A stretch of DNA of 63,380 bases from Bacteroidales bacterium UBA1182 (GTDB taxonomy: Bacteria; Bacteroidota; Bacteroidia; Bacteroidales; Bacteroidaceae), in contig DBYQ01000058.1 in NCBI GenBank assembly GCA_002310015.1, positions 1 to 63,380 of the forward strand, written 5' to 3'. Position numbers and translations under genes: made by a program. Positions within the stretch are counted from its first letter, which is position 1. The number at the start of each line of letters is the position of its first letter. Of the stretch, positions 1 to 63,380 are shown piece after piece. The notes beneath the pieces are model-generated. The model was not told the DNA's origin. It was given only the letters and a program-made list of their open reading frames with translations, and made no database searches.

Positions 1-509
1 AGGCTTATGTGGATAATCTTAATAAGCTGCTGCCTGGAAGCGGGCTTTCTGAGGATTTGTCGCTGGAGGAGATTGTGTGCAAGGCTAATCCGGCTGGTGG
101 CGTATCGGCCAATCAGGGGGTTTTTAATAATGCGGGGCAGATACTTAACCATAATCTTTATTTTACGCAGTTCTGCAAGGGTGGTAAGGCGCTGGCGGAT
201 GGCGCTCTCAAGGCTCAGATTGTTAAGCAGTGGGGCGGCGTGGAGGCGTTCCAAGCGGAGTTCGTGGCCAAGGGCGTGGGTTTGTTTGGCAGCGGATGGG
301 TGTGGCTGTCCCGTGATGCCGATGGATCACTCGTGATTACGCAGGAGTCGGGCGCTTCTAACCCAGTTGTGCACGGTCTCAAGCCGTTGCTTACGTTCGA
401 TGTCTGGGAGCACGCCTACTACCTTGATTATCAGAACCGCCGAGCCGCCCATCTGGATGCCCTCTGGCAGATCCTGGATTGGAGTGTGATAGAAAAACGT
501 TATAAATAG
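1..509 (+). CDS. sodB: Fe/Mn superoxide dismutase, 5' end cut by window edge
   Basis: Frame is open from the window start. Motifs NNAGQILNHNLYF, GSGWVWL and DVWEHAYYLDYQNRR are typical of Fe/Mn SOD. Stop TAG at 507-509. Confidence 0.9.
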   Translation, partial: AYVDNLNKLLPGSGLSEDLSLEEIVCKANPAGGVSANQGVFNNAGQILNHNLYFTQFCKGGKALADGALKAQIVKQWGGVEAFQAEFVAKGVGLFGSGWVWLSRDADGSLVITQESGASNPVVHGLKPLLTFDVWEHAYYLDYQNRRAAHLDALWQILDWSVIEKRYK

Positions 510-580
510 TACCATTGGGGTCTGTCCCCTTTGGTATCATTTTTGAAAAAAAGTACCAAAGGGGACAGACCCCAATGGTA
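510..580. repeat. REP doublet (two inverted units, ACCA variant)
   Basis: taccattggggtctgtcccctttggta (510-536) and gtaccaaaggggacagaccccaatggta (553-580) are perfect reverse complements separated by a tcatttttgaaaaaaa spacer. Confidence 0.9.
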
Positions 581-596
581 TCATTTTTGAGATATT

Positions 597-1049
597 ATGC
601 TGAAAGTTGGAGATAAGATGCCTCAGTTTGAGGTGGTGGACCAAGATGGTCAGGTGGTTCGGTCATCGGACTTTATAGGGAATGGCCGCAAGACGATTGT
701 GTATTTTTACCCCAAGGACAACACGTCGGGCTGCACGGCCGAGGCGTGCTCGTTCCGCGATAATTACGCAGCGCTGACGGCTGCGGGGTACAACGTGGTG
801 GGGGTTAGCAAGGATTCTGCAAAGTCGCACACGGGTTTCCGCGCCAAGTATGAGCTGCCGTTTAGGCTGTTGGCCGATACCTCTACGGAGATGCTGCAGG
901 CGTTTGGAGCTTGGGGCGAGAAGAAGATGTACGGCAAGACTGTTCTGGGCACTTTGCGCCGGACTTTTATCTTTACTGAGGATGGCATCCTGGAGCGCAT
1001 CATCGAGAAAGTTGACACCAAGAATGCTGCAGAACAGGTGCTAAAATGA
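597..1049 (+). CDS. bcp: thiol peroxidase / peroxiredoxin Bcp
   Basis: FYPKDNTSGCTAEACSFRD peroxidatic Cys motif. 150 aa. The TGA stop lies in the REP flank aaaatgataca. Confidence 0.85.
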   Translation: MLKVGDKMPQFEVVDQDGQVVRSSDFIGNGRKTIVYFYPKDNTSGCTAEACSFRDNYAALTAAGYNVVGVSKDSAKSHTGFRAKYELPFRLLADTSTEMLQAFGAWGEKKMYGKTVLGTLRRTFIFTEDGILERIIEKVDTKNAAEQVLK

Positions 1050-1120
1050 TACAATTGGGGTCAGACCCCTTTTGTATCATTTTTGAAAATAGTACAAAAG
1101 GGGTCTGACCCCAATTGTAC
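1049..1120. repeat. REP doublet (REPIN-like)
   Basis: atacaattggggtcagaccccttttgtat (1049-1077) and gtacaaaaggggtctgaccccaattgtac (1092-1120) are in inverted orientation with a catttttgaaaata spacer. Confidence 0.9.
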
Positions 1121-1132
1121 TATTTTGTGGAG

Positions 1133-1471
1133 ATGAAGGATTATTTGGATAGAATGACGGTGGAGGAGGCTCGGGTGTTTCAGACGGAGGTGCTGAACAT
1201 CGTTAGCCAGATTCCTCGCGGGAAGGTGACGACATATGGTAATGTCGCGGCCTTGGCGGGGTGGCCGAGCCATTCACGGATGGTGGGAAGGACGCTCAGA
1301 TATATGCCTGGGGCGGAATTGCTGCCCTGTCATCGGGTGGTGAATAAGGAGGGACGGACGGCTCCGGGGTGGAGTGAGCATCGGCCGTTATTGGAGGCTG
1401 AGGGAGTGCAGTTCAAGAGCAACGGGCACGTGGATATGCATCGGCATCTTTGGCATCCGGAGATTATTTGA
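1133..1471 (+). CDS. MGMT-family protein (methylated-DNA-protein-cysteine methyltransferase DNA-binding domain)
   Basis: GKVTTYGNVA and PCHRVV active-site-like motifs. ATG at 1133 chosen because the longer ORF start lies inside the REP. Confidence 0.7.
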   Translation: MKDYLDRMTVEEARVFQTEVLNIVSQIPRGKVTTYGNVAALAGWPSHSRMVGRTLRYMPGAELLPCHRVVNKEGRTAPGWSEHRPLLEAEGVQFKSNGHVDMHRHLWHPEII

Positions 1472-1484
1472 AAAGCTGACACAT

Positions 1485-2516
1485 ATGTTGTGGAGTTTGT
1501 TATTGACGTCATGTTTCATCATTCCGCCCGGCGATGAGGGGGCGGAGCTGAAGGAGCGTGATTATGGGTTCAGGACTGTGATTGAGGCCGATGTTAAGAA
1601 GGTGACGGCTCAGATGGGGAGCGGTGATTATTCGGGCATCACGTATCTGGGCGGGACGCGGTATGCGGTGGTGGATGACAAGAGGCGTGGCGGCGGGATT
1701 GTGCTGGTGGACATGGACGTTAATTTAAGCGGTAAGGTTAAGGAGGTTTCGGTGAGTGTTCCTGAGGGGACGGTTTCATCGGACATTAGCGATAGGGACA
1801 ATGAGGGGGTGGCTTATAGGGCCGGTTCTTTTGGGGCTGGGACGCTGTTTGTGAGCGCGGAGGCGGATCAGTCTATCAGGGAGTATGGGCTGGACGGGGT
1901 GCCTACGGGGCGTTTTTTAGCGGTTCCCGATGATATGGCTCGGGGCAAGATTAAGAGCAACAGGGGCTTTGAGGCGCTGACTTACAATGAGTTCACGGGG
2001 CTGTTTTGGACTACTACAGAGGATGTGTTGCTTGAGGATGCTTCTTTGGATGCCGGTCTGTTGCGGCTGCAGAGTTTCGGGGCCGATTTGCGGCCTGCGG
2101 GCAGGTTTTTGTATCAGATGGACAGGCCGATGAAGAGTGAGGCTGAGGCTGCTTTGGCGGAGTCATATGTGTTTGGGGTGCCTGCGCTGACGGCTCTCGA
2201 TGACGGGCGGCTGATCGTTTTGGAGCGTGAGGTGTTTGTGCCTAAGGGGGGCGTTTTGGGGAAGTTAAGGAAGTCATTTTGTAGGGTGAATCTTTATGTG
2301 GTGAAACCTGTTGTTGGGGCATCGGAAGTTTTGAGCAAGACGCTGATGTGCAGTTTCACGACTAAGCCGGCATCGGGCAGGTTTGCTGATTATGAGGGGA
2401 TGTGCCTGGGGCCTTTAGTGCCGGACGGGGGGCGGACGCTGATCCTGATCTCAGATTCCCAACATGGAGCCGGCGGGGTGGTTAAGGATTTTGTCAAGGT
2501 GATTGTTTTTAGGTAA
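1485..2516 (+). CDS. esterase-like activity of phytase family protein (secreted)
   Basis: YSGITYLGG, DNEGVAY, NRGFEALTYN, VLEREV and LILISDSQ blocks resemble the phytase-like esterase family. ATG at 1485 follows the MGMT stop. Confidence 0.55.
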   Translation: MLWSLLLTSCFIIPPGDEGAELKERDYGFRTVIEADVKKVTAQMGSGDYSGITYLGGTRYAVVDDKRRGGGIVLVDMDVNLSGKVKEVSVSVPEGTVSSDISDRDNEGVAYRAGSFGAGTLFVSAEADQSIREYGLDGVPTGRFLAVPDDMARGKIKSNRGFEALTYNEFTGLFWTTTEDVLLEDASLDAGLLRLQSFGADLRPAGRFLYQMDRPMKSEAEAALAESYVFGVPALTALDDGRLIVLEREVFVPKGGVLGKLRKSFCRVNLYVVKPVVGASEVLSKTLMCSFTTKPASGRFADYEGMCLGPLVPDGGRTLILISDSQHGAGGVVKDFVKVIVFR

Positions 2517-2528
2517 ATGATACAAAAG

Positions 2529-2602
2529 TGTACCAAAGGGGACAGACCCCAATGGTATCATTTTTTGAAAATAGTACAAAAGGGGTCTGACCCCAATTGT
2601 AC
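2529..2602. repeat. two REP units in direct orientation
   Basis: tgtaccaaaggggacagaccccaatggta (2529-2557) and gtacaaaaggggtctgaccccaattgtac (2574-2602). Confidence 0.9.
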
Positions 2603-2610
2603 TATTTTGC

Positions 2611-2618
2611 TATATTTG
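2611..2618 (+). promoter_or_regulatory. candidate Bacteroidetes -7 box TATATTTG
   Basis: Matches TAnnTTTG. It lies only about 6 nt before the serB ATG, so it implies a very short leader or none. Confidence 0.3.
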
Positions 2619-2623
2619 CTGAT

Positions 2624-3853
2624 ATGAAAGAGGAGCAGATTTTAATTCGGATTACGGGACAGGACCGGCCGGGACTGACGGCGGCGGTCATGGGGATTTT
2701 GGCAAAGTATGATGCTACGGTGCTGGACATCGGCCAGGCTGATATTCATAACACGCTGTCATTGGGCATTTTGATGCGTATGGACGAGATGAAGAGCGGC
2801 CTTGCTATGAAGGAGCTGCTGTTCAAGGCTACGGAGCTGGGCGTGAATATCGGTTTTTCTCCGATTAGCGACGATGAGTATGAGGATTGGGTAGGGCATC
2901 AGGGTAAGAACCGGTATATTTTGACTGTGCTGGGGCGTCAGCTTGAGGCTCGGCAGATTCAGGCAGCTACTCAAATTCTTGCTGATCAGGGGCTTAATAT
3001 TGATTCTATTCTTCGTCTTACGGGTCGGAAAAGTATTAAAAAACTTGATAAGCAGACGCGTGCTTGCATTGAATTTTCTTTGCGCGGCGAGCCGGTGGAC
3101 AGGCAGAAGATGCATGTTGAGCTGATGAAGATTTCGCAGCAGATGGAGATGGATTTCTCTTTCCAGAAGGACGATATGTTCCGCAGGATGAGGCGGTTAA
3201 TCTGTTTTGATATGGATTCTACGCTCATTCAGGCGGAGTGCATTGACGAATTGGCTGAGCGCAATGGCGTGGGTGCCCAGGTTCGCGCTATTACTGAGAG
3301 CGCGATGCGCGGTGAGATTGATTTCAAGGAGAGTTTTACTCGTCGTGTGGCGTTGCTTAAAGGACTGGATGTCAGTGTGATGCGTGATATTGCTGAGCAT
3401 CTGCCTATGACTGAGGGTGTGGACCGTCTGATGTCAGTTTTGAAGACTTGCGGGTATAAGATTGCTATTCTTTCTGGTGGATTTACGTTCTTTGGCGAGT
3501 ATCTGCAACGGCGTTATGGCATTGATTATGTGTACGCTAACGAGCTTGAGATAGGCGAGGACGGTAAATTGACCGGGCGATATGTGGGTGAGATTGTGGA
3601 TGGGCACAGGAAAGCTGAGTTGCTGCATCTGATTGCTCAGGTGGAGAAGGTGAATCTGGCTCAGACTATTGCTGTGGGCGATGGTGCAAATGCCCTGCCG
3701 ATGATCTCTGAGGCTGGTTTGGGAATTGCGTTCCATGCAAAACCGCGCGTTGTGGCCAATGCAGGGCAGAGTATCAATACCATCGGCCTTGATGGCGTTC
3801 TCTATTTCCTTGGCTTCAAGGATTCCTACCTTGGTGAGCAGGGCAAACTTTAA
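2624..3853 (+). CDS. serB: phosphoserine phosphatase SerB with N-terminal ACT-like domains
   Basis: HAD motif FDMDSTLI and GDGANALPMISEAGLGIAFHAKP. The N-terminal half is regulatory. Confidence 0.85.
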   Translation: MKEEQILIRITGQDRPGLTAAVMGILAKYDATVLDIGQADIHNTLSLGILMRMDEMKSGLAMKELLFKATELGVNIGFSPISDDEYEDWVGHQGKNRYILTVLGRQLEARQIQAATQILADQGLNIDSILRLTGRKSIKKLDKQTRACIEFSLRGEPVDRQKMHVELMKISQQMEMDFSFQKDDMFRRMRRLICFDMDSTLIQAECIDELAERNGVGAQVRAITESAMRGEIDFKESFTRRVALLKGLDVSVMRDIAEHLPMTEGVDRLMSVLKTCGYKIAILSGGFTFFGEYLQRRYGIDYVYANELEIGEDGKLTGRYVGEIVDGHRKAELLHLIAQVEKVNLAQTIAVGDGANALPMISEAGLGIAFHAKPRVVANAGQSINTIGLDGVLYFLGFKDSYLGEQGKL

Positions 3854-3857
3854 AAAA

Positions 3858-3887
3858 GGTACCAAAGGGGTCAGACCCCAATGGTAC
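3858..3887. repeat. single REP unit
   Basis: ggtaccaaaggggtcagaccccaatggtac between convergent serB and the 3887-4639 ORF. The TAG stop of the minus-strand ORF overlaps its flank. Confidence 0.9.
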
Positions 3888-4639
3888 TATTTTTTGTTGT
3901 GTTCACGCCAGAATTTGTAAAGTTCCTCTCTTTCTTGTTTTATGGTTTCAACTGATGGGACATATCCTTTATTTTCATAGTATCGGAGCATTTCATCAAG
4001 ATAGTAATGTGATTTAGATTCGGTCTCATAGTCTATCTGATTCATGAAACGGGCTTTTTCAAGCAAGAACTCACGATACCGATTGATGCGTTCAAAAAGT
4101 TCTTTCGGTTTGGTATGTATGGTGATTGATGGATTTCCACAATCTCTTGCGAAAGTGATTTCTTTAATGTAGAAATAGTCACAATCTAGTGCGGCTTTTA
4201 CAAATTCGAAAATAAGGGTGTCGCCTGGATGAGGAACGGCGGGAAGTCCGAAACTGAAAGAACATGTTCGGCCATACTCAAAACCGGAAAACAGGAAGGT
4301 GCAGAGATTTTCACCTTCTGATGCAAATAATTGTGGCTTGGAATAGTTCAATTCAAACAGATCCTTATAGATGAGTGGAAGCCATTTGTTGATATTTTGA
4401 GGTGTTTCATTCAGCCTCTCTGCAATCCATTTAATGGTTAATTCCCTCTCCCTAGCTTCGCAAATGTCAGAATACCAATATTCAGCAATCTGAATAAAGC
4501 CTTCAATTATGTGCTCGTAAGGCTTTCCCTGCCCACTCAATAACCTGAGCCAGCGCGCCTCACTAAACAGACAGAATTTGATCTGTTTGTTTTTGGGGAC
4601 GTAATTCTCCAAAGCTGGGCAATCCATCTTTAAATCCAT
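3887..4639 (-). CDS. hypothetical protein (possible HTH segment), low-GC orphan
   Basis: 250-aa ORF with no family I recognise. ELTIKWIAERLNETPQNINKWL looks helix-turn-helix-like. The DNA is visibly more AT-rich than its neighbours. Confidence 0.5.
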   Translation of the reverse strand: MDLKMDCPALENYVPKNKQIKFCLFSEARWLRLLSGQGKPYEHIIEGFIQIAEYWYSDICEARERELTIKWIAERLNETPQNINKWLPLIYKDLFELNYSKPQLFASEGENLCTFLFSGFEYGRTCSFSFGLPAVPHPGDTLIFEFVKAALDCDYFYIKEITFARDCGNPSITIHTKPKELFERINRYREFLLEKARFMNQIDYETESKSHYYLDEMLRYYENKGYVPSVETIKQEREELYKFWREHNKK

Positions 4640-4668
4640 AGTTGTAGTGTTGGTTAGTATGTTGATAA

Positions 4669-5244
4669 TCAGAATAATATCCGATATGCATCGGCTTTTT
4701 TCTCCAGGGAGAGCGGGTAGGCGCGTGAGGTGGAGGGCATGCGGTAGAAGTCTATGGGGCGGACGATGTTGTTTTGACTGATTGGAATGCTTATGTTGAT
4801 TTTGCTTCCGATGGGCGGGATGGGGCAGTTGAAGGTGCTGGCGATGACTTCTGTGGCTTTTTGGCCGGTGGTGACTATGGTGGTACAGAGGGGAATTTGT
4901 TGGAGCAGTGATGGGATATCGGTCGGCGTTATTACCTCTAGGAAGGCATCGGAGGCATTGTCTTTCAGACGGCGGATTTGGGTGGCGGTGTCGTAGAAAG
5001 CCAGTCCGTTTTGTGTGCAGAAGTCTTTTATGGCTTGCTCATTGAAGCGTTTTTCTTTGATGATGCAGAAGTGGTCTTTATCATTGAAATGTATCAGGCC
5101 GATGATGCGCCAGAAGTCGTTGATCCAGTTGGGGTAATAGAACGGCATGCTCCAGCGGTGGGGCTGGGGCGGGAAACTGCCCAGAAACAGCATCCTGGCG
5201 TTCTCAGGCAAAAATGGCTCAAACGGGTGCTGCTCTATATCCAT
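4669..5244 (-). CDS. uracil-DNA glycosylase superfamily protein (hypoxanthine/deoxyinosine-DNA glycosylase-like)
   Basis: N-terminal LFLGSFPPQP...YYPNWINDFW pattern resembles the UDG-like hypoxanthine-DNA glycosylase family. Confidence 0.5.
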   Translation of the reverse strand: MDIEQHPFEPFLPENARMLFLGSFPPQPHRWSMPFYYPNWINDFWRIIGLIHFNDKDHFCIIKEKRFNEQAIKDFCTQNGLAFYDTATQIRRLKDNASDAFLEVITPTDIPSLLQQIPLCTTIVTTGQKATEVIASTFNCPIPPIGSKINISIPISQNNIVRPIDFYRMPSTSRAYPLSLEKKADAYRILF

Positions 5245-5265
5245 CGCTCACAAAGATACAAAATG

Positions 5266-5337
5266 ATACAAAAGGGGTCAGACCCCAATTGTATCATTTT
5301 TGAAAATAGTACAATTGGGGTCTGACCCCTTTTGTAC
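5266..5337. repeat. REP doublet immediately upstream of the RAYT-like gene
   Basis: atacaaaaggggtcagaccccaattgtat (5266-5294) and gtacaattggggtctgaccccttttgtac (5309-5337), in inverted orientation. Confidence 0.9.
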
Positions 5338-5345
5338 TTTTTTTA

Positions 5346-5353
5346 TATCTTTG
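5346..5353 (+). promoter_or_regulatory. candidate -7 box TATCTTTG
   Basis: TAnnTTTG match 27 nt upstream of the ATG at 5380. Confidence 0.45.
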
Positions 5354-5379
5354 CGATATAATCAATTTGTTTGCAAACC

Positions 5380-6192
5380 ATGGCACGAAAATTAAGATTG
5401 GCCAGCGATTCTGGCATTTACCATGTGATTCTGCGCGGGGTGAACCGGCAGGACATTTTCGAGAACGAGAAAGATTTTCTCAAGTTTTTGAGTCTGATGG
5501 AGCGCTTGGCGTTTCCGGTGGATGAGACTGGGCATCGGGTTCCTCCTTTGCTGGTCATTTACGCTTATTGCCTGATGCCTAATCATGTGCATCTGCTGCT
5601 TAGGGAACAGCCCGGAATGTTGGTATCGGACGCAATAAAGTGGATATCAGGCACTTATGCGGGTTATTTTAATTTAAAGTACGAGCATGTTGGGCACCTT
5701 TTTCAGGACCGTTTCAGGAGTGAGGTGGTGAATGATTGGGAGTATTTTGTGACTTTGTTGCGGTACATTCATCAGAATCCGGTGGCTGGAGGGCTGGCGG
5801 ACAATGTGAGGTATTACAGGTGGAGCAGTTGGCGCGAGTATGATCCGGAGATGGTTTGTGATGTTCCGATATGTGCGACTCAGGCTGTTTTCACTAAGAT
5901 TTCGTTCGATGCGCTGGAGGAATTGGTTGATACGCCGCTGCCAAAAACGCAGAGAATTCTGGATTTTGATAGCGATTCCGGGAGGCGGGTGACCGATGAG
6001 AGGTTGCGTGAGTATATTAAGGCGGAGTTTGGGATTGCGGAAGTGCCTGCTATTCAGCATCTTGAGAAGGAGAAACGGAATGAGATTGTAAAAAAACTGC
6101 TGGAGTTTTGTGGAAATGTGATGCAGATTTCTCGCGTGACCGGTATCAGCCGCGGGGTTATCAGCAGGCTCAATAGAGCAATTGGGGTCTGA
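5380..6192 (+). CDS. IS200-like Y1 (HUH) transposase, REP-associated tyrosine transposase (RAYT)-like, with C-terminal HTH
   Basis: HUH motif in YCLMPNHVHLLL and catalytic Tyr context LLRYIHQNPV. C-terminal NVMQISRVTGISRGVISRL looks like an HTH. No TnpB gene or IS ends seen. The last codons and the stop lie inside a REP unit. Confidence 0.8.
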   Translation: MARKLRLASDSGIYHVILRGVNRQDIFENEKDFLKFLSLMERLAFPVDETGHRVPPLLVIYAYCLMPNHVHLLLREQPGMLVSDAIKWISGTYAGYFNLKYEHVGHLFQDRFRSEVVNDWEYFVTLLRYIHQNPVAGGLADNVRYYRWSSWREYDPEMVCDVPICATQAVFTKISFDALEELVDTPLPKTQRILDFDSDSGRRVTDERLREYIKAEFGIAEVPAIQHLEKEKRNEIVKKLLEFCGNVMQISRVTGISRGVISRLNRAIGV

Positions 6193-6325
6193 CCCCTTTT
6201 GCATCATTTTTTGAAAAATAGAGCAATTGGGGTCTGACCCCAATTGCACGTTTTTTGTATATTTGCGTGATGAATTCGAGTAAAATAGTACAAAAGGGGT
6301 CTGACCCCAATTGCACCAATTGCAC
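6176..6325. repeat. three REP units downstream of the RAYT-like gene
   Basis: gagcaattggggtctgaccccttttgc (6176-6202), gagcaattggggtctgaccccaattgcac (6221-6248) and gtacaaaaggggtctgaccccaattgcac (6288-6316), followed by a duplicated caattgcac. Confidence 0.9.
6258..6265 (+). promoter_or_regulatory. candidate -7 box TATATTTG
   Basis: TAnnTTTG match between REP units, upstream of manA. Confidence 0.35.
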
Positions 6326-6332
6326 ATATCCG

Positions 6333-7355
6333 ATGCTGTTTGAGCCGAACCTGCACACGGTGGTGTGGGGCGGGGAGCGGTTGTGCCGATGGAAGGGGCT
6401 TCCGGAGCAGGACCATGTGGGCGAGAGCTGGGAGGTGAGCGCTGTAGAGAGTTCGCCTTCAGTTGTTGCTAATGGTTCATGGACAGGGAAAACACTTCCG
6501 GAGGTGGTGGCATCGGCCCCAGAGGAGATTCTGGGCAAGGCTGTGGCTAGGCGTTACGGCGGACGGATGCCTCTGCTGGTGAAGTTTATCGACGCACGGA
6601 ATGATCTGAGCATTCAGGTTCACCCCAATGATGAGATGGCTCTGCGCGAGCATAACAAGCTGGGTAAGAGCGAGATGTGGTATGTTTTGGATGCTGAGCC
6701 GGGGGCTTGTATTTATGCTGGTTTCAAGAAGAAGCTTGGGGCCGATGAGTACAAGCGGATGGTGGAGGATGGGACTATCACTGAGGCACTTGCGCGGCAT
6801 GAGGCGCATGCGGGTGATGTTTTTTACATTCCGGCGGGGCGTGTGCATGCCATTTGCTGTGGAATATTATTGGCCGAGATTCAGCAGTCATCGGACGTAA
6901 CTTATAGGATATTTGACTATAACAGGTTGGGGCTGGACGGCAAGCCGCGCGAACTCCATACTGCCTATGCTGCTCAGGCACTTAACTACAAGGTGGAGCG
7001 GAAATACAGGACTGATTATGCGGTGCGGAATGACCGGGCGAACCTGATTATGGAGTCTAAGTTCTTTAGCGCCCGCGTGACGGAGGTGGATCATGAGTTT
7101 CATCGGAATCTGCTTAAATACGACAGTTTTATCATTACGATGTGCCTCAAGGGCGATTGTGTGATTAAGGTGCGTGCTACTGGTGATGAGGTGATTTTGA
7201 AGGAGGGGTTCAGTTGCTTGATTCCGGCGGCGGTTGCGGACTATGATATCAGGCCTGTTGGGGGTTCCTGCAAGGTTTTGGATGCGTTTATTGATAATCA
7301 GCGGGGAGGTTTGATGAATAGGATTCATCGGCTTTTCCACAAGAACAAATATTGA
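6333..7355 (+). CDS. manA: mannose-6-phosphate isomerase, class I
   Basis: GESWEVS, PLLVKFIDARNDLSIQVHPND, GKSEMWYVL, AGRVHAI and SSDVTYRIFDYNR. The start is uncertain: the ATG at 6270 would read through a REP unit in frame. Confidence 0.85.
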   Translation: MLFEPNLHTVVWGGERLCRWKGLPEQDHVGESWEVSAVESSPSVVANGSWTGKTLPEVVASAPEEILGKAVARRYGGRMPLLVKFIDARNDLSIQVHPNDEMALREHNKLGKSEMWYVLDAEPGACIYAGFKKKLGADEYKRMVEDGTITEALARHEAHAGDVFYIPAGRVHAICCGILLAEIQQSSDVTYRIFDYNRLGLDGKPRELHTAYAAQALNYKVERKYRTDYAVRNDRANLIMESKFFSARVTEVDHEFHRNLLKYDSFIITMCLKGDCVIKVRATGDEVILKEGFSCLIPAAVADYDIRPVGGSCKVLDAFIDNQRGGLMNRIHRLFHKNKY

Positions 7356-7370
7356 AAATTAAGCAAAATG

Positions 7371-7445
7371 ATACCATTGGGGTCTGTCCCCTTTGGTATC
7401 ATTTTCAAAAAAAACAGTACAAAAGGGGTCTGACCCCAATTGTAT
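7371..7445. repeat. REP doublet
   Basis: ataccattggggtctgtcccctttggtat (7371-7398) and gtacaaaaggggtctgaccccaattgtat (7417-7445), inverted. Confidence 0.9.
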
Positions 7446-7466
7446 CATTTTTTAGAGAAAAGAGAT

Positions 7467-8516
7467 ATGGCAAATCATGTGGTAATTATGGCGGGGGGTA
7501 TCGGGAGTAGATTCTGGCCCCTGAGTACTCCGGAGTTTCCTAAGCAATTTATTGATATTCTGGGTTGTGGACGGTCGCTGATTCAGCTGACTGTGGACCG
7601 GTTCAAGGGTATTTGCCCATCGGAAAACTTTTGGGTGGTGACTAACAAGGATTACGTGGATATTGTTAAGCAGCAGATTCCTGGTATTCCTTTAAAGCAT
7701 ATTTTAGCTGAGCCAGCGGCGCGAAATACGGCTCCGTGCATTGCCTGGGCGTGCTGGAGCATTAAGGAGGAGGATCCTGATGCAAATGTTGTCGTTACTC
7801 CCAGCGATGCGGTTGTAATGAACCCTGAGGAGTTCAGGCGCGTGATATCGGGCGCATTGGAGTTTACATCGGGCCACGACTTTATCGTGACTATCGGAAT
7901 CAAACCGAATAGGCCGGAAACTGGGTATGGTTATGTAAAAACGGTACAAAAGGGGTCTGACCCCAATTGTATCATTTTGGTGGAGGAGTTTAAGGAGAAG
8001 CCGGATCTGGAGACGGCTAAGAGGTATTTGGCGGATGGAAATTACCTTTGGAATGCGGGGATTTTTGTGTGGAATGTGAAGACGATTACCGATTCTATCA
8101 GGGCTTATAAGCCGATTTTGGCGGGGCAGATGGATAAAATGATACAAAAGGGGTCTGACCCCAATTGTACTGTTTTGGAGATTTTCCCGACTTGTGAGAA
8201 GATTTCTATTGACTATGCGGTGATGGAGCCGGCTGCTGCTGAGGGGAAGGTTTATACTTTTCCGGCGGATTTTGGGTGGAGCGATCTGGGGAACTGGCAG
8301 TCGCTGCATGAAAAGTTGCAGAAGGATGCGGATAATAATGCATCGGTGGGTAATGTACATTTCTATGAATCAAGCAATTGCGTGGTTCATGTTGAGGACG
8401 CCAAGAAGGTTGTGATTCAGGGATTGGACGGGTATATTGTATCGGAAAAGGGGGGACAAATTCTGATTTGCAAGCGTAGCGAGGAGCAGCGCATTAAAGA
8501 GTTTGGAGCAAAATGA
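7467..8516 (+). CDS. manC: mannose-1-phosphate guanylyltransferase
   Basis: VIMAGGIGSRFWPLS, ETGYGYV, FKEKPDLETAKRYL and SIDYAVMEP. The ORF contains two REP units in frame. The TGA stop lies in a REP flank. Confidence 0.85.
   Translation: MANHVVIMAGGIGSRFWPLSTPEFPKQFIDILGCGRSLIQLTVDRFKGICPSENFWVVTNKDYVDIVKQQIPGIPLKHILAEPAARNTAPCIAWACWSIKEEDPDANVVVTPSDAVVMNPEEFRRVISGALEFTSGHDFIVTIGIKPNRPETGYGYVKTVQKGSDPNCIILVEEFKEKPDLETAKRYLADGNYLWNAGIFVWNVKTITDSIRAYKPILAGQMDKMIQKGSDPNCTVLEIFPTCEKISIDYAVMEPAAAEGKVYTFPADFGWSDLGNWQSLHEKLQKDADNNASVGNVHFYESSNCVVHVEDAKKVVIQGLDGYIVSEKGGQILICKRSEEQRIKEFGAK
7944..7972. repeat. REP unit inside manC coding sequence
   Basis: gtacaaaaggggtctgaccccaattgtat is identical (29/29) to the intergenic copy at 7417-7445. 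It is translated as VQKGSDPNCI. Confidence 0.9.
8142..8170. repeat. REP unit inside manC coding sequence
   Basis: atacaaaaggggtctgaccccaattgtac with the aaaatg/tgtttt flanks seen at intergenic copies. It is translated as IQKGSDPNCT. Confidence 0.9.
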
Positions 8517-8690
8517 TGCAATTGGGGTCTGACCCCTTTTGCACTTGTCATTTTCAAAAAAAACAGTACAAAAGGGGTCTGACCCCAATTGTATCATTTT
8601 CAAAAAAAAACAGTGCAAAAGGGGTCAGACCCCAATTGCACCAATGGCACATGCAAAAAGAGTACCAAAGGGGTCTGACCCCAATGGTAC
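8517..8690. repeat. cluster of four REP units
   Basis: Units at 8517-8544 (inverted form) and at 8566-8594, 8613-8641 and 8662-8690 (direct form), including GTGC and ACCA variants. Confidence 0.9.
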
Positions 8691-8715
8691 TTTTTTAATT
8701 TTAAATAATTATGAT

Positions 8716-8723
8716 TATCTTTG
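8716..8723 (+). promoter_or_regulatory. candidate -7 box TATCTTTG
   Basis: TAnnTTTG match 42 nt upstream of the ATG at 8765. Confidence 0.45.
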
Positions 8724-8764
8724 CGGTCTGAATGTGAAATAATATTTTAAAATAAGGATAATAA

Positions 8765-11461
8765 ATGAAGAAAATTCTGGCTTGTATTGCATTCTTGCTG
8801 CCGCTGGTGGTTTACTCACAGAGTGCATCGATGATTTCAATGGCTCGCAATGAGCTGCAGAAACGTGGACTTGAAGAGACTGAGGTACGCGCGCGTCTGC
8901 TTGAAAACGGTATTGACGTGGATAATATTCCGCCGACTGAGTATCAGAACTATCAGGGTAGAGTTACGGCTATTATTAACCAGATGCAGGCCGAGAAGGC
9001 TCAGGCTTCATCTAATGCTACTCCTGCGGCCCCGGCCGGTGAGAGTGCCATTGCTGCAGCTGCAAGCGAGGCTCTTACTCCGGAGGATTTCCCGCAGACG
9101 ACTCAAGGTGAGGCTGCCGCAGAGGAGGCTCTTGAGGAGGCTCTCAAAGAGAATCATGTATCACCAACGGCTGGTGATGACATTTACGGCCACTCACTGT
9201 TTACAGGCAAGTCACTGGATGTGTATCGCACTACAGACGGTGCCCAGGCTCCTGAAACCTACGTTATGGGTGAGGGCGATGAGGTGCATATCTCAATATT
9301 CGGTTCGTCACAGACTGAGATTCATCAGCGTATTGGTGCCGATGGTTCAATACAACCTGCTAACAGCTCCAAGATATTCCTTAAGGGTATGACCCTGGAG
9401 CAGGCCCGTCAGGCTATCAGAAGTAAGCTGGCTTCATCTTACTCATTCCGTCCGGACCAGATTGCGGTTACCATTACTACGGCACGTACCGTGATGGTGA
9501 ACATATACGGTGAGGTAGGTGTTCAGGGCGGTTTTACACTCTCAGCACTTAACTCTGCATTCAATGCCCTGGCTGCAGCCGGCGGTCCTACAAGAATAGG
9601 TTCCGTACGTAACGTTCAGTTGAGCCGCGGTGGCAAGACAAGCCGTCTGGACCTGTACAGGTATATGACCAAGCCCGATCCCAATGCACAGTATGACCTG
9701 CAGAACGGTGATGTGCTGTTTGTGCCGGTGGCTGACAACATTGTAACTATTGAGGGTGCAGTAAACCGCCCCATGCGTTATGAGATGGTGGCTGGTGAGA
9801 CTGTAAAGGACCTGATACGCTATGCCGGTGGCGTGACATACAACGTTTATCCTGATTACCTGCAGATAGAGCGCCAGGAGGGCGGTGAGATAAAGATCCT
9901 GGAGTATGAGCTGGATAATGTGCTTTCAGGATCACAGAGGATAGAGCTCAAGAACGGTGATGTGGTAAGGGTACGCACATCGAACAAACCGCTTGAGAAC
10001 TACGTATCAATTAAGGGTGATGTGTTCTACGGAGGCCGATATGCGATTGAGAATAACGGTACCCTGCAGACTCTTATTGAGAAGGCTCAGCCCCGTTACA
10101 CAGCTATGACCGATTTTGTGTTTGTAGAGCGTACACGTCCCGACGAGACTGTTGAGGTGCTCACCATACCGTTCCCCGGCGTAAACGGCAATCCGGATTT
10201 TGAACTGCAGCCAAGAGATGCAGTGCTTGTTAAGGAGCAGTCAACATACCGTGACCTGGCAACAATCTCGGTAAGCGGTCAGGTGCGTGAACCTTTCTCA
10301 CGTCAGTTTGGTGTGAATGACAGGATGACAGTGGAGCAGGCTATAGGTTATGCAGGCGGTCTTAAGCCCAGTGTATTCCCTGTAGCTTACATATTCCGCC
10401 GTGACCTGACCAATCCCTCAAAACAGGAGTACCTGCGTATATTGCTGGATAGGGATGGCGATACCCTGCTGCAGCCCGGTGACCAGTTGAAAATATATGA
10501 CAACACCACTTATACAAACGTAGGTGAAGTCCGCGTGAGCGGTGCCGTAAAAAACCCGTTTGGAGTAGAGTTTGACAAGTCACTGACAGTGCATGACATG
10601 CTTGAGATGGCAGGCGGATTAGAGGTAGGTGCAGCATACGACCGCGTTGAGGTGTTCCGTATCAACATCTCTACAAAGGATGAGGTTAAACTTGACCAGA
10701 TTACCCTGACTGTTGATGACCAGTACAATCTGGTGGGTAACTCAGAATTCCAGTTGCAGCCGTATGACCATATAGTTGTACGCCGTACTCCTAACTTTAC
10801 CATGGGACGAACGGTTGAGGTTAACGGCCGCGTAAAATATCCGGGTGTATATGTACTGGAGGATAATAAAACACAGTTGTGGGAGATTATCCAGATGGCA
10901 GGCGGCCTGCTTGATGATGCAGCCCCGTATGCACGCCTGTTCCGTACTTATCGTAACCGCGGTAGTATAGGACTGGACCTTAGGGAGGTGAAGAGTAACA
11001 AGGGAAGACTCAAGTCTGACCCCATACTGATGGATGGTGACGTAATCAACATAACACGTATGGAGAACGTTGTTTCAATACGTGAGACCGGAACCAGAAT
11101 GGCTCAGTATGTACCTGAGGAGTATGCATCAAGCCAAAAGACAATCCTGTTCCAGGGTAAGCACAATGCCGCCTGGTATATACGCCATTATGCCGGCGGA
11201 TTCCAGAAGGCTGCCGATAAGAACAGCGTTACGGTTACGTACCCCAACAACCAGACAGAATCAACCAAACGCGGATTCCTTTGGATACGCCGTTATCCTA
11301 AAGTTGAATCAGGCGGTATGATTACACTGCGCATTGATGATGAGAAACGTGAGAAGATAGAGAAGCCTAAGGAGAAGATTGACTGGGGTGATGAACTGAG
11401 AACATCTCTCAGTACACTCACATCGGTTATATCATTGGTAATTCTTATTGACAAACTGTAG
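8765..11461 (+). CDS. large polysaccharide export protein with multiple SLBB-type repeats
   Basis: Signal peptide followed by a repeated G-D-x-(I/V/L)-x-V pattern (GDEVHISIFG, NGDVLFVPV, NGDVVRVR, PGDQLKIY, DGDVINI), as in Wza/SLBB export proteins. 898 aa. Confidence 0.7.
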   Translation: MKKILACIAFLLPLVVYSQSASMISMARNELQKRGLEETEVRARLLENGIDVDNIPPTEYQNYQGRVTAIINQMQAEKAQASSNATPAAPAGESAIAAAASEALTPEDFPQTTQGEAAAEEALEEALKENHVSPTAGDDIYGHSLFTGKSLDVYRTTDGAQAPETYVMGEGDEVHISIFGSSQTEIHQRIGADGSIQPANSSKIFLKGMTLEQARQAIRSKLASSYSFRPDQIAVTITTARTVMVNIYGEVGVQGGFTLSALNSAFNALAAAGGPTRIGSVRNVQLSRGGKTSRLDLYRYMTKPDPNAQYDLQNGDVLFVPVADNIVTIEGAVNRPMRYEMVAGETVKDLIRYAGGVTYNVYPDYLQIERQEGGEIKILEYELDNVLSGSQRIELKNGDVVRVRTSNKPLENYVSIKGDVFYGGRYAIENNGTLQTLIEKAQPRYTAMTDFVFVERTRPDETVEVLTIPFPGVNGNPDFELQPRDAVLVKEQSTYRDLATISVSGQVREPFSRQFGVNDRMTVEQAIGYAGGLKPSVFPVAYIFRRDLTNPSKQEYLRILLDRDGDTLLQPGDQLKIYDNTTYTNVGEVRVSGAVKNPFGVEFDKSLTVHDMLEMAGGLEVGAAYDRVEVFRINISTKDEVKLDQITLTVDDQYNLVGNSEFQLQPYDHIVVRRTPNFTMGRTVEVNGRVKYPGVYVLEDNKTQLWEIIQMAGGLLDDAAPYARLFRTYRNRGSIGLDLREVKSNKGRLKSDPILMDGDVINITRMENVVSIRETGTRMAQYVPEEYASSQKTILFQGKHNAAWYIRHYAGGFQKAADKNSVTVTYPNNQTESTKRGFLWIRRYPKVESGGMITLRIDDEKREKIEKPKEKIDWGDELRTSLSTLTSVISLVILIDKL

Positions 11462-11465
11462 TAAT

Positions 11466-12626
11466 ATGGACGAGAATATGAACAATGCGCCTATGACGGA
11501 TGAAGGGGAGGGTATAGATATAATGGTGCTGGTAAAACAGCTATGGGACGGCCGTAAGACTGTAATAATCTGGACCTGTGTGTTCATGGCGTTAGGCCTG
11601 ATAGCCGCATTTACCATGATTCGTAAATACGAGGTGAGTACTGTAATGGTTCCCCAGCTGAACTCCAAGCAAAACGCATCATTGAGCAGTCTGGCATCAC
11701 TTGCGGGATTTGACTTGAGTACGGTCAATACGGGTAGTGAGCTATCGCCGCTTATCTATCCGCAGATTGTGGGCAGCGTTACTTTCATGAAAGAACTGAT
11801 GTACACTCCGCTTCATTATGCTAAGTGTGATACCGCTATCTGCATGTTTGATTATGCGCAGAGTGATTATGCCAAGCCTTCAGTGGTAGGTGCTATATTT
11901 GGAGGTTTAATAAAATATACCATCGGATTGCCGCGTGTGATCCTTAAAGCTATTAGAGGAGAGAAAGAGCCTATAGTATTACCTGAAGGTGAAGGTACGG
12001 CCGATAATACCCCCAAGCCAGTGGTTATAAGTGAGGATGAGGAGGAGATCCTTAAGGAACTTGCAGAAAATGTTTCACTTGCAGTTGATAAGAAAGAAGG
12101 TTATATCACTCTGAATGTAATAGGTTCAGAGCCTATACAGGCTGCGGAACTGGCCATGAAGGCGCAGCAACTGCTTCAGGAGGAACTTACACGTTTCCGT
12201 ATTGAGAAATCAGAAAGTGAGCTGGAATATATCCAGGCCCGTTATAATGAGATAAAATCGGAGACTGAGTCATATCAGGAGCAACTGGCCAGGATTACAG
12301 ACCGTTCACAAAGTGTGACCAATACACGTGACCGCATTGAGCGTGACCGCATCCAGACCAAGTACTCTATCTCAAGTTCCATTTACAGTGAACTGGCCAA
12401 GCAGTTGGAGCAGGCCAAGATGCAGGTTAAGAAGGATACTCCTGTGTTTACTGTAATCCAGCCTATTACTGTTCCTAATAAGCCTTCAAACAGCCGTGCA
12501 AAGACTCTTATCATATGGACGTTCTTTGGCGTGGTTTTGGGCTGTGGCGTGGTTCTGGGGAAGGAGTATTTGCCTAAGCTTTTGGCTCAGTTTAAAGACG
12601 AGGAGGAGGAAAAGATTGAAAATTGA
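11466..12626 (+). CDS. Wzz-like chain-length determinant protein (no kinase domain)
   Basis: N-terminal IDIMVLVKQLWDGRKTVII plus a TM segment, a coiled-coil middle and a C-terminal TM segment. The final residues KIEN and the stop are encoded by a heptamer array. Confidence 0.7.
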   Translation: MDENMNNAPMTDEGEGIDIMVLVKQLWDGRKTVIIWTCVFMALGLIAAFTMIRKYEVSTVMVPQLNSKQNASLSSLASLAGFDLSTVNTGSELSPLIYPQIVGSVTFMKELMYTPLHYAKCDTAICMFDYAQSDYAKPSVVGAIFGGLIKYTIGLPRVILKAIRGEKEPIVLPEGEGTADNTPKPVVISEDEEEILKELAENVSLAVDKKEGYITLNVIGSEPIQAAELAMKAQQLLQEELTRFRIEKSESELEYIQARYNEIKSETESYQEQLARITDRSQSVTNTRDRIERDRIQTKYSISSSIYSELAKQLEQAKMQVKKDTPVFTVIQPITVPNKPSNSRAKTLIIWTFFGVVLGCGVVLGKEYLPKLLAQFKDEEEEKIEN

Positions 12627-12835
12627 AAATTGAAAATTGAAAATTATAAAAAAGGTTCGGAAATTTTCCGAACCTTTTTTAATGTCGCGGGAATTAAAGC
12701 AGGTGTTTTTTTACGCAGGTGCTTGTAATTTTCAATTTTCAATTTTCAATTATGTAACTTCGTTCCATGATTTTTGTCACGACTCGGTCAAACAAGCAAG
12801 CTTGATGACTCTCGCTGCTCCAAAAATTTTCAATT
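12615..12835. repeat. heptamer-armed cassette H1 (module A plus module B)
   Basis: (ATTGAAA)x4 at 12615-12645, then a terminator hairpin, then the AATGTCGCGGG and TTACGCAGGTGC boxes, then (TTTTCAA)x3 at 12727-12751. Module B (cgttccatgatttttgtcacgactcgg...ctgctccaaaaattttcaatt) runs to 12835. Confidence 0.9.
12648..12680. terminator. bidirectional rho-independent terminator hairpin (cassette core)
   Basis: aaaaaaggttcggaaattttccgaacctttttt: an A-tract, a 9-bp stem and a T-tract, between convergent genes. Confidence 0.7.
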
Positions 12836-12838
12836 CGC

Positions 12839-13822
12839 TTAGAGCATGTTTTCTTTTGCCATGGGAGACCAGGGACCATCCTGAGCCATGAAGATGATTG
12901 AAAGCTCCGTGACCTCAAAGGTGTGCCACTGGCCTTTGGGGATGTTCACACCGAACACGCCGGTATCGCCACCCATGTGTATGCGCTGAATCTCAATGCC
13001 CTTGTCATTATAGAATACGGTATCCATGCGGCCACGCATGAGCATTACTGTCTCACTTGAGAGGTTGTGCTTGTGAATGGCTGTTTTGGTGCCGGGCAGC
13101 ATGACGTTGAGCAGACGCTGTGACTGATCCTCTTCAGTGTTGCGCAGGTCATAGTTCATACGCAGACGCGGTGACTCCTGAGCCAGCATCTGTATCTTGT
13201 TGAGCAGGGTGTCATCAAGAACTACCTGACGCTCCAGGAATTTACGGTCAATGCCCTTGAACACGCGGAACATGGCCTTGCGTACAGCTTCAATATCGCC
13301 ACATTCACCATCTACCTCATGATACTTGCCGTTGTTCTTATAATAGGTGATAAGCGGCTCGGTCTGCTTGTGGTAGGTTGCTATGCGATTCTTGATGGTC
13401 TCCTCATTGGCGTCATCGGCACGGCCTTCAATCTGGGCACGATGCGAGAGGCGTTCCTTAATGGTCTCATCCTTAATCATTATGGAGATTACGGCATTGA
13501 CCTTCTCACCGCGGCGGGCAAGCATCTCATCCAGGTCTGACGCCTGGCCAAGTGTGCGGGGGAACCCGTCAAGGAGGAATCCTGCCACATTCTTATATGT
13601 ATTGAACGTGTTCTCAATCATTCCCTCAACAACGCTGTCAGGTACCAGATTACCTGCGTCAATAAGCTCTTTGGCCTGCTTGCCAAGTTCTGTGCCTGCT
13701 GCTATCTCTGCACGGAGCATCTCACCGGTGCTTATGTGCTTGAGGTTATATTTTTGAGAGATGGCACCTGCCTGTGTGCCTTTACCTGCCCCTGGAGGGC
13801 CGAATAGGATGTAGTATTTCAT
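12839..13822 (-). CDS. adk: adenylate kinase fused to a C-terminal WbuC-like cupin domain
   Basis: N-terminal half: GPPGAGKGTQ P-loop, ISTGEMLR and GFLLDGFPRT. C-terminal ~130 aa: LPGTKTAIHKHNLSSETVMLMRG...GQWHTFE, a cupin pattern. It is a single uninterrupted 327-aa ORF. Confidence 0.75.
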   Translation of the reverse strand: MKYYILFGPPGAGKGTQAGAISQKYNLKHISTGEMLRAEIAAGTELGKQAKELIDAGNLVPDSVVEGMIENTFNTYKNVAGFLLDGFPRTLGQASDLDEMLARRGEKVNAVISIMIKDETIKERLSHRAQIEGRADDANEETIKNRIATYHKQTEPLITYYKNNGKYHEVDGECGDIEAVRKAMFRVFKGIDRKFLERQVVLDDTLLNKIQMLAQESPRLRMNYDLRNTEEDQSQRLLNVMLPGTKTAIHKHNLSSETVMLMRGRMDTVFYNDKGIEIQRIHMGGDTGVFGVNIPKGQWHTFEVTELSIIFMAQDGPWSPMAKENML

Positions 13823-13990
13823 ATTAAAGAGGTTTGCTTTTATCGGACGTCAAAGTTAATCTATTTAATGTAATTCTTATATAAGGTACTGTTATAAAAA
13901 TCCATAAAAGAGAGGCTGATAAAATTACGCGCAATTTGTAGTGTTTTTTACATTAAATGATTATGTTTGTAGAAATTAAACCGATGCGTT

Positions 13991-14371
13991 ATGAGAATTA
14001 GACTGTTGTTTGCCTTAGGGCTTCTGGCTCTATTGGAGTTATCCGTTATAAGTTGCGATAATGATGAGGTTAAGGTGGATGATGTGAAAACGGTAATGAC
14101 CGACTCCGTAACCATACCCGTCTTTGCATCCGTGGCCGATACTTCAATGGTGGTGCTCAAAGAGCTTACCAATGCTGACCGGTGGCACGCTGAGATGGTT
14201 CAGAGCGGAAACTGGTGCTCTCTGTCCAAGACAGACGGAATAATAGGCGATACTCTTTTTATCTACGTGAAAGAGAATACAAACCGTATGGGACGCTATG
14301 CATGGCTTAAGATTGAAGCCGGTACGCTTATTATGCAGTATCTGGTAAGGCAGAATGCGTCAAAGAAATAG
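13991..14371 (+). CDS. BACON domain lipoprotein
   Basis: Lipobox LSVISC. The W...W.SL...G...L.I.V.EN....R.A.L.I...Q pattern matches a BACON domain. Confidence 0.5.
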   Translation: MRIRLLFALGLLALLELSVISCDNDEVKVDDVKTVMTDSVTIPVFASVADTSMVVLKELTNADRWHAEMVQSGNWCSLSKTDGIIGDTLFIYVKENTNRMGRYAWLKIEAGTLIMQYLVRQNASKK

Positions 14372-14408
14372 ATTTCATTTTTAATTTATTGATTACAAAT
14401 AAGTTTAT

Positions 14409-15392
14409 ATGACTCAAGGAAATGTACGTCCGGCCTCGATGGAGCGTATCACTACGCCCGCATTGGCCAAGAAATTCATTGATGAACAGATTAAGGAGCT
14501 CAGGGCTCAGATTGGTGACAAAAAGGTTCTGCTGGCACTGTCCGGTGGCGTGGATTCATCGGTAGTGGCTGCATTGCTCATTAAAGCGGTGGGCAAGCAG
14601 CTGGTTTCAGTGCATGTAAACCACGGACTGCTGCGCAAGGGCGAGCCCGAGCAGGTGGTGCGCGTGTTCCGCGATGAGTTGAACGCCAACCTGGTATATG
14701 TGGATGCCACTGACCGTTTCCTGAACAAGCTGGCCGGCGTGGCTGATCCAGAGCAGAAGCGCAAGATAATAGGCGCCGAGTTTATCCGCGTGTTTGAGGA
14801 GGAGGCACGCAAGCAGGAGGGTATCAGTTTCCTGGCCCAGGGTACCATCTATCCCGATATTGTGGAGTCAGGTCCCGTAAAGAGCCATCACAACGTGGGT
14901 GGTCTGCCCGATGACCTTAAGTTTGAGCTGGTGGAGCCTATCAAGCTGCTGTTCAAGGATGAGGTTCGCGTGGTAGGTAAGGAGCTTGGCCTGCCAGATA
15001 ACATGGTGTTCCGTCAGCCGTTCCCGGGCCCGGGTCTGGGCGTGCGCTGCACGGGTGCAATTACTAGAGACAGGTTAGAGGCCCTGCGTGAGAGCGATGC
15101 CATTCTGCGCGAGGAGTTTGCGGCTAATGGCTTGGAGGGCAAGGTTTGGCAGTACTTTACCATCGTGCCCGATTACAAGTCAACGGGCGTTAAGGATAAC
15201 AAGCGCAGCTGGGATTGGCCGGTGATCATCCGCGCCGTGAATACCCGGGATGCTATGACGGCTACTATTGAGGAGATTCCATACAAACTGTTGCACCATA
15301 TTACTCAGCGCATCATTACGGAGGTTCCGGGTGTGAATAGAGTGCTTTATGATTTGACTCCGAAACCTACGGGCACTATTGAGTGGGAGTAA
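14409..15392 (+). CDS. guaA: GMP synthase ATP-pyrophosphatase/dimerisation portion only (no GATase domain)
   Basis: SGGVDSSV PP-loop, HHNVGGLP and the canonical C-terminus TGTIEWE. Only 327 aa, with no class-I amidotransferase domain upstream. Confidence 0.8.
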   Translation: MTQGNVRPASMERITTPALAKKFIDEQIKELRAQIGDKKVLLALSGGVDSSVVAALLIKAVGKQLVSVHVNHGLLRKGEPEQVVRVFRDELNANLVYVDATDRFLNKLAGVADPEQKRKIIGAEFIRVFEEEARKQEGISFLAQGTIYPDIVESGPVKSHHNVGGLPDDLKFELVEPIKLLFKDEVRVVGKELGLPDNMVFRQPFPGPGLGVRCTGAITRDRLEALRESDAILREEFAANGLEGKVWQYFTIVPDYKSTGVKDNKRSWDWPVIIRAVNTRDAMTATIEEIPYKLLHHITQRIITEVPGVNRVLYDLTPKPTGTIEWE

Positions 15393-15394
15393 AA

Positions 15395-15954
15395 AATTGA
15401 AAATTGAAAATTGAAAATTGAAATTTTTTATCATGAGAGACAATGTTTTACATAGTAAAAGCAGAGATTTTGCTATACGCATTATTAACTGTTACAAATA
15501 TCTGAATAGTGAAAAACAGGAATATATCATGTCTAAACAACTTCTACGTTGTGGGACAAGTATTGGAGCTAATACTATAGAAAGTAAGAACGCTCAAAGT
15601 CGTCCTGATTTTCTAAGTAAACTCAATATTGCATTGAAGGAGGCCGATGAAACCAGTTACTGGTTGGACCTCCTTCATGTTTGCAATTATATTAATGACG
15701 AATCTTTCAACTCATTAGATAAGGATTGTCGTGAAATAATCGGTTTATTAACTACAATCATCAAAAGACTAAAACAATCAACTTTCTAATTTTCAATTAA
15801 CAACTTCGTTGTTGATTTTTGTCGCGTTCAATGGTCTTTACACCCCCTTCGTTTCCCCCGTTATCGGGGGACAGAAACGGGATAGCCCAAGCGAGCTTAG
15901 TCTCTCCTCTCACTGCTCCAAAAATTTTCAATTTTCAATTTTCAATTTTCAATT
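15395..15954. mobile_element. heptamer-armed cassette H2 carrying a four-helix-bundle gene plus module B
   Basis: (TTGAAAA)x4 at 15395-15425, the CDS at 15433-15789, an internal aattttcaatt at 15788-15798, module B with an extra insert, and (TTTTCAA)x4 ending at 15954. Same layout as H1, with the ORF in place of the terminator module. Confidence 0.6.
15433..15789 (+). CDS. four-helix-bundle protein (23S rRNA intervening-sequence protein / Avd-like family)
   Basis: SRDFAIRIINCYKYL, QLLRCGTSIGANTIES and ALKEADETSYWLDLL are characteristic of the four-helix-bundle S23p family. The DNA is markedly AT-rich. Confidence 0.8.
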   Translation: MRDNVLHSKSRDFAIRIINCYKYLNSEKQEYIMSKQLLRCGTSIGANTIESKNAQSRPDFLSKLNIALKEADETSYWLDLLHVCNYINDESFNSLDKDCREIIGLLTTIIKRLKQSTF

Positions 15955-16453
15955 AGATTGAGAGGCCGAAGGTTTTCTTGATGGGACTCATCACAAACAT
16001 GGACTGGATGGAGCCGACGGTATCGGTGGTGCCAAGGACGTTCATGATGAACTCCTTGTAGGAGCGCATATCGGGACAATATACTTTGAGCAGGTAGTCA
16101 AACTCACCGGAGATGTTGTAGCACTCAGCCACCTCTTTCATATTACGCGCGGCTTCCTCAAAGGTGTAGGCGGTCTCGCGGGTCATCTCGCGGAGCTTGA
16201 CGCAGCAGAACACCACAAAGCCCAGGTTGAGCTTCTCAGGGTCAAGCACTGCTATATACTTCTTTATATAGCCTTCGCGCTCCAAACGTTTCTGACGCTC
16301 AAACACCGGAGTGGTGGAGAGGTGCACCTTGGCGGCAAGTTCCTTGGTGGTGAGGCGTGAATTATCCTGCAGGCAGGTGAGGATTTTGATGTCTGTGGCG
16401 TCCAGTTCGCCGGCTTTTGGCTCGATTAGAGTTGAAATATTCTCCTTTTCCAT
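15953..16453 (-). CDS. Lrp/AsnC family transcriptional regulator
   Basis: DATDIKILTCLQDNSRLTTKELAAKVHLSTTPVFERQKRLEREGYIKKY HTH followed by a RAM domain. ATG at 16453 chosen; the longer ORF start is implausible. Confidence 0.85.
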   Translation of the reverse strand: MEKENISTLIEPKAGELDATDIKILTCLQDNSRLTTKELAAKVHLSTTPVFERQKRLEREGYIKKYIAVLDPEKLNLGFVVFCCVKLREMTRETAYTFEEAARNMKEVAECYNISGEFDYLLKVYCPDMRSYKEFIMNVLGTTDTVGSIQSMFVMSPIKKTFGLSI

Positions 16454-16555
16454 AGTTATTGGGATGTTTTGTTGATTCTTGTTCTTGAAATTTCTGCAAA
16501 TGTAGTCAAGTTTTCCTTTGTTCCAAATTTTCTTGGTGACATTTTCTATCAGCGG

Positions 16556-16563
16556 TATCTTTG
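16556..16563 (+). promoter_or_regulatory. candidate -7 box TATCTTTG
   Basis: TAnnTTTG match 60 nt upstream of the metY ATG. Confidence 0.45.
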
Positions 16564-16622
16564 CATCGTCAAAAGAACAAAACGACAAAACTAGATTACA
16601 AACAATTAAAAAATATACAACT

Positions 16623-17909
16623 ATGGCAAACAACAAATTCCATCTTGAGACTTTAGCTCTTCATGTAGGCCAGGAACAGGCTGATCCCGCATCTGATGCA
16701 CGCGCAGTGCCTATTTATCAGACAACATCTTATGTGTTCCGTAACTCACAGCATGCAGCTGACCGTTTTGGTCTGCGTGATGCAGGTAATATCTATGGCC
16801 GTCTGACCAACTCTACGCAGGATGTGCTTGAGAAGCGTATCGCAGCCCTGGAGGGTGGTGTTGCCGCTCTGGCAGTGGCATCGGGCGCAGCAGCCGTAAC
16901 TTATGCTCTGCAGAACATTGCACAGGCTGGTGACCACATCGTAGCCGCAAACAACCTGTACGGCGGTTCTTTCAACCTTATTACACACACGCTTTCTACT
17001 CAGGGCATCACTAATACCATTGTCGATGTGAATGACCTGGAGGCTCTGGAAAAAGCCATCCAGCCCAATACCAAGGCTATTTATGCCGAGACATTCGGTA
17101 ACCCCAACAGTGATGTTACCAATCTGGATGCAATAGCAGAGATAGCTCACAAGCACGGAATAGTATTCATCGTGGATAACACATTCGCTCCCATTCTTAT
17201 CCGTCCGCTGGAGCATGGCGCTGACATCGTGGTTCATTCTGCAACCAAGTTCATCGGTGGTCATGGTTCATCACTGGGTGGTGTGATAGTGGACGGCGGT
17301 ACTTTCAACTGGAAGGCCAACCCTGACAAGTATCCTACACTGGCCAAGCCCGATCCCTCTTACCACGGCGCAGTTTTTGCCGATGTGGCCGGTGCTGCTG
17401 CATTCGTAACCCGTATCCGTGCCGTCATCCTGCGTGATACCGGTGCTGCCATCAGCCCGTTCAATGCATGGATCCTGCTGCAGGGTGTTGAGTCTCTGCC
17501 TCTGCGCATTGAGCGTCACGTGGAGAATGCACTTAAGGTGGTGAAGTATCTGGCAGGTCATCCTAAGGTAGCTAAGGTTAACCATCCTTCACTGCCGGAG
17601 CACAAGGATCACAAGTTGTATCAGAAGTATTTCCCCAACGGCGGCGGATCAATATTTACCTTTGAGATAAACGGCACGCAGGAGGATACCTGGAAGTTCA
17701 TCGATTCACTGCAGATTTTCTCACTGCTGGCCAATGTGGCTGATGTAAAGAGCCTTGTGATACATCCTTACACCACTACACACTCACAGATGACCTCCAA
17801 GGAGCTTGCCGAGCAGCATATCACTCCTACAACTGTACGTCTTTCAATCGGTGTTGAACATGTTGATGACATTATTGCTGATCTTAATCAGGCTTTTGCC
17901 AAAATATGA
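16623..17909 (+). CDS. metY: O-acetylhomoserine aminocarboxypropyltransferase / sulfhydrylase (PLP)
   Basis: LETLALHVGQ, VPIYQTTSYVF, SATKFIGGHG (PLP lysine) and RLSIGVEH. Confidence 0.85.
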   Translation: MANNKFHLETLALHVGQEQADPASDARAVPIYQTTSYVFRNSQHAADRFGLRDAGNIYGRLTNSTQDVLEKRIAALEGGVAALAVASGAAAVTYALQNIAQAGDHIVAANNLYGGSFNLITHTLSTQGITNTIVDVNDLEALEKAIQPNTKAIYAETFGNPNSDVTNLDAIAEIAHKHGIVFIVDNTFAPILIRPLEHGADIVVHSATKFIGGHGSSLGGVIVDGGTFNWKANPDKYPTLAKPDPSYHGAVFADVAGAAAFVTRIRAVILRDTGAAISPFNAWILLQGVESLPLRIERHVENALKVVKYLAGHPKVAKVNHPSLPEHKDHKLYQKYFPNGGGSIFTFEINGTQEDTWKFIDSLQIFSLLANVADVKSLVIHPYTTTHSQMTSKELAEQHITPTTVRLSIGVEHVDDIIADLNQAFAKI

Positions 17910-17939
17910 TAAAGTGTCCAAGTTGTTTTAAGTTTTAAC

Positions 17940-17947
17940 TAATTTTG
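17940..17947 (+). promoter_or_regulatory. candidate -7 box TAATTTTG
   Basis: TAnnTTTG match upstream of metA. Confidence 0.35.
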
Positions 17948-18009
17948 CCTTGTATTCACTGCCTTATTTTAAGGTGGTGAATGCTTGGTTTAATAAACAT
18001 ACTAAGAAA

Positions 18010-18927
18010 ATGCCTCTCAAACTGCCCGATAAACTGCCTGCAATAGAGATTCTTAAGGGGGAGAACATCTTTGTGATGGACACCTCAAGGGCATCGCATC
18101 AGGATATACGTCCGTTGCGTATTGTCATCTTGAACCTGATGCCCATAAAGATTACGACAGAGACAGACCTGATACGTCTGCTCTCAAATACGCCTTTGCA
18201 GATTGAGCTTAAGCTGATGAAACTGCGCAGTCATACATCGAAAAACACCCCCGTGGAGCATATGAGGGTGTTTTATCAGACGTTTGAGAGCTTACGTGAT
18301 GAGAAATTTGACGGCTTTATCATAACCGGAGCTCCGGTGGAGCATATGGAGTTTACGGATGTGGAGTACTGGAATGAGCTGACCGAGATTATGGATTGGG
18401 CCAGGACTCATGTGACATCGACCCTGTATATTTGTTGGGCCGCGCTTGCCGGACTGTATCATTTTTACGGAGTGCCCAAGTATCAGCTCAAGAACAAGAT
18501 GTTCGGTATTTTCAAGCACAATACCACCCGTGAGCCGCTGCCTATCTTCCGCGGTTTTGATGATGAGTTCTATGCTCCTCACAGCCGTCATTCTGAGCTG
18601 CGTCGTGATGATATTCTGAGCCATCCTGACCTCAAGCTGCTCTCTGAGTCCGATGAGGCCGGGGTGTTCATGGTATCGGCACGTAATGGTCGTGAGATTT
18701 TCATTACCGGTCACTTTGAGTACTCTCCTGATACTCTTGACAAGGAGTACAAGCGTGACTTGGATAAGGGGCTTCCGATAGATATTCCCAAGCACTATTA
18801 CCGGGGCGATGATCCGTCTCAGGGGCCTTTGGACCGGTGGCGGGCTCATGCCAATCTGTTCTATCAGAATTGGCTTAATTATTATGTTTATCAGGAGACT
18901 CCGTATAACCTTCAGGACATTAGGTAA
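18010..18927 (+). CDS. metA: homoserine O-acyltransferase (MetA family)
   Basis: MPLKLPDKLPAIEIL, LRIVILNLMP, FDGFIITGAPVE and ICWAA match the MetA family. Confidence 0.85.
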   Translation: MPLKLPDKLPAIEILKGENIFVMDTSRASHQDIRPLRIVILNLMPIKITTETDLIRLLSNTPLQIELKLMKLRSHTSKNTPVEHMRVFYQTFESLRDEKFDGFIITGAPVEHMEFTDVEYWNELTEIMDWARTHVTSTLYICWAALAGLYHFYGVPKYQLKNKMFGIFKHNTTREPLPIFRGFDDEFYAPHSRHSELRRDDILSHPDLKLLSESDEAGVFMVSARNGREIFITGHFEYSPDTLDKEYKRDLDKGLPIDIPKHYYRGDDPSQGPLDRWRAHANLFYQNWLNYYVYQETPYNLQDIR

Positions 18928-19100
18928 ATTGAAAATTGAGAATTGAAAATTGAGAATTGAAAATTGAAAATTGAAAATTGTAAAAAGCCTTCGAAATGGA
19001 TTTCGAAGGCTTTTTAATGTCGCGGGCTATTACGCAGATATTTGTAACGCAGGTGCTTGTTAATTTTCAATTTTCAATTTTCAATTCTCAATTTTCAATT
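18927..19100. repeat. heptamer-armed cassette H3 (module A)
   Basis: Eight TTGA(A/G)AA units at 18927-18979, a hairpin, the AATGTCGCGGG box, two ACGCAG(G/A)T boxes, and TTTTCAA/TTCTCAA units at 19062-19100. Confidence 0.9.
18982..19015. terminator. bidirectional terminator hairpin (cassette core)
   Basis: aaaaagccttcgaaatggatttcgaaggcttttt. The stem sequence differs from the other cassettes but keeps the same architecture. Confidence 0.65.
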
Positions 19101-19141
19101 TATACTTATAATTCAGTATTGATAATGCAGGGGATTGGTTG

Positions 19142-19149
19142 TAATTTTG
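19142..19149 (+). promoter_or_regulatory. candidate -7 box TAATTTTG
   Basis: TAnnTTTG match 20 nt upstream of the feoAB ATG. Confidence 0.4.
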
Positions 19150-19168
19150 CGGGCAAAATTAGCTGTTT

Positions 19169-21598
19169 ATGACTCTGAGGGAACTTAAGATAGGTGAGAG
19201 TGCTGTGATTGCCTCGGTTGGAGGTGAGGGGGCACTGAGGCAGCATTTTCTGGATATGGGGTTGCTGCCGGGCGTGGAGGTTAAGCTTTTGAAGTTTGCT
19301 CCGATGGGTGATCCGATGGAGCTTCTGGTTCGCGGATACACTCTTTCTCTCCGTCTTGAAGAAGCATCTCAAATTACAGTTGACGCACCGGATGGCAGCC
19401 AACAGCCCGAAAAAACAGTACCAAAGGGGTCTGACCCCAATGGTACTGTTTTTGAAAAAAAGGTACCATTGGGGTCAGACCCCTTTGGTACTGTTTTGGT
19501 CGATTTTGGGTATAATTTGTCTTTGCATGAGCATAACTCTCATCCGGGTTTGGGTGAGGCTGGTAAGTATCATGATGCTACTCATGAGAATGCGGTTCCT
19601 AAGGGTACGGTGTTGAGGTTTGCTTTGGCCGGTCAGCAGAATTGCGGCAAGACTACCTTGTTTAATCAGCTTACGGGTTCTAATCAGCATGTGGGTAATT
19701 TCCCGGGTGTGACTGTAGATAGAAAGGATGGGCAGATTAAGGGGCATCCGGATACTCTTGTCACAGACTTACCTGGTATATATTCTTTATCGCCTTACAC
19801 GCAGGAGGAGACGGTTTCACGCCAGTTCATTATTGAGCAGAAGCCTAACTGCATTATCAATATCGTCGATGCTACAAACATTGAACGCAACCTGTATCTG
19901 ACGGTTCAGCTCATGGAGCTGGGTGTGCCTATGGTGCTGGCTCTCAATATGATGGACGAGCTGACGGGTAATGGCGGATCGGTCCGCGTGAATGAGATGG
20001 AGCGAATCCTGGGTATTCCGGTGGTTCCGATATCGGCCGCAAAGGGCGAGGGTATCAAGGAGCTTGTGGAGCACGCCATTCATGTGGCTGAGTATCAGGA
20101 GGTTCCGGCCAGGACCGATTTCTGCACAAAGGATGATCACGGGGGTGCTGTTCACCGTTGCCTGCACAGCATAATGCATCTGGTTGAGGACCACACCGAA
20201 AGGGCTGGCATTCCGGGCCGATTCGCAGCCGGCAAGCTTGCTGAGGGCGATGCTCAAGTGCTTGAACAGCTACAACTTACACAGAACGAGAAAGAAACGA
20301 TGGAACACATAATCCTGCAGATGGAGGAGGAGCGTGGGATGGACCGCGCGGCTGCCATTGCAGATATGCGTTTCTCGTTTATTGAGCGCCTTTGCTCGCA
20401 GACGGTTGTCAAGCCGCAGAAGAGCAAAGAGTATATAAGGAGTCGCCGCATTGACCGCGTTCTGACCGGCCGATGGACAGCAATTCCAATCTTCCTGATA
20501 GTGATGTGCCTGGTGATATGGCTCTCAATCGATGTGTTGGGTGCACCGCTGCAGGATTGGCTTGACCAGCTGATTCAGGGCCTGGCAGGCATCTGTGTGG
20601 CTGGTATGGAGAAGGCCGATATTTCACCTGCAATCATATCGCTTGTTGAGGATGGCATTTTTGGCGGCGTGGGAAGCGTGCTGAGCTTTGTGCCTATCAT
20701 CATAATCCTGTTCTTCTTCCTTAGTCTGATTGAGGACAGCGGATATATGGCACGTATCGCGTTTGTGACCGATAAGCTGCTGCGTAAACTGGGTCTGTCG
20801 GGTCGTTCTATCGTGCCGTTGCTCATCGGCTTTGGCTGTTCTGTTCCGGCGGTTATGGCCACTAGAACGTTGCCATCGGCCCGTGACAGAAAGATGACCA
20901 TTCTGCTCACTCCGTTTATGAGCTGCAGCGCCAAGATTCCTATTTACGGATTCTTTACCAATGCGTTTTTCCCGGGCAAGGGCGGTCTGATTCTGGCCGG
21001 CTTGTACCTGCTGTCGATATTTGTAGGCGTGATTGTGGCGCTGGTGACCAAACTTTTCCGCAAGAATTACGTGGCTGCGCCGTTTGTGATGGAGCTGCCC
21101 AATTACCGCATGCCGGGACTCAAGAATGTGAGCCATCTGCTTTGGGACAAGACGAAGGACTTTGTGCAGAGGGCGTTCACGGTGATATTCGTGGCGACGA
21201 TCGTGATTTGGCTGCTGCAGACGTTTGATTTCCGATTCAATATGGTGGAGAACGGCGAGGGTAGCATGATGGCCTGGGTTGCTGGCGTGCTGGAGCCGCT
21301 GTTCCGTCCGCTGGGCCTTGGCGATTGGCGCATTGTTACCTCTTTTGTAAGCGGTTTCCTGGCTAAGGAGAGCGTGGTTGCTACGATGGAGGTGCTTGGC
21401 GTGACCGAGTCGCTGACTGTTATTACCGCTGTTCCGATGCTCATATTTAGCCTGCTCTACACGCCTTGCGTTGCTGCAATCAGCAGCGTTCGCCGCGAAC
21501 TTGGTGACAGGTGGGCAATCTATGTCGTAATCTTCCAGTGCGTCATCGCCTGGGTTGTGGCTTGGTTTGGTTATTTAATAGCACAGGCAGTATTATGA
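19169..21598 (+). CDS. feoB: ferrous iron transporter, FeoA-FeoB fusion
   Basis: The N-terminal FeoA domain ends ...LRLEEASQITV. FeoB G-domain LAGQQNCGKTTLFNQLTG and NFPGVTVD, followed by the polytopic membrane part. A REP doublet sits in frame in the linker. Confidence 0.9.
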   Translation: MTLRELKIGESAVIASVGGEGALRQHFLDMGLLPGVEVKLLKFAPMGDPMELLVRGYTLSLRLEEASQITVDAPDGSQQPEKTVPKGSDPNGTVFEKKVPLGSDPFGTVLVDFGYNLSLHEHNSHPGLGEAGKYHDATHENAVPKGTVLRFALAGQQNCGKTTLFNQLTGSNQHVGNFPGVTVDRKDGQIKGHPDTLVTDLPGIYSLSPYTQEETVSRQFIIEQKPNCIINIVDATNIERNLYLTVQLMELGVPMVLALNMMDELTGNGGSVRVNEMERILGIPVVPISAAKGEGIKELVEHAIHVAEYQEVPARTDFCTKDDHGGAVHRCLHSIMHLVEDHTERAGIPGRFAAGKLAEGDAQVLEQLQLTQNEKETMEHIILQMEEERGMDRAAAIADMRFSFIERLCSQTVVKPQKSKEYIRSRRIDRVLTGRWTAIPIFLIVMCLVIWLSIDVLGAPLQDWLDQLIQGLAGICVAGMEKADISPAIISLVEDGIFGGVGSVLSFVPIIIILFFFLSLIEDSGYMARIAFVTDKLLRKLGLSGRSIVPLLIGFGCSVPAVMATRTLPSARDRKMTILLTPFMSCSAKIPIYGFFTNAFFPGKGGLILAGLYLLSIFVGVIVALVTKLFRKNYVAAPFVMELPNYRMPGLKNVSHLLWDKTKDFVQRAFTVIFVATIVIWLLQTFDFRFNMVENGEGSMMAWVAGVLEPLFRPLGLGDWRIVTSFVSGFLAKESVVATMEVLGVTESLTVITAVPMLIFSLLYTPCVAAISSVRRELGDRWAIYVVIFQCVIAWVVAWFGYLIAQAVL
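19418..19491. repeat. REP doublet inside the feoAB coding sequence
   Basis: gtaccaaaggggtctgaccccaatggtac (19418-19446) and gtaccattggggtcagacccctttggtac (19463-19491). Translated as VPKGSDPNGTVFEKKVPLGSDPFGTV. Confidence 0.9.
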
Positions 21599-21732
21599 AC
21601 GCCGCAACCATAATAGCAATCATCGCCATAACAGGACTGGTCGTAGTCGCTGTCATCGGCGCAATAAACAATCGCAAGAAGGGAAACTCCTGCTGCGGCT
21701 GCTCTATGAAAGATTGCTGCAACAAGAAATGA
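21595..21732 (+). CDS. FeoB-associated Cys-rich membrane protein
   Basis: 45 aa: one TM helix, then KKGNSCCGCSMKDCCNKK. Its ATG overlaps the feoB TGA (ATGA). Its stop lies in a REP flank. Confidence 0.65.
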   Translation: MNAATIIAIIAITGLVVVAVIGAINNRKKGNSCCGCSMKDCCNKK

Positions 21733-21805
21733 TACAAAAGGGGTCAGACCCCAATTGCATCATTTTTGAAAAATAGTGCAATTGGGGTCTGACCCCTTTT
21801 GTATC
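21732..21805. repeat. REP doublet between convergent genes
   Basis: atacaaaaggggtcagaccccaattgcat (21732-21760) and gtgcaattggggtctgaccccttttgtat (21777-21805). Confidence 0.9.
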
Positions 21806-23187
21806 ATTTCTTCAACATCATCAGGATGGTAAGGGATAATATTTGCACCTAGGACGCGGTTGGCGGTGGGGGTGATTAGGATGTCGTCTTCTATTCGGAT
21901 TCCTCCGAAATCTATGTAGTTTTCTATTGCTTGGTAATTCATGAAGTCTTTGTGCATATGTTCTGCGCGCCATTTGTCTATCAGGGCGGGGATGAAGTAG
22001 ATGCCGGGCTCATCGGTTAGGACGAAGCCGGGCTGGAGGCGCTTGCCGTAGCGGAGGCAGTTGGTTCCGAACTGATTAGAGGGCTGGACTTCTTCATCAA
22101 AGCCTACGTAGTTCTGGCCCAGGGCTTCCATATCGTGTACGTCCATGCCCATCATGTGGCCAAGGCCGTGCTGCATGAAGAGGGCGTGTGCTCCGGCGGC
22201 GACGGCGTCATCAGTATTGCCGCGCATGAGGCCCAGGTCCTTGAGGCGGTCAGTCATGAGGCGGCAGACGTCCAGGTGCATGTCTAGCCATCGCATGCCG
22301 GGATGGGCTTTCTCGATGACGAGGTCATGACACGCCTCTACGATGGAGTAGATATCCAGCTGCTTGCTGGTGAACTTACCGCTGACGGGCATGGTTCGGG
22401 TGTTGTCACTGCAGTAGTTGTTGACGGTTTCGGCGCCGGCATCAACCAGGAGGAGGCGTCCAGGCTCAAGAGGCTTCATAGAGGGGCCACCATGAAAGAT
22501 CTCGCCGTGCATGGTTACTATGCTGTTGAACGATACTTTGGCTCCCTGGCCCATGGCAATGCCCTCCATAATACCTGCAATTGATTTCTCAGTCACGCCA
22601 GGGCGGCAGTGTTTCATGGCGGCGCAGTGCATCTGGTAACCTATGGCCATAGCGCGCTCAATCTCTGCAACCTCACCATCGGATTTTATGGAGCGCATGC
22701 TTACAACGGCCTTGATAAGTTCTACCGATGCGGCATCGCGGGTTTGGAGCGGGTGGATGCCTAGCATATCGGACAAGAGGATCATGTGGTCATGACGGTA
22801 GGGGGGCAGGAAGTGTATTTTACGGCCCAGGCGACGGGCATCGGCCACCAGATCCTTTAGTTTGCTGTATGGGGCACTGTTCTGTATGCCGCAATCAGCA
22901 GCCATATCTGCAACGGAGGGTACGAATCCGGTCCAGATGATATCATCGAGGTCAATATCATCACCCAGAAGCCATTCCTGACCGCTGTCGGCATCGATTA
23001 CTGCGGCAAGTGATTCGCGCTGCTGACCTGTAAAATAGAGGAATGTGCTGTCCTGACGGAAGGTGTAGGCGTTTGAGGGGTAGTTGCATGGAGCGTCATT
23101 GTTACCAAGCAGGATAATTAGGCCATTGCCAATTTTCTCTCTCAGAACGCTGCGGCGATGAGAATATGTTTTCTTATCAAATAGCAT
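21760..23187 (-). CDS. Xaa-Pro aminopeptidase (aminopeptidase P, M24B)
   Basis: HGLGHMMGMDVHD, EPGIYF and GGIRIEDD metal-ligand blocks. The C-terminal [17 protein letters not shown] is encoded by the REP doublet. Confidence 0.85.
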   Translation of the reverse strand: MLFDKKTYSHRRSVLREKIGNGLIILLGNNDAPCNYPSNAYTFRQDSTFLYFTGQQRESLAAVIDADSGQEWLLGDDIDLDDIIWTGFVPSVADMAADCGIQNSAPYSKLKDLVADARRLGRKIHFLPPYRHDHMILLSDMLGIHPLQTRDAASVELIKAVVSMRSIKSDGEVAEIERAMAIGYQMHCAAMKHCRPGVTEKSIAGIMEGIAMGQGAKVSFNSIVTMHGEIFHGGPSMKPLEPGRLLLVDAGAETVNNYCSDNTRTMPVSGKFTSKQLDIYSIVEACHDLVIEKAHPGMRWLDMHLDVCRLMTDRLKDLGLMRGNTDDAVAAGAHALFMQHGLGHMMGMDVHDMEALGQNYVGFDEEVQPSNQFGTNCLRYGKRLQPGFVLTDEPGIYFIPALIDKWRAEHMHKDFMNYQAIENYIDFGGIRIEDDILITPTANRVLGANIIPYHPDDVEEMIQKGSDPNCTIFQK

Positions 23188-23414
23188 GATGATGTGTTTT
23201 GCTTACTATTTATGGAACAAAAATAAACATATTCCAGACAGAGATTCTCAGAATCTGTTTAATTTTGTTCCGTAAAGATTATTATGGACTGTTTTTTTCT
23301 CTGTTATTATCGTTTCAGAGGGAATAATGGAGGTCCATTTTGACAGAGGAACGATGAGAACAGAGGAAAAAAGAGGCTGTAAGAAATTTATGGAAACAAA
23401 TTTAAACAGATTCT

Positions 23415-23422
23415 TAACTTTG
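23415..23422 (+). promoter_or_regulatory. candidate -7 box TAACTTTG
   Basis: TAnnTTTG match 43 nt upstream of the ATG at 23465. Confidence 0.4.
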
Positions 23423-23464
23423 CCGCGTTTTTTGAATCTTAATTACAGAAGACCATTAACAACG

Positions 23465-24223
23465 ATGATCATGAAACGGTTTATTTCAATTATGGCAATG
23501 ATGCTCCTGGCAAGCGGGATTATGTATGCCGATGAGATTTGGAGAGATGAGACGCTGAGATACGGCATGTATCTGGGTCCGATAAAGGCGGGTGAGGCCA
23601 GTCTTGCAACCAAGAACATAGAGTATAACGGTCAGAAGATGGTACAGATGGATCTGATAGCCCGTACCACAAGCGCCGTGGAGAAAATATTCAGCCTGAA
23701 CGATACCCTTACGACGATTGTAAGTCCGGCAAACTCTGCTCCGGTATATTTCCAGAAGCACTGCTTTGAGGGTGATGACATTGTGCGTGAGAAGGTGAAC
23801 TTTACCAATGAGAGTGATGGCCGATGCACAGCCGCAATGCAGAAGATTTACAAGAACGGCCGTGTGAAGGATTGTCTGGAGACCAGCGATACTCAGGTTT
23901 ATGACATGGTGAGCGTGGTGGGTTTTGCGCGTGCTATAGATGCCGGCAGCCTGTCAAAAGGCAAGCGTTTCAACTTTAAGCTGGCCGATGCCTGCGATAT
24001 CATTGACGAGGTGCTGATATATCAGGGCAAGGAGAGCCTGAAGATATCGGGCAAGAAGTATAATTGCATGGTGTTCAGGCTTGTGGAGCCTTATGAGGAT
24101 AAGGGCAAGAAGAAGGAGCGCGATATCCTGACTATTTATGTGAATGATGACAGTGAGCGCACAATTGTGCAGATGGATATTAAGTTTAAGGTTGGGTCGG
24201 CTAAGGCGAAAATTATAAGATAA
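23465..24223 (+). CDS. DUF3108-like secreted protein
   Basis: Signal peptide MIMKRFISIMAMMLLASG. The GPIKAGEASL motif and all-beta composition resemble DUF3108. Confidence 0.5.
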   Translation: MIMKRFISIMAMMLLASGIMYADEIWRDETLRYGMYLGPIKAGEASLATKNIEYNGQKMVQMDLIARTTSAVEKIFSLNDTLTTIVSPANSAPVYFQKHCFEGDDIVREKVNFTNESDGRCTAAMQKIYKNGRVKDCLETSDTQVYDMVSVVGFARAIDAGSLSKGKRFNFKLADACDIIDEVLIYQGKESLKISGKKYNCMVFRLVEPYEDKGKKKERDILTIYVNDDSERTIVQMDIKFKVGSAKAKIIR

Positions 24224-24329
24224 ATTGAAAATTTTTGGAGCAGTGAGAGCCATCAAGCTTGCTTGTTTGGCCGAGTCGCGACAAAAATCAACAACGAAGT
24301 TGTTAATTGAAAATTGAAAATTGAAAATT
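24223..24329. repeat. heptamer-flanked cassette H4 (module B only)
   Basis: aattgaaaatttttggagcagtgagagccatcaagcttgcttgtttggccgagtcgcgacaaaaatcaacaacgaagttgttaattgaaaattgaaaattgaaaatt. It is the reverse complement of the module B seen in H1. Confidence 0.9.
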
Positions 24330-24460
24330 AGGCGCTTCGCTTGGTGAAAGCGTCCCTTCGGGCCGAGTGGAAAATTTGTATATTGGGGTTTTAACTTTGG
24401 GGATTAAACCTTATATATGTAGAAAGAATCAAATTATAAACCTTAAATACAATTAAGCAA

Positions 24461-25435
24461 ATGAGAAAATTTATGGTAGCCGCCATGATGCTTGCGGCAG
24501 TAAGCCTGTCAGTCAATGCGGCTAAGAAGGATAAGAAGGAGGCTTCAGAGCCTGTTCTTGGTATCAAATCAGGTGTTATAACTATGGCCAACAATATGGG
24601 CCAGTTCCAGGGCATGGGCGGCGGCGCCGGTTTCGGCGGTGGCGCAGGAATGGCTATGGGTGGCTTTGGCGGCGGTGCCGGTATGGGCATGGGCGGCGGC
24701 CAGCGTCCTCAGGGCCAGGGCGGCCAGGGCGGCCAGCGTCAGATGAACTTTGATCCCAGCACCATGGTTACCAAGATATATTTTGATGACTACGGTAAGA
24801 AGACTGTAACCGTTACCACACGTGGTGAGGCCGGTACAACCCGTTCACTCGCCATTGGTGAGGATAACTACCAGATCAACGACGCTGAGAAGAGCGCTAC
24901 CAAGATGCCATCATTTGGCGGACGTCGTGGCGGTCAGGGCGGCGGTGGCGGCCGTGGCATGGGTATGGGCATGGGTATGATGGGCGGCATGGGCGCTCAG
25001 ACCACTCCTATGTTCGACTGGGAAAATCTGGATGCCAAGACCATCAAGAAGAACAAGATCAAGGAGCTTGGTGAGGAGGAAGTTGCAGGCGTAATGTGCA
25101 AGATGTACTCCATCACTCAGAGCAACCAGGGTTATTCAACACAGATGACCCTCTGGATATACAAGAACCTCACTATGAAGAGCGAGACCGTAACTGATTA
25201 CGGCACAATGGGCCAGACTGTTGAGAAGCTTGAAGAGACCGATGTTGATCCCGCACTGTTTGAACTCCCCAAGGATTACAAGGTAGAGGAGATGCAGATG
25301 GGTAACTTTGGCGGCGGCATGGGAGGCGGCTTCGGCGGCGGCATGGGCGGCGGTGACTTCGGTGGCGGCGGCTTTGGTGGCGGTGCCGGTGGATTCGGCG
25401 GTGGCATGGGCGGCGGCTTTGGCGGCGGCTTCTAA
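24461..25435 (+). CDS. secreted protein with three Gly/Met/Phe-rich low-complexity modules
   Basis: Signal peptide. Low-complexity blocks at aa 47-93, 151-179 and 281-324 (GGGAGFGGGAGM..., GGGMGGGFGGG...) interrupt a globular beta-rich domain. Confidence 0.7.
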   Translation: MRKFMVAAMMLAAVSLSVNAAKKDKKEASEPVLGIKSGVITMANNMGQFQGMGGGAGFGGGAGMAMGGFGGGAGMGMGGGQRPQGQGGQGGQRQMNFDPSTMVTKIYFDDYGKKTVTVTTRGEAGTTRSLAIGEDNYQINDAEKSATKMPSFGGRRGGQGGGGGRGMGMGMGMMGGMGAQTTPMFDWENLDAKTIKKNKIKELGEEEVAGVMCKMYSITQSNQGYSTQMTLWIYKNLTMKSETVTDYGTMGQTVEKLEETDVDPALFELPKDYKVEEMQMGNFGGGMGGGFGGGMGGGDFGGGGFGGGAGGFGGGMGGGFGGGF

Positions 25436-25437
25436 TC

Positions 25438-25582
25438 AATTGAGAATTGAAAATTGAAAATTGAAAATTACATGCACTTGCGTAAAAAGCACCTGCGTTA
25501 ATTCCCGCGACATTAAGAAAGGGTTCGGAGACTTCCGAACCCTTTCTTATAATTTTCAATTTTCAATTCTCAATTTTCAATT
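25438..25582. repeat. heptamer-armed cassette H5 (module A, inverted relative to H1)
   Basis: Left arm aattgagaattgaaaattgaaaattgaaaatt, then gcacctgcgtta and cccgcgacatt boxes, a hairpin, and right arm aattttcaattttcaattctcaattttcaatt. Confidence 0.9.
25515..25548. terminator. bidirectional terminator hairpin (cassette core)
   Basis: aagaaagggttcggagacttccgaaccctttctt between convergent genes. Confidence 0.6.
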
Positions 25583-26396
25583 CGTACTTCGTTACTCCGT
25601 AGCCGAACCAATATCCCAGAGCCCCATCAAGATTACCCACAACATTATAGGAGTAGGGAATGAGTGCCAATGAACCAAAGGCGGAATTTTCACCGAACTT
25701 ACTCCAGAACTCGTATGCGGAGGCGTCAATGGCAGCTAATTTGAATGATACGCTGTCATTATACCTATGATACAGTTGCTGCGATCGGAAGGGGTTGCTG
25801 TCACCGCGGTTTACAAAAACCAGTTCATCTTCTTTAATAAGTTCCCTGTCATAGAGGCCCAGGAATGATGCGTTGTAGGTGGAGTCCTGACCGATTACCT
25901 TGGTAAAGAAACGGTAATATCGGTTTTCATCAGGCTTGATATGTGCCTTAAGGACGTATAGCGTATCATCATCTTCAGATACTTTTACCGATATGGAATC
26001 AATGGAGCCGGGAGTCTTTATTGAGGTGGTTCCCGATGCTGTCATGCCGTTCCAGGATACATCAAGCCTATATTCTCCACCCACAACTCCCTTGAGAGCA
26101 TTGTTGGTATAATAGAGCCCGAGCAGGTAATCCTGAGTGAATGTAGGCAGGAGCTTGTATGTCTGCTCATTATATGTGACTGTAACCTGGGCGTTCCATG
26201 CAAGATGCCCAATGAGGTCAGCGGCGTTCTGGGATTTCTCAGTAGCGGCTACGGTTGAGGTGACAAAGACCACAGGAGACTCTCCGTTCTCTATCCAGCC
26301 CTCTACGACAAGCTGGTCTGGATATTCCTTGAGACGGTCTGTCATGCAGGAGCATATCAGAAGCAGTGCGGATAATATGGCAATATATCTTTTCAT
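25563..26396 (-). CDS. DUF4249-like lipoprotein
   Basis: Lipobox LLLICSC. Positioned directly downstream of a TonB-dependent receptor, as is typical for DUF4249. The C-terminus KIEN and the stop are encoded by the heptamer array. Confidence 0.55.
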   Translation of the reverse strand: MKRYIAILSALLLICSCMTDRLKEYPDQLVVEGWIENGESPVVFVTSTVAATEKSQNAADLIGHLAWNAQVTVTYNEQTYKLLPTFTQDYLLGLYYTNNALKGVVGGEYRLDVSWNGMTASGTTSIKTPGSIDSISVKVSEDDDTLYVLKAHIKPDENRYYRFFTKVIGQDSTYNASFLGLYDRELIKEDELVFVNRGDSNPFRSQQLYHRYNDSVSFKLAAIDASAYEFWSKFGENSAFGSLALIPYSYNVVGNLDGALGYWFGYGVTKYELKIEN

Positions 26397-26398
26397 AT

Positions 26399-28396
26399 TC
26401 AGAAATGGCAGTTGTAACTGATTGACGGCATGACGGGGATGATGAAACATGCCATGTGGTACTTGAATGACATATCATCCTCATCAACCTTGATATAACC
26501 CATGGTCTCATTACTGTGGGCGGTGGCGTTATATAATGAGAGGTTCACTGAATGACGGTATCTGCCGCGTGACTTTAGGTGGTAGGTGGCAGAGAGGTCT
26601 AGCCTGACATAGGGATTGAGCTGGCCTGAATTGAAATCGTCATATTGAATGATGACGCTGTTGGATATGAAGTAGAGGTTACGGGGCGGAGTGAAAGGGT
26701 TGCCCGATGCCGCCACGAATGATCCGCCAAACTCATACCTGCCTGTGGCATAGTTTATTACGGCGTTGAACTCATGCTGCCGCTCATGGGATGACGGAAA
26801 CAGCTTGGGGTAACTGATGCCGTCACCTTCACGCAGCGAACGTCCGTAGGAGTAGCTTATCCAGCCTGTAAGCCGGCCGGCCTGACGGGCAAGCATGACA
26901 CTTGCGCCGTAGTTGTAACCGGATGATACATGTATGTTGTTATCAAGACTGTACGGACGTGTGAGCAGGTCAACCAGGAAACCGGTGTATTCAATCTGGT
27001 TATGGAGCCTGTGTGCATAGGCCTGGACGGTGAGTGAGTATTTCTCATCCAGGAATGATTTCTCATAAGTGAGGGTGGTGAAGAGTGACTCCTGAGGCTT
27101 GAAGTATCGGCCGGCAGCAATCCAGAACTCTATGGGTAGGCTGCAGTCTGTCATTCCTGTCTGGGCCAGATACTGATGCCTGATGCCGGCATCGAGTGTT
27201 ATGACACCATATCTGAATAGGTCGTACTGCAGATTGACGGCAGGGTCAAGATTAAAATAGTTGTATCCTGCCGCTTCACTGTAGGCCGATGTAATCAGGC
27301 TGGGGGTAAGACTGAAAGAGTGGCCCAGTGTAAAGCGTTTGTCCAGGTAGATATCGGCCTCAAATGCATGCTGGTTTTCCTGGCCTGAGGTGCCGGCCTT
27401 GTTGCTTGAAACAGAGGGGTCCTGAGGCAGTATGTCATAATATGAAAGGGAGGCGTTAAGCTTTATGTCATGGGCTAACCTGTTATCGGATTTGATGCCG
27501 TAATGGATGGTATGGGCAGGCATCACTCCCTTGGTGGTCTCCTGATAGATGTGTCCGTCAAGCATGAACCCTGACATGAAAACCGATGTTGAGGTTGACC
27601 ATCCATCTTTACTGTGTCTCCATCGGGCGGCGGCAAAGGCATTGCCCCAGTCTGCACCTACATTCATCTTGTAATCAGCATAGTTGCACTCACCACGGTC
27701 ATGGCTGAAGAACACGTTGACATCAAATGTGTTATGATTGTCCGGCTTGTAGAGGAACGTGAGGTTGGCATCAGTGAAGCCGTAACGTAGAGGGTTGCCG
27801 TTGAATTGGAGCAGGTTACCGTAAAAGGTGTTGATGAATGTTCTCCTGGCGGAGAGTGACAGCGCGGTTTTGCCGGTCAATGGGGTGATGATGTTGAACT
27901 GGGCTGATATAAGTCCTAACGTGGCTGTACCGGATAGTAAGTGAGGGATGGTGTCATCAGGTTCCAGACTCAACTGTCCGCCCAGGAATGAGCTGTTGGT
28001 GACATTGCGGAAGGTGACATCGGGAAAATGGTCCTGATTGAAGGTGGAGAACAAGCCGGAGAAATGGGATGAGCCATAAACCGGAACGCCAGACAGCAGG
28101 AACTGGTTGTGATAGTTCTCACATCCATGTACGTGCAGACCGCCTGCGCTCTCTGAATTGGTGCTGATGCCGGGTAATGACTGCAGGTATCTCATGGGGT
28201 CTGTATATCCAAACAGCTTGGGGTAATTGTCCATAATGCGGGCGTCAATCCTGATGCCGCTTGTGATGCTGCCGGATATGGCTGAGTAGTTACGGTGGGC
28301 GGAGAGGGTTACCTCATCAAGCATGATCTCTAAGGTATCACTCTGGGCTAAGGCATTGGACGTAAAGGAGAATGTCAATACCATAAGCACTGACAT
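26399..28396 (-). CDS. TonB-dependent receptor
   Basis: Plug motifs DPMRYLQSLPGIS and GGLHVHG, a long beta-barrel region, and a C-terminal aromatic residue (ends NCHF). Start uncertain: ATG at 28396 or TTG at 28444. Confidence 0.75.
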   Translation of the reverse strand: MSVLMVLTFSFTSNALAQSDTLEIMLDEVTLSAHRNYSAISGSITSGIRIDARIMDNYPKLFGYTDPMRYLQSLPGISTNSESAGGLHVHGCENYHNQFLLSGVPVYGSSHFSGLFSTFNQDHFPDVTFRNVTNSSFLGGQLSLEPDDTIPHLLSGTATLGLISAQFNIITPLTGKTALSLSARRTFINTFYGNLLQFNGNPLRYGFTDANLTFLYKPDNHNTFDVNVFFSHDRGECNYADYKMNVGADWGNAFAAARWRHSKDGWSTSTSVFMSGFMLDGHIYQETTKGVMPAHTIHYGIKSDNRLAHDIKLNASLSYYDILPQDPSVSSNKAGTSGQENQHAFEADIYLDKRFTLGHSFSLTPSLITSAYSEAAGYNYFNLDPAVNLQYDLFRYGVITLDAGIRHQYLAQTGMTDCSLPIEFWIAAGRYFKPQESLFTTLTYEKSFLDEKYSLTVQAYAHRLHNQIEYTGFLVDLLTRPYSLDNNIHVSSGYNYGASVMLARQAGRLTGWISYSYGRSLREGDGISYPKLFPSSHERQHEFNAVINYATGRYEFGGSFVAASGNPFTPPRNLYFISNSVIIQYDDFNSGQLNPYVRLDLSATYHLKSRGRYRHSVNLSLYNATAHSNETMGYIKVDEDDMSFKYHMACFIIPVMPSISYNCHF

Positions 28397-28440
28397 AGTC
28401 CTTTTTAATCTTGCTCCTAAATATGTATTATATCTGATTG

Positions 28441-30534
28441 TCAATGTATTATCTCAAGTTGTCTGAGTAAAGCTTCAGGTTCGGGGTCATGGCCTCTGAA
28501 ATCACGGTACAACTGGGCGGCATCGATGCTGCCGCCTGATTCCAGAAGATGGCGGAACTTGCCTGCGGTCTCCTTGTCAAATATACCTTTCTCCTCAAAG
28601 AGACTGAAACCGTCGGCGGCAAGTACCTCTGCCCACTTGTATGAGTAGTAGCCTGCCGCATACCCACCGCTGAAAAGGTGTGATATTGAGGTTGATATGA
28701 TGCAATCGGGTACAGAGGGCAGGACATCGGTCGGTTTGAGGACACTTTTCTCAAAATCAAGGACAGACTGGTCAGGCAAGGCGGTAAGTGTATGCCATGA
28801 CATATCCAGAATGCCGAACTGAATCTGTCGCATATGATAGTAGGCTGACATATAGTTCTTGGAGGCCTTAATCTTGGCTATCAGAGAGTCGGGGAGAGGC
28901 TGGCCTGTCTGATAGTGCTTGGCAAAGGTGGTGAGATACTCTTTCTCATATGCCCAGTTCTCCATGATCTGTGAGGGCAGCTCAACAAAGTCATGATCAA
29001 CGTTGGTGCAGGTGAGCGAGGGGTATCGGCCCTTGGCCAGGATGCCGTGCAGCGAGTGCCCGAACTCATGGAGCATGGTGGTGAATTCATCATGTGTTAT
29101 GAGTGAGGGGGTATCGGCAGTAGGCTTGGTGAAGTTGGTTACAAGGCTTATGAAGGGACGCTCCTCAATGCCGTTCTCAATCTTGAGACCACGGAACTGG
29201 GTCATCCAGGCTCCGTTGCGCTTGCTGGCACGCGGGAAGAAATCAGCATAGAACAGTGCCAGGAATGAGCCATCGGCATCACGAACCTCATAAGCCTTTA
29301 CATCAGGATGATATACGGGGACATCGGCAGGCTTGAAGGTGATTCCGTACAGGCGATTGGCAAGACTGAAAATGGCGTCTATGCAATCCTCAAGACGGAA
29401 ATACGGCTTAAGTTCCTCATCTGAAAGATTATATTGACTGATGCGCTGTTTCTCATTGTAGTAGCTGAAATCCCATGGCATAAGCTCATCGGCCTCAAAT
29501 CCTATTGTTTTGGCGTACCGGTTTAGTTGGGCAAGCTCATCCTTGGCTACCGGCAGGGCGGGATCCTTAAGCTTGTCAATAAACTCCCAGACGGCCTTGC
29601 CGCTGCCTACCATACGCATCTCAGTCTGGTAATCGGCATAATCCTTATAACCCAGCAGGGCGGCCTCCTTGTAGCGCAGGTCAACGATCTTGCGTATTAC
29701 CTCCGTGTTGTCAAACTCATCCTGGAAGGCACGGCGGTTATAGGCCCGATACATCTTCTCACGCAGGTCACGGCGGTCACTGAACTTGATGAATCCGCTG
29801 TAACTGGGGTAGGAGAGGTCAAAGAGCCAGCCTTCTGTATCCTTCTCTCTGGCAGCCTGAGCAGCCATGTCACGTATGTATCCGGGCAGACCTGCCAGAT
29901 CAGACTCTTGAGTAAGGACCATAGTGAAGGCATTGGTTGATGCCAGCAGATTACGGCCATATTGCAGCGTAAGCAGTGAGAGCTGTTCCTCATACTCACT
30001 GTAAGTTTTCTTGTCATCCTGGCTCAGGTTGGCTCCGTTGCGTTCAAATCCCTTGTACTGTTTTTTGAGCAGCATCTGCTGGTCAGGGGCAAGATCAAGT
30101 GAGTCACGCTGCTCATATACGGCTTTGACACGTTTGAAGAGCTTTTCATTGAGGCTCACATACATATCATATTCCGTAAGCATGGGTGATACTTTCTCTG
30201 CTATGTCCTGAAGCTCATCGTCTGAATCGGCCTCAAGTATATTGTAGAAGATGTCTGCTACGCTGTTGAGCCTGCTTCCGGCATATTCAAGCGCCTCGAC
30301 GGTGTTTTGGAACGTGGGGGCATCAGGGTTAGCTACAATGGCATCAATCTCCTGCTTGCCTTCCTTGATGGCTTGTTCAAAGGCCGGCAGATAGTGTCTG
30401 TTTTCAATCTTGTCAAACTGTGGCGCACCGAAAGGAAGTGCTGATTCTGTAAGTAAAGGGTTGTTCTGCATATTACATGCTGTTAGTGTTGCCAAAATGA
30501 CTGTTGTAAAAATATGGTTTCTTATTTTACCCAT
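28441..30534 (-). CDS. dcp: peptidyl-dipeptidase Dcp (M3 family)
   Basis: HEFGHSLH zinc motif with a downstream FVELPSQIMENW block. 697 aa with a lipoprotein-like N-terminus. Confidence 0.85.
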   Translation of the reverse strand: MGKIRNHIFTTVILATLTACNMQNNPLLTESALPFGAPQFDKIENRHYLPAFEQAIKEGKQEIDAIVANPDAPTFQNTVEALEYAGSRLNSVADIFYNILEADSDDELQDIAEKVSPMLTEYDMYVSLNEKLFKRVKAVYEQRDSLDLAPDQQMLLKKQYKGFERNGANLSQDDKKTYSEYEEQLSLLTLQYGRNLLASTNAFTMVLTQESDLAGLPGYIRDMAAQAAREKDTEGWLFDLSYPSYSGFIKFSDRRDLREKMYRAYNRRAFQDEFDNTEVIRKIVDLRYKEAALLGYKDYADYQTEMRMVGSGKAVWEFIDKLKDPALPVAKDELAQLNRYAKTIGFEADELMPWDFSYYNEKQRISQYNLSDEELKPYFRLEDCIDAIFSLANRLYGITFKPADVPVYHPDVKAYEVRDADGSFLALFYADFFPRASKRNGAWMTQFRGLKIENGIEERPFISLVTNFTKPTADTPSLITHDEFTTMLHEFGHSLHGILAKGRYPSLTCTNVDHDFVELPSQIMENWAYEKEYLTTFAKHYQTGQPLPDSLIAKIKASKNYMSAYYHMRQIQFGILDMSWHTLTALPDQSVLDFEKSVLKPTDVLPSVPDCIISTSISHLFSGGYAAGYYSYKWAEVLAADGFSLFEEKGIFDKETAGKFRHLLESGGSIDAAQLYRDFRGHDPEPEALLRQLEIIH

Positions 30535-30610
30535 TTAGTAAAAGATATTGCATAATAGTGAATGCGAAATTACAAAATAATACTACCTTTACGGAACTAA
30601 ACCTATAATT

Positions 30611-31882
30611 ATGTTTAAGAGATCCTTTTTAATGATTGTGGCAGCCGTGTTGCCGGCTGTTATGTTTGCGCAGATACCTGGTTATCGTGCCACGTATTTT
30701 GTGGATGGAAATGAGGAGAAAGACCAGTACCGTTCACATGTCTCACTTGAATCCTTGGAAGCAGGCGGTAGTGCCGTGTATGCTACAAATGGAGTACGTC
30801 TGGTGCTTACCCGTATTCGTCTGAACAAGACATCAGGCTCAATACCCGATGCTGACCGCCGTGAGACCGGAAAGAATTCCGTGGTCCTGGCCGATGGAGG
30901 CAGTAAAGTAACTATGGAGTTCTGTGAGGTTAACTCACATGCTCAGTCGGCCGATGGCGTGACTGCAAGCGGTGAGGGTACTAAAGTGACACTTCAGGAA
31001 GGAATGGTGAGCACCTCAAGAAACGGATCGGCTGCTCTCAATGCCACGAACAACAGTAAGATTATAGTACAAAAGACCATAGTAAATACCTATTCAAACC
31101 AAAGTCCTGCCTTTTACACTTGTAAGGATGGCACGATAGAGGTTACTGAAGCCAAGGGGGAAAACGCAGGTCAGGCAGCACCTTCATTTTATGTTTCAGG
31201 AGGTACTATAAAGGCTGAAAAATGTGAGCTGTCATCGGCCAAATGGACTATAGGAAGTCTTGATGATGGCCTGATGGAGCTTAATGAGAATAAGCTTAAG
31301 GCTGGCAGCGTATGCGGATTTCTGGTTTATGGAGCTGACGGCAAGCAGAGGGAAAAGCGTTCTGCCGGCACACTTATCCTTGATAAGAATGAGATAACCG
31401 TTACAGAAGGCCCGCTGCTTTTCGTAACCAATGCAGGCGGTACCATCTCGCTGTCACGCAATAAGATATCCTGCAAGAATGATGAGGTGATATCAGTTAA
31501 GGCCGATGAATGGGGCTCCAAGGGTTCAAATCAGGGTGATGCCACCATTGAGCTTGAGAAACAGGCCCTTAACGGCGATATCTATGTGGACAGCATAAGC
31601 AGCCTGGTGCTTACCCTTAAAAAGAGTGCCAAGCTGAACGGCAGCATCACCGGCAATGCCAGCGACAGCCGCAATGTGAAGGTGTTCATTAAAAAGGGTG
31701 CCAAATGGAACCTGAAAGGAGACTGCTATCTCTCTTCAATATCATTTGAGCAGCCTCTGGAAAAGGGACTCAAGCAGCTCAAGGGCAAGCATGTGATATA
31801 TTATGATCCCAACGTGGATACTGAGTTGGGTGGTAAGGAGTACAAGACTGGCGGCGGTGTGCTGCGTCCCATTAAAAAGTAA
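30611..31882 (+). CDS. secreted repeat protein, probable parallel beta-helix fold (hypothetical)
   Basis: Signal peptide. Periodic G-x-T/I-x-V/L segments (GGSKVTMEFCEV, GEGTKVTLQEG, KDGTIEVTEA, GGTIKAEKCEL, GGTISLSRNKI). No catalytic motif recognised. Confidence 0.4.
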   Translation: MFKRSFLMIVAAVLPAVMFAQIPGYRATYFVDGNEEKDQYRSHVSLESLEAGGSAVYATNGVRLVLTRIRLNKTSGSIPDADRRETGKNSVVLADGGSKVTMEFCEVNSHAQSADGVTASGEGTKVTLQEGMVSTSRNGSAALNATNNSKIIVQKTIVNTYSNQSPAFYTCKDGTIEVTEAKGENAGQAAPSFYVSGGTIKAEKCELSSAKWTIGSLDDGLMELNENKLKAGSVCGFLVYGADGKQREKRSAGTLILDKNEITVTEGPLLFVTNAGGTISLSRNKISCKNDEVISVKADEWGSKGSNQGDATIELEKQALNGDIYVDSISSLVLTLKKSAKLNGSITGNASDSRNVKVFIKKGAKWNLKGDCYLSSISFEQPLEKGLKQLKGKHVIYYDPNVDTELGGKEYKTGGGVLRPIKK

Positions 31883-31887
31883 CGCTT

Positions 31888-32331
31888 ATGAAAAGGATAT
31901 TATATTCTCTGTTGGCTTTGATACTATCTGTTCCGATGATGGCGGAGGACATTGACATAACTCTTGAGCAGTTGCCTCAGAAGGCACAGAGTATAATATC
32001 CAAGGCGTTCCCTGATGCCAAGATAAAGAAAACCAATATAGAACGCCGTGCCAGCCTTATACAGTATGAGGTGAAGCTGGCCGGCGGCATAAAGCTGCAG
32101 TTCCGCAAGGACGGCAGCCTGACGGAGTGCGAATGTACCAAGGATCCGGTTCCGGATGTCCTTATTCCGTCCAAGATCAGGGCATTCATCAAGAAGGAAT
32201 ACCCTGAGAGCAAAATAATGAGAATAGAGCATGACAGCAAATTATATGAAATAGATCTGGATGATGGCATTGAACTCAGTTTCAACAGTTCATACAGACT
32301 TATTGACATAGACCGTGTAGAACAGAAATGA
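31888..32331 (+). CDS. PepSY-like domain protein
   Basis: Signal peptide and two LP..(A/I)..FIKK.(F/Y)P...I......YE(V/I) repeats typical of PepSY-like beta-lactamase-inhibitor-like proteins. Confidence 0.55.
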   Translation: MKRILYSLLALILSVPMMAEDIDITLEQLPQKAQSIISKAFPDAKIKKTNIERRASLIQYEVKLAGGIKLQFRKDGSLTECECTKDPVPDVLIPSKIRAFIKKEYPESKIMRIEHDSKLYEIDLDDGIELSFNSSYRLIDIDRVEQK

Positions 32332-33515
32332 CAGCAATGATATTTGTAAGAAAGGCGATCAGGAGATGTGTGTTATTTGCATTTCTCCTCATTATGGTTT
32401 CATGTGAAAAGACTCAGGACCTTAGGAATGATACGACAAAAACCGTGTTGGTTTATATGGCCGCAGACAATAATCTTTCAGCTTTTGCCCGGAGGAACAT
32501 CTATTCAATGCGTAGTTCCATGGGCTCTGACCTGGATTTTGCCAACCTGCTGGTTTTTGTTGACAGACAAAGTGTAAATCCCGTGCTGTTGCACATTCAT
32601 GACTACAGGATTGATACCGTTAAGGTTTATGATAAACTGAACAGCGCGGATGCATCGGTACTGAAGGAGGTCATTGAAACTGTAACAGATAACTGGAAGG
32701 CCGAATCCTATGGCCTGGTCTTGTGGTCACACGGTATGGCATGGGTGCCTAAACCGCAGATGCATACTATTGCAAGTGACCAAGGATGGGCCCCGATGCG
32801 TGAGAGACCCAAGACAAAGACTTTTGCCGCAGAAAACCTGCCTGACGACAAATACACCTGTATGGAGATTGATGATCTTGTTGATGCCATTCCGGAGGGA
32901 GTATTTGATTACATTGCATTTGATGCATGTTATATGGGCAGTGTGGAGGTGGCTTATGCACTGAGGAACAAGACTAAATACATTATATCATCCAGCTGTG
33001 AGATTGTGGATGAGGGCTTTCCGTATGGGACCGTTACACGTGATTTCATAAACGGCAATCTCCTGAAGATGTGCAGCGAGTTCTATTCATATTATAACAG
33101 GCAATCAGGATGGCATCAGACTGCAAGCATATCGCTGGTTGATACGGATGGTCTGGATAGCCTTGCCAGGTGTTTCAGGAAGATAGTAGCTGCACATAAG
33201 AGTGAGATTCCCACATTGGACATAAGTGACATACAGCATTGTGACAGATTTAACAAACACATAATGTTTGACCTGGAGGATTTTGTGGATAAACTGGGAA
33301 CAGAGAGGGATGACCTTATGGAATTCCGCCTTCAGCTTGAAAAATGCATACTGTATAAGAATGCCACTCCATATATATGTCTGGATGATCCAAAGTGGAT
33401 AAAGATGGTATCATTCAGCGGATTAAGCGTCTATATTCCTTTGGAGACTTTTGAGGCATCGGGACTTAATGATGATTATCGGGATACGGAATGGAGTCGG
33501 GATACGGAGTATTAA
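32328..33515 (+). CDS. clostripain-family (C11) cysteine peptidase lipoprotein
   Basis: VLVYMAADNNLS, VLWSHGMAW (His) and FDACYMGSVEVAY (Cys). Lipobox MVSC. ATGA overlap with the upstream gene. Confidence 0.75.
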   Translation: MTAMIFVRKAIRRCVLFAFLLIMVSCEKTQDLRNDTTKTVLVYMAADNNLSAFARRNIYSMRSSMGSDLDFANLLVFVDRQSVNPVLLHIHDYRIDTVKVYDKLNSADASVLKEVIETVTDNWKAESYGLVLWSHGMAWVPKPQMHTIASDQGWAPMRERPKTKTFAAENLPDDKYTCMEIDDLVDAIPEGVFDYIAFDACYMGSVEVAYALRNKTKYIISSSCEIVDEGFPYGTVTRDFINGNLLKMCSEFYSYYNRQSGWHQTASISLVDTDGLDSLARCFRKIVAAHKSEIPTLDISDIQHCDRFNKHIMFDLEDFVDKLGTERDDLMEFRLQLEKCILYKNATPYICLDDPKWIKMVSFSGLSVYIPLETFEASGLNDDYRDTEWSRDTEY

Positions 33516-33546
33516 GAATTAAGAATTGAAAATTGAAAATTGAAAT
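33514..33546. repeat. solo heptamer array H6
   Basis: aagaattaagaattgaaaattgaaaattgaaat directly after the C11 stop, with no internal module. Confidence 0.85.
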
Positions 33547-33577
33547 AGATTACTAACTGATATTATATGTCCTTTTT

Positions 33578-35902
33578 ATGAAGAAGCTTTTGACGTTTAC
33601 AGTCCTGCTTGGTGCGGGGCTGATTGTATTTGGTTGCAAGGGGGATCCTACATTGCCTCGTGATGTTAAGAATTACGATGATCCGCTCATGCAGCATGAG
33701 AAAGAGATATCGGGCATAATAAGCAAGATGACACTTGAGGAGAAGGTGGCAATGCTGCACGGCAAGCATATGTTTACATCTGAGGGTGTTCCGTCACAGG
33801 GTATTGCCGATATGGTTTATGCCGACGGTCCCTTTGGTATCCGTGAGGAGATGGAACCTCATTCATGGAACTCTCTGCATCTTACTACAGACTCTGCCAC
33901 TTTCTTCCCTACAGGATCGGCCCTGGCTGCAACCTGGAGTGATGGGATAGCTTATCTTTATGGAACAGGTATGGCCCGTGAGGCCCGTCTGCGTGGTAAG
34001 GATATGATTTTAGGACCTGCTATCAATATCCAGCGTATTCCTACCGGCGGACGTACATACGAGTATCTGAGTGAGGATCCGTATCTGAGTTCAGTGCTGT
34101 CAGTAGCATATACCAAAGGTGTTCAGAACAACGGCGTGGCTGTTTGTGTAAAGCATTTTGCACTGAATAACCAGGAGACCAACCGCGGTAGTGTGAACGT
34201 TATTGTAAGCCCGCGTGCCATGCGTGAGATATATCTGCCTCCGTTTGAGGCAACAGTGGTTGAGGGTAACGCATTCGGTGTGATGTCGGCTTACAACAAG
34301 ATCAACGGTTACTGGTGTGCCGAGAACTATGAGTTGCTTAACTCTATCCTGCGTAAGGACTGGGGATTCAAGGGTATGGTGATATCAGACTGGGGCGGCA
34401 CTCACAGCACTGTCGAGTCTGTCGTTGCCGGTCTGAACGTGGAGATGCCTAACTCTCAGTATCTGGGCCAGGCTCTGCTGGATTCAGTTGCAGCCGGTGC
34501 TGTGTCTGAGGATGTTATCGATGAGCGTGTGCGTGAGATTCTGCGCGTGCGCCTGGCTGTTGACCCGGTCCCTGAGAATAAGGCAAATGTTGAGATGACT
34601 GCCAAACCTGAGCAGGCTCAGATTGCATATCAGGTGGCTTTACAGTCTATAGTTCTGCTTAAGAATGAAGGCAGTCTGTTGCCTATAGATTTGAATAAGG
34701 TCAAGACTATTGCCGTAATAGGTGATAATGCCGACAAGATTATGGCTACAGGTGGAGTAGGTGCCGGTGTAAAGGCTCTGTATGAGATTACTCCTCTGGC
34801 CGGTCTTAAGAACCGTATTGGTGATAAGGCCAAGATTGTTTATGCCCAGGGTTATACTTCACAGCAGGCTCGCGGTGGATTTGGAGGATTCGGTGGTGGT
34901 TTTGGCGGTTTTGGCCGTCGTGGCGGTGCTACTGCTACTCCCGCTAAGCCTGACGATACTGCCAAGAAGCTGCAGGATGAGGCTGTAAAGGTAGCCAAGA
35001 GTGCCGATATGGTGCTGTTCATCGGTGGTGATAACCGTTCACATGAGACTGAGGGTAGTGACCGCCGCAGCATGGATCTGCCTTATAATCAGGAAAATGT
35101 GCTTGAGGCAGTAGCTAAGGTCAATCCCAACGTGGTATTCATTGCAGTTGCAGGCGCTCCGGTTGACCTTAACCGTGTTCAGGCCTGCTGTCCTGCAATT
35201 GTCCAGTCATGGTTTAACGGTACAGAGGGTGGCAATGCTTTGGCTGATATTCTTACGGGTGAGTCTTCACCGAGCGGCCGTCTGCCTTTCTCATATCCCT
35301 TCAATCTTGAGGACAGCCCCGCATATGCCACAGGCAGTTTTCCGCAGACCGATGCTCCCGTAAATCAGGATGTATTTGTATCACTGGTTCAGGAGGACAG
35401 CAAGGCTGAGGAGATGCTTAAAGGCGCTACCGGTCGTGGCACAGCTCTCTACAGCGAGGACATGCTGGTGGGTTACCGCTGGTTTGATACCAAGCAGAAG
35501 CCGGTGATGTATCCTTTCGGTTACGGACTGGGTTATTCTGAGATTGAGTATTCAGACTTTGCCGCAGACAAGAGTGAATATCGTGACGGTGAAGTAATTA
35601 CAGTGACATTAAAGGCCCATAATAAAGGCAAATATGTACAGTGTGATGTTCCGCAGGTATATGTACACCGTGTTGATTCAAAGATAGAATGGCCTTACAA
35701 GGAGCTTAAGGGATTCACTAAGACAGTGATTTATATTAATCCGGATCCCACCGATGTGGAAATAAAAATACCGGTTGAGTCACTCAAGTACTGGGATGAG
35801 GCCAAACATGATTGGGTTCTGGAGCCCGGTAAGATTGAACTGCTGCTGGCTCATGATGCCGGCAATGTGGCAGGCAAAGTTGAATTGAGAATTGAGAATT
35901 GA
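33578..35902 (+). CDS. glycoside hydrolase family 3 (beta-glucosidase-like) lipoprotein
   Basis: GPAINIQRIPTGGRTYEYLSEDPYL, KHFALNNQE and VISDWGG (nucleophile Asp). The inter-domain linker contains ARGGFGGFGGGFGGFGRRGG. The C-terminus LRIEN and the stop are encoded by a heptamer array. Confidence 0.85.
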   Translation: MKKLLTFTVLLGAGLIVFGCKGDPTLPRDVKNYDDPLMQHEKEISGIISKMTLEEKVAMLHGKHMFTSEGVPSQGIADMVYADGPFGIREEMEPHSWNSLHLTTDSATFFPTGSALAATWSDGIAYLYGTGMAREARLRGKDMILGPAINIQRIPTGGRTYEYLSEDPYLSSVLSVAYTKGVQNNGVAVCVKHFALNNQETNRGSVNVIVSPRAMREIYLPPFEATVVEGNAFGVMSAYNKINGYWCAENYELLNSILRKDWGFKGMVISDWGGTHSTVESVVAGLNVEMPNSQYLGQALLDSVAAGAVSEDVIDERVREILRVRLAVDPVPENKANVEMTAKPEQAQIAYQVALQSIVLLKNEGSLLPIDLNKVKTIAVIGDNADKIMATGGVGAGVKALYEITPLAGLKNRIGDKAKIVYAQGYTSQQARGGFGGFGGGFGGFGRRGGATATPAKPDDTAKKLQDEAVKVAKSADMVLFIGGDNRSHETEGSDRRSMDLPYNQENVLEAVAKVNPNVVFIAVAGAPVDLNRVQACCPAIVQSWFNGTEGGNALADILTGESSPSGRLPFSYPFNLEDSPAYATGSFPQTDAPVNQDVFVSLVQEDSKAEEMLKGATGRGTALYSEDMLVGYRWFDTKQKPVMYPFGYGLGYSEIEYSDFAADKSEYRDGEVITVTLKAHNKGKYVQCDVPQVYVHRVDSKIEWPYKELKGFTKTVIYINPDPTDVEIKIPVESLKYWDEAKHDWVLEPGKIELLLAHDAGNVAGKVELRIEN

Positions 35903-36017
35903 AAATTCTTGGAGCAGTGAGAGGAGAGACTAAGCTCGCTTAGGCTATCCCGAGTCGCGACAAGAATCATGGAACGAAGTGACATAATTGAGAATTGAGT
36001 TTTCAGTTTTGCAATTT
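35883..36017. repeat. heptamer-flanked cassette H7 (module B)
   Basis: aattgagaattgagaattgaaaatt, then cttggagcagtgagaggagagactaagctcgcttaggctatcccgagtcgcgacaagaatcatggaacgaagtgacat, then aattgagaattgag and degenerate ttttcagttttgcaattt. Confidence 0.9.
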
Positions 36018-36785
36018 AAGCATGTAGAAACAAGATGTAGTGAAGAAATCACGCAGGTAGGGTATGGCACCAACCCAACGCCACAGCCTGCGCGGCTTCA
36101 GGTGGAACTTGGTCTCATAGTGCGGATTGATGAAATAAAGACGGCGGTCAAGGATGCTGAACGGCGTGTTCTTAACCACACGCTCAAATTTCTCAACAGG
36201 ACATTTGCAGCATTTGATATCCATAAGGTCATTGATACGGTTCTGGCTCTCCTTGAAGAGTTTAAGGATAAAACGGTACAGGAACCTGGGCAGCAGGTGT
36301 ATCCATGGCAGATGTGACAGGATGCGGCTTTTACACATCTGCTGATGGCCGCCAAAAGGCATCTGCCAGGCCGGAAATGACATGAACATATATCCGCCGG
36401 GCTTGAGCATCAGCTCACATTTTGCTATGAACTCTTTTTTATCAAAGATGTGTTCAATTACGTCATGACATACTATGAGATCAAACTCATGCTCCAGTTC
36501 CTTAACCTTGAATACATCCTGGGCAATGAATCGGCCATCGGCCCCTTCTTCTGCAAAAATGCTGGTGGCTGCGGCTATCTTCTTGGAGTCCAAATCAACG
36601 CCAACCACACTGCATCCCTTGCGTGCAAAGGGGAGCAGGATACCACCTTCACCACAGCCTATCTCAAGTACCTTCAATCCCTCAGTTATCTTGATGAAAC
36701 CATCTATGTAGGGTAGGAAAAATTTCTGGCCCGTAATGACTAATTCATTGAAATATTGACGGTTATCAAAATGTCTGGATTGCAT
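36003..36785 (-). CDS. class I SAM-dependent methyltransferase
   Basis: VLEIGCGEGGILLPFARKGCSVVGVDLD motif I. The last codons KLQN and the stop lie in the degenerate heptamer arm. Confidence 0.8.
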   Translation of the reverse strand: MQSRHFDNRQYFNELVITGQKFFLPYIDGFIKITEGLKVLEIGCGEGGILLPFARKGCSVVGVDLDSKKIAAATSIFAEEGADGRFIAQDVFKVKELEHEFDLIVCHDVIEHIFDKKEFIAKCELMLKPGGYMFMSFPAWQMPFGGHQQMCKSRILSHLPWIHLLPRFLYRFILKLFKESQNRINDLMDIKCCKCPVEKFERVVKNTPFSILDRRLYFINPHYETKFHLKPRRLWRWVGAIPYLRDFFTTSCFYMLKLQN

Positions 36786-36870
36786 GTCAGATGCGGTTTT
36801 GTTTGATTGTTTGCGAAGGTAGTAATTTTTATTAATTTCGCGCCGAAATCAAATAAAAAAAGATATAGGG

Positions 36871-37605
36871 ATGGCTATCAGGAAGCAGGTTCATACATAT
36901 GTGGTAAAGAGCTTTGAATGTGACAGGAAGGATACTTTAAGACTGCTTACGCTACTTAATCTGTTCCAGGATATTGCCGATGACAGCGCCAACGAAATAG
37001 GCATCGGATATGATTATCTGCGCACAGTAGGCAAGGCATGGATCCTGATAGCCATGAATGTGGAGATAGACCGCATGCCGCATCTTCAGGAGGAGATTAC
37101 TGTAAAGAGTTGGCCGTCGGATACATCGGCCCTATATACGGAGCGTGAGTTTGAGGTGTGGAGCGCTGACGGAGAGCGTATAATACGTGCCTGCAGCCAA
37201 TGGATAGTGATTGATTTCAATACACGCCGCCCGGTACATCTCAAGGAGTGGCTGCCTGAGTATGAGCCTATCCGTGAAAAAGTCATTCTTGAGGGCCGGT
37301 TCCCTAAACTTCCGGCAGTGGAGCGTGATGACTATACTGAGCAGTTCCTGGTGCGATATGATGACATAGACCGCAACAACCACGTAAACAATGCCATCTA
37401 CTCTCTATGGGCCAGCGAGAGCCTGCAACCTGAGTTCCGTCTTGACCGTGAGCCGGCCAGCATAGAGATAAACTTCAAGAAGGAGGGGCTGTTTGGTGAG
37501 AAGATAAAGGTACACACCCAGATGGATGGAGAGACCTCACTGCACAGCATTCAGGCTATTGAAGATGGCCGTGAACTGGCCCGGGTACGCTTTACGTGGC
37601 GGTGA
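36871..37605 (+). CDS. acyl-ACP thioesterase
   Basis: Double hot-dog layout. HTYVVKSFECD and RYDDIDRNNHVNNAIY blocks as in FatA/B-like bacterial thioesterases. Confidence 0.7.
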   Translation: MAIRKQVHTYVVKSFECDRKDTLRLLTLLNLFQDIADDSANEIGIGYDYLRTVGKAWILIAMNVEIDRMPHLQEEITVKSWPSDTSALYTEREFEVWSADGERIIRACSQWIVIDFNTRRPVHLKEWLPEYEPIREKVILEGRFPKLPAVERDDYTEQFLVRYDDIDRNNHVNNAIYSLWASESLQPEFRLDREPASIEINFKKEGLFGEKIKVHTQMDGETSLHSIQAIEDGRELARVRFTWR

Positions 37606-37608
37606 GTA

Positions 37609-38373
37609 TTAGCCGACATTCCATGCCAGGCTCTCGTGAACGGTTTCAAAGGATTCAACATGTGCCTTCAGCTTCAACTTCTGCAGGGCATTCACGTCCT
37701 TACCGGTAAGGACTTTAGCATCAAGGGCTTTGCGGAAGAGAGAGAGACGGTGAAGGTCTGAGCCGTAGAAATCATATTTATCTTCCCACAGGAGGTGACG
37801 GGCTTTTACAGCCGCTTCTTCACCGTACATGCCGGTAAGGGACATTATGCTCAACTGGAACTGTACGCCCATATCCTTGAGCCGGTCATAATCCTTGACA
37901 TTCATGTAGAAATAACGTTCTGGATGGGCCAGGACGGGGAAAAGGCCGTGACTGCGTATCTGGTCAAGGGTATCATACAGATGCATGGGCGGATTGAAAT
38001 ATGATGTCTCTACCAGCAGATGTGTGCCATCTCCCATGGTGAGCAGGTCATCATCACTGAAACGCTGTTCAAATGTGGAGTCAATCATATTCTCTGAAGC
38101 CAGATGCATGATGAGAGAGCCATTGTAGGCGGCACGCAACTTATTGTATCCCTGACGCAGAGAATGGGTTGAATTGGGAAAGTCATCCATGATATGAGGT
38201 GTAAGCCATACCTCAGTCACGCCGGCCTCCTCAAAGTAGGAGAGTGCAGCCAGGGATTTCTCAAGATTCCTGACGCCGTCATCCACTCCCGGGAGGATAT
38301 GGCAGTGATAATCTACGGATCCATTAAGGAATCCTATTTCATCTAATGAGTAATGATGGGAAAAGGGCCACAT
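37609..38373 (-). CDS. capsule tyrosine-protein phosphatase, CpsB/CapC (PHP) family
   Basis: DYHCHILPGVDDG N-terminal motif and LAHPERY. Confidence 0.8.
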   Translation of the reverse strand: MWPFSHHYSLDEIGFLNGSVDYHCHILPGVDDGVRNLEKSLAALSYFEEAGVTEVWLTPHIMDDFPNSTHSLRQGYNKLRAAYNGSLIMHLASENMIDSTFEQRFSDDDLLTMGDGTHLLVETSYFNPPMHLYDTLDQIRSHGLFPVLAHPERYFYMNVKDYDRLKDMGVQFQLSIMSLTGMYGEEAAVKARHLLWEDKYDFYGSDLHRLSLFRKALDAKVLTGKDVNALQKLKLKAHVESFETVHESLAWNVG

Positions 38374-38376
38374 ATG

Positions 38377-40845
38377 CTATGCTTCTTCTTCAGATGATCC
38401 GTAAGTGTGATAACCATAACCATAGCTATATCCATATTTGCCGTAGCCATAACCGTATTTATAACCATAATGGCCGATTCTTTCAGTGCCATTGAGAACT
38501 ACACTGATGTTGTTGTAGCGCTTGGAGGTGTAATAATGATCCAGCTGCGGCAGCATGGCACGCTCAGTAAGGCCAGCCATAACCACTAAGATGCAGGAGT
38601 CAGCCAGCGGTGCCACCACGTCAGGGTCAGTAACAATACCAATGGGCGGGCAGTCCAGGAAGATGTAGTCATAATGTGAACGGAGAGCATCCAGCATCTT
38701 GCCAAGGCGCGGCTCAGCCAGCAGCTCGGCAGGATTGGGCGGCATCATACCTACGGGCATGATGTCAAGGGAACTTCCTTCAACATCATGGACAATGAGC
38801 GACTCAAAATCATCAGTCTTGCCGCTAAGATAATCGGCAACACCTTTCTTGGGTTTATCTACCAGAAGACTGAGCGTGAGTTTTCTCAAGTCAAGGTCTA
38901 TAACCAGCACACGGCGGTTCTTGACGGCCAGGGCTGCAGGCAGGTTGGTTGAGATGAATGTCTTTCCGGAATTTACATTGAATGAGGTGACCATTATCAC
39001 CTGGCTTCCGTTATCTGTACTGCGCATGAATTCCAGATTGGTACGCACTACGCGGAAAGCCTCGTTGACAACGTTACGGCTATGTTCTTTTACTACTATC
39101 TCACGTTTCTTTTCCTCATACGTGCTCTTGCCGGCAACGGTACGGATCCAGGCCAATGCCCTTTCATGGAAATGCTTCTTGGCTGAAATGGATGGGATCT
39201 CTCCAAGGAAAGGTACGGAGAGGTTTTCCATGTCTTTTCTGCCACGGACTGTTGTATTCAGGACCTCACGCAGATAGAGGAAGCCGAAAGGCATGGCTAG
39301 TCCAAGGATAAGAGCCGCCAGAAGAATCATCTTCTTATTGGGGGCGACAGGAGAGGAGGAGCCTCCCGGAGAAGCGATGAGACGGGTGGTATAGGCTGTA
39401 AATGCCTGTGACAGCTCATTCTCCTCACGCTTCTGGAGCAGGAATATGTAGAGTGCCTCCTTTACCTTCTGCTGGCGTTCATCGGACAGAATCTCACCGG
39501 CCTGGCGCGGCACGGCAATGACTCTGGCATCAAAATCATGCTGTACCTGCTCTGTAGAGCGGATCTGGATGTTGAGTGACTTGATGTAGTTGTCAAGGGA
39601 TGTAAGGATGGCCTGACGGAGGGAGGCCATCTGTCCGTCCAGGTCTTTAACCAAAAGGTTGTCCTCACTGGAGTTCTCAGCCAGACGGTTGCGTTGAAGC
39701 ATATCGGTATTGAACTGGGTAATCAGCGACTGGGTATTGGCATCGCTGAGACCTACGTTGGCAGGGAGGAGCGCTCCGGCCGATGCGCCAAGGACATCAG
39801 AGCGGAGGATATGGGCTATTGACAACTGGTTGTTAAGGTCTATCAACAGTTTGCCGGCCTCAGTGGAAAGCTGCATATCCTGCGATACGGCGTTGTTGTC
39901 AGGAAGGCGGTGTGAGCTACGGAATGAGACGATGGTCTTGTCAACCGAGCCAAGTTCCTGCTCAATGATACTGAGACGCTCGTTGATGAACTCATTGGCT
40001 GAGGTGGAGATGATATTCTTATCCTTGATCCAGTTCTCATTATATACGTTGATGACCATCCACAGGATGTCATCGGCCCTTTGGATGATAACGTCCTTGT
40101 AGGTGAGTTCTATGACAGTGGTGTTCTTGCCTGAGAGGGATGCCGTGAGACTGCTCATGCATCTGTTTGTGGCGGCACGATAACCTACACGGTTAACATA
40201 GATGGGGTCTGTAAATTCCTGTTGTGCAAACGTGAATGCCCGTTCCACTACAATACGGCCCGCAGGCGTATCGGTGGTATCTCCGTATGCGACTAAGAGC
40301 GTGGTCTCTTCATCCTTTACCTTATCCTTGGTAAAGTGGGACAGGATGACGTGTGAAGAATCAGAAGGAGTTACTGTGAGCGATGCCGGTTCATTGAACT
40401 CTACAGAGAGGAACCTTACCTTGATGGGCAGGTTATTGCCATAACGGGGAATGCTGTGAAAGGTGCCTTTTGAGCTGTAGCTTACGTCCAGGTCAAGGTT
40501 GCGCACCACTGACATCATCAGGTCAGGTGACTGGAAATTGACAAGCTCATTGTTCACGTTCACGCGGCTAACGCCGAAACCCAGATCTGAAAAAGAGGAG
40601 GTGACATCCAGGGCCGATGAGCTTTTCATGTCTTCCTTTATAAGGATGGATGCACTGCGGCTATAGACGGGCGTATAATGGAGGACATAAAGTATTCCGG
40701 CCAACAGGCATACAACGGCAGATAGGACAAACCATTTCCAATGGTCCAGGACGATGACCAAAATGTCACGGAGCGTAAGCCCGCTATTATCTCCCAGGGT
40801 ATCAGTCTGTATGTTGTTTAGGGAATTGGGATAGTTATTATCCAT
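38377..40845 (-). CDS. polysaccharide biosynthesis tyrosine autokinase (Wzc-like)
   Basis: Wzz domain with two TM segments. Walker A SFNVNSGKTF, Walker B VLVIDLDLR, and a Tyr-rich tail GHYGYKYGYGYGKYGYSYGYGYHTYG. Confidence 0.85.
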   Translation of the reverse strand: MDNNYPNSLNNIQTDTLGDNSGLTLRDILVIVLDHWKWFVLSAVVCLLAGILYVLHYTPVYSRSASILIKEDMKSSSALDVTSSFSDLGFGVSRVNVNNELVNFQSPDLMMSVVRNLDLDVSYSSKGTFHSIPRYGNNLPIKVRFLSVEFNEPASLTVTPSDSSHVILSHFTKDKVKDEETTLLVAYGDTTDTPAGRIVVERAFTFAQQEFTDPIYVNRVGYRAATNRCMSSLTASLSGKNTTVIELTYKDVIIQRADDILWMVINVYNENWIKDKNIISTSANEFINERLSIIEQELGSVDKTIVSFRSSHRLPDNNAVSQDMQLSTEAGKLLIDLNNQLSIAHILRSDVLGASAGALLPANVGLSDANTQSLITQFNTDMLQRNRLAENSSEDNLLVKDLDGQMASLRQAILTSLDNYIKSLNIQIRSTEQVQHDFDARVIAVPRQAGEILSDERQQKVKEALYIFLLQKREENELSQAFTAYTTRLIASPGGSSSPVAPNKKMILLAALILGLAMPFGFLYLREVLNTTVRGRKDMENLSVPFLGEIPSISAKKHFHERALAWIRTVAGKSTYEEKKREIVVKEHSRNVVNEAFRVVRTNLEFMRSTDNGSQVIMVTSFNVNSGKTFISTNLPAALAVKNRRVLVIDLDLRKLTLSLLVDKPKKGVADYLSGKTDDFESLIVHDVEGSSLDIMPVGMMPPNPAELLAEPRLGKMLDALRSHYDYIFLDCPPIGIVTDPDVVAPLADSCILVVMAGLTERAMLPQLDHYYTSKRYNNISVVLNGTERIGHYGYKYGYGYGKYGYSYGYGYHTYGSSEEEA

Positions 40846-40856
40846 AGTATAATCTA

Positions 40857-41711
40857 TTATCTTATCACGCTGACGAGTAATGTAACAATTGAGGTGGCAA
40901 GAGAGCTGAGGGATATCCAGAATGAGGTGGAACGGACATTGTTGCCGTTGATGGTGGATTCACGCTGCCGCTTCTCATTGGGCGTTACATATATGACATC
41001 GCCCTGCTGTACATAGAATGCGGGCGAAGCATATATCTGTTCTATATCCAGCAGATTGAGCCTGTACAGGACGTCATGCTCCACCTCGTGACGCACCAGG
41101 GCCACATCTTCCCTTTGTCCGTTTATGGTCAGGTCACCGGCCAGACTAAGCGCATCAAATAGGGTGAAACGGTCACGGTCAATCTTATAACGTCCGGGTC
41201 TGGAGACCTCGCCCAGCACCGAGAATCCCAGGTTCATGAATTCAACAATCACTACGGGATCCTTGATCTGACGGCTTTTTATGAGAAGTGTTTTGATGGA
41301 GTTCTCAGCCTCTTCACGTGTGAGGCCTGCCAGATGAATCTTGCCAAGCACCGGAAAATCAATGTCTCCATGGGAATCGACCGTATAACCGGATATGCTT
41401 TGTGAATTGGCACTCATGTTTCCGCCTGTGCCCGTAAGAGACTGTGATTCAGCCAGACGCTTACCGTAATACGGAAGGTTGAACATGGATGCCACTTGCG
41501 GATCACGGCTATTGACCACAATTGAAATCTGGTCAGTGGGTTGGAGACGGATGTAATCAACTTTAAGGGGAGTCAGCTCTGCGTTATGAGGCGCATCCTG
41601 GAAGTAGACAATATTTGCCGGAGTGCTGCAGGCGACAAGAAGGGCTAACCCTAACAAAATAGGAATAGTCCGGATAAAACCGGAACAGGTATATAACAAC
41701 TGTTTGACCAT
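40857..41711 (-). CDS. polysaccharide export protein (Wza-like, Poly_export plus SLBB)
   Basis: Lipobox LLVACS. YRLQPTDQISIVV-type Poly_export region and an SLBB block GDVIYVTPNE. ATG at 41711 preferred over TTG at 41723. Confidence 0.75.
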   Translation of the reverse strand: MVKQLLYTCSGFIRTIPILLGLALLVACSTPANIVYFQDAPHNAELTPLKVDYIRLQPTDQISIVVNSRDPQVASMFNLPYYGKRLAESQSLTGTGGNMSANSQSISGYTVDSHGDIDFPVLGKIHLAGLTREEAENSIKTLLIKSRQIKDPVVIVEFMNLGFSVLGEVSRPGRYKIDRDRFTLFDALSLAGDLTINGQREDVALVRHEVEHDVLYRLNLLDIEQIYASPAFYVQQGDVIYVTPNEKRQRESTINGNNVRSTSFWISLSSLATSIVTLLVSVIR

Positions 41712-41880
41712 ATTATGGTACAATCAATAATTGGAATTGGACAAATGGTTAGAGCAACAGATTATGTTATAATCAATTACAACTAACCGGACTTAACTTG
41801 TTTACAGCTTCAAAAAATAAATTGGCGCGAAATTATAAAAAAACTCCAAACATGTAATACGTTGGTAGTCTATTTAATAT

Positions 41881-42357
41881 TTATTCACCTTCAACTTTGC
41901 AGCCTGAAGCGGGGAAGACTTTATCGTCCAGCTTGAACTTGGGTGTGCAGAAGTAGATGAGCTCTGCGCGGGTGAGGACGGTGTTATCGGCATCCATTAA
42001 TTCGGCCTCGATGAACGCTACGTTACGCATCATCTTTGTTATGTGTGCGCGGACGGTAATCTCATCCAACAAGGTGCTGACGGGTTTGAGGTACTCCATG
42101 TTCATCTTTGAGGTGACGCCGTTGGTCTGGAGCTTGCGGCATACCACCCAGCCGGCGGTCTCGTCTATCAGGAGAGCCTGAAGACCTCCGTGCAGGGTGT
42201 TCTGCCAGCTCTCGTAATCATGTGTGGGGTGGAACTTGGTAACTATGTAGTCACCGTCTTCCCAGAACTCCAGATGGAGTCCGATGGGGTTTGTGGGGCA
42301 GCATACAAAGCAGTTGTAACCTTCTGTGCCTATCCAAGGGTTAATTATCTTTTTCAT
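41881..42357 (-). CDS. PaaI-family hot-dog thioesterase
   Basis: N-terminal CFVCCPTNPIGL and the HGGLQALLIDETAGW hot-dog motif. Confidence 0.7.
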   Translation of the reverse strand: MKKIINPWIGTEGYNCFVCCPTNPIGLHLEFWEDGDYIVTKFHPTHDYESWQNTLHGGLQALLIDETAGWVVCRKLQTNGVTSKMNMEYLKPVSTLLDEITVRAHITKMMRNVAFIEAELMDADNTVLTRAELIYFCTPKFKLDDKVFPASGCKVEGE

Positions 42358-42371
42358 ATTTCATCATTTTA

Positions 42372-42400
42372 GTACAAAAGGGGTCAGACCCCAATTGTAT
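42372..42400. repeat. single REP unit
   Basis: gtacaaaaggggtcagaccccaattgtat between the acyl-CoA ligase stop and the thioesterase start. The ligase TGA stop lies in its tcatttt flank. Confidence 0.9.
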
Positions 42401-44025
42401 CATTTTTTGTTTTTGTCTTGGTAGAGGAAGCGGCGGATCTTGTGCGTGGCGGTCTTGTTGAAGGGTTCTTTCATGACCTCTACGTCCTTGATCTTGAGGA
42501 AATGGCTCACCTTGGAGTTGACAAATTCCATCACCTCTTTCTTGCGGCGCTCTATGTTTTCAAGGAACTTTTCCTGTCCCTCCAGATTCCAGTCAACAGC
42601 GCCCTCGTTGAACTGGACAAGAGCTACAAGCTGTCCGGCGCGGCTTATTACGAGTGATTCATTCACGTCCGATATCTTGTTGATGACGCTCTCTATCTCC
42701 TCAGGGTAGATGTTCTCGCCCGATGCGCCTATGATTACGTTGCCTGATCGGCCCAGGATGGAGTATCGGCCCTTCTTGTCCATGGTGGCGATATCACCGG
42801 TGCGCATCCAGCCGTCATCAGTCATTACGGCACGGGTACGGGCGTAATCCTTGTAGTATCCCAGCATTACGTTGGGCCCTTTTACCTGCAGTTCGCCCTG
42901 ACCGGTCTCCGGGTTGACATCGGCCAGACGTACCTGCACCTCATATGATGCGGTGCCTGTAGTACCCAGATGTGTGCGCTTGGGGCCGGCATCGCATATC
43001 AGCGGGGCGGTCTCAGTGAGGCCGTAGCCTATTGCGTAGGGGAACTTGATGTTGCGCAGGAACTCCTCAACCTCGCGGTCCAGCTTGGAGCCGCCTATGC
43101 CAAAGAAACGTACGCGGCCGCCAAACTGCTGCTTTACCTTCTTGCCTACCAGGAAGTAGAGTATACGTGGGAAGTGTTTCTTGAGGTAGCGCAGGTACTT
43201 GCTGCCGGCTATTGTGGGGAATATCTTGCCGCGGATGACCTTCTCGATGATGAGTGGTACCGATAATATCGTGGTGGGGCGTATCTTGAGCAGAGCCTGG
43301 CTCAGTATGGTGGGAGTGGGAGGCTTCTGGATGTAATAGACGGGGCAGCCGGTGGAGAGCGGATAGAGCATGCCTATGCTCATCTCGTATGTATGGGCCA
43401 GCGGCAGGATGGACAGGAATACGTCCTTGCGGCGATATACCTTGTGCGCATACCATGCCTCAAGCACGTTGTGGCAGAAGTTGCGGTGGCTCAGCATCAC
43501 GCCTTTGGCATTACCTGTGGTGCCCGATGTGTAGATGATGGCGGCAATATCAGTGGCATCGGGTACTTTACTGCGTCCATCGCATGTATAGCTCTCATCC
43601 TCAGCTTTGATAAGGTCAAATGTGCTGATATCTATTATGATATTCAGGCGGTTATATGATTCTCTACTTATCTTGAGGAGTTGTTTTTGGCTTACGAATG
43701 CGGCCTTTGCTTCAGAGTGGACTAGGATATTCTCAACCTCATTTGGTGAAAGATCAGGTAACATGGGCACTGCAATTCGGCCGTGTGCTGTTATTGCGAA
43801 GAAGGCTACTGCCCAGTTGGGCATGTTCTCTGAGAGGATGGCTACCTTATCGGCCGGATTGAGTCCGAATGTGCCAAGCAGGCCTGACAGCTGATCGGCC
43901 TTGTCCCTGAACTGTGAGTATGTGTAGCTGCAGCCACCGTCCACAAAATCCGATGCAAGGCGGTTGCGGTTTACGTTTGTTGTGTATTCAAGCAGATCGG
44001 CAAGTGTTGTGAATCTGTGTCTCAT
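42400..44025 (-). CDS. long-chain fatty acid--CoA ligase (AMP-binding)
   Basis: AIIYTSGTTGNAKGVMLSHRN AMP-binding motif, GYGLTE and TGDIA. Confidence 0.85.
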   Translation of the reverse strand: MRHRFTTLADLLEYTTNVNRNRLASDFVDGGCSYTYSQFRDKADQLSGLLGTFGLNPADKVAILSENMPNWAVAFFAITAHGRIAVPMLPDLSPNEVENILVHSEAKAAFVSQKQLLKISRESYNRLNIIIDISTFDLIKAEDESYTCDGRSKVPDATDIAAIIYTSGTTGNAKGVMLSHRNFCHNVLEAWYAHKVYRRKDVFLSILPLAHTYEMSIGMLYPLSTGCPVYYIQKPPTPTILSQALLKIRPTTILSVPLIIEKVIRGKIFPTIAGSKYLRYLKKHFPRILYFLVGKKVKQQFGGRVRFFGIGGSKLDREVEEFLRNIKFPYAIGYGLTETAPLICDAGPKRTHLGTTGTASYEVQVRLADVNPETGQGELQVKGPNVMLGYYKDYARTRAVMTDDGWMRTGDIATMDKKGRYSILGRSGNVIIGASGENIYPEEIESVINKISDVNESLVISRAGQLVALVQFNEGAVDWNLEGQEKFLENIERRKKEVMEFVNSKVSHFLKIKDVEVMKEPFNKTATHKIRRFLYQDKNKK

Positions 44026-44573
44026 TTTGTAAGGTATTTGTTGGGATGACGTCCTTTAAGGTTCATGCTTTCATATATTTCCTGGATGCGGCGGGTATCG
44101 GCGTTGGCATCATCTGTAAGCTCAAATTTCTGATCTACCGCGATTCTTTTGCGGCCCCAGTCAAAGTAGCAGAGGTAAACGGGGATGTTTGCTGCCTTGG
44201 CAATGAAGTGATAGCCGGTTTTCCAGCGGCTCACTGGCTTGCGTGTGCCCTCTGGGGCGATTGCCAGATGCATCAGGTCTGTCTTTTCCATCTCTTTAAG
44301 TACGGAACGGACCACTGCGCCGGGATGCTTTCTATCCACAGGTATGCCTCCGATGGCTCTCAAGATCCAGCCTAAGGGCGGGAAGAAGAGGCTTTTCTTT
44401 ACCATGCAGAAAGTTTTGCCGCCTATGGATACGTAGAACAGGTATGCCACAACAAAGTCAAGCATTGATGTATGGGGTACTCCCAGAAGTATGCACTTGG
44501 GTTCAGGGGGGAGGAATGTGCTCTTTTCCCAGCCCCAGACTTTGAGTATCCATCCGCAGAATTTACGCCACAT
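44022..44573 (-). CDS. 1-acyl-sn-glycerol-3-phosphate acyltransferase family protein
   Basis: HTSMLD (HX4D) and IAPEGTR motifs. ATGA overlap with the downstream ligase gene. Confidence 0.7.
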   Translation of the reverse strand: MWRKFCGWILKVWGWEKSTFLPPEPKCILLGVPHTSMLDFVVAYLFYVSIGGKTFCMVKKSLFFPPLGWILRAIGGIPVDRKHPGAVVRSVLKEMEKTDLMHLAIAPEGTRKPVSRWKTGYHFIAKAANIPVYLCYFDWGRKRIAVDQKFELTDDANADTRRIQEIYESMNLKGRHPNKYLTK

Positions 44574-44597
44574 AAGGTTTGTTTTTTAATAAGGCTG

Positions 44598-44605
44598 CAA
44601 AATTA
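44598..44605 (-). promoter_or_regulatory. candidate -7 box TAATTTTG (minus strand)
   Basis: The reverse complement of caaaatta matches TAnnTTTG, about 25 nt upstream of the ATG at 44573. Confidence 0.4.
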
Positions 44606-44682
44606 CTCATTCACTATGGTACTTTTTGTATACTTATTATAAATGTGGTTAATGCGCTTGGGTTTGTGGCGAAATGAGTGGG

Positions 44683-44868
44683 GGAATTGAGGGGTTATAC
44701 CCTCCTGAAACTACGCGCCTTGCGGCGCTATCCCTCCCATCCCTAATAAGACGCTCTGAAAGACGTGAACAAGTTCCCATCTTCCAGAGCATCTTCTTAG
44801 TGACGGGCCCCTCCCTCTGACGCGCCGAGGGTGGCGACGGTTTCTGGAGGGTATAACCCCTCAATTCC
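44683..44868. other. GC-rich multi-hairpin element (candidate structured RNA or MITE)
   Basis: A perfect 23-bp closing stem (44683-44705 with 44846-44868), extended by gaaac/gtttc. A central 17/20-bp hairpin at 44743-44800. Two C-rich unpaired tracts and two small GC hairpins. Confidence 0.45.
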
Positions 44869-44887
44869 GCTCACTGGGAGAGATATG

Positions 44888-44959
44888 ATACAATTGGGGA
44901 CAGACCCCTTTTGTATCATTTTCGAAAATAGTACAAAAGGGGTCTGACCCCAATTGTAT
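44888..44959. repeat. REP doublet
   Basis: atacaattggggacagaccccttttgtat (44888-44916) and gtacaaaaggggtctgaccccaattgtat (44931-44959), inverted. Confidence 0.9.
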
Positions 44960-44969
44960 CATTTTTGTT

Positions 44970-44977
44970 TATCTTTG
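44970..44977 (+). promoter_or_regulatory. candidate -7 box TATCTTTG
   Basis: TAnnTTTG match 24 nt upstream of the ATG at 45001. Confidence 0.45.
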
Positions 44978-45000
44978 CAGTCGTTTTAGAAAACTTTGAA

Positions 45001-46146
45001 ATGAGTAAGAGTTACGAGGAGATTAATGATAAGATCCGCAAGGGTAAGGCAGTGGTGCTTACGGCCGAGGAGGTATCGGAAATGGCCAAGACCATGAAGC
45101 CCAAGGAGATTCTTGACAAGGTTGATGTGGTTACTACCGCTACATTCGGCGCAATGTGCTCAAGCGGCGCGTTCCTGAACTTTGGTCACGCTAATCCGCC
45201 TATCCGCATGGAGAGGATTGAGATAAACGGCGTGCCTGTAAGCGGCGGCCTGGCTGCTGTGGATACTTTTGTGGGTGCTACTGACTGCAACCCGCAGAAC
45301 CCCACATACGGCGGCGCACACATAATCCAGGAGCTGATTGACGGTAAGGAACTGACTCTGGAGGCTTGGGGTAAGGGCACTGACTGCTACCCGCGCAAGC
45401 ATATCAAGACCCAGATAAGCCTTAAGACCATCAATGAGGCCATACTGATGAATCCGCGTAACGCATATCAGAACTATAATGTGGCAGTGAACTCTACAGA
45501 CCGCACGCTCTATACTTATATGGGCACTCTGCTGCCGCGCATGAAGAATGCGTCGTACAGCTCGGCTGGTGAGCTTTCACCTTTGCTGAATGATCCTGAG
45601 TGCAGGACCATAGGATTGGGTACACGCATTTTCCTTTGCGGAACTCAGGGTTATGTGGTTTGGAACGGCACTCAGTTCAACTGCTCAAAGCCGCTCAATG
45701 AATATGGCGTTCCGATGGGTAATGCTCGTACATTGGCCCTGATGGGTGAGATGCGTGAGATGTCGAGCGAGTTCCTGCGCGGAGCTTATTTTGAGAAATA
45801 CGGTGTTACGATGTACGTAGGCGTGGGTGTTCCAATTCCGCTGCTGGATGAGGACTTGGCTCACCGCGTAAGTATACGTAACAGCCAGATTGATACTTTC
45901 ATTGAGGATTACGGCTGTAAGGGTGACCTTATTGGTAAGGTTAATTATGAGCAGTTGCGCTCCGGTGAGATTGAATTCATGGGTAAGAAGATCCATACCG
46001 CTCCGCTTTCAAGTCTTTATAAGGCACGCAAGATTGCCGCCATTCTTAAGGATTGGATAGAGAAGGGACAGTTTGAACTGACCGCTCCTGTACGCCCGAT
46101 GCCTACGGGGACGTCACTTCAGGGACTTAAAGATTTAAACTTGTAA
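45001..46146 (+). CDS. homocysteine biosynthesis protein (DUF39 / COG1900, aspartate-semialdehyde sulfurtransferase-like)
   Basis: N-terminus SKSYEEINDKIRKGKAVVLTAEE and VDVVTTATFG are typical of the DUF39 family. ~381 aa. Confidence 0.75.
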   Translation: MSKSYEEINDKIRKGKAVVLTAEEVSEMAKTMKPKEILDKVDVVTTATFGAMCSSGAFLNFGHANPPIRMERIEINGVPVSGGLAAVDTFVGATDCNPQNPTYGGAHIIQELIDGKELTLEAWGKGTDCYPRKHIKTQISLKTINEAILMNPRNAYQNYNVAVNSTDRTLYTYMGTLLPRMKNASYSSAGELSPLLNDPECRTIGLGTRIFLCGTQGYVVWNGTQFNCSKPLNEYGVPMGNARTLALMGEMREMSSEFLRGAYFEKYGVTMYVGVGVPIPLLDEDLAHRVSIRNSQIDTFIEDYGCKGDLIGKVNYEQLRSGEIEFMGKKIHTAPLSSLYKARKIAAILKDWIEKGQFELTAPVRPMPTGTSLQGLKDLNL

Positions 46147-46157
46147 ATCAGCACGTT

Positions 46158-46568
46158 ATGACAAAGAAAGTAGTTATTTCATTCCCTGATGGCGAGGCCA
46201 GCCGCCCGCTTATTTATGAGCTGATTAAGAAGTTTGACATCATGGTCAGCATCATCAAGGCCGATATTGACGGAGGTCGACGTGGCAAACTTGTACTTGA
46301 ACTTGATTCTGACTCTGAGCATATCCGCAGGGCCATTGATTTCATGAAGGAGAGTGGGGTGGATGTAAGTCCGCTTGAAAAGAAAATAAGCTATGATGAC
46401 AGCAAGTGCGTGAGCTGCGGTGCATGTACATCGGCCTGTCCATCAGGTGCCCTCTCAATCGGCGCCCCGGATTGGAAGCTCCGTTTCCAGCCCGATAAGT
46501 GCGTGGTATGCAAGCTCTGCATCACTGCATGCCCGCTCAAGCTCTTCCACATAGAGTTTGCTGACTGA
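46158..46568 (+). CDS. NIL domain / 4Fe-4S ferredoxin protein
   Basis: N-terminal NIL-like domain, then two CxxCxxCxxxCP clusters (CVSCGACTSACP, CVVCKLCITACP). Confidence 0.75.
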   Translation: MTKKVVISFPDGEASRPLIYELIKKFDIMVSIIKADIDGGRRGKLVLELDSDSEHIRRAIDFMKESGVDVSPLEKKISYDDSKCVSCGACTSACPSGALSIGAPDWKLRFQPDKCVVCKLCITACPLKLFHIEFAD

Positions 46569-46581
46569 TATTACAGTTCCT

Positions 46582-47331
46582 ATGGAATATAAGGAACGCA
46601 CATACAGGACCCGTTTTGCTGGCGATGCCCGCCGCTGGTTCTGCGTAAAGTTCCTTGAATCAGACCTTTGGATAGGAGTCGACAGCGGCTCCTATTCTGC
46701 GTCTATGGAGGCCGATGTTTATGCGATGCTCGTGGAGTTACGCCGCGCTATGGATGCGTATCTGCTTATGGATCCCGGGTATAAGGCCGCTCTTACGCCT
46801 TATGATGCAGGTCTTGAAGCTCTTTCCATCCTGCAAGAGATGTCGCGCGTGAGCCACAAAACCGGAATTGGCCCCATGAGTGCTGTAGCCGGTGCTGTTG
46901 CTCTGCGCGTAGCCGATTTTATCAAGAGCAGGTATGCCGTAAAAGAGGTAATCGTAGAGAACGGAGGTGATATCTACGCCGAAGCAACGAGCGATATGGA
47001 TATAAGCGTCTTTGCCGGTCAGTCCCCATTATCCGAAAGAGTAGGGCTCCACATCCCCGCATCGGCCTTCCCCCTAGGAATCTGCACCTCCAGCGGCACC
47101 GTAGGCCCCTCCCTAAGCCTAGGTAGAGCCGATGCCATGCTGATAATCTGCAAAGACGTCCTGCTAGCCGACAGCTACGCGACAGCCTTTGCCAACCGCA
47201 TCCAAACCGTAAACGACCTCCAACCCGTAATAGATCGCATTTCTAATACTCCTGCTATTCAAGGAGCGTTAGCCGTAAAAGACGACCGCCTTGCAGTATG
47301 CGGCCTCTACGAGCTGAGACTTTTCAAATAA
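46582..47331 (+). CDS. UPF0280 (COG2122, ApbE-like) family protein
   Basis: ERTYRTRF...VKFLESDLWIGVD N-terminal pattern and GPMSAVAGAVA. ATG at 46582 preferred over TTG at 46558. Confidence 0.65.
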   Translation: MEYKERTYRTRFAGDARRWFCVKFLESDLWIGVDSGSYSASMEADVYAMLVELRRAMDAYLLMDPGYKAALTPYDAGLEALSILQEMSRVSHKTGIGPMSAVAGAVALRVADFIKSRYAVKEVIVENGGDIYAEATSDMDISVFAGQSPLSERVGLHIPASAFPLGICTSSGTVGPSLSLGRADAMLIICKDVLLADSYATAFANRIQTVNDLQPVIDRISNTPAIQGALAVKDDRLAVCGLYELRLFK

Positions 47332-47383
47332 AAGGGCTAAAGACCCAAACTGAAAAAGTCTCGCACATTATTTTATTTCGCTA

Positions 47384-47478
47384 ACGCGAAAAGCGCGCGA
47401 CCAGTGGGAGGGGCCCGCGCCATAGGCGTGGGAGGGCCGGCCGAAGGCCGCTTTTGGAAGGGTATCACCCCTTTTTTA
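47384..47478. other. GC-rich hairpin element related to 44683-44868 (truncated, opposite orientation)
   Basis: Shares GGGAGGGGCCCG (12/12), TGGGAGGG and the terminal GGA(A/G)GGTAT(C/A)ACCCCT hairpin, in the same order as the minus strand of the first element. Followed by a T-run. Confidence 0.5.
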
Positions 47479-47537
47479 TTTGGAAAGTCGCTGTTAAATA
47501 CCTATCTTCGCAAGCAATAAAACCAACCAAATATAGT

Positions 47538-50096
47538 ATGAGAAAGATTTTATTAGTCCTAAGCGTGTTTGCGCTTACGTGTGCATCGGCCATTGCTGCC
47601 GATAACAAAGGCATTTCATTTAATGAATTATCCGGTGACAGATTTACCCTTATTGAGAACGGCAAACCCGTGCAGATTCTGGCCGATGAGGCTGATAAGA
47701 GCGGTGTTCAGATTGCTCTGAAGGCTTTGCAGAAGGATTTCAAGGCTGTAGCAGGGCAGGAGGCTAAGGTGATTTATGATGCAGCCGGCATAAGCGGTAA
47801 GCCTGTGATTGTAGGTACAATTGACAGCAAGTACATTGCCCAGATTATCAAGGCTAAGAAGATCAACAAGAAGGATCTGCAGGGCAAGCGTGAAAAGTAC
47901 ATCATGACTGTTGTGGAGAATCCTATCAAGGGTATTGATGAGGCTATGGTGATTGCAGGTAGCGATATGCGCGGTGCCATTTACGGTATATATGAATTGT
48001 CTGAGCAGATTGGCGTATCTCCCTGGTACTACTGGGCTGACGTTCCAATTGAGCATCAGGATAACATTTCATTGGCTAAGGGCACTTATACCGCAGGTGA
48101 GCCTGCAGTGACCTATCGTGGCATATTCCTGAATGATGAGGCTCCGTGCCTTACCACATGGGTCAAGAATACATTCGGCACACAGCGCGGCGGACATGAG
48201 TTCTACGCATGCTGCTTTGAACTGATCCTGCGTCTGCGCGGTAACTTTATGTGGCCCGCCATGTGGGACTGGGCATTCTATGCTGATGATCCTGAGAACT
48301 CCAAGACAGCCAATGACATGGGCGTGATAATGGGAACATCTCACCATGAGCCGATGGCCCGCAACCATCAGGAATGGGCCCGTAACCCCAAGGCATACGG
48401 CGGCCAGTGGGACTATACCACCAACAAGCAGGAGCTGCAGAGGTTCTTCCGTGAGGGCGTGGAGCGCGCCAAGAATACCGAGGACCTTATTACTATAGGT
48501 ATGCGCGGTGACGGCGATGCCGAACTGCGCGGCAGCGACGAGGACAATATGAAGATGCTGGAGGGCCTCTTTGCCGACCAGCGCCAGATAATCAAGGAGG
48601 TAACCGGAAAGCCTGCCGAGCAGCGTCCGCAGGTATGGGCACTCTACAAGGAGGTTCAGACCTATTATAACAAGGGTTTGCGCGTGCCTGACGATGTGAT
48701 CATCCTTTTGTCCGATGACAACTGGGGCGATATCCGCCGTCTGCCCAATGCCGAGGAGCGCAAGCGTAAAGGCGGCTGGGGTATGTACTATCATGTGGAC
48801 TATGTAGGTGCACCGCGTAACTCAAAGTGGTTGAATATCACTCCGATACAGCACCTTTGGGAGCAGATGCAGCTTACATACGATTACGGAGTTGACAAAA
48901 TCTGGGTGCTTAATGTTGGTGACCTCAAGCCTATGGAGTATCCCATCACACTGTTCCTGGATATGGCCTGGAACCCCACATCATTCACCGTTGACAACCT
49001 GCTGGATCACACCTACGAGTTCTGCAAGGAGTTCTTCGGTGAGGAGGAGGCTCAGGAGGCTGCTCGCATACTGAACCTTTGCTGCAAGTACAACGGCCGT
49101 ATAAGCGCCGAGATGCTTGATGCCCGTCAGTACTACACACTTGAGACCGGTGAGTTTGAGCAGGTTTGCGATGATTACGCACGTCTGGAGGCTGAGGCTC
49201 TGCGTCAGTATCTGAGACTCAAGCCTGAGTACCGCGATGCTTATCAGCAGATAATACTGTTCCCCGTACAGGCTATGGGTAACATCTATGACATGTACTA
49301 CAGCCAGGCCATGAACCAGAAGCTGGCCCGCAACAATGATCCGGCTGCAAACTACTGGGCTGAGCGTTGCGAGCGTGACTTTAAGCGTGATGCCGAGCTC
49401 TGCGCCTATTATAATAAGGAGATGGCCGGCGGCAAGTGGAACGGCATGATGATCCAGAAGCACATTGGCTATACATCATGGAACGATAATTTCCGCGCCG
49501 ATACACAGCCGCGCGTAAGCCGCGTTGAGGTGGGAGAGAAGAATGGAGGATACGTTTTCACTCAGAAGGATGGCGTTGTTGCCATGGAGGCTGAGCACTA
49601 CTATTCACAAAATGCAGTTACCACCGGTTCAGCCAAGTGGACTACAATTCCTTTCATGGGCCGAACGCTGTCAGGCGTGGCTTTGATGCCTTACAGCCAG
49701 CCTACCGATGGCGCCAGCATGACCTATAAGTTCAATCTTAATGATGATGTTGATAATCTCTCAGCTGTGATTGCAGTTAATGCCACATTGACATTCTACC
49801 GTCTTGAGGGACACCGCTACATGGTAAGCCTGGATGGCGGTCAGGAGGTTGAAGTTGTGTTCAATGAGCGTCTGAATGAGGATCAGCGTAACATTTACTC
49901 AGTTTACTATCCCACAGTTGCTACCCGTGTCAAGGATGACCGCGTACAGCTGGGCAAGGCTGCCAAGGGCGAGCATACACTGACTATCCGTCCTATTGAG
50001 CCGGGAACCGTGTTTGAGAAGGTTGTGATTGATGCTGGCGGGTATATTAAGAGCTATCTCTTCATGCCGGAGTCTCCGTACGTCAGGGAAAATTGA
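47538..50096 (+). CDS. glycoside hydrolase family 115-like protein (alpha-glucuronidase)
   Basis: Signal peptide. GSDMRGAIYGIYELSEQIGVSPWYYWADVP and YRGIFLNDEAP blocks as in GH115. The last codons and the stop fall in a heptamer array. Confidence 0.65.
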   Translation: MRKILLVLSVFALTCASAIAADNKGISFNELSGDRFTLIENGKPVQILADEADKSGVQIALKALQKDFKAVAGQEAKVIYDAAGISGKPVIVGTIDSKYIAQIIKAKKINKKDLQGKREKYIMTVVENPIKGIDEAMVIAGSDMRGAIYGIYELSEQIGVSPWYYWADVPIEHQDNISLAKGTYTAGEPAVTYRGIFLNDEAPCLTTWVKNTFGTQRGGHEFYACCFELILRLRGNFMWPAMWDWAFYADDPENSKTANDMGVIMGTSHHEPMARNHQEWARNPKAYGGQWDYTTNKQELQRFFREGVERAKNTEDLITIGMRGDGDAELRGSDEDNMKMLEGLFADQRQIIKEVTGKPAEQRPQVWALYKEVQTYYNKGLRVPDDVIILLSDDNWGDIRRLPNAEERKRKGGWGMYYHVDYVGAPRNSKWLNITPIQHLWEQMQLTYDYGVDKIWVLNVGDLKPMEYPITLFLDMAWNPTSFTVDNLLDHTYEFCKEFFGEEEAQEAARILNLCCKYNGRISAEMLDARQYYTLETGEFEQVCDDYARLEAEALRQYLRLKPEYRDAYQQIILFPVQAMGNIYDMYYSQAMNQKLARNNDPAANYWAERCERDFKRDAELCAYYNKEMAGGKWNGMMIQKHIGYTSWNDNFRADTQPRVSRVEVGEKNGGYVFTQKDGVVAMEAEHYYSQNAVTTGSAKWTTIPFMGRTLSGVALMPYSQPTDGASMTYKFNLNDDVDNLSAVIAVNATLTFYRLEGHRYMVSLDGGQEVEVVFNERLNEDQRNIYSVYYPTVATRVKDDRVQLGKAAKGEHTLTIRPIEPGTVFEKVVIDAGGYIKSYLFMPESPYVREN

Positions 50097-50205
50097 GAAT
50101 TGAAAATTATAAAAAAGGTTCGGAAAACTCCGAACCTTTTTTAATGTCGCGGGTTATTACGCAGGTGCTTGTTAATTTTCAATTTTCAATTTTCAATTCT
50201 CAATT
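50091..50205. repeat. heptamer-armed cassette H8 (module A)
   Basis: aattgagaattgaaaatt, a hairpin, AATGTCGCGGG, TTACGCAGGTGCTTGTT, then aattttcaattttcaattttcaattctcaatt. Confidence 0.9.
50111..50142. terminator. bidirectional terminator hairpin (cassette core)
   Basis: aaaaaaggttcggaaaactccgaacctttttt between convergent genes. Confidence 0.7.
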
Positions 50206-50937
50206 CTAAAAGTCCAAGCTTACCGTGAGCCCAAAAGCGGGGGACTTATCGGTAGGTAGGAATACTGTGGGTTCAAACTCAAACTGCAGGAGTTTGGCAG
50301 CCTGCCTTAATTCAAGTTCATTGTTGTACTCATCCGCTATCTTTTCTATCGCTCGTTTAGCCTTACCTCTGCCTATGCGGCCCCAGCAATAGAATGTGAG
50401 TGCCGGTACTGCTAATGCTCCTGAGATTATGTATAGCTTCTCTGACAGCCCAGGATCATCATCCGATCTGTGAGTGGCCGCTATAAGTGTAAGGATTGCG
50501 GTGGGAACAATAAGTATGGTTCCTATGGTTTCCTTATTATCGGCTTTAATGAAACTTTTACGGGCAGCATCAAATCTCTCAAACTGAACGGAATCCAGAA
50601 GCTGCTTCAAATCATCGTCACGGATAGCGTTGCCTGCGCCTCGGCCCTCTACGAAAGTAAGGTTAGCACTGCTTCTTTCAAGAGCCGTGCTGTCATTAAG
50701 GGTGTTGAAGCTACCCCAGCCGCCAAAGCCGCCGCCCATACCGCCACGACCTCCACCGCCTCCAAAGCCGCCTCCGCCGCCCATGCCCATACCGCCGCCG
50801 AAGCCGCCGCCTCCGCCCATACCACCGCCTCCACCGAAGCCACCTCCGCCGCCTCCGCCACGCTGAGCAAAGGTTACAACAGAAATCATCAGTATAAAAA
50901 ACAGTGTAATGGTTCTTTTGAGGTTCATATCGGGCAT
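50206..50937 (-). CDS. Gly-rich membrane-associated protein (hypothetical)
   Basis: Signal peptide, a ~50-aa block QRGGGGGGGFGGGGGMGGGGGFGGGMGMGGGGGFGGGGGRGGMGGGFGGWG, and two predicted TM helices. Ends in ...TVSLDF. An alternative ATG lies at 50928. Confidence 0.6.
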   Translation of the reverse strand: MPDMNLKRTITLFFILMISVVTFAQRGGGGGGGFGGGGGMGGGGGFGGGMGMGGGGGFGGGGGRGGMGGGFGGWGSFNTLNDSTALERSSANLTFVEGRGAGNAIRDDDLKQLLDSVQFERFDAARKSFIKADNKETIGTILIVPTAILTLIAATHRSDDDPGLSEKLYIISGALAVPALTFYCWGRIGRGKAKRAIEKIADEYNNELELRQAAKLLQFEFEPTVFLPTDKSPAFGLTVSLDF

Positions 50938-50999
50938 AGTAATTTACCGGGTTAGAGTTCTAATTTCCTATTAGACTCCATTCAGCCTTTTTGGTTTAA

Positions 51000-52745
51000 T
51001 CACTTCCAGTTTTTATCAAGGAAAGCTATGCGGTCAGCAAACCATTTCTTGAGTATGCCTATTTCCTCATCGTAACTGGAGACGGTGTATGCTGAGAACA
51101 TACCTGCTGCTCCGCCGCCACCGAAACCTCCGAATCCTCCACCGCCGGGGAATCCTCCTCCAAAGCCGCCGAATCCACCAAATCCGCCGTTCTGCTGTCC
51201 CTGGGTATTCTGACTGTCATCTCTCTTGGGAACCAGAAGGTCTGAATATTTTGTATACTGACGGGCCTGAGCCTCCTGAAGTTGAGCGGCGTGCTCATCA
51301 ATGAAACGGTTTATGCTTTCAATGCTCAGATAGTCCTTGCGGAGTTCTTTCCAGCGTGCCTTGACCTTAGCCATGAAAGCGGGATCCTCTGTGAGGCGTT
51401 TCCACATAGCGGGGGTGGGGTTGGTCTCGCTGCCTTCATAAACCCATGCCTCAATATTGTTGGCATTGGCGAAATTGCAGTTGCCGTATGCCAGGTTGTA
51501 ATCCCATACTGTGCCGGCATGCAGTTTACCGCCAGTACCGTCCTCATTCTGCTTGGTCTTATAGAAATAGGTACTGCGCTTGAGGCCATCGGCATTAAGG
51601 CTGAGCTCAGTATGAATGAAGTAATCCACAAATGATTCCACATCAATGTATTTGGCGTAGCCGTTAACCGGATCTGCAAAATCATCGCTCTGGATTACCT
51701 TCTCAACGGTATTTACGTAATTGGCGATATACTCCTGCTGCTTATCGGTCATCTTGCTGGCCTTGGGGTATAAGATGGTCCATGTTACGGTAGCCCTGCC
51801 GCCAAAACCGCCCCCAAAGCCGCCCATTCCGCCTCCGAATCCGCCGAACATGCCGCCTACGTTGGTGTTCATGATGCCGGGAACATCAGATGTGAATGAT
51901 TTCTCACCTTCATCGGGCGGGTCAACACGTACTATGTAACCACCTGTGATATCGATACCTGTGGTATCCTTAGAGGTGAGCTTGGCTATGTCAATGCGGT
52001 TCTTGCCGCGTTTGATCTTTTCACAAAGTGTGTAAACGCCTATGTACTTGCCGTTCATGACTACCTCACAATAGCGTGTGTGCGGTGCCCAATGGCCCAT
52101 GTTATTCCACATGTCAAATGCAAACGCGTCACGCATCATTGAGACGTCATTATATGGAGCCAGCAGCACCCAGTCATTATCGGCCGGCATGCCTAAAAGT
52201 TCCACATCATTGGCCTTGCCTTCAGAGGTTACTGTCTCAAATGTAAAACGCTTCTGATCAAAGAACAGTGATGAATTTCCGCGAAGCTTTATCTTGATGT
52301 TTCCGTCATATCCGTTAGCCGGATCAGTTATTTTATTGCGTTTCTTGCCATTGTCAATGATCTTCATTGTGGCACCAGACTTCTCCCTGTTGGTGAGTGT
52401 CTTGCCCTCTGTCTGGATAATCACGATAGGCAGGTTTGATGATGTAAACTCCACATCATTACGGGTTGTGGTAGGGTCATATTCCGTACCCATTCCAAAG
52501 CCGCCGCCAAAGCCTCCGAATCCGCCTCCGCCGGGGAAACCGCCTGGCATCTGGCCTCCTTCCTGATCCTGAACGGGGAAACGTCCGCCAAAACCACCGG
52601 GGAATCCGCCACCTGGGAAACCGCCTCCCTGAAATCCTCCGCCACCTCCGGGAAATCCTCCACCGGGAAACTGTGAACACACTGTCAAGGGCAATAAGAC
52701 TACTGCACCGATTATAAGAAATTTTCTGACTGACTTAAATGACAT
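51000..52745 (-). CDS. CotH kinase family protein with three Gly/Phe-rich insertions
   Basis: CotH-like core (DWVLLAPYNDVSMMRDAFAFDMW, GKYIGVYTLCEKI, GLKRSTYFYK). GGF/GGFPGG blocks follow the signal peptide, occur mid-protein and occur near the C-terminus. Confidence 0.7.
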   Translation of the reverse strand: MSFKSVRKFLIIGAVVLLPLTVCSQFPGGGFPGGGGGFQGGGFPGGGFPGGFGGRFPVQDQEGGQMPGGFPGGGGFGGFGGGFGMGTEYDPTTTRNDVEFTSSNLPIVIIQTEGKTLTNREKSGATMKIIDNGKKRNKITDPANGYDGNIKIKLRGNSSLFFDQKRFTFETVTSEGKANDVELLGMPADNDWVLLAPYNDVSMMRDAFAFDMWNNMGHWAPHTRYCEVVMNGKYIGVYTLCEKIKRGKNRIDIAKLTSKDTTGIDITGGYIVRVDPPDEGEKSFTSDVPGIMNTNVGGMFGGFGGGMGGFGGGFGGRATVTWTILYPKASKMTDKQQEYIANYVNTVEKVIQSDDFADPVNGYAKYIDVESFVDYFIHTELSLNADGLKRSTYFYKTKQNEDGTGGKLHAGTVWDYNLAYGNCNFANANNIEAWVYEGSETNPTPAMWKRLTEDPAFMAKVKARWKELRKDYLSIESINRFIDEHAAQLQEAQARQYTKYSDLLVPKRDDSQNTQGQQNGGFGGFGGFGGGFPGGGGFGGFGGGGAAGMFSAYTVSSYDEEIGILKKWFADRIAFLDKNWK

Positions 52746-52807
52746 ATGTACGTTATGATTTATATATAGATTATCATTTGAATCGTCAAAAGTTAAATCA
52801 ATAACTC

Positions 52808-52848
52808 AAAAGGGGATGTTCCTGTAAACTGTCGGAACATCCCCTTTT
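52808..52848 (-). terminator. rho-independent terminator hairpin
   Basis: aaaaggggatgttcc ... ggaacatcccctttt: a 15-nt arm pair with A/T tracts, directly downstream of the SGNH gene. Confidence 0.7.
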
Positions 52849-52872
52849 AATTAGTTTTTATATTAAGTTACC

Positions 52873-54072
52873 TCATTTCTCAAACAACTTGAGGTCTATG
52901 CAGTTGCCCATCTGCACATAGCCTTCAGCATTGGGGTGCAGATAATCGTTCTCAAACAGATACTTGGGGTTGAGCTGTGCAGGATCATCGGGATTACCCA
53001 TGGCTGCATCAAAGTCAATGACACCGTCAAAATAACCTCCGTTGCGGATCCACTGGTTGAGTTGCTGACGTCCTGCCTCATGGTTCTCACTGTAATAGTT
53101 GTTGCCCTTGAACTGCATTACGGGAGCACCGTAGACAAGAATGTCGCGCTCGTGTGCCTCATCTATGATCTGTTTGTAAACTTCTATGATCTGCTTTGCT
53201 TTTGCGGTTGCATCACCATAGCCGCCCAGGTCATTGACACCCTCAAACAGGATGATGTATTTTACGCCCTCCTGCTGGAACAGGTCACGCGGATAACGGC
53301 TCTTGCCGGTAGGGCCGAGACCGCCGTTAAGTATGCAGTTTCCGCCAAGCCCCATGTTCAGCACTGATACACGCTTGGTCTTCTTATTGGCAAGCAGACG
53401 GCGTGACAGGTTATCGGTCCAACGGTTCTGCTCATTGGTGGTTGAACCACGACCATCAGTTATGGAGTTGCCCAGGACTACTATGGCGCGGGCCTTCTTC
53501 TCAGCCTTGATCTCAATGGCGTTAATGATGTACCAGTGGGCAGTCTTTACAGCATTTGTAAAGTCTGAGCCCTGACCTTCAATAAGATATGAATCAGTAC
53601 GTGAGCCGGGGTGGCCTGTCACGCTGGTTGATGAAGCCTCACCCAGATGCATGGTGATGGCAACATTCTCACGTGTACCCATGGGGAACTTGACTGGATC
53701 TGACGTAACGAGTTTACCGGGCTCTATGGTAACTGATTTCTTGCCACCGAATGTGAGGCTTACCTCTGTTCCAGCAATGATGTCACTGCTGCTGCCGGCT
53801 GTGGCTGCACGTGCTATCTCTGCTGCGTTGATGGTTACAGGACCCTGGCTGAACTCATTAGAGAACTTTACGCGGACTTCCTTGCCGCTGATGGACGTCT
53901 GTACTATCTGACGTATTGAATTGTTGCCAAGGCCTGGGGCTGGGGGACAGTTGTGGGGCTCAACCACCTGCTCTGCGGTGGCCCATGTAGCTACCCAATG
54001 CTTTTTTGCGCTGGCTGAACTGATTGTCAAAAATGACAGGACTACTGTAAGTAATGCACTTTTAATTCTCAT
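52873..54072 (-). CDS. SGNH/GDSL hydrolase family protein (secreted esterase)
   Basis: Signal peptide and an N-terminal beta domain. Block I VVLGNSITDG, GVNDLG, and a C-terminal DYLHPN (catalytic Asp/His region). Confidence 0.75.
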   Translation of the reverse strand: MRIKSALLTVVLSFLTISSASAKKHWVATWATAEQVVEPHNCPPAPGLGNNSIRQIVQTSISGKEVRVKFSNEFSQGPVTINAAEIARAATAGSSSDIIAGTEVSLTFGGKKSVTIEPGKLVTSDPVKFPMGTRENVAITMHLGEASSTSVTGHPGSRTDSYLIEGQGSDFTNAVKTAHWYIINAIEIKAEKKARAIVVLGNSITDGRGSTTNEQNRWTDNLSRRLLANKKTKRVSVLNMGLGGNCILNGGLGPTGKSRYPRDLFQQEGVKYIILFEGVNDLGGYGDATAKAKQIIEVYKQIIDEAHERDILVYGAPVMQFKGNNYYSENHEAGRQQLNQWIRNGGYFDGVIDFDAAMGNPDDPAQLNPKYLFENDYLHPNAEGYVQMGNCIDLKLFEK

Positions 54073-54293
54073 AGTTTTATGGTTTTGGTTGTTAATGTTC
54101 AGAAATCTTTTTCAAAGGTACGTAAAAAGAGTGTTCTGATGAAACCAAAACCATAAATACTATAGAAAAAACCACATCGAGTTGAACATTATTAATATCG
54201 GACTGTCACATCAATAAATGTTTCATCTGTTCCAAATATTAAGATTTGTTCCAAAAGCGCACGTCAACTATGGAACATTCAGAAATATTGGAG

Positions 54294-54301
54294 TATCTTT
54301 G
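54294..54301 (+). promoter_or_regulatory. candidate -7 box TATCTTTG
   Basis: TAnnTTTG match 27 nt upstream of the ATG at 54328. Confidence 0.45.
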
Positions 54302-54327
54302 TCTTTGTAGAATTAATCCCGGGTTTT

Positions 54328-57300
54328 ATGCGTAAACCAATTATTGCTTTACTGACCGCATTGTGTATTGCCATAACCGCAAATGCGCAAAGAATATATC
54401 ATTTCCCTATCGGACAGGTATCCGATAACCGTTTCCATGCCATCTGTGAGGATTTGTCAGGATTCATGTGGATTGGAACGGAGAATGGTCTTAACCGTTA
54501 TGACGGATACAATTTCCATCAGTTCTTCCATGATGACAATGATTCACTTTCACTTCTGAGCAATTATGTAAGAAGCCTGTACATAGATGCTGACGGAACA
54601 TTATGGATAGGAACAAACCGCGGATTACAATATCTAAGATCAAGTGAGAAAAGTTTCCATACGGTTCCGTTCCCCGGGAGCAGGTCACCTTATATTGAGA
54701 AAATCAGCCAGTTCAGTGACGGAAAGATATGGATTGCAGCACGCGGCAACGGCATTTTCTGGGTAGATCCCAAGGATCCGGTGCAGGCCAACAGTGTTGT
54801 AAGTGTCAATACGTTCTCTACGGCTCAGAGGGTATTCCGTACATTGCTTGAGGATCAGGAAGGAACCATCTGGCTGGGTTCCACAACAGGAATTCTGCTG
54901 TACGACCCTAAGACAGACAAGATAACGGAGTTCCGTCCTGACATGCTTGACCATGACATTACCGGTATCAACAAGGATGAAAACGGCAATGTCTATATTA
55001 CCACCAATAACCATCTTTATATGTGGAACTCTGACAGGCGTACTCTTACGCGGCTTACGCCCGATGAAGGTATCTGGGAGATAACCCATTCTTTCATTGA
55101 CAAGGATGGCCTTAAGATATCCATACGCGGTAAGGGACTTCTTGCCCTCACCAATGAGAGGAAGCTTGAAAGGGTGGAGCTTAAACCGTTTGACCGCAGT
55201 CTGGAGAAACTTGATGTCAGCGCTTACTACCGTGATAAAGCCGATAACATCTGGATAGGATGCTTTCTTTCCGATTATATACTTGTAACAAAGGAGAGGA
55301 ATGAGTTTGACTATTGGAAATTCTCTGATTATCAGGAGGATGTATCGGGAACTGTCACTGCGATGATTACTGATACCAAGGGCCGGCTCTGGATAGGATA
55401 CAACAACAACAGCCTGACCTGTATGTCAAATGAGGGTGAAGTGTTGAAGGAAGGCAAAGGTTCTGCTTACATTAACTGCATGTTCCGTGACAACCGTAAC
55501 AGGATATGGGTGGGTTATCCCAATGGAGGTCTTGCCATACTTGATACCGAAACCGGACGGTTGCGCCCCGTAATGACCAATGAGTACTCAAATGTCTCAT
55601 CAATAGCAGAGGATCTGCAGGGACGAATCTATTATTCAGAACTTGGAAGCGGTTTCAGCAGGCTGGATCCGTCAGATATGAAACCTGCGCTGTACACAAG
55701 TTTTGCCCAAAGCGGCAGGAACGGCCAGTGGCTCAGCAATGACTGGATACATACCATGGTTGTTGATTCCTGGAACAGGCTCTGGATAGGACATGACAAC
55801 GGTGTTGACTGCTTTGATGTTGACCACAACACATTCCTGCCCAACAATAAGATATTGGCCGCCATGGGTACATCGGGCTGTACCTGTATTCTTGAAGAGG
55901 GTAATGGCATAATGTGGTTCGGAACTACCAAGGGCGTGATAATATATGATTCCACAAATGGTGAAACACGCCTTCTGAACACCTCAAAAGGACTCTCAAA
56001 CGATGATATCCGTGGTATGATAAAGGATAATGACGGATATGTATGGGTGGCAACCCCGAACGGCCTTAACCGTATTAATTCCGAGAATCTGGAGATAAGC
56101 CGTTTCTTTACGGAGGAGAAGGCATTCAACAGGGTATCAGCGTTCTCTGCAGTTGATGGAAGGGCATATTTTGGAAGCAATGCAGGTATTACGGCTTTCA
56201 GCCCATACAACATAACAACCGGATCCAAGGTCAACCAAGTGATTATGACCGGGTTCTATCTTAACGGTGAACAGATTACCCATGAATCACTGTCGGGCGG
56301 AAAACGTATCTCAGAGAAGCCCCTGAGCATGTCTGACCAGTTCAGGCTGGCATACAGGGACAACTCCTTTACGCTTGAATTCAGTACGCTCAATTATGGT
56401 GATGAGGCCAGCCTGATTTATGAGTATTCACTTAATCCGGACAAGAGGGAGTGGACAAGCAATCCGGCGGGTGTCAACAGGTTTACGTTCTCAAGGCTGG
56501 GATTCGGGCGATACACGCTTTCCGTTAGAGCCAGACTGAATGATATCGTCTCAGAACCAAAGACTTACAATATCAAGATTGAAGCGCCCTGGTATGCCAC
56601 ATCCCTGGCTGTATGTATCTATCTGATTATTGTGCTGGCTATTCTGATGGTTATATTCAAGCTCCGCCGTAAATCACGTGAGAGGGAGATGGATGAGGCC
56701 AAGTTCCAGTCATTCATCAATGTGGCCCATGAGATTTGTGCTCCTATGACTATGGTCATTTCACCGTTGGAGGATATGCTGCGCGATGACAATACTCCTG
56801 CCACGATGTTGCCTAACCTGCGTCAGATGCACAAGAGCTCCACCAGAATACTGTCGCTTATAAACCAGCTGCTGGATATGCGTAAGTATGATGAGGGCCA
56901 GATGCAACTTCATTTTGCTGAAACTGACCTCATAAACTTCCTGATGGGCCCGTTTGAGCTATACACGCAGACGGCTGAGAAACGAAACATAAACTTCCGT
57001 TTCAACCATCCCATGGTAGAGCAGCCTGTCTGGATTGACCGTGACAGCATTGACAAGGTTATGATGAACCTGCTGTCAAATGCCTTCAAATACACGCCCG
57101 ATGACGGTACGATTGAAATAGATGTTGAGGTAGGGACCGATGACCATGAGAGCGGCCCGCTGCACAATTATGTTGAGGTTTCTGTGATTGATACCGGCAT
57201 CGGCCTGGACAAGGATGACGTGAACAGGGTGTTCCAACGTTTCTACAGGGTTGACAATGATGTTACATCGGTCACCATGGGAATGGGTATCGGACTTAAT

Positions 57301-58308
57301 TACAGCCAGATGCTTATAAACATGCATAACGGAACCATTAAGGCCGGCAATCGTACGGACGGACAGAAGGGTAGTGTATTCTCTTTCCGCCTGCCGCTTG
57401 GAAACAGTCATATAGCAAAAGAGGATATGGTTGATCCAGAGGAGGTTGTGCGCCAGCAACTGGACCGCAACAGGGCAAGTATGGATCTGGATGAACCGGA
57501 AGAAACCAACCAGGCTAAAGGAACCTTTAAAGTGCTGGTTGTGGATGATGATGATTCAATGCTTGATTATCTGACAGACAGTCTCAAACAGAGCTACAAG
57601 GTGATTACCGCTCGTAACGGCAAGGAGGGACTGAAGATTGCCGTATCACAGATCCCTGATATTATATTAACTGATGTGGTTATGCCTGAGATGGATGGCA
57701 TCCAACTGGTAAAGGCACTTAAGGGTAACTCACTGGTAAGCCATATCCCTGTCATCATGCTGTCAGGCAAGAACAAGCTTCAGGACCGTACTTTAGGACT
57801 TGATACCGGTGCAGACAGCTATCTGCCCAAACCGTTCTATATCAGTGAGCTTAAGTCACTTATGGCCAACCTTATCAATAACCGCCTCATCGTTAAGGGC
57901 AAGTACTCAGGCCAGCAGGAACAGGCAGAACAGGTGGCTCCCGTACAGTTTGAATCAAGTGACGAGCTGTTCATGAAGCGTGTCATGTCAATTGTCAACA
58001 AGAACATCTCAAACAGCGAGTTCAATATATCCTTCATGGTTGACGAGGTGGGTATGAGCCGCACGCAGCTGCATCGCAAGCTGAAGGAACTTACCGGATT
58101 CTCCGCTGCAAGGTTCCTGCAGAATATCCGCATGCAACAGGCCATGAAACTGCTCAAGGAGAAGAAGGTGAACGTTTCCCAGATTGCCTACAGCGTAGGT
58201 TTCTCTTCACAGACACACTTCTCTACCACCTTCAAGCAGTACTACGGCGTTAGCCCCACGGAGTATATTAAGCAGATTGAAGCTGAAGAGAAAAAAATTG
58301 AAAATTGA
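54328..58308 (+). CDS. hybrid two-component system sensor kinase / response regulator with AraC-type HTH (HTCS)
   Basis: Periplasmic beta-propeller repeats (WIGT.NGL), a TM segment, the HisKA H-box FINVAHEICAPM, an HATPase domain, a REC domain (VLVVDDDD...TDVVMPEMDG) and a C-terminal AraC HTH. The final KIEN and the stop come from a heptamer array. Confidence 0.9.
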   Translation: MRKPIIALLTALCIAITANAQRIYHFPIGQVSDNRFHAICEDLSGFMWIGTENGLNRYDGYNFHQFFHDDNDSLSLLSNYVRSLYIDADGTLWIGTNRGLQYLRSSEKSFHTVPFPGSRSPYIEKISQFSDGKIWIAARGNGIFWVDPKDPVQANSVVSVNTFSTAQRVFRTLLEDQEGTIWLGSTTGILLYDPKTDKITEFRPDMLDHDITGINKDENGNVYITTNNHLYMWNSDRRTLTRLTPDEGIWEITHSFIDKDGLKISIRGKGLLALTNERKLERVELKPFDRSLEKLDVSAYYRDKADNIWIGCFLSDYILVTKERNEFDYWKFSDYQEDVSGTVTAMITDTKGRLWIGYNNNSLTCMSNEGEVLKEGKGSAYINCMFRDNRNRIWVGYPNGGLAILDTETGRLRPVMTNEYSNVSSIAEDLQGRIYYSELGSGFSRLDPSDMKPALYTSFAQSGRNGQWLSNDWIHTMVVDSWNRLWIGHDNGVDCFDVDHNTFLPNNKILAAMGTSGCTCILEEGNGIMWFGTTKGVIIYDSTNGETRLLNTSKGLSNDDIRGMIKDNDGYVWVATPNGLNRINSENLEISRFFTEEKAFNRVSAFSAVDGRAYFGSNAGITAFSPYNITTGSKVNQVIMTGFYLNGEQITHESLSGGKRISEKPLSMSDQFRLAYRDNSFTLEFSTLNYGDEASLIYEYSLNPDKREWTSNPAGVNRFTFSRLGFGRYTLSVRARLNDIVSEPKTYNIKIEAPWYATSLAVCIYLIIVLAILMVIFKLRRKSREREMDEAKFQSFINVAHEICAPMTMVISPLEDMLRDDNTPATMLPNLRQMHKSSTRILSLINQLLDMRKYDEGQMQLHFAETDLINFLMGPFELYTQTAEKRNINFRFNHPMVEQPVWIDRDSIDKVMMNLLSNAFKYTPDDGTIEIDVEVGTDDHESGPLHNYVEVSVIDTGIGLDKDDVNRVFQRFYRVDNDVTSVTMGMGIGLNYSQMLINMHNGTIKAGNRTDGQKGSVFSFRLPLGNSHIAKEDMVDPEEVVRQQLDRNRASMDLDEPEETNQAKGTFKVLVVDDDDSMLDYLTDSLKQSYKVITARNGKEGLKIAVSQIPDIILTDVVMPEMDGIQLVKALKGNSLVSHIPVIMLSGKNKLQDRTLGLDTGADSYLPKPFYISELKSLMANLINNRLIVKGKYSGQQEQAEQVAPVQFESSDELFMKRVMSIVNKNISNSEFNISFMVDEVGMSRTQLHRKLKELTGFSAARFLQNIRMQQAMKLLKEKKVNVSQIAYSVGFSSQTHFSTTFKQYYGVSPTEYIKQIEAEEKKIEN

Positions 58309-58436
58309 GAATTGAAAATTGAAAATTATAAAATAGGTTCGGAAATTTTTTCCGAACCTATTTTAATGTCGCGGGCTATTTAACGCAGGTGCAAGTTACG
58401 CAGGTGCGTGTAATTTTCAATTTTCAATTTTCAATT
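58296..58436. repeat. heptamer-armed cassette H9 (module A)
   Basis: aattgaaaattgagaattgaaaattgaaaatt, a hairpin, AATGTCGCGGG, two ACGCAGGTGC boxes, then aattttcaattttcaattttcaatt. Confidence 0.9.
58330..58364. terminator. bidirectional terminator hairpin (cassette core)
   Basis: aaaataggttcggaaattttttccgaacctatttt between convergent genes. Confidence 0.65.
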
Positions 58437-59268
58437 ACTCCATGGAGTGGAGGAGGGTGATTTCATCGGCCCAGAGGGTTTCGTCGGGCGTTTCAAGGAT
58501 GAAGGGGATGTGGTTCAGGTTGGAGTCCTGCATAATCTTCTTGAAGAAATCAAGCCCCAGGAATCCTTTGCCGATGGAATCGTGACGGTCCACACGTGAA
58601 CCCAACTCCTTCTTGCTGTCATTAAGATGTATGGCGCGGAGATAGTTGTAGCCTATTTCCTGATCAAATTCCTCCCAGACACGCTCATATTCGTTCTTTA
58701 GGTCATAGCCGGCAGTATAGGTGTGACAGGTGTCGATGCATACTCCAACGCGCGATTTGTCATTCACGCCGTCTATGATACGCTTTATCTGCCAGAATGC
58801 GAATCCTATGTTTGAGCCTTGACCTGCGGTATTCTCAATTACAGCTGTCACGCCTTTGGTCTTATCAAGAGTAATATTGATGCTCTCCGCTATGCGGTCC
58901 ATGCATTCCTCTGGGGTAATCTGCTTGAGGTGACTGCCTGGGTGGAAGTTGAGCATGGTGAGTCCAAGCTGCTCGCAACGCTGCATCTCTTCCAGAAATG
59001 AGCCGCGTGATTTCTCCAAACCTTCTGCATCGGGACTACCCAGATTTATCAGATAACTGTCATGAGGAAGTATATACTTAGCCTCAATTCCGGACTTTAA
59101 GACTTGATTCTTAAATTGCTCTATTTCACTTTGTTGCAGAGGTGAGCCAAACCACTGGCGCTGGTTCTTTGTAAACAGGGCAAAAGCCGTGGCGCCAACT
59201 GCCATAGCATTAATGGGAGCATTGAAAACACCCCCTGAAGCTGAAACGTGTGGACCAATTTTCTTCAT
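58435..59268 (-). CDS. nfo: deoxyribonuclease IV (endonuclease IV)
   Basis: [31 protein letters not shown] and LNDSK motifs. ATG at 59268 preferred over TTG at 59277. Confidence 0.9.
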
Positions 59269-59282
59269 ATTTTTCAAAAATA

Positions 59283-59311
59283 GTACAAAAGGGGTCTGAC
59301 CCCTTTTGTAT
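59283..59311. repeat. single REP unit, fully symmetric variant
   Basis: gtacaaaaggggtctgaccccttttgtat has AAAA/TTTT on both sides, so the palindrome is near perfect. It lies between the mutS2 stop and the nfo start. Confidence 0.9.
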
Positions 59312-59315
59312 CATT

Positions 59316-61862
59316 TTAGCCTAAATCTACGACTGTAATGCCATGGCCGCCAAACTGTATATGCTCGTCATGATAATCTTTGACGGCAGGTACAGTATGC
59401 AGATACTGGCGTATCAGGTTGCGCAGTATGCCGTTACCGGTGCCATGAAGGATACGCACGCGGCTCATGCCTATAAGCGTGGCGTCATCAATAAAGTGCA
59501 TCACAGTCTGGATAGCCTCATCACCACGCATACCACGTACGTCAATATCCGGTTTGAAAGCCAGTTTACGGTTGTATATGTCATCGTGGGTCTGCTTGCT
59601 TACGTATGTAGCGGAACGCACATCCTGCGTCTTTACGGCCTCGGCAGGCTCCAGACGGTTAGCCTTTACTATGCTGGTAATATGCCCGAAAGCTACCGTA
59701 ATGTCATTCTTATTGATTGAAATCACATCACCAACCTGAGTCTGACCGATAAGACGGACTGTGTCACCAATTTTGAATGACTGCTTGGGGGAACTCTTTA
59801 ATTGAGAATTGAGAGTTGAGAATTGAGAATTATCTGAATTATCTGAATTCTGTGCTGATTCCAGCTTCTGGTGGTGCAGGGCTTTGTCACGTTTGCGCTG
59901 TTCACGGCGTTCCTGACTCTGACGGATGCGCTCCATCTTACGCTGTATCTTGAGCTCCTCCTCGCTGTTCTGACGGTCATCAAGAGTATCCTTGAACTCT
60001 GTAAGTTCCTGGCGGGCCAGACGGGTAAGTTCCTTATCGGCCTGAGCCTCCTTGATGGTGCGAATGGTATTCTCAATCATGGCGTTGGAGTCCTGGATAA
60101 GCTGATCAGCCTTCTCCTTGGCTTCACGGATGATTGATTTACGTTCCTTTTGCAGTGATTCCAGCTCCTGACGGTGCTGTTCTATCTGCTGATCCAGCTG
60201 TTTTTCAAGCTGATGCACGTTCTGACGTTTGTTTTCCCAGTAACGCTTGTCGCGGACAATATCCTGCAGGTACTTGTCGGCATTAACGTAATCGCGTCCT
60301 ACAATCTGTGTGGCATCCTCAATGACATCCTCAGGAAGACCGATCTTGCGGGCTATCTCAACGGCAAATGAGCTGCCGGGATTACCTATTTGCAATATAT
60401 ATAGCGGCTGCATGAGATGACGGTCATAGAGCATGGCACCGTTACGTATGCCATCATTGCCATCAGCAAAGTGCTTGAGATTCTGATAATGTGTTGTTAT
60501 TATGCCAAATACGCGGTTGCGATTGAAACGTGCCAGAACAGCCTCAGCTATTGCGCCGCCAATGCCCGGCTCCGTTCCGCTTCCAAACTCATCTATAAGA
60601 ATGAGGCTGCGGTTATCGGCATTCTTAAGCATATTCTTCATGTTAAGCAGATGGCTGGAGTAGGTGCTCAGGTCATCATCTATGCTCTGCTCATCACCTA
60701 TATCAATGAATATGCTCTTGAATATGCCTGCGTGGCTGTTGGGACGCATCGGAACAGGTATTCCGCATTGGAGCATGTACTGCAGAAGGCCTACAGTCTT
60801 AAGACAGACGGATTTACCGCCTGCGTTGGGGCCCGATATAAGCAGTATGCTATTCTTGGAGTCAAGGTCTATGTCCAGTGGAACCACCGTCTTGTCATGT
60901 TTGGCAAGAGACTGCTTTAACAGCGGATGCACGGCCTGTACCCAGTCAACCATCGTCTTGCGTTCAAGAATGGGCTTACAGGCGTCAAAATCAAGAGCAA
61001 GGCGGGCTTTGGCACGTATGAAATCAATCTTGGCCATGAATCCGTATGATTCAAGTATGGACGGAATCTCCGGGCGTATGCTGTCTGTAAAAGAGATAAG
61101 GATACGTGTGACCTCACGCTTTTCATCGGCCTCAAGTTCACGTATGCGGTTATTGGCCTCAACAACCTCCTCAGGCTCGATGAAAACGGTCTTGCCCGAT
61201 GCCGATTCATCATGTACTATACCGCGTATCTTACGCTTTAATCCGGGCGCTACGGGCAGCACCAGACGGCCGTCACGCATGGTTGGAGCGGCATCTTTGT
61301 CAACTACACCGTCTGTCTGCGCCTGACGCAAAATGCTGTTCAGGATACGTGATATGCTGAAAGATGTGTTGGCCAGATCCATGCGGATGCGGTATAGTTC
61401 CGGTGATGCATTGTCCTTAAGCTTGCCGAACTTGGTAAGTATGCGGGCTATCCCTTGGGTAATAGTGGGGAATACAGCCACGCTGTCAGCAAGTTCCGTC
61501 AGATTGGGGTAGAGACCCTGGTTATCCTCCTTGGAGAGGAACTCCACAATGCCGCTTATTGTCTCAAGTGAGCGCCATAAACCAAGCAGTTCAGCCTCAT
61601 CAAGCCATGTGCCCATAACTTTGATGCGGGCCAGAGCCTCACGAAGGTCATGGTAGTTCTGATCAGGAAATGATTTGCCTTCAGTGAGTATCCTGACAAA
61701 CTCCATTGTCTCATCAAGAGCTTTTTCAATGGGCCCATAATCGGTCTGAAACTGCATTTCCTCAACCTGTTGCACGCCAAGCGGACAGATGCAACGGTCT
61801 GCAAGCATCTGCCTTATCTCATCAAAACCGGTCTTATGTTCAAAATTGTCAGGATAAATCAT
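59316..61862 (-). CDS. mutS2: endonuclease MutS2 (MutS domain V ATPase plus C-terminal Smr)
   Basis: Walker A ISGPNAGGKS and the IDEFGSGTEP block, a long coiled coil, and a C-terminal Smr domain (LHGTGNGILR). A heptamer array lies in frame before the Smr domain. Confidence 0.9.
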   Translation of the reverse strand: MIYPDNFEHKTGFDEIRQMLADRCICPLGVQQVEEMQFQTDYGPIEKALDETMEFVRILTEGKSFPDQNYHDLREALARIKVMGTWLDEAELLGLWRSLETISGIVEFLSKEDNQGLYPNLTELADSVAVFPTITQGIARILTKFGKLKDNASPELYRIRMDLANTSFSISRILNSILRQAQTDGVVDKDAAPTMRDGRLVLPVAPGLKRKIRGIVHDESASGKTVFIEPEEVVEANNRIRELEADEKREVTRILISFTDSIRPEIPSILESYGFMAKIDFIRAKARLALDFDACKPILERKTMVDWVQAVHPLLKQSLAKHDKTVVPLDIDLDSKNSILLISGPNAGGKSVCLKTVGLLQYMLQCGIPVPMRPNSHAGIFKSIFIDIGDEQSIDDDLSTYSSHLLNMKNMLKNADNRSLILIDEFGSGTEPGIGGAIAEAVLARFNRNRVFGIITTHYQNLKHFADGNDGIRNGAMLYDRHLMQPLYILQIGNPGSSFAVEIARKIGLPEDVIEDATQIVGRDYVNADKYLQDIVRDKRYWENKRQNVHQLEKQLDQQIEQHRQELESLQKERKSIIREAKEKADQLIQDSNAMIENTIRTIKEAQADKELTRLARQELTEFKDTLDDRQNSEEELKIQRKMERIRQSQERREQRKRDKALHHQKLESAQNSDNSDNSQFSTLNSQLKSSPKQSFKIGDTVRLIGQTQVGDVISINKNDITVAFGHITSIVKANRLEPAEAVKTQDVRSATYVSKQTHDDIYNRKLAFKPDIDVRGMRGDEAIQTVMHFIDDATLIGMSRVRILHGTGNGILRNLIRQYLHTVPAVKDYHDEHIQFGGHGITVVDLG
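59800..59849. repeat. heptamer array plus 9-mer duplication inside mutS2 coding sequence
   Basis: aattgagaattgagagttgagaattgagaatt followed by atctgaatt x2. Read on the minus strand it encodes NSDNSDNSQFSTLNSQL. Confidence 0.85.
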
Positions 61863-61873
61863 GTAAGAATCTG

Positions 61874-63232
61874 TTATTCAAACAATAATCTGATATTGCT
61901 TACACCTGTACGGTTGTGTAACCAATGCTTGATCAGTTCTACATCGGGCTCATCCTCCATATCTTCCTTGAAGGACATGATACAGAGATATATGGTGTCA
62001 GTAGGAGCACCGTCAATATCGTATGAGATGTGCCGTTGCAGCGACATTTCTTTTATCTGCGGAACAAATATGCCAAGCTCACGTGACATGCTGCTTACTG
62101 CAAGGGTATCGGCAGTACGTATGGATGACAACTGCTCCTGCAGGCGTGATATCTGGCGGTTCTTCTCGTTCAGCATTTCCGTATAGTTGCTCTGCAGGGC
62201 CGTAATGGCTATCCCGCCATCCTCCTGATTGGCCTGACGCACCACCAGGTCCACCTTGGGCAGATGGTAAACGCTTGACATCTGGCCACGGATATTGTTT
62301 ACCACATTCTCTGACAGAGGTTCGCCAAACAGACGTACTTCTATGACTGATTGCTTTTTACGTCCGGTTTTATATTGGGCCGATGACTCAACCACAAACG
62401 TGTTGTCATAATTGAAAGCCTCATCGACAAAGTGTTTGTAGTTGGCCTCAAAAGCGGATCTCTGTATGATTGAAATAGCAATCAGGATACTGGGGAATGT
62501 TACAAGAACAATGATTGAAATCATGATGCTCTTGAGTTTCTTGAGCTTAAGCGGCTCCAGCTCACCAATCATCTGGAATTTCATTACTCTGGTAACTATG
62601 AATGATGCCAAAGCAATAAAAATGGAGTTGATGGTAAAAAGATACAAGGCACCCAGCATGAATTTGAACTGGAATGTGGCCAGGCCATAGCCTACGGTGC
62701 AGAGTGGGGGCATAAGAGCTGTTGCAATGGCCACACCCGGAATTACTGTACCGGTACGATCCTTACGTGTCTGTGCTACCATTCCTGCCAGACCGCCAAA
62801 CAGGGCGATAAGAATATCGTAAGTAGTAGGCTGGGTACGTGCCAACAGCTCGCTCTGCGTTGATGAAATTAGCGGCAGGGTAAAGAATATGGCCGATGTC
62901 ACCAAACTTACTACAATCATTATAAGGAAGTTGCGCAGGGATTCCTTAAGCAGGTTGAAATCAAATACTCCCATTGAATAACCCATACCGATTATAGGAC
63001 CCATAAGTGGGGATATGAGCATGGCGCCGATGATTACGGCCGTAGAGTTTGTGTTCAAGCCGAGAGAAGCAATGAATATGGCGAATATGAGAACCCAAAG
63101 GTTTGTGCCACGTATCATTATTCCCTTATGCACATTGGAGTTAACCTCTTCCTGTGATGCGGCATCAGCTCCAAGAGCGAATCTCTCCAGAACTCTATGT
63201 TTAATGAATTCGATTACCTTGTTTTTGTCCAT
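61874..63232 (-). CDS. DUF389-family integral membrane protein
   Basis: GAMLISPLMGPI and multiple TM helices in the N-terminal half, as in DUF389/TIGR00341 proteins, followed by a soluble C-terminal domain. Confidence 0.6.
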   Translation of the reverse strand: MDKNKVIEFIKHRVLERFALGADAASQEEVNSNVHKGIMIRGTNLWVLIFAIFIASLGLNTNSTAVIIGAMLISPLMGPIIGMGYSMGVFDFNLLKESLRNFLIMIVVSLVTSAIFFTLPLISSTQSELLARTQPTTYDILIALFGGLAGMVAQTRKDRTGTVIPGVAIATALMPPLCTVGYGLATFQFKFMLGALYLFTINSIFIALASFIVTRVMKFQMIGELEPLKLKKLKSIMISIIVLVTFPSILIAISIIQRSAFEANYKHFVDEAFNYDNTFVVESSAQYKTGRKKQSVIEVRLFGEPLSENVVNNIRGQMSSVYHLPKVDLVVRQANQEDGGIAITALQSNYTEMLNEKNRQISRLQEQLSSIRTADTLAVSSMSRELGIFVPQIKEMSLQRHISYDIDGAPTDTIYLCIMSFKEDMEDEPDVELIKHWLHNRTGVSNIRLLFE

Positions 63233-63355
63233 ATTATAAATACTGGTAATTTATTTTTCTGCAAAGTAATCAAAAAAGTTGGATAGTGTTTGCTGTTTCC
63301 AAAAAAAATATCCACCTTTGCACCGCTCAAACGGAGAGAAAGCCGCGATGAGTAT

Positions 63356-63380
63356 GGAAGGATGGCAGAGTGGTCGAATG
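63356..63380 (+). tRNA. 5' part of a class II tRNA (probably tRNA-Ser), cut by window edge
   Basis: GGAAGGATGGCAGAGTGGTCGAATG matches an acceptor stem plus a long D-arm of the GCAGAGTGGTCGAATGC type. The anticodon is not in the window. Confidence 0.55.

Follow-up and report, generated by a model that had tools for sequence, protein, structure and literature searches.

A CotH-family protein with three Gly-rich modules and its conserved orphan neighbor in a predicted xylan-debranching locus of Bacteroidales bacterium UBA1182

Results

Organization of the locus

The window analyzed here is a stretch of 63,380 nucleotides from Bacteroidales bacterium UBA1182. The genes and features of interest are the following.

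47454..50096, plus strand: GH115 alpha-glucuronidase gene, convergent with the neighbor gene (Pfam, synteny)
50110..50143, minus strand: predicted bidirectional intrinsic-terminator hairpin after the neighbor gene, common with the convergent GH115 gene (15-bp stem followed by a T-run)
50206..50937, minus strand: orphan neighbor protein of 243 aa (ORF, alignment A3, AF2)
50368..50532, minus strand: two hydrophobic helices of the neighbor, aa ~136-190, presumed inner-membrane anchor (hydropathy, AF2)
50713..50862, minus strand: Gly-rich module of the neighbor, aa 26-75 (predicted disordered, pLDDT 37-42)
51000..52745, minus strand: CotH-family kinase-fold protein of 581 aa (ORF, Pfam, AF2, Foldseek, hhalign)
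51093..51200, minus strand: C-terminal Gly/Phe/Pro module of CotH, aa 516-551 (pLDDT <50 at 509-544; hhalign insert state)
51501..51506, minus strand: W414-D415 of CotH, aligned with W250-D251 (second catalytic Asp) of B. subtilis CotH (hhalign)
51588..51596, minus strand: N384-A385-D386 of CotH, aligned with N226-Y227-D228 (catalytic Asp) of B. subtilis CotH (hhalign)
51795..51863, minus strand: mid-domain Gly/Phe/Met module of CotH, aa 295-317 (pLDDT <50 at 295-316; hhalign insert state)
52491..52673, minus strand: N-terminal Gly/Phe/Pro/Met module of CotH, aa 25-85 (predicted disordered, pLDDT 23-37)
52674..52745, minus strand: predicted signal peptide of CotH, aa 1-24, with cleavage before Q25 (alignment A2)
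52806..52850, minus strand: strong hairpin followed by UUUU in the esterase-CotH gap (-27.4 kcal/mol, z -6.8)
52873..54072, minus strand: SGNH/GDSL esterase gene upstream of CotH (Pfam, synteny)
54113-54120, minus strand, and 54294-54301, plus strand: TAnnTTTG -7 motifs near the HTCS and esterase genes
54328..58308, plus strand: hybrid two-component system (HTCS) regulator gene, divergent from the esterase, CotH and neighbor genes (Pfam, synteny)

Identity and active site of the CotH-family protein

A sequence-only reading of this DNA had placed a CotH-like protein at 51000-52745. The ORF bears this out, since its residues 152-575 match Pfam PF08757 at full length (profile positions 1-321 of 322; E 9.8e-60; 203 bits at a cut-off of 23.8 bits). 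The AF2 model, predicted like the other AF2 models here with database-match sequences, has a confident core (pTM 0.70; pLDDT mostly 80-97). Its only significant Foldseek matches in the PDB were 5jd9/5jda (E 1e-11, prob 1.0, TM(target) 0.66), and the best fold match is CotH of B. cereus. A single-sequence phmmer search of the PDB with this protein yielded nothing beyond low-complexity artefacts (Snf7 and the G/F region of DnaJ), so a profile was needed; a PDB search with a profile of the C-lobe only gave nothing, and hhalign to Bacillus CotH sequences taken from genomes was used instead, yielding 97.3% over 336 columns.

In this alignment the N-x-D-G motif N384-A-D386-G falls on N226-Y-D228-G of B. 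subtilis CotH, and the W-D-Y motif W414-D415-Y on W250-D251-Y. N384 is invariant in alignment A1, where D386 reaches at least 90%, and both are invariant in alignment A2; W414-D415 is invariant in both alignments. The B. subtilis CotH mutants D228Q and D251A are inactive (PMC7821199). Loss of the catalytic residues had been named beforehand as a possible refutation of the proposed pair; the equivalents of D228 and D251, D386 and D415, are both intact. Judged from sequence, the protein is thus a genuine and complete member of the CotH-fold family with both mutationally validated catalytic Asp residues conserved, and an ATP-dependent Ser/Thr kinase activity on proteins is putative.

Gly-rich modules

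The three GGF modules proposed for CotH were recovered as matching blocks by a 6-frame scan, which was used to locate Gly-rich blocks throughout. Gly accounts for 63% of residues in the CotH modules and for 75% in the neighbor module, as against 6% in the remainder of CotH, an enrichment far beyond chance. The same three module positions are found in every CotH ortholog, down to about 56% identity. The N-terminal module is 0 to 64 aa long among orthologs, the mid-domain module is inserted in a loop when compared with Bacillus CotH, and the C-terminal module is inserted ahead of the final helix of the fold. By the models the modules are intrinsically disordered, and their insertion points in the fold are constant. 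They vary by indels among orthologs, while module size and F/M content stay within narrow limits across CotH divergence of 56-100% identity.

The CotH modules consist of runs of two to four Gly separated by F, M or P, and the neighbor module of runs of five to seven Gly with F, M, R or Q; the two are compositional cousins, not one common repeat. Ser and Thr together account for at most 1.7% of the modules, and Tyr is absent. Since the shared modules almost lack Ser, Thr and Tyr, they cannot be the kinase target, and the idea that they form a kinase/substrate interface is not supported. Recent replication slippage was considered as their origin and rejected, because the match among the DNA repeats is only 70-90% and Gly codons are mixed. 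This degeneracy indicates that the modules are old and maintained.

Besides CotH and its neighbor, the 6-frame scan found the module in the window at 24461-25435 and 33578-35902, in agreement with the earlier count of four carriers, and all four proteins have N-terminal export signals. Over about 1.25 Mb (the window and related loci), only four ORFs other than CotH and the neighbor carry it. The unrelated exported carriers include a GH3, a DUF4412-like protein and a lipoprotein (locus L036). A proteome-wide habit of the lineage is therefore not supported as the reason for two adjoining carriers, given the rarity of the module in these sequences. A search of the literature on Gly/Phe-rich modules in exported proteins of Bacteroidota returned nothing relevant.

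The neighbor protein

The neighbor comprises a signal peptide (aa 1-24), the Gly block, a conserved domain of about 60 aa, a helical hairpin and a conserved C-tail ending in Phe. Its 50-residue Gly block and two predicted TM helices, as originally described, are seen consistently in the ORF, the 6-frame scan and the AF2 hairpin. After Gly, the module is richest in F, R, Q and M, with 0.2% Ser and neither Thr nor Tyr, and its DNA contains degenerate 18/36-nt repeats matching at 70-73%. Conserved Ser/Thr lie just past this block: N81-D82-S83 hardly varies in alignment A3 (consensus NDSTELER).

The two hydrophobic helices span residues of about 136-157 and 169-190 (hydropathy calculated for the ortholog of locus L003), and AF2 predicts a confident helical hairpin (helices 116-155 and 162-216, pLDDT 77-91). 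If the signal peptide is cleaved, the basic stretch after the second helix would, as we read the sequence, face the periplasm, contrary to the positive-inside rule.

Pfam (E up to 10) and NCBIfam gave no match to the neighbor, and Foldseek found no significant fold match to its model (best E 0.5; generic helical hairpins only). Exhaustive phmmer against 1.84 billion protein representatives identified only seven clusters, all of the same family. By these searches the neighbor is a lineage-restricted orphan protein.

Predicted export and location

The predicted cleavage site of CotH reads (A/S)|QFPGG in orthologs, with A24, Q25 and F26 nearly invariant (alignment A2), and that of the neighbor reads FA|Q(R/P)GGG, with A24 and Q25 invariant (alignment A3). 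Gln after the predicted cleavage site is characteristic of SPI substrates in Bacteroidota, the Q-rule (PMC5837995, PMC10653852), and both proteins follow it at their predicted SPI A|Q sites. The T9SS C-terminal Por_Secre_tail is absent from CotH, for which Pfam gives the CotH domain only, ending at residue 575 of 581, and a conserved lipobox was found in neither protein. These results speak against the cell-surface location proposed earlier; CotH and its neighbor look, from their sequences, like Sec/SPI periplasmic or inner-membrane proteins.

Synteny and transcription

Conservation of the gene pair, which had been named beforehand as a check, holds in about 27 species-level genomes from rumen and hindgut, where the conserved locus consists of the HTCS, SGNH esterase, CotH, neighbor and GH115 genes. 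In 22 of 23 co-oriented loci, CotH and the neighbor are separated by 56-74 nt of weak predicted structure, and a strong hairpin lies 3' of the neighbor gene in all co-oriented orthologous loci. CotH and the neighbor are therefore probably co-transcribed, as far as sequence can tell. The hairpin between the esterase and CotH genes, which may act as an attenuator or terminator, occurs in only some orthologous loci.

The adjacency of CotH and the neighbor survives an inversion in L003 and L004. In reference genomes, neighbor homologs all lie beside CotH, except one (34% identity) and two truncated by contig ends. Comparative genomics thus indicates that the pairing is real and conserved, and that it sits in a locus for xylan side-chain removal.

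The pairing is not absolute. Module-bearing CotH occurs with no detectable neighbor homolog in L022, L027 and L032-34, and in L106 a distant neighbor homolog adjoins a GH5-like gene while CotH is missing. The linkage of CotH to the esterase runs deeper than that to the neighbor: CotH, the SGNH esterase and the HTCS stay linked down to 51% CotH identity, past the range of the neighbor. Module lengths of CotH and the neighbor do not co-vary (rho -0.12), and counts of stickers (F/M/W) show a marginal correlation, uncorrected for phylogeny (rho 0.42, p 0.047). Dependence of the CotH modules on the partner is thus not supported.

A universal CotH partner in Bacteroidota, with VTC and DUF4956 genes as candidates, was also considered. 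The idea was rejected, since the 66 flanking genes of distant loci, tallied by Pfam, formed heterogeneous contexts and included no such partner.

Comparison with known systems

Bacillus CotH (PF08757; 5jd9/5jda) has the same fold, shares both catalytic Asp residues and is likewise encoded beside a low-complexity protein, its gene being clustered with those of its low-complexity substrates CotB and CotG. The two proteins are, however, only about 12-20% identical; the one described here has a Sec/SPI export signal, belongs to a non-sporulating diderm, is encoded in a xylan locus rather than a spore-coat cluster, and carries three disordered Gly/Phe/Met insertions absent in Bacillus. The neighbor repeat, being 75% Gly, is also no counterpart of the phospho-acceptors of the cotB-cotH-cotG cluster, since CotB and CotG are rich in Ser, Lys and Arg.

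CotH proteins are recurrent non-CAZyme parts of fiber-degrading systems, and in the cellulosomes of clostridia, ruminococci and anaerobic fungi the CotH domain is likewise found in an extracytoplasmic, plant-fiber-degrading context (PMC12774918, PMC12484212, PMC8665504). Those proteins are targeted by dockerins, whereas CotH of this locus has no dockerin, CBM or T9SS CTD, is probably periplasmic and has Gly modules instead. Bacteroidota CotH proteins with a T9SS CTD belong to the same family and phylum (30-45% identity), but their Por_Secre_tail serves export to the surface or out of the cell, they have no Gly modules and their gene contexts are heterogeneous.

In composition, the modules (63-75% Gly) are nearly identical to abductin, the elastomer of the mollusc hinge (GGFGGMGGGX, 58 mol% Gly), with di- to penta-Gly runs split by single Phe or Met. 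Abductin, an extracellular structural protein of animals, consists almost wholly of repeat, while here modules of 20-60 aa are set in an enzyme and a membrane protein; the likeness is one of composition and repeat pattern, with no homology. The DnaJ G/F region, the only PDB sequence match to the module, is likewise disordered and Gly/Phe-rich, and FG repeats mediate weak multivalent cohesion. DnaJ and the FG-nucleoporins act in the cytosol or the nuclear pore with defined partners (Hsp70, transport receptors), and their likeness to the modules is again purely compositional.

Discussion

The sequence-only reading had pictured CotH and its neighbor as a kinase/substrate or co-assembly pair at the cell surface. 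What stands of it is the identity of CotH, its catalytic residues, the synteny and a probable co-transcription, while the surface location, the module as a kinase/substrate interface and the dependence of the module on the partner are not supported. As the best explanation we tentatively propose, with somewhat less than even confidence, a co-transcribed unit of CotH and a membrane partner, active in the periplasm and encoded by uncultured Bacteroidales of rumen and hindgut within a glucuronoxylan-debranching locus under HTCS control. Both proteins would have their site of action in the periplasm, close to or at the inner membrane, with the neighbor as a membrane-proximal partner of CotH: an anchor, a regulator or possibly, through its ordered domain, a substrate. 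The Gly-rich modules may serve as flexible, weakly cohesive tethers or spacers and not as phosphorylation sites, and the unit might add an accessory phosphotransfer or binding function to xylan use, by analogy with cellulosomal CotH. Against this count the loci with module-bearing CotH and no neighbor, the distant neighbor homolog apart from CotH and the independent module lengths. A periplasmic kinase would also be one with no obvious supply of ATP, and the same paradox has been noted for extracellular cellulosomal CotH (PMC12774918).

The two proteins could instead have no physical relationship, the modules being lineage-specific flexible spacers or loop expansions that are tolerated by selection or retained as inert linkers, and the genes adjoining through their common co-regulated xylan locus. 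The occurrence of modules in unrelated exported proteins (the GH3, the DUF4412-like protein and the L036 lipoprotein) and in CotH proteins with no neighbor is consistent with this, as are their predicted full disorder, their variation by indels, their independent lengths and the deeper linkage of CotH to the esterase. We nevertheless consider it rather doubtful, as members of the neighbor family scarcely ever occur apart from CotH, the adjacency was kept through an inversion and the intergenic gap is short and constant. Modules that are rare overall and yet present in both adjoining genes, narrowly held in size and F/M content, and old and maintained by the evidence of their degenerate DNA repeats also argue against inert sequence.

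That CotH phosphorylates Ser or Thr of the ordered periplasmic domain or C-tail of the neighbor, as Bacillus CotH does with CotB and CotG, seems unlikely. The intact catalytic residues, the low-complexity substrates encoded around Bacillus cotH and the conserved Ser/Thr past the Gly block of the neighbor (N81-D82-S83; NDSTELER) would fit such a pair, but phospho-acceptors are practically absent from the shared module, the neighbor has no Ser-rich repeat like the Ser/Lys/Arg-rich ones of CotB and CotG, the periplasm has no known ATP pool, and CotH orthologs of sister lineages do without the neighbor.

We think it quite improbable that CotH is not a protein kinase and instead modifies or binds carbohydrate (xylo-oligosaccharide or glucuronoxylan fragments), with the neighbor incidental or a membrane coupling factor. 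The link of CotH to the SGNH esterase and to the HTCS, which reaches further than the neighbor does, points in this direction, as do the glycan kinases Fam20B and POMK, members of one kinase group. Binding to the plant cell wall has, moreover, been speculated for cellulosomal CotH proteins (PMC8665504). Action on a sugar has, however, been shown for no member of the CotH family, the conserved residues are those of protein phosphorylation in Bacillus, and distant CotH genes of Bacteroidota lie in heterogeneous contexts unrelated to glycans. It is very unlikely that the modules are a cohesive low-complexity "code" gathering CotH, the neighbor, the GH3 and the DUF4412-like protein into a membrane-proximal condensate or an elastic meshwork in the periplasm that the neighbor, anchored in the membrane, would nucleate; if true, this would be a bacterial periplasmic analog of FG-repeat phases organizing xylan-processing enzymes.

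The Gly/Phe/Met modules are a rare case of bacterial abductin- or FG-like low-complexity sequence set into an enzyme fold at constant positions. Should they be inert, the pair would be one more conserved hypothetical beside a CotH gene; should they mediate assembly, they would represent low-complexity-driven organization in the periplasm. CotH-domain proteins are abundant in plant-fiber-degrading systems, making up about 20% of dockerin proteins in anaerobic fungi and occurring also in bacterial cellulosomes, none with a defined function. The clade described here, with a CotH that is catalytically intact by sequence and one dedicated orphan partner in a small xylan-debranching locus conserved across many rumen and hindgut species, may offer a compact and genetically tractable case.

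Gene order and conservation of the pair

It is firmly established that the CotH gene of this xylan-debranching locus is conserved beside a dedicated gene, which encodes an orphan membrane protein whose Gly-rich tail is related to the CotH modules:

54328-58308, +, hybrid two-component system regulator (HTCS)
52873-54072, -, SGNH/GDSL esterase
51000-52745, -, CotH gene
50206-50937, -, gene of the 243-aa neighbour
47454-50096, +, GH115 alpha-glucuronidase, convergent with the neighbour

These surroundings are a xylan side-chain-removal neighbourhood, not a classical SusC/D PUL, and the locus shares 99% identity with a contig of the uncultured rumen Bacteroidales MAG RUG10916. The two ORFs and their four Gly-rich blocks lie where the sequence-only reading had placed them. 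A TBLASTN analysis of 80 CotH loci identified the order esterase-CotH-neighbour-GH115, along with the HTCS, in about 27 species-level genomes (hosts: cattle, buffalo, sheep, goat, yak, deer, reindeer and horse), so the gene pair is conserved in relatives. The neighbour as query recovered the same loci, two contig-end truncations and one homologue of 34% identity. In the related loci L003 (7694-8443) and L004 (= L099, L098) the neighbour is inverted yet lies between CotH and GH115, adjacency being retained without co-orientation. The 34%-identity homologue (213 aa, tail GGGGGFGGGGGNRGGGNRG; L106, 2156-2797, Candidatus Colenecus caballi) has no CotH in its vicinity; beside it lie genes for a putative AraC-type regulator and for a putative glycoside hydrolase that looks GH5-like by eye.

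MAG contigs break within the GGN-rich DNA of the neighbour Gly block in L005/L087 (same MAG, Reindeer_1_mag_99) and L096: one contig stops some 320 nt beyond CotH, another begins at neighbour residue 84. Since the modules are assembly breakpoints, counts of the pair may be too low where assemblies are fragmented. Pro-rich ORFs (PPPKPPP...) antisense to the Gly blocks (50630-50866, 51721-51939 and 52294-52566, all +) were rejected as genes, since GGN repeats produce such reading frames mechanically. For the GH115 ORF, the TTG listed as its start (47454-47540) probably lies too far upstream; a signal peptide of typical form, MRKILLVLSVFALTCASAIA, starts at an ATG near 47538.

CotH and its active site

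Against Pfam, the CotH ORF gives a full-length match to CotH (E 9.8e-60). Its AF2 model, built with 30 homologues, has a confident core and is disordered at residues 1-84, 295-316 and 509-544, exactly the modules; in the PDB, significant fold matches were confined to B. cereus CotH (5jd9 and 5jda; E 1e-11, probability 1.0), and where the Bacillus fold runs on uninterrupted, this protein has the mid-domain and C-terminal modules inserted. In the B. subtilis-group proteins encoded by Bacillus cotH loci, D228 lies within N-Y-D-G and D251 within W-D-Y, and mutation of either inactivates CotH (PMC7821199). Profile-profile alignment of 22 Bacteroidota homologues with Bacillus CotH (97.3% probability, 336 columns) equates N226/D228 with N384/D386 and W250/D251 with W414/D415. 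N384, W414 and D415 never vary in either family alignment (A1, A2); nor does D386 in A2, and its conservation in A1 is at least 90%. With D386 and D415 aligned to D228 and D251, the catalytic residues expected of the proposed kinase are present. By sequence and model, CotH is, on solid grounds, a catalytically intact exported protein with three disordered abductin-like insertions.

The neighbour protein

Profile searches with the neighbour gave no Pfam or NCBIfam match, and an exhaustive phmmer search of 1.84 billion representatives found just seven clusters in its family; distant members keep the architecture and have tails of G/R/N rather than G/F/M type. In an alignment of 27 homologues the signal peptide ends ...FA|Q(R/P) and is followed by a Gly block, about 20-60 aa long. 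Next come a conserved domain (about 60 aa; consensus NDSTELER...GSLTFVEGRGAGNAIRDDDLKQLLDS...FIKGDNKE), two hydrophobic helices, each Pro-containing, and a conserved tail ending ...FGATVNLSF. The AF2 model is a confident long helical hairpin with a disordered Gly block, for which Foldseek returned generic helical hairpins only (E above 0.5). Cleavage of the signal peptide would place both termini in the periplasm, but a strongly basic stretch after helix 2 speaks against this (positive-inside rule).

Composition and evolution of the modules

Gly makes up 63% of the CotH modules and 75% of the neighbour module, versus 6% of the rest of CotH. The modules share with abductin (repeat GGFGGMGGGX, 58 mol% Gly; PMC9999432) a grammar of Gly runs with single Phe or Met between; their sole PDB sequence similarity is to the DnaJ G/F region, and no description of Gly/Phe/Met modules in Bacteroidota was found in the literature. 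All CotH orthologues down to about 56% identity have Gly/Phe/Met/Pro modules, in the same three places, and the module sequence is variable and indel-rich (N-terminal 0-64 aa, mid-domain 15-39 aa, C-terminal 23-41 aa; summed 75-120 aa). The underlying DNA repeats are degenerate (70-90% match, periods 9-36 nt), and therefore the segments are old and maintained; fresh replication slippage was rejected as their source.

Paralogous CotH clades (L040, L042, L043, L045, L046; ORFs about 5905-7735) carry one very large G/F/P/M block in place of the three small modules (about 140 aa, C-terminal; about 100 aa and mid-domain in L058, 5917-7620). In at least L040-L042 the paralogue is followed by ORFs consistent with FKBP isomerase genes.

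Besides CotH and the neighbour, four ORFs in about 1.25 Mb (window plus related loci) carry the module, which is thus uncommon and makes two adjacent carriers noteworthy. The window holds four exported carriers, as the sequence-only reading had counted, the other two being:

24461-25435, +, 324-aa exported protein, three G/M/F/A blocks, sub-threshold DUF4412 match
33578-35902, +, GH3 lipoprotein, one GGFGGFGGGFGGFG loop at aa 429-452

Near a module-poor CotH, L036 has two ORFs with the module: one for a putative DUF4412-like protein (8193-8834, -; so named for its similarity to the window ORF) whose last residues are ...MQMGGFGGGGF, the other lipoprotein-like, 909 aa long and containing a GGGFGGGFGGGFGG loop (9015-11744, +). 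The L036 ORFs show that, in the wider lineage, the module recurs in a few further exported families.

Location and transcription signals

Both proteins carry conserved A|Q sites that agree with the Q-rule of Bacteroidota, which describes SPI substrates released to the periplasm (PMC5837995, PMC10653852); a conserved lipobox and a T9SS CTD are absent from both. The cell-surface location proposed earlier is therefore unsupported, and, judging from these signals, the proteins probably reside in the periplasm or inner membrane. Such a location raises an ATP-supply paradox, already pointed out for cellulosomal CotH, which is extracellular (PMC12774918).

In 22 of 23 co-oriented loci, 56-74 nt of weakly structured sequence separate CotH from the neighbour, and every co-oriented locus has a strong hairpin after the neighbour. 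An almost perfect AATTTTC tandem repeat (x4.6; 50174-50205) lies between the neighbour stop codon and the terminator hairpin (50110-50143). Esterase and CotH are 0 to 244 nt apart, depending on the locus; in the window this gap contains a strong hairpin (52806-52850, -; -27.4 kcal/mol, z -6.8) with a 17-bp stem and an 11-nt loop followed by UUUU, which is kept in some loci only and was missed by the terminator scan because of its loop length. Bacteroidota -7 motifs occur upstream of the esterase and HTCS only. These signals would most economically be read as a single operon of esterase, CotH and neighbour, its attenuator being optional, or as a bicistron of CotH and the neighbour.

Limits of the pairing and interpretation

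In sister lineages (L029-31 and L035) CotH occurs with esterase and HTCS, the neighbour is absent and the modules are reduced. Five further loci (L022, L027, L032-34) have a full three-module CotH with no adjacent neighbour, and the search with the neighbour found no homologue anywhere in their MAGs; the CotH modules are therefore independent of the neighbour. Homologues at 50% identity or less lack modules, several bearing a T9SS C-terminal domain instead; the genes flanking distant Bacteroidota CotH genes revealed no common partner. Among distant homologues (L047-L080), this domain implies surface or extracellular export for several; some of the genes adjoin MprF-like lysyl-PG synthase genes or TonB-dependent receptors.

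We tentatively favour a co-transcribed unit in which CotH would be a periplasmic enzyme and the neighbour its membrane partner, the modules serving as flexible, weakly cohesive tethers, not as phosphorylation sites. Co-regulation of the two without interaction is somewhat less probable; module lengths do not co-vary between the proteins (rho -0.12), and F/M/W counts do so marginally (rho 0.42, p 0.047, uncorrected for phylogeny). The sequence-only reading of a kinase/substrate or co-assembly pair at the cell surface retains its conserved pair and intact catalytic residues, and loses the surface location and the shared module as target: with Ser plus Thr at most 1.7% and no Tyr, the modules themselves cannot be phosphorylated. 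A kinase/substrate pair acting via ordered parts of the neighbour is unlikely, and a carbohydrate-directed role of CotH slightly more so.

The conserved pair bears on the broader puzzle of why CotH domains are so abundant in systems that degrade fibre, and with its unusual low-complexity module it offers a compact handle on that question.
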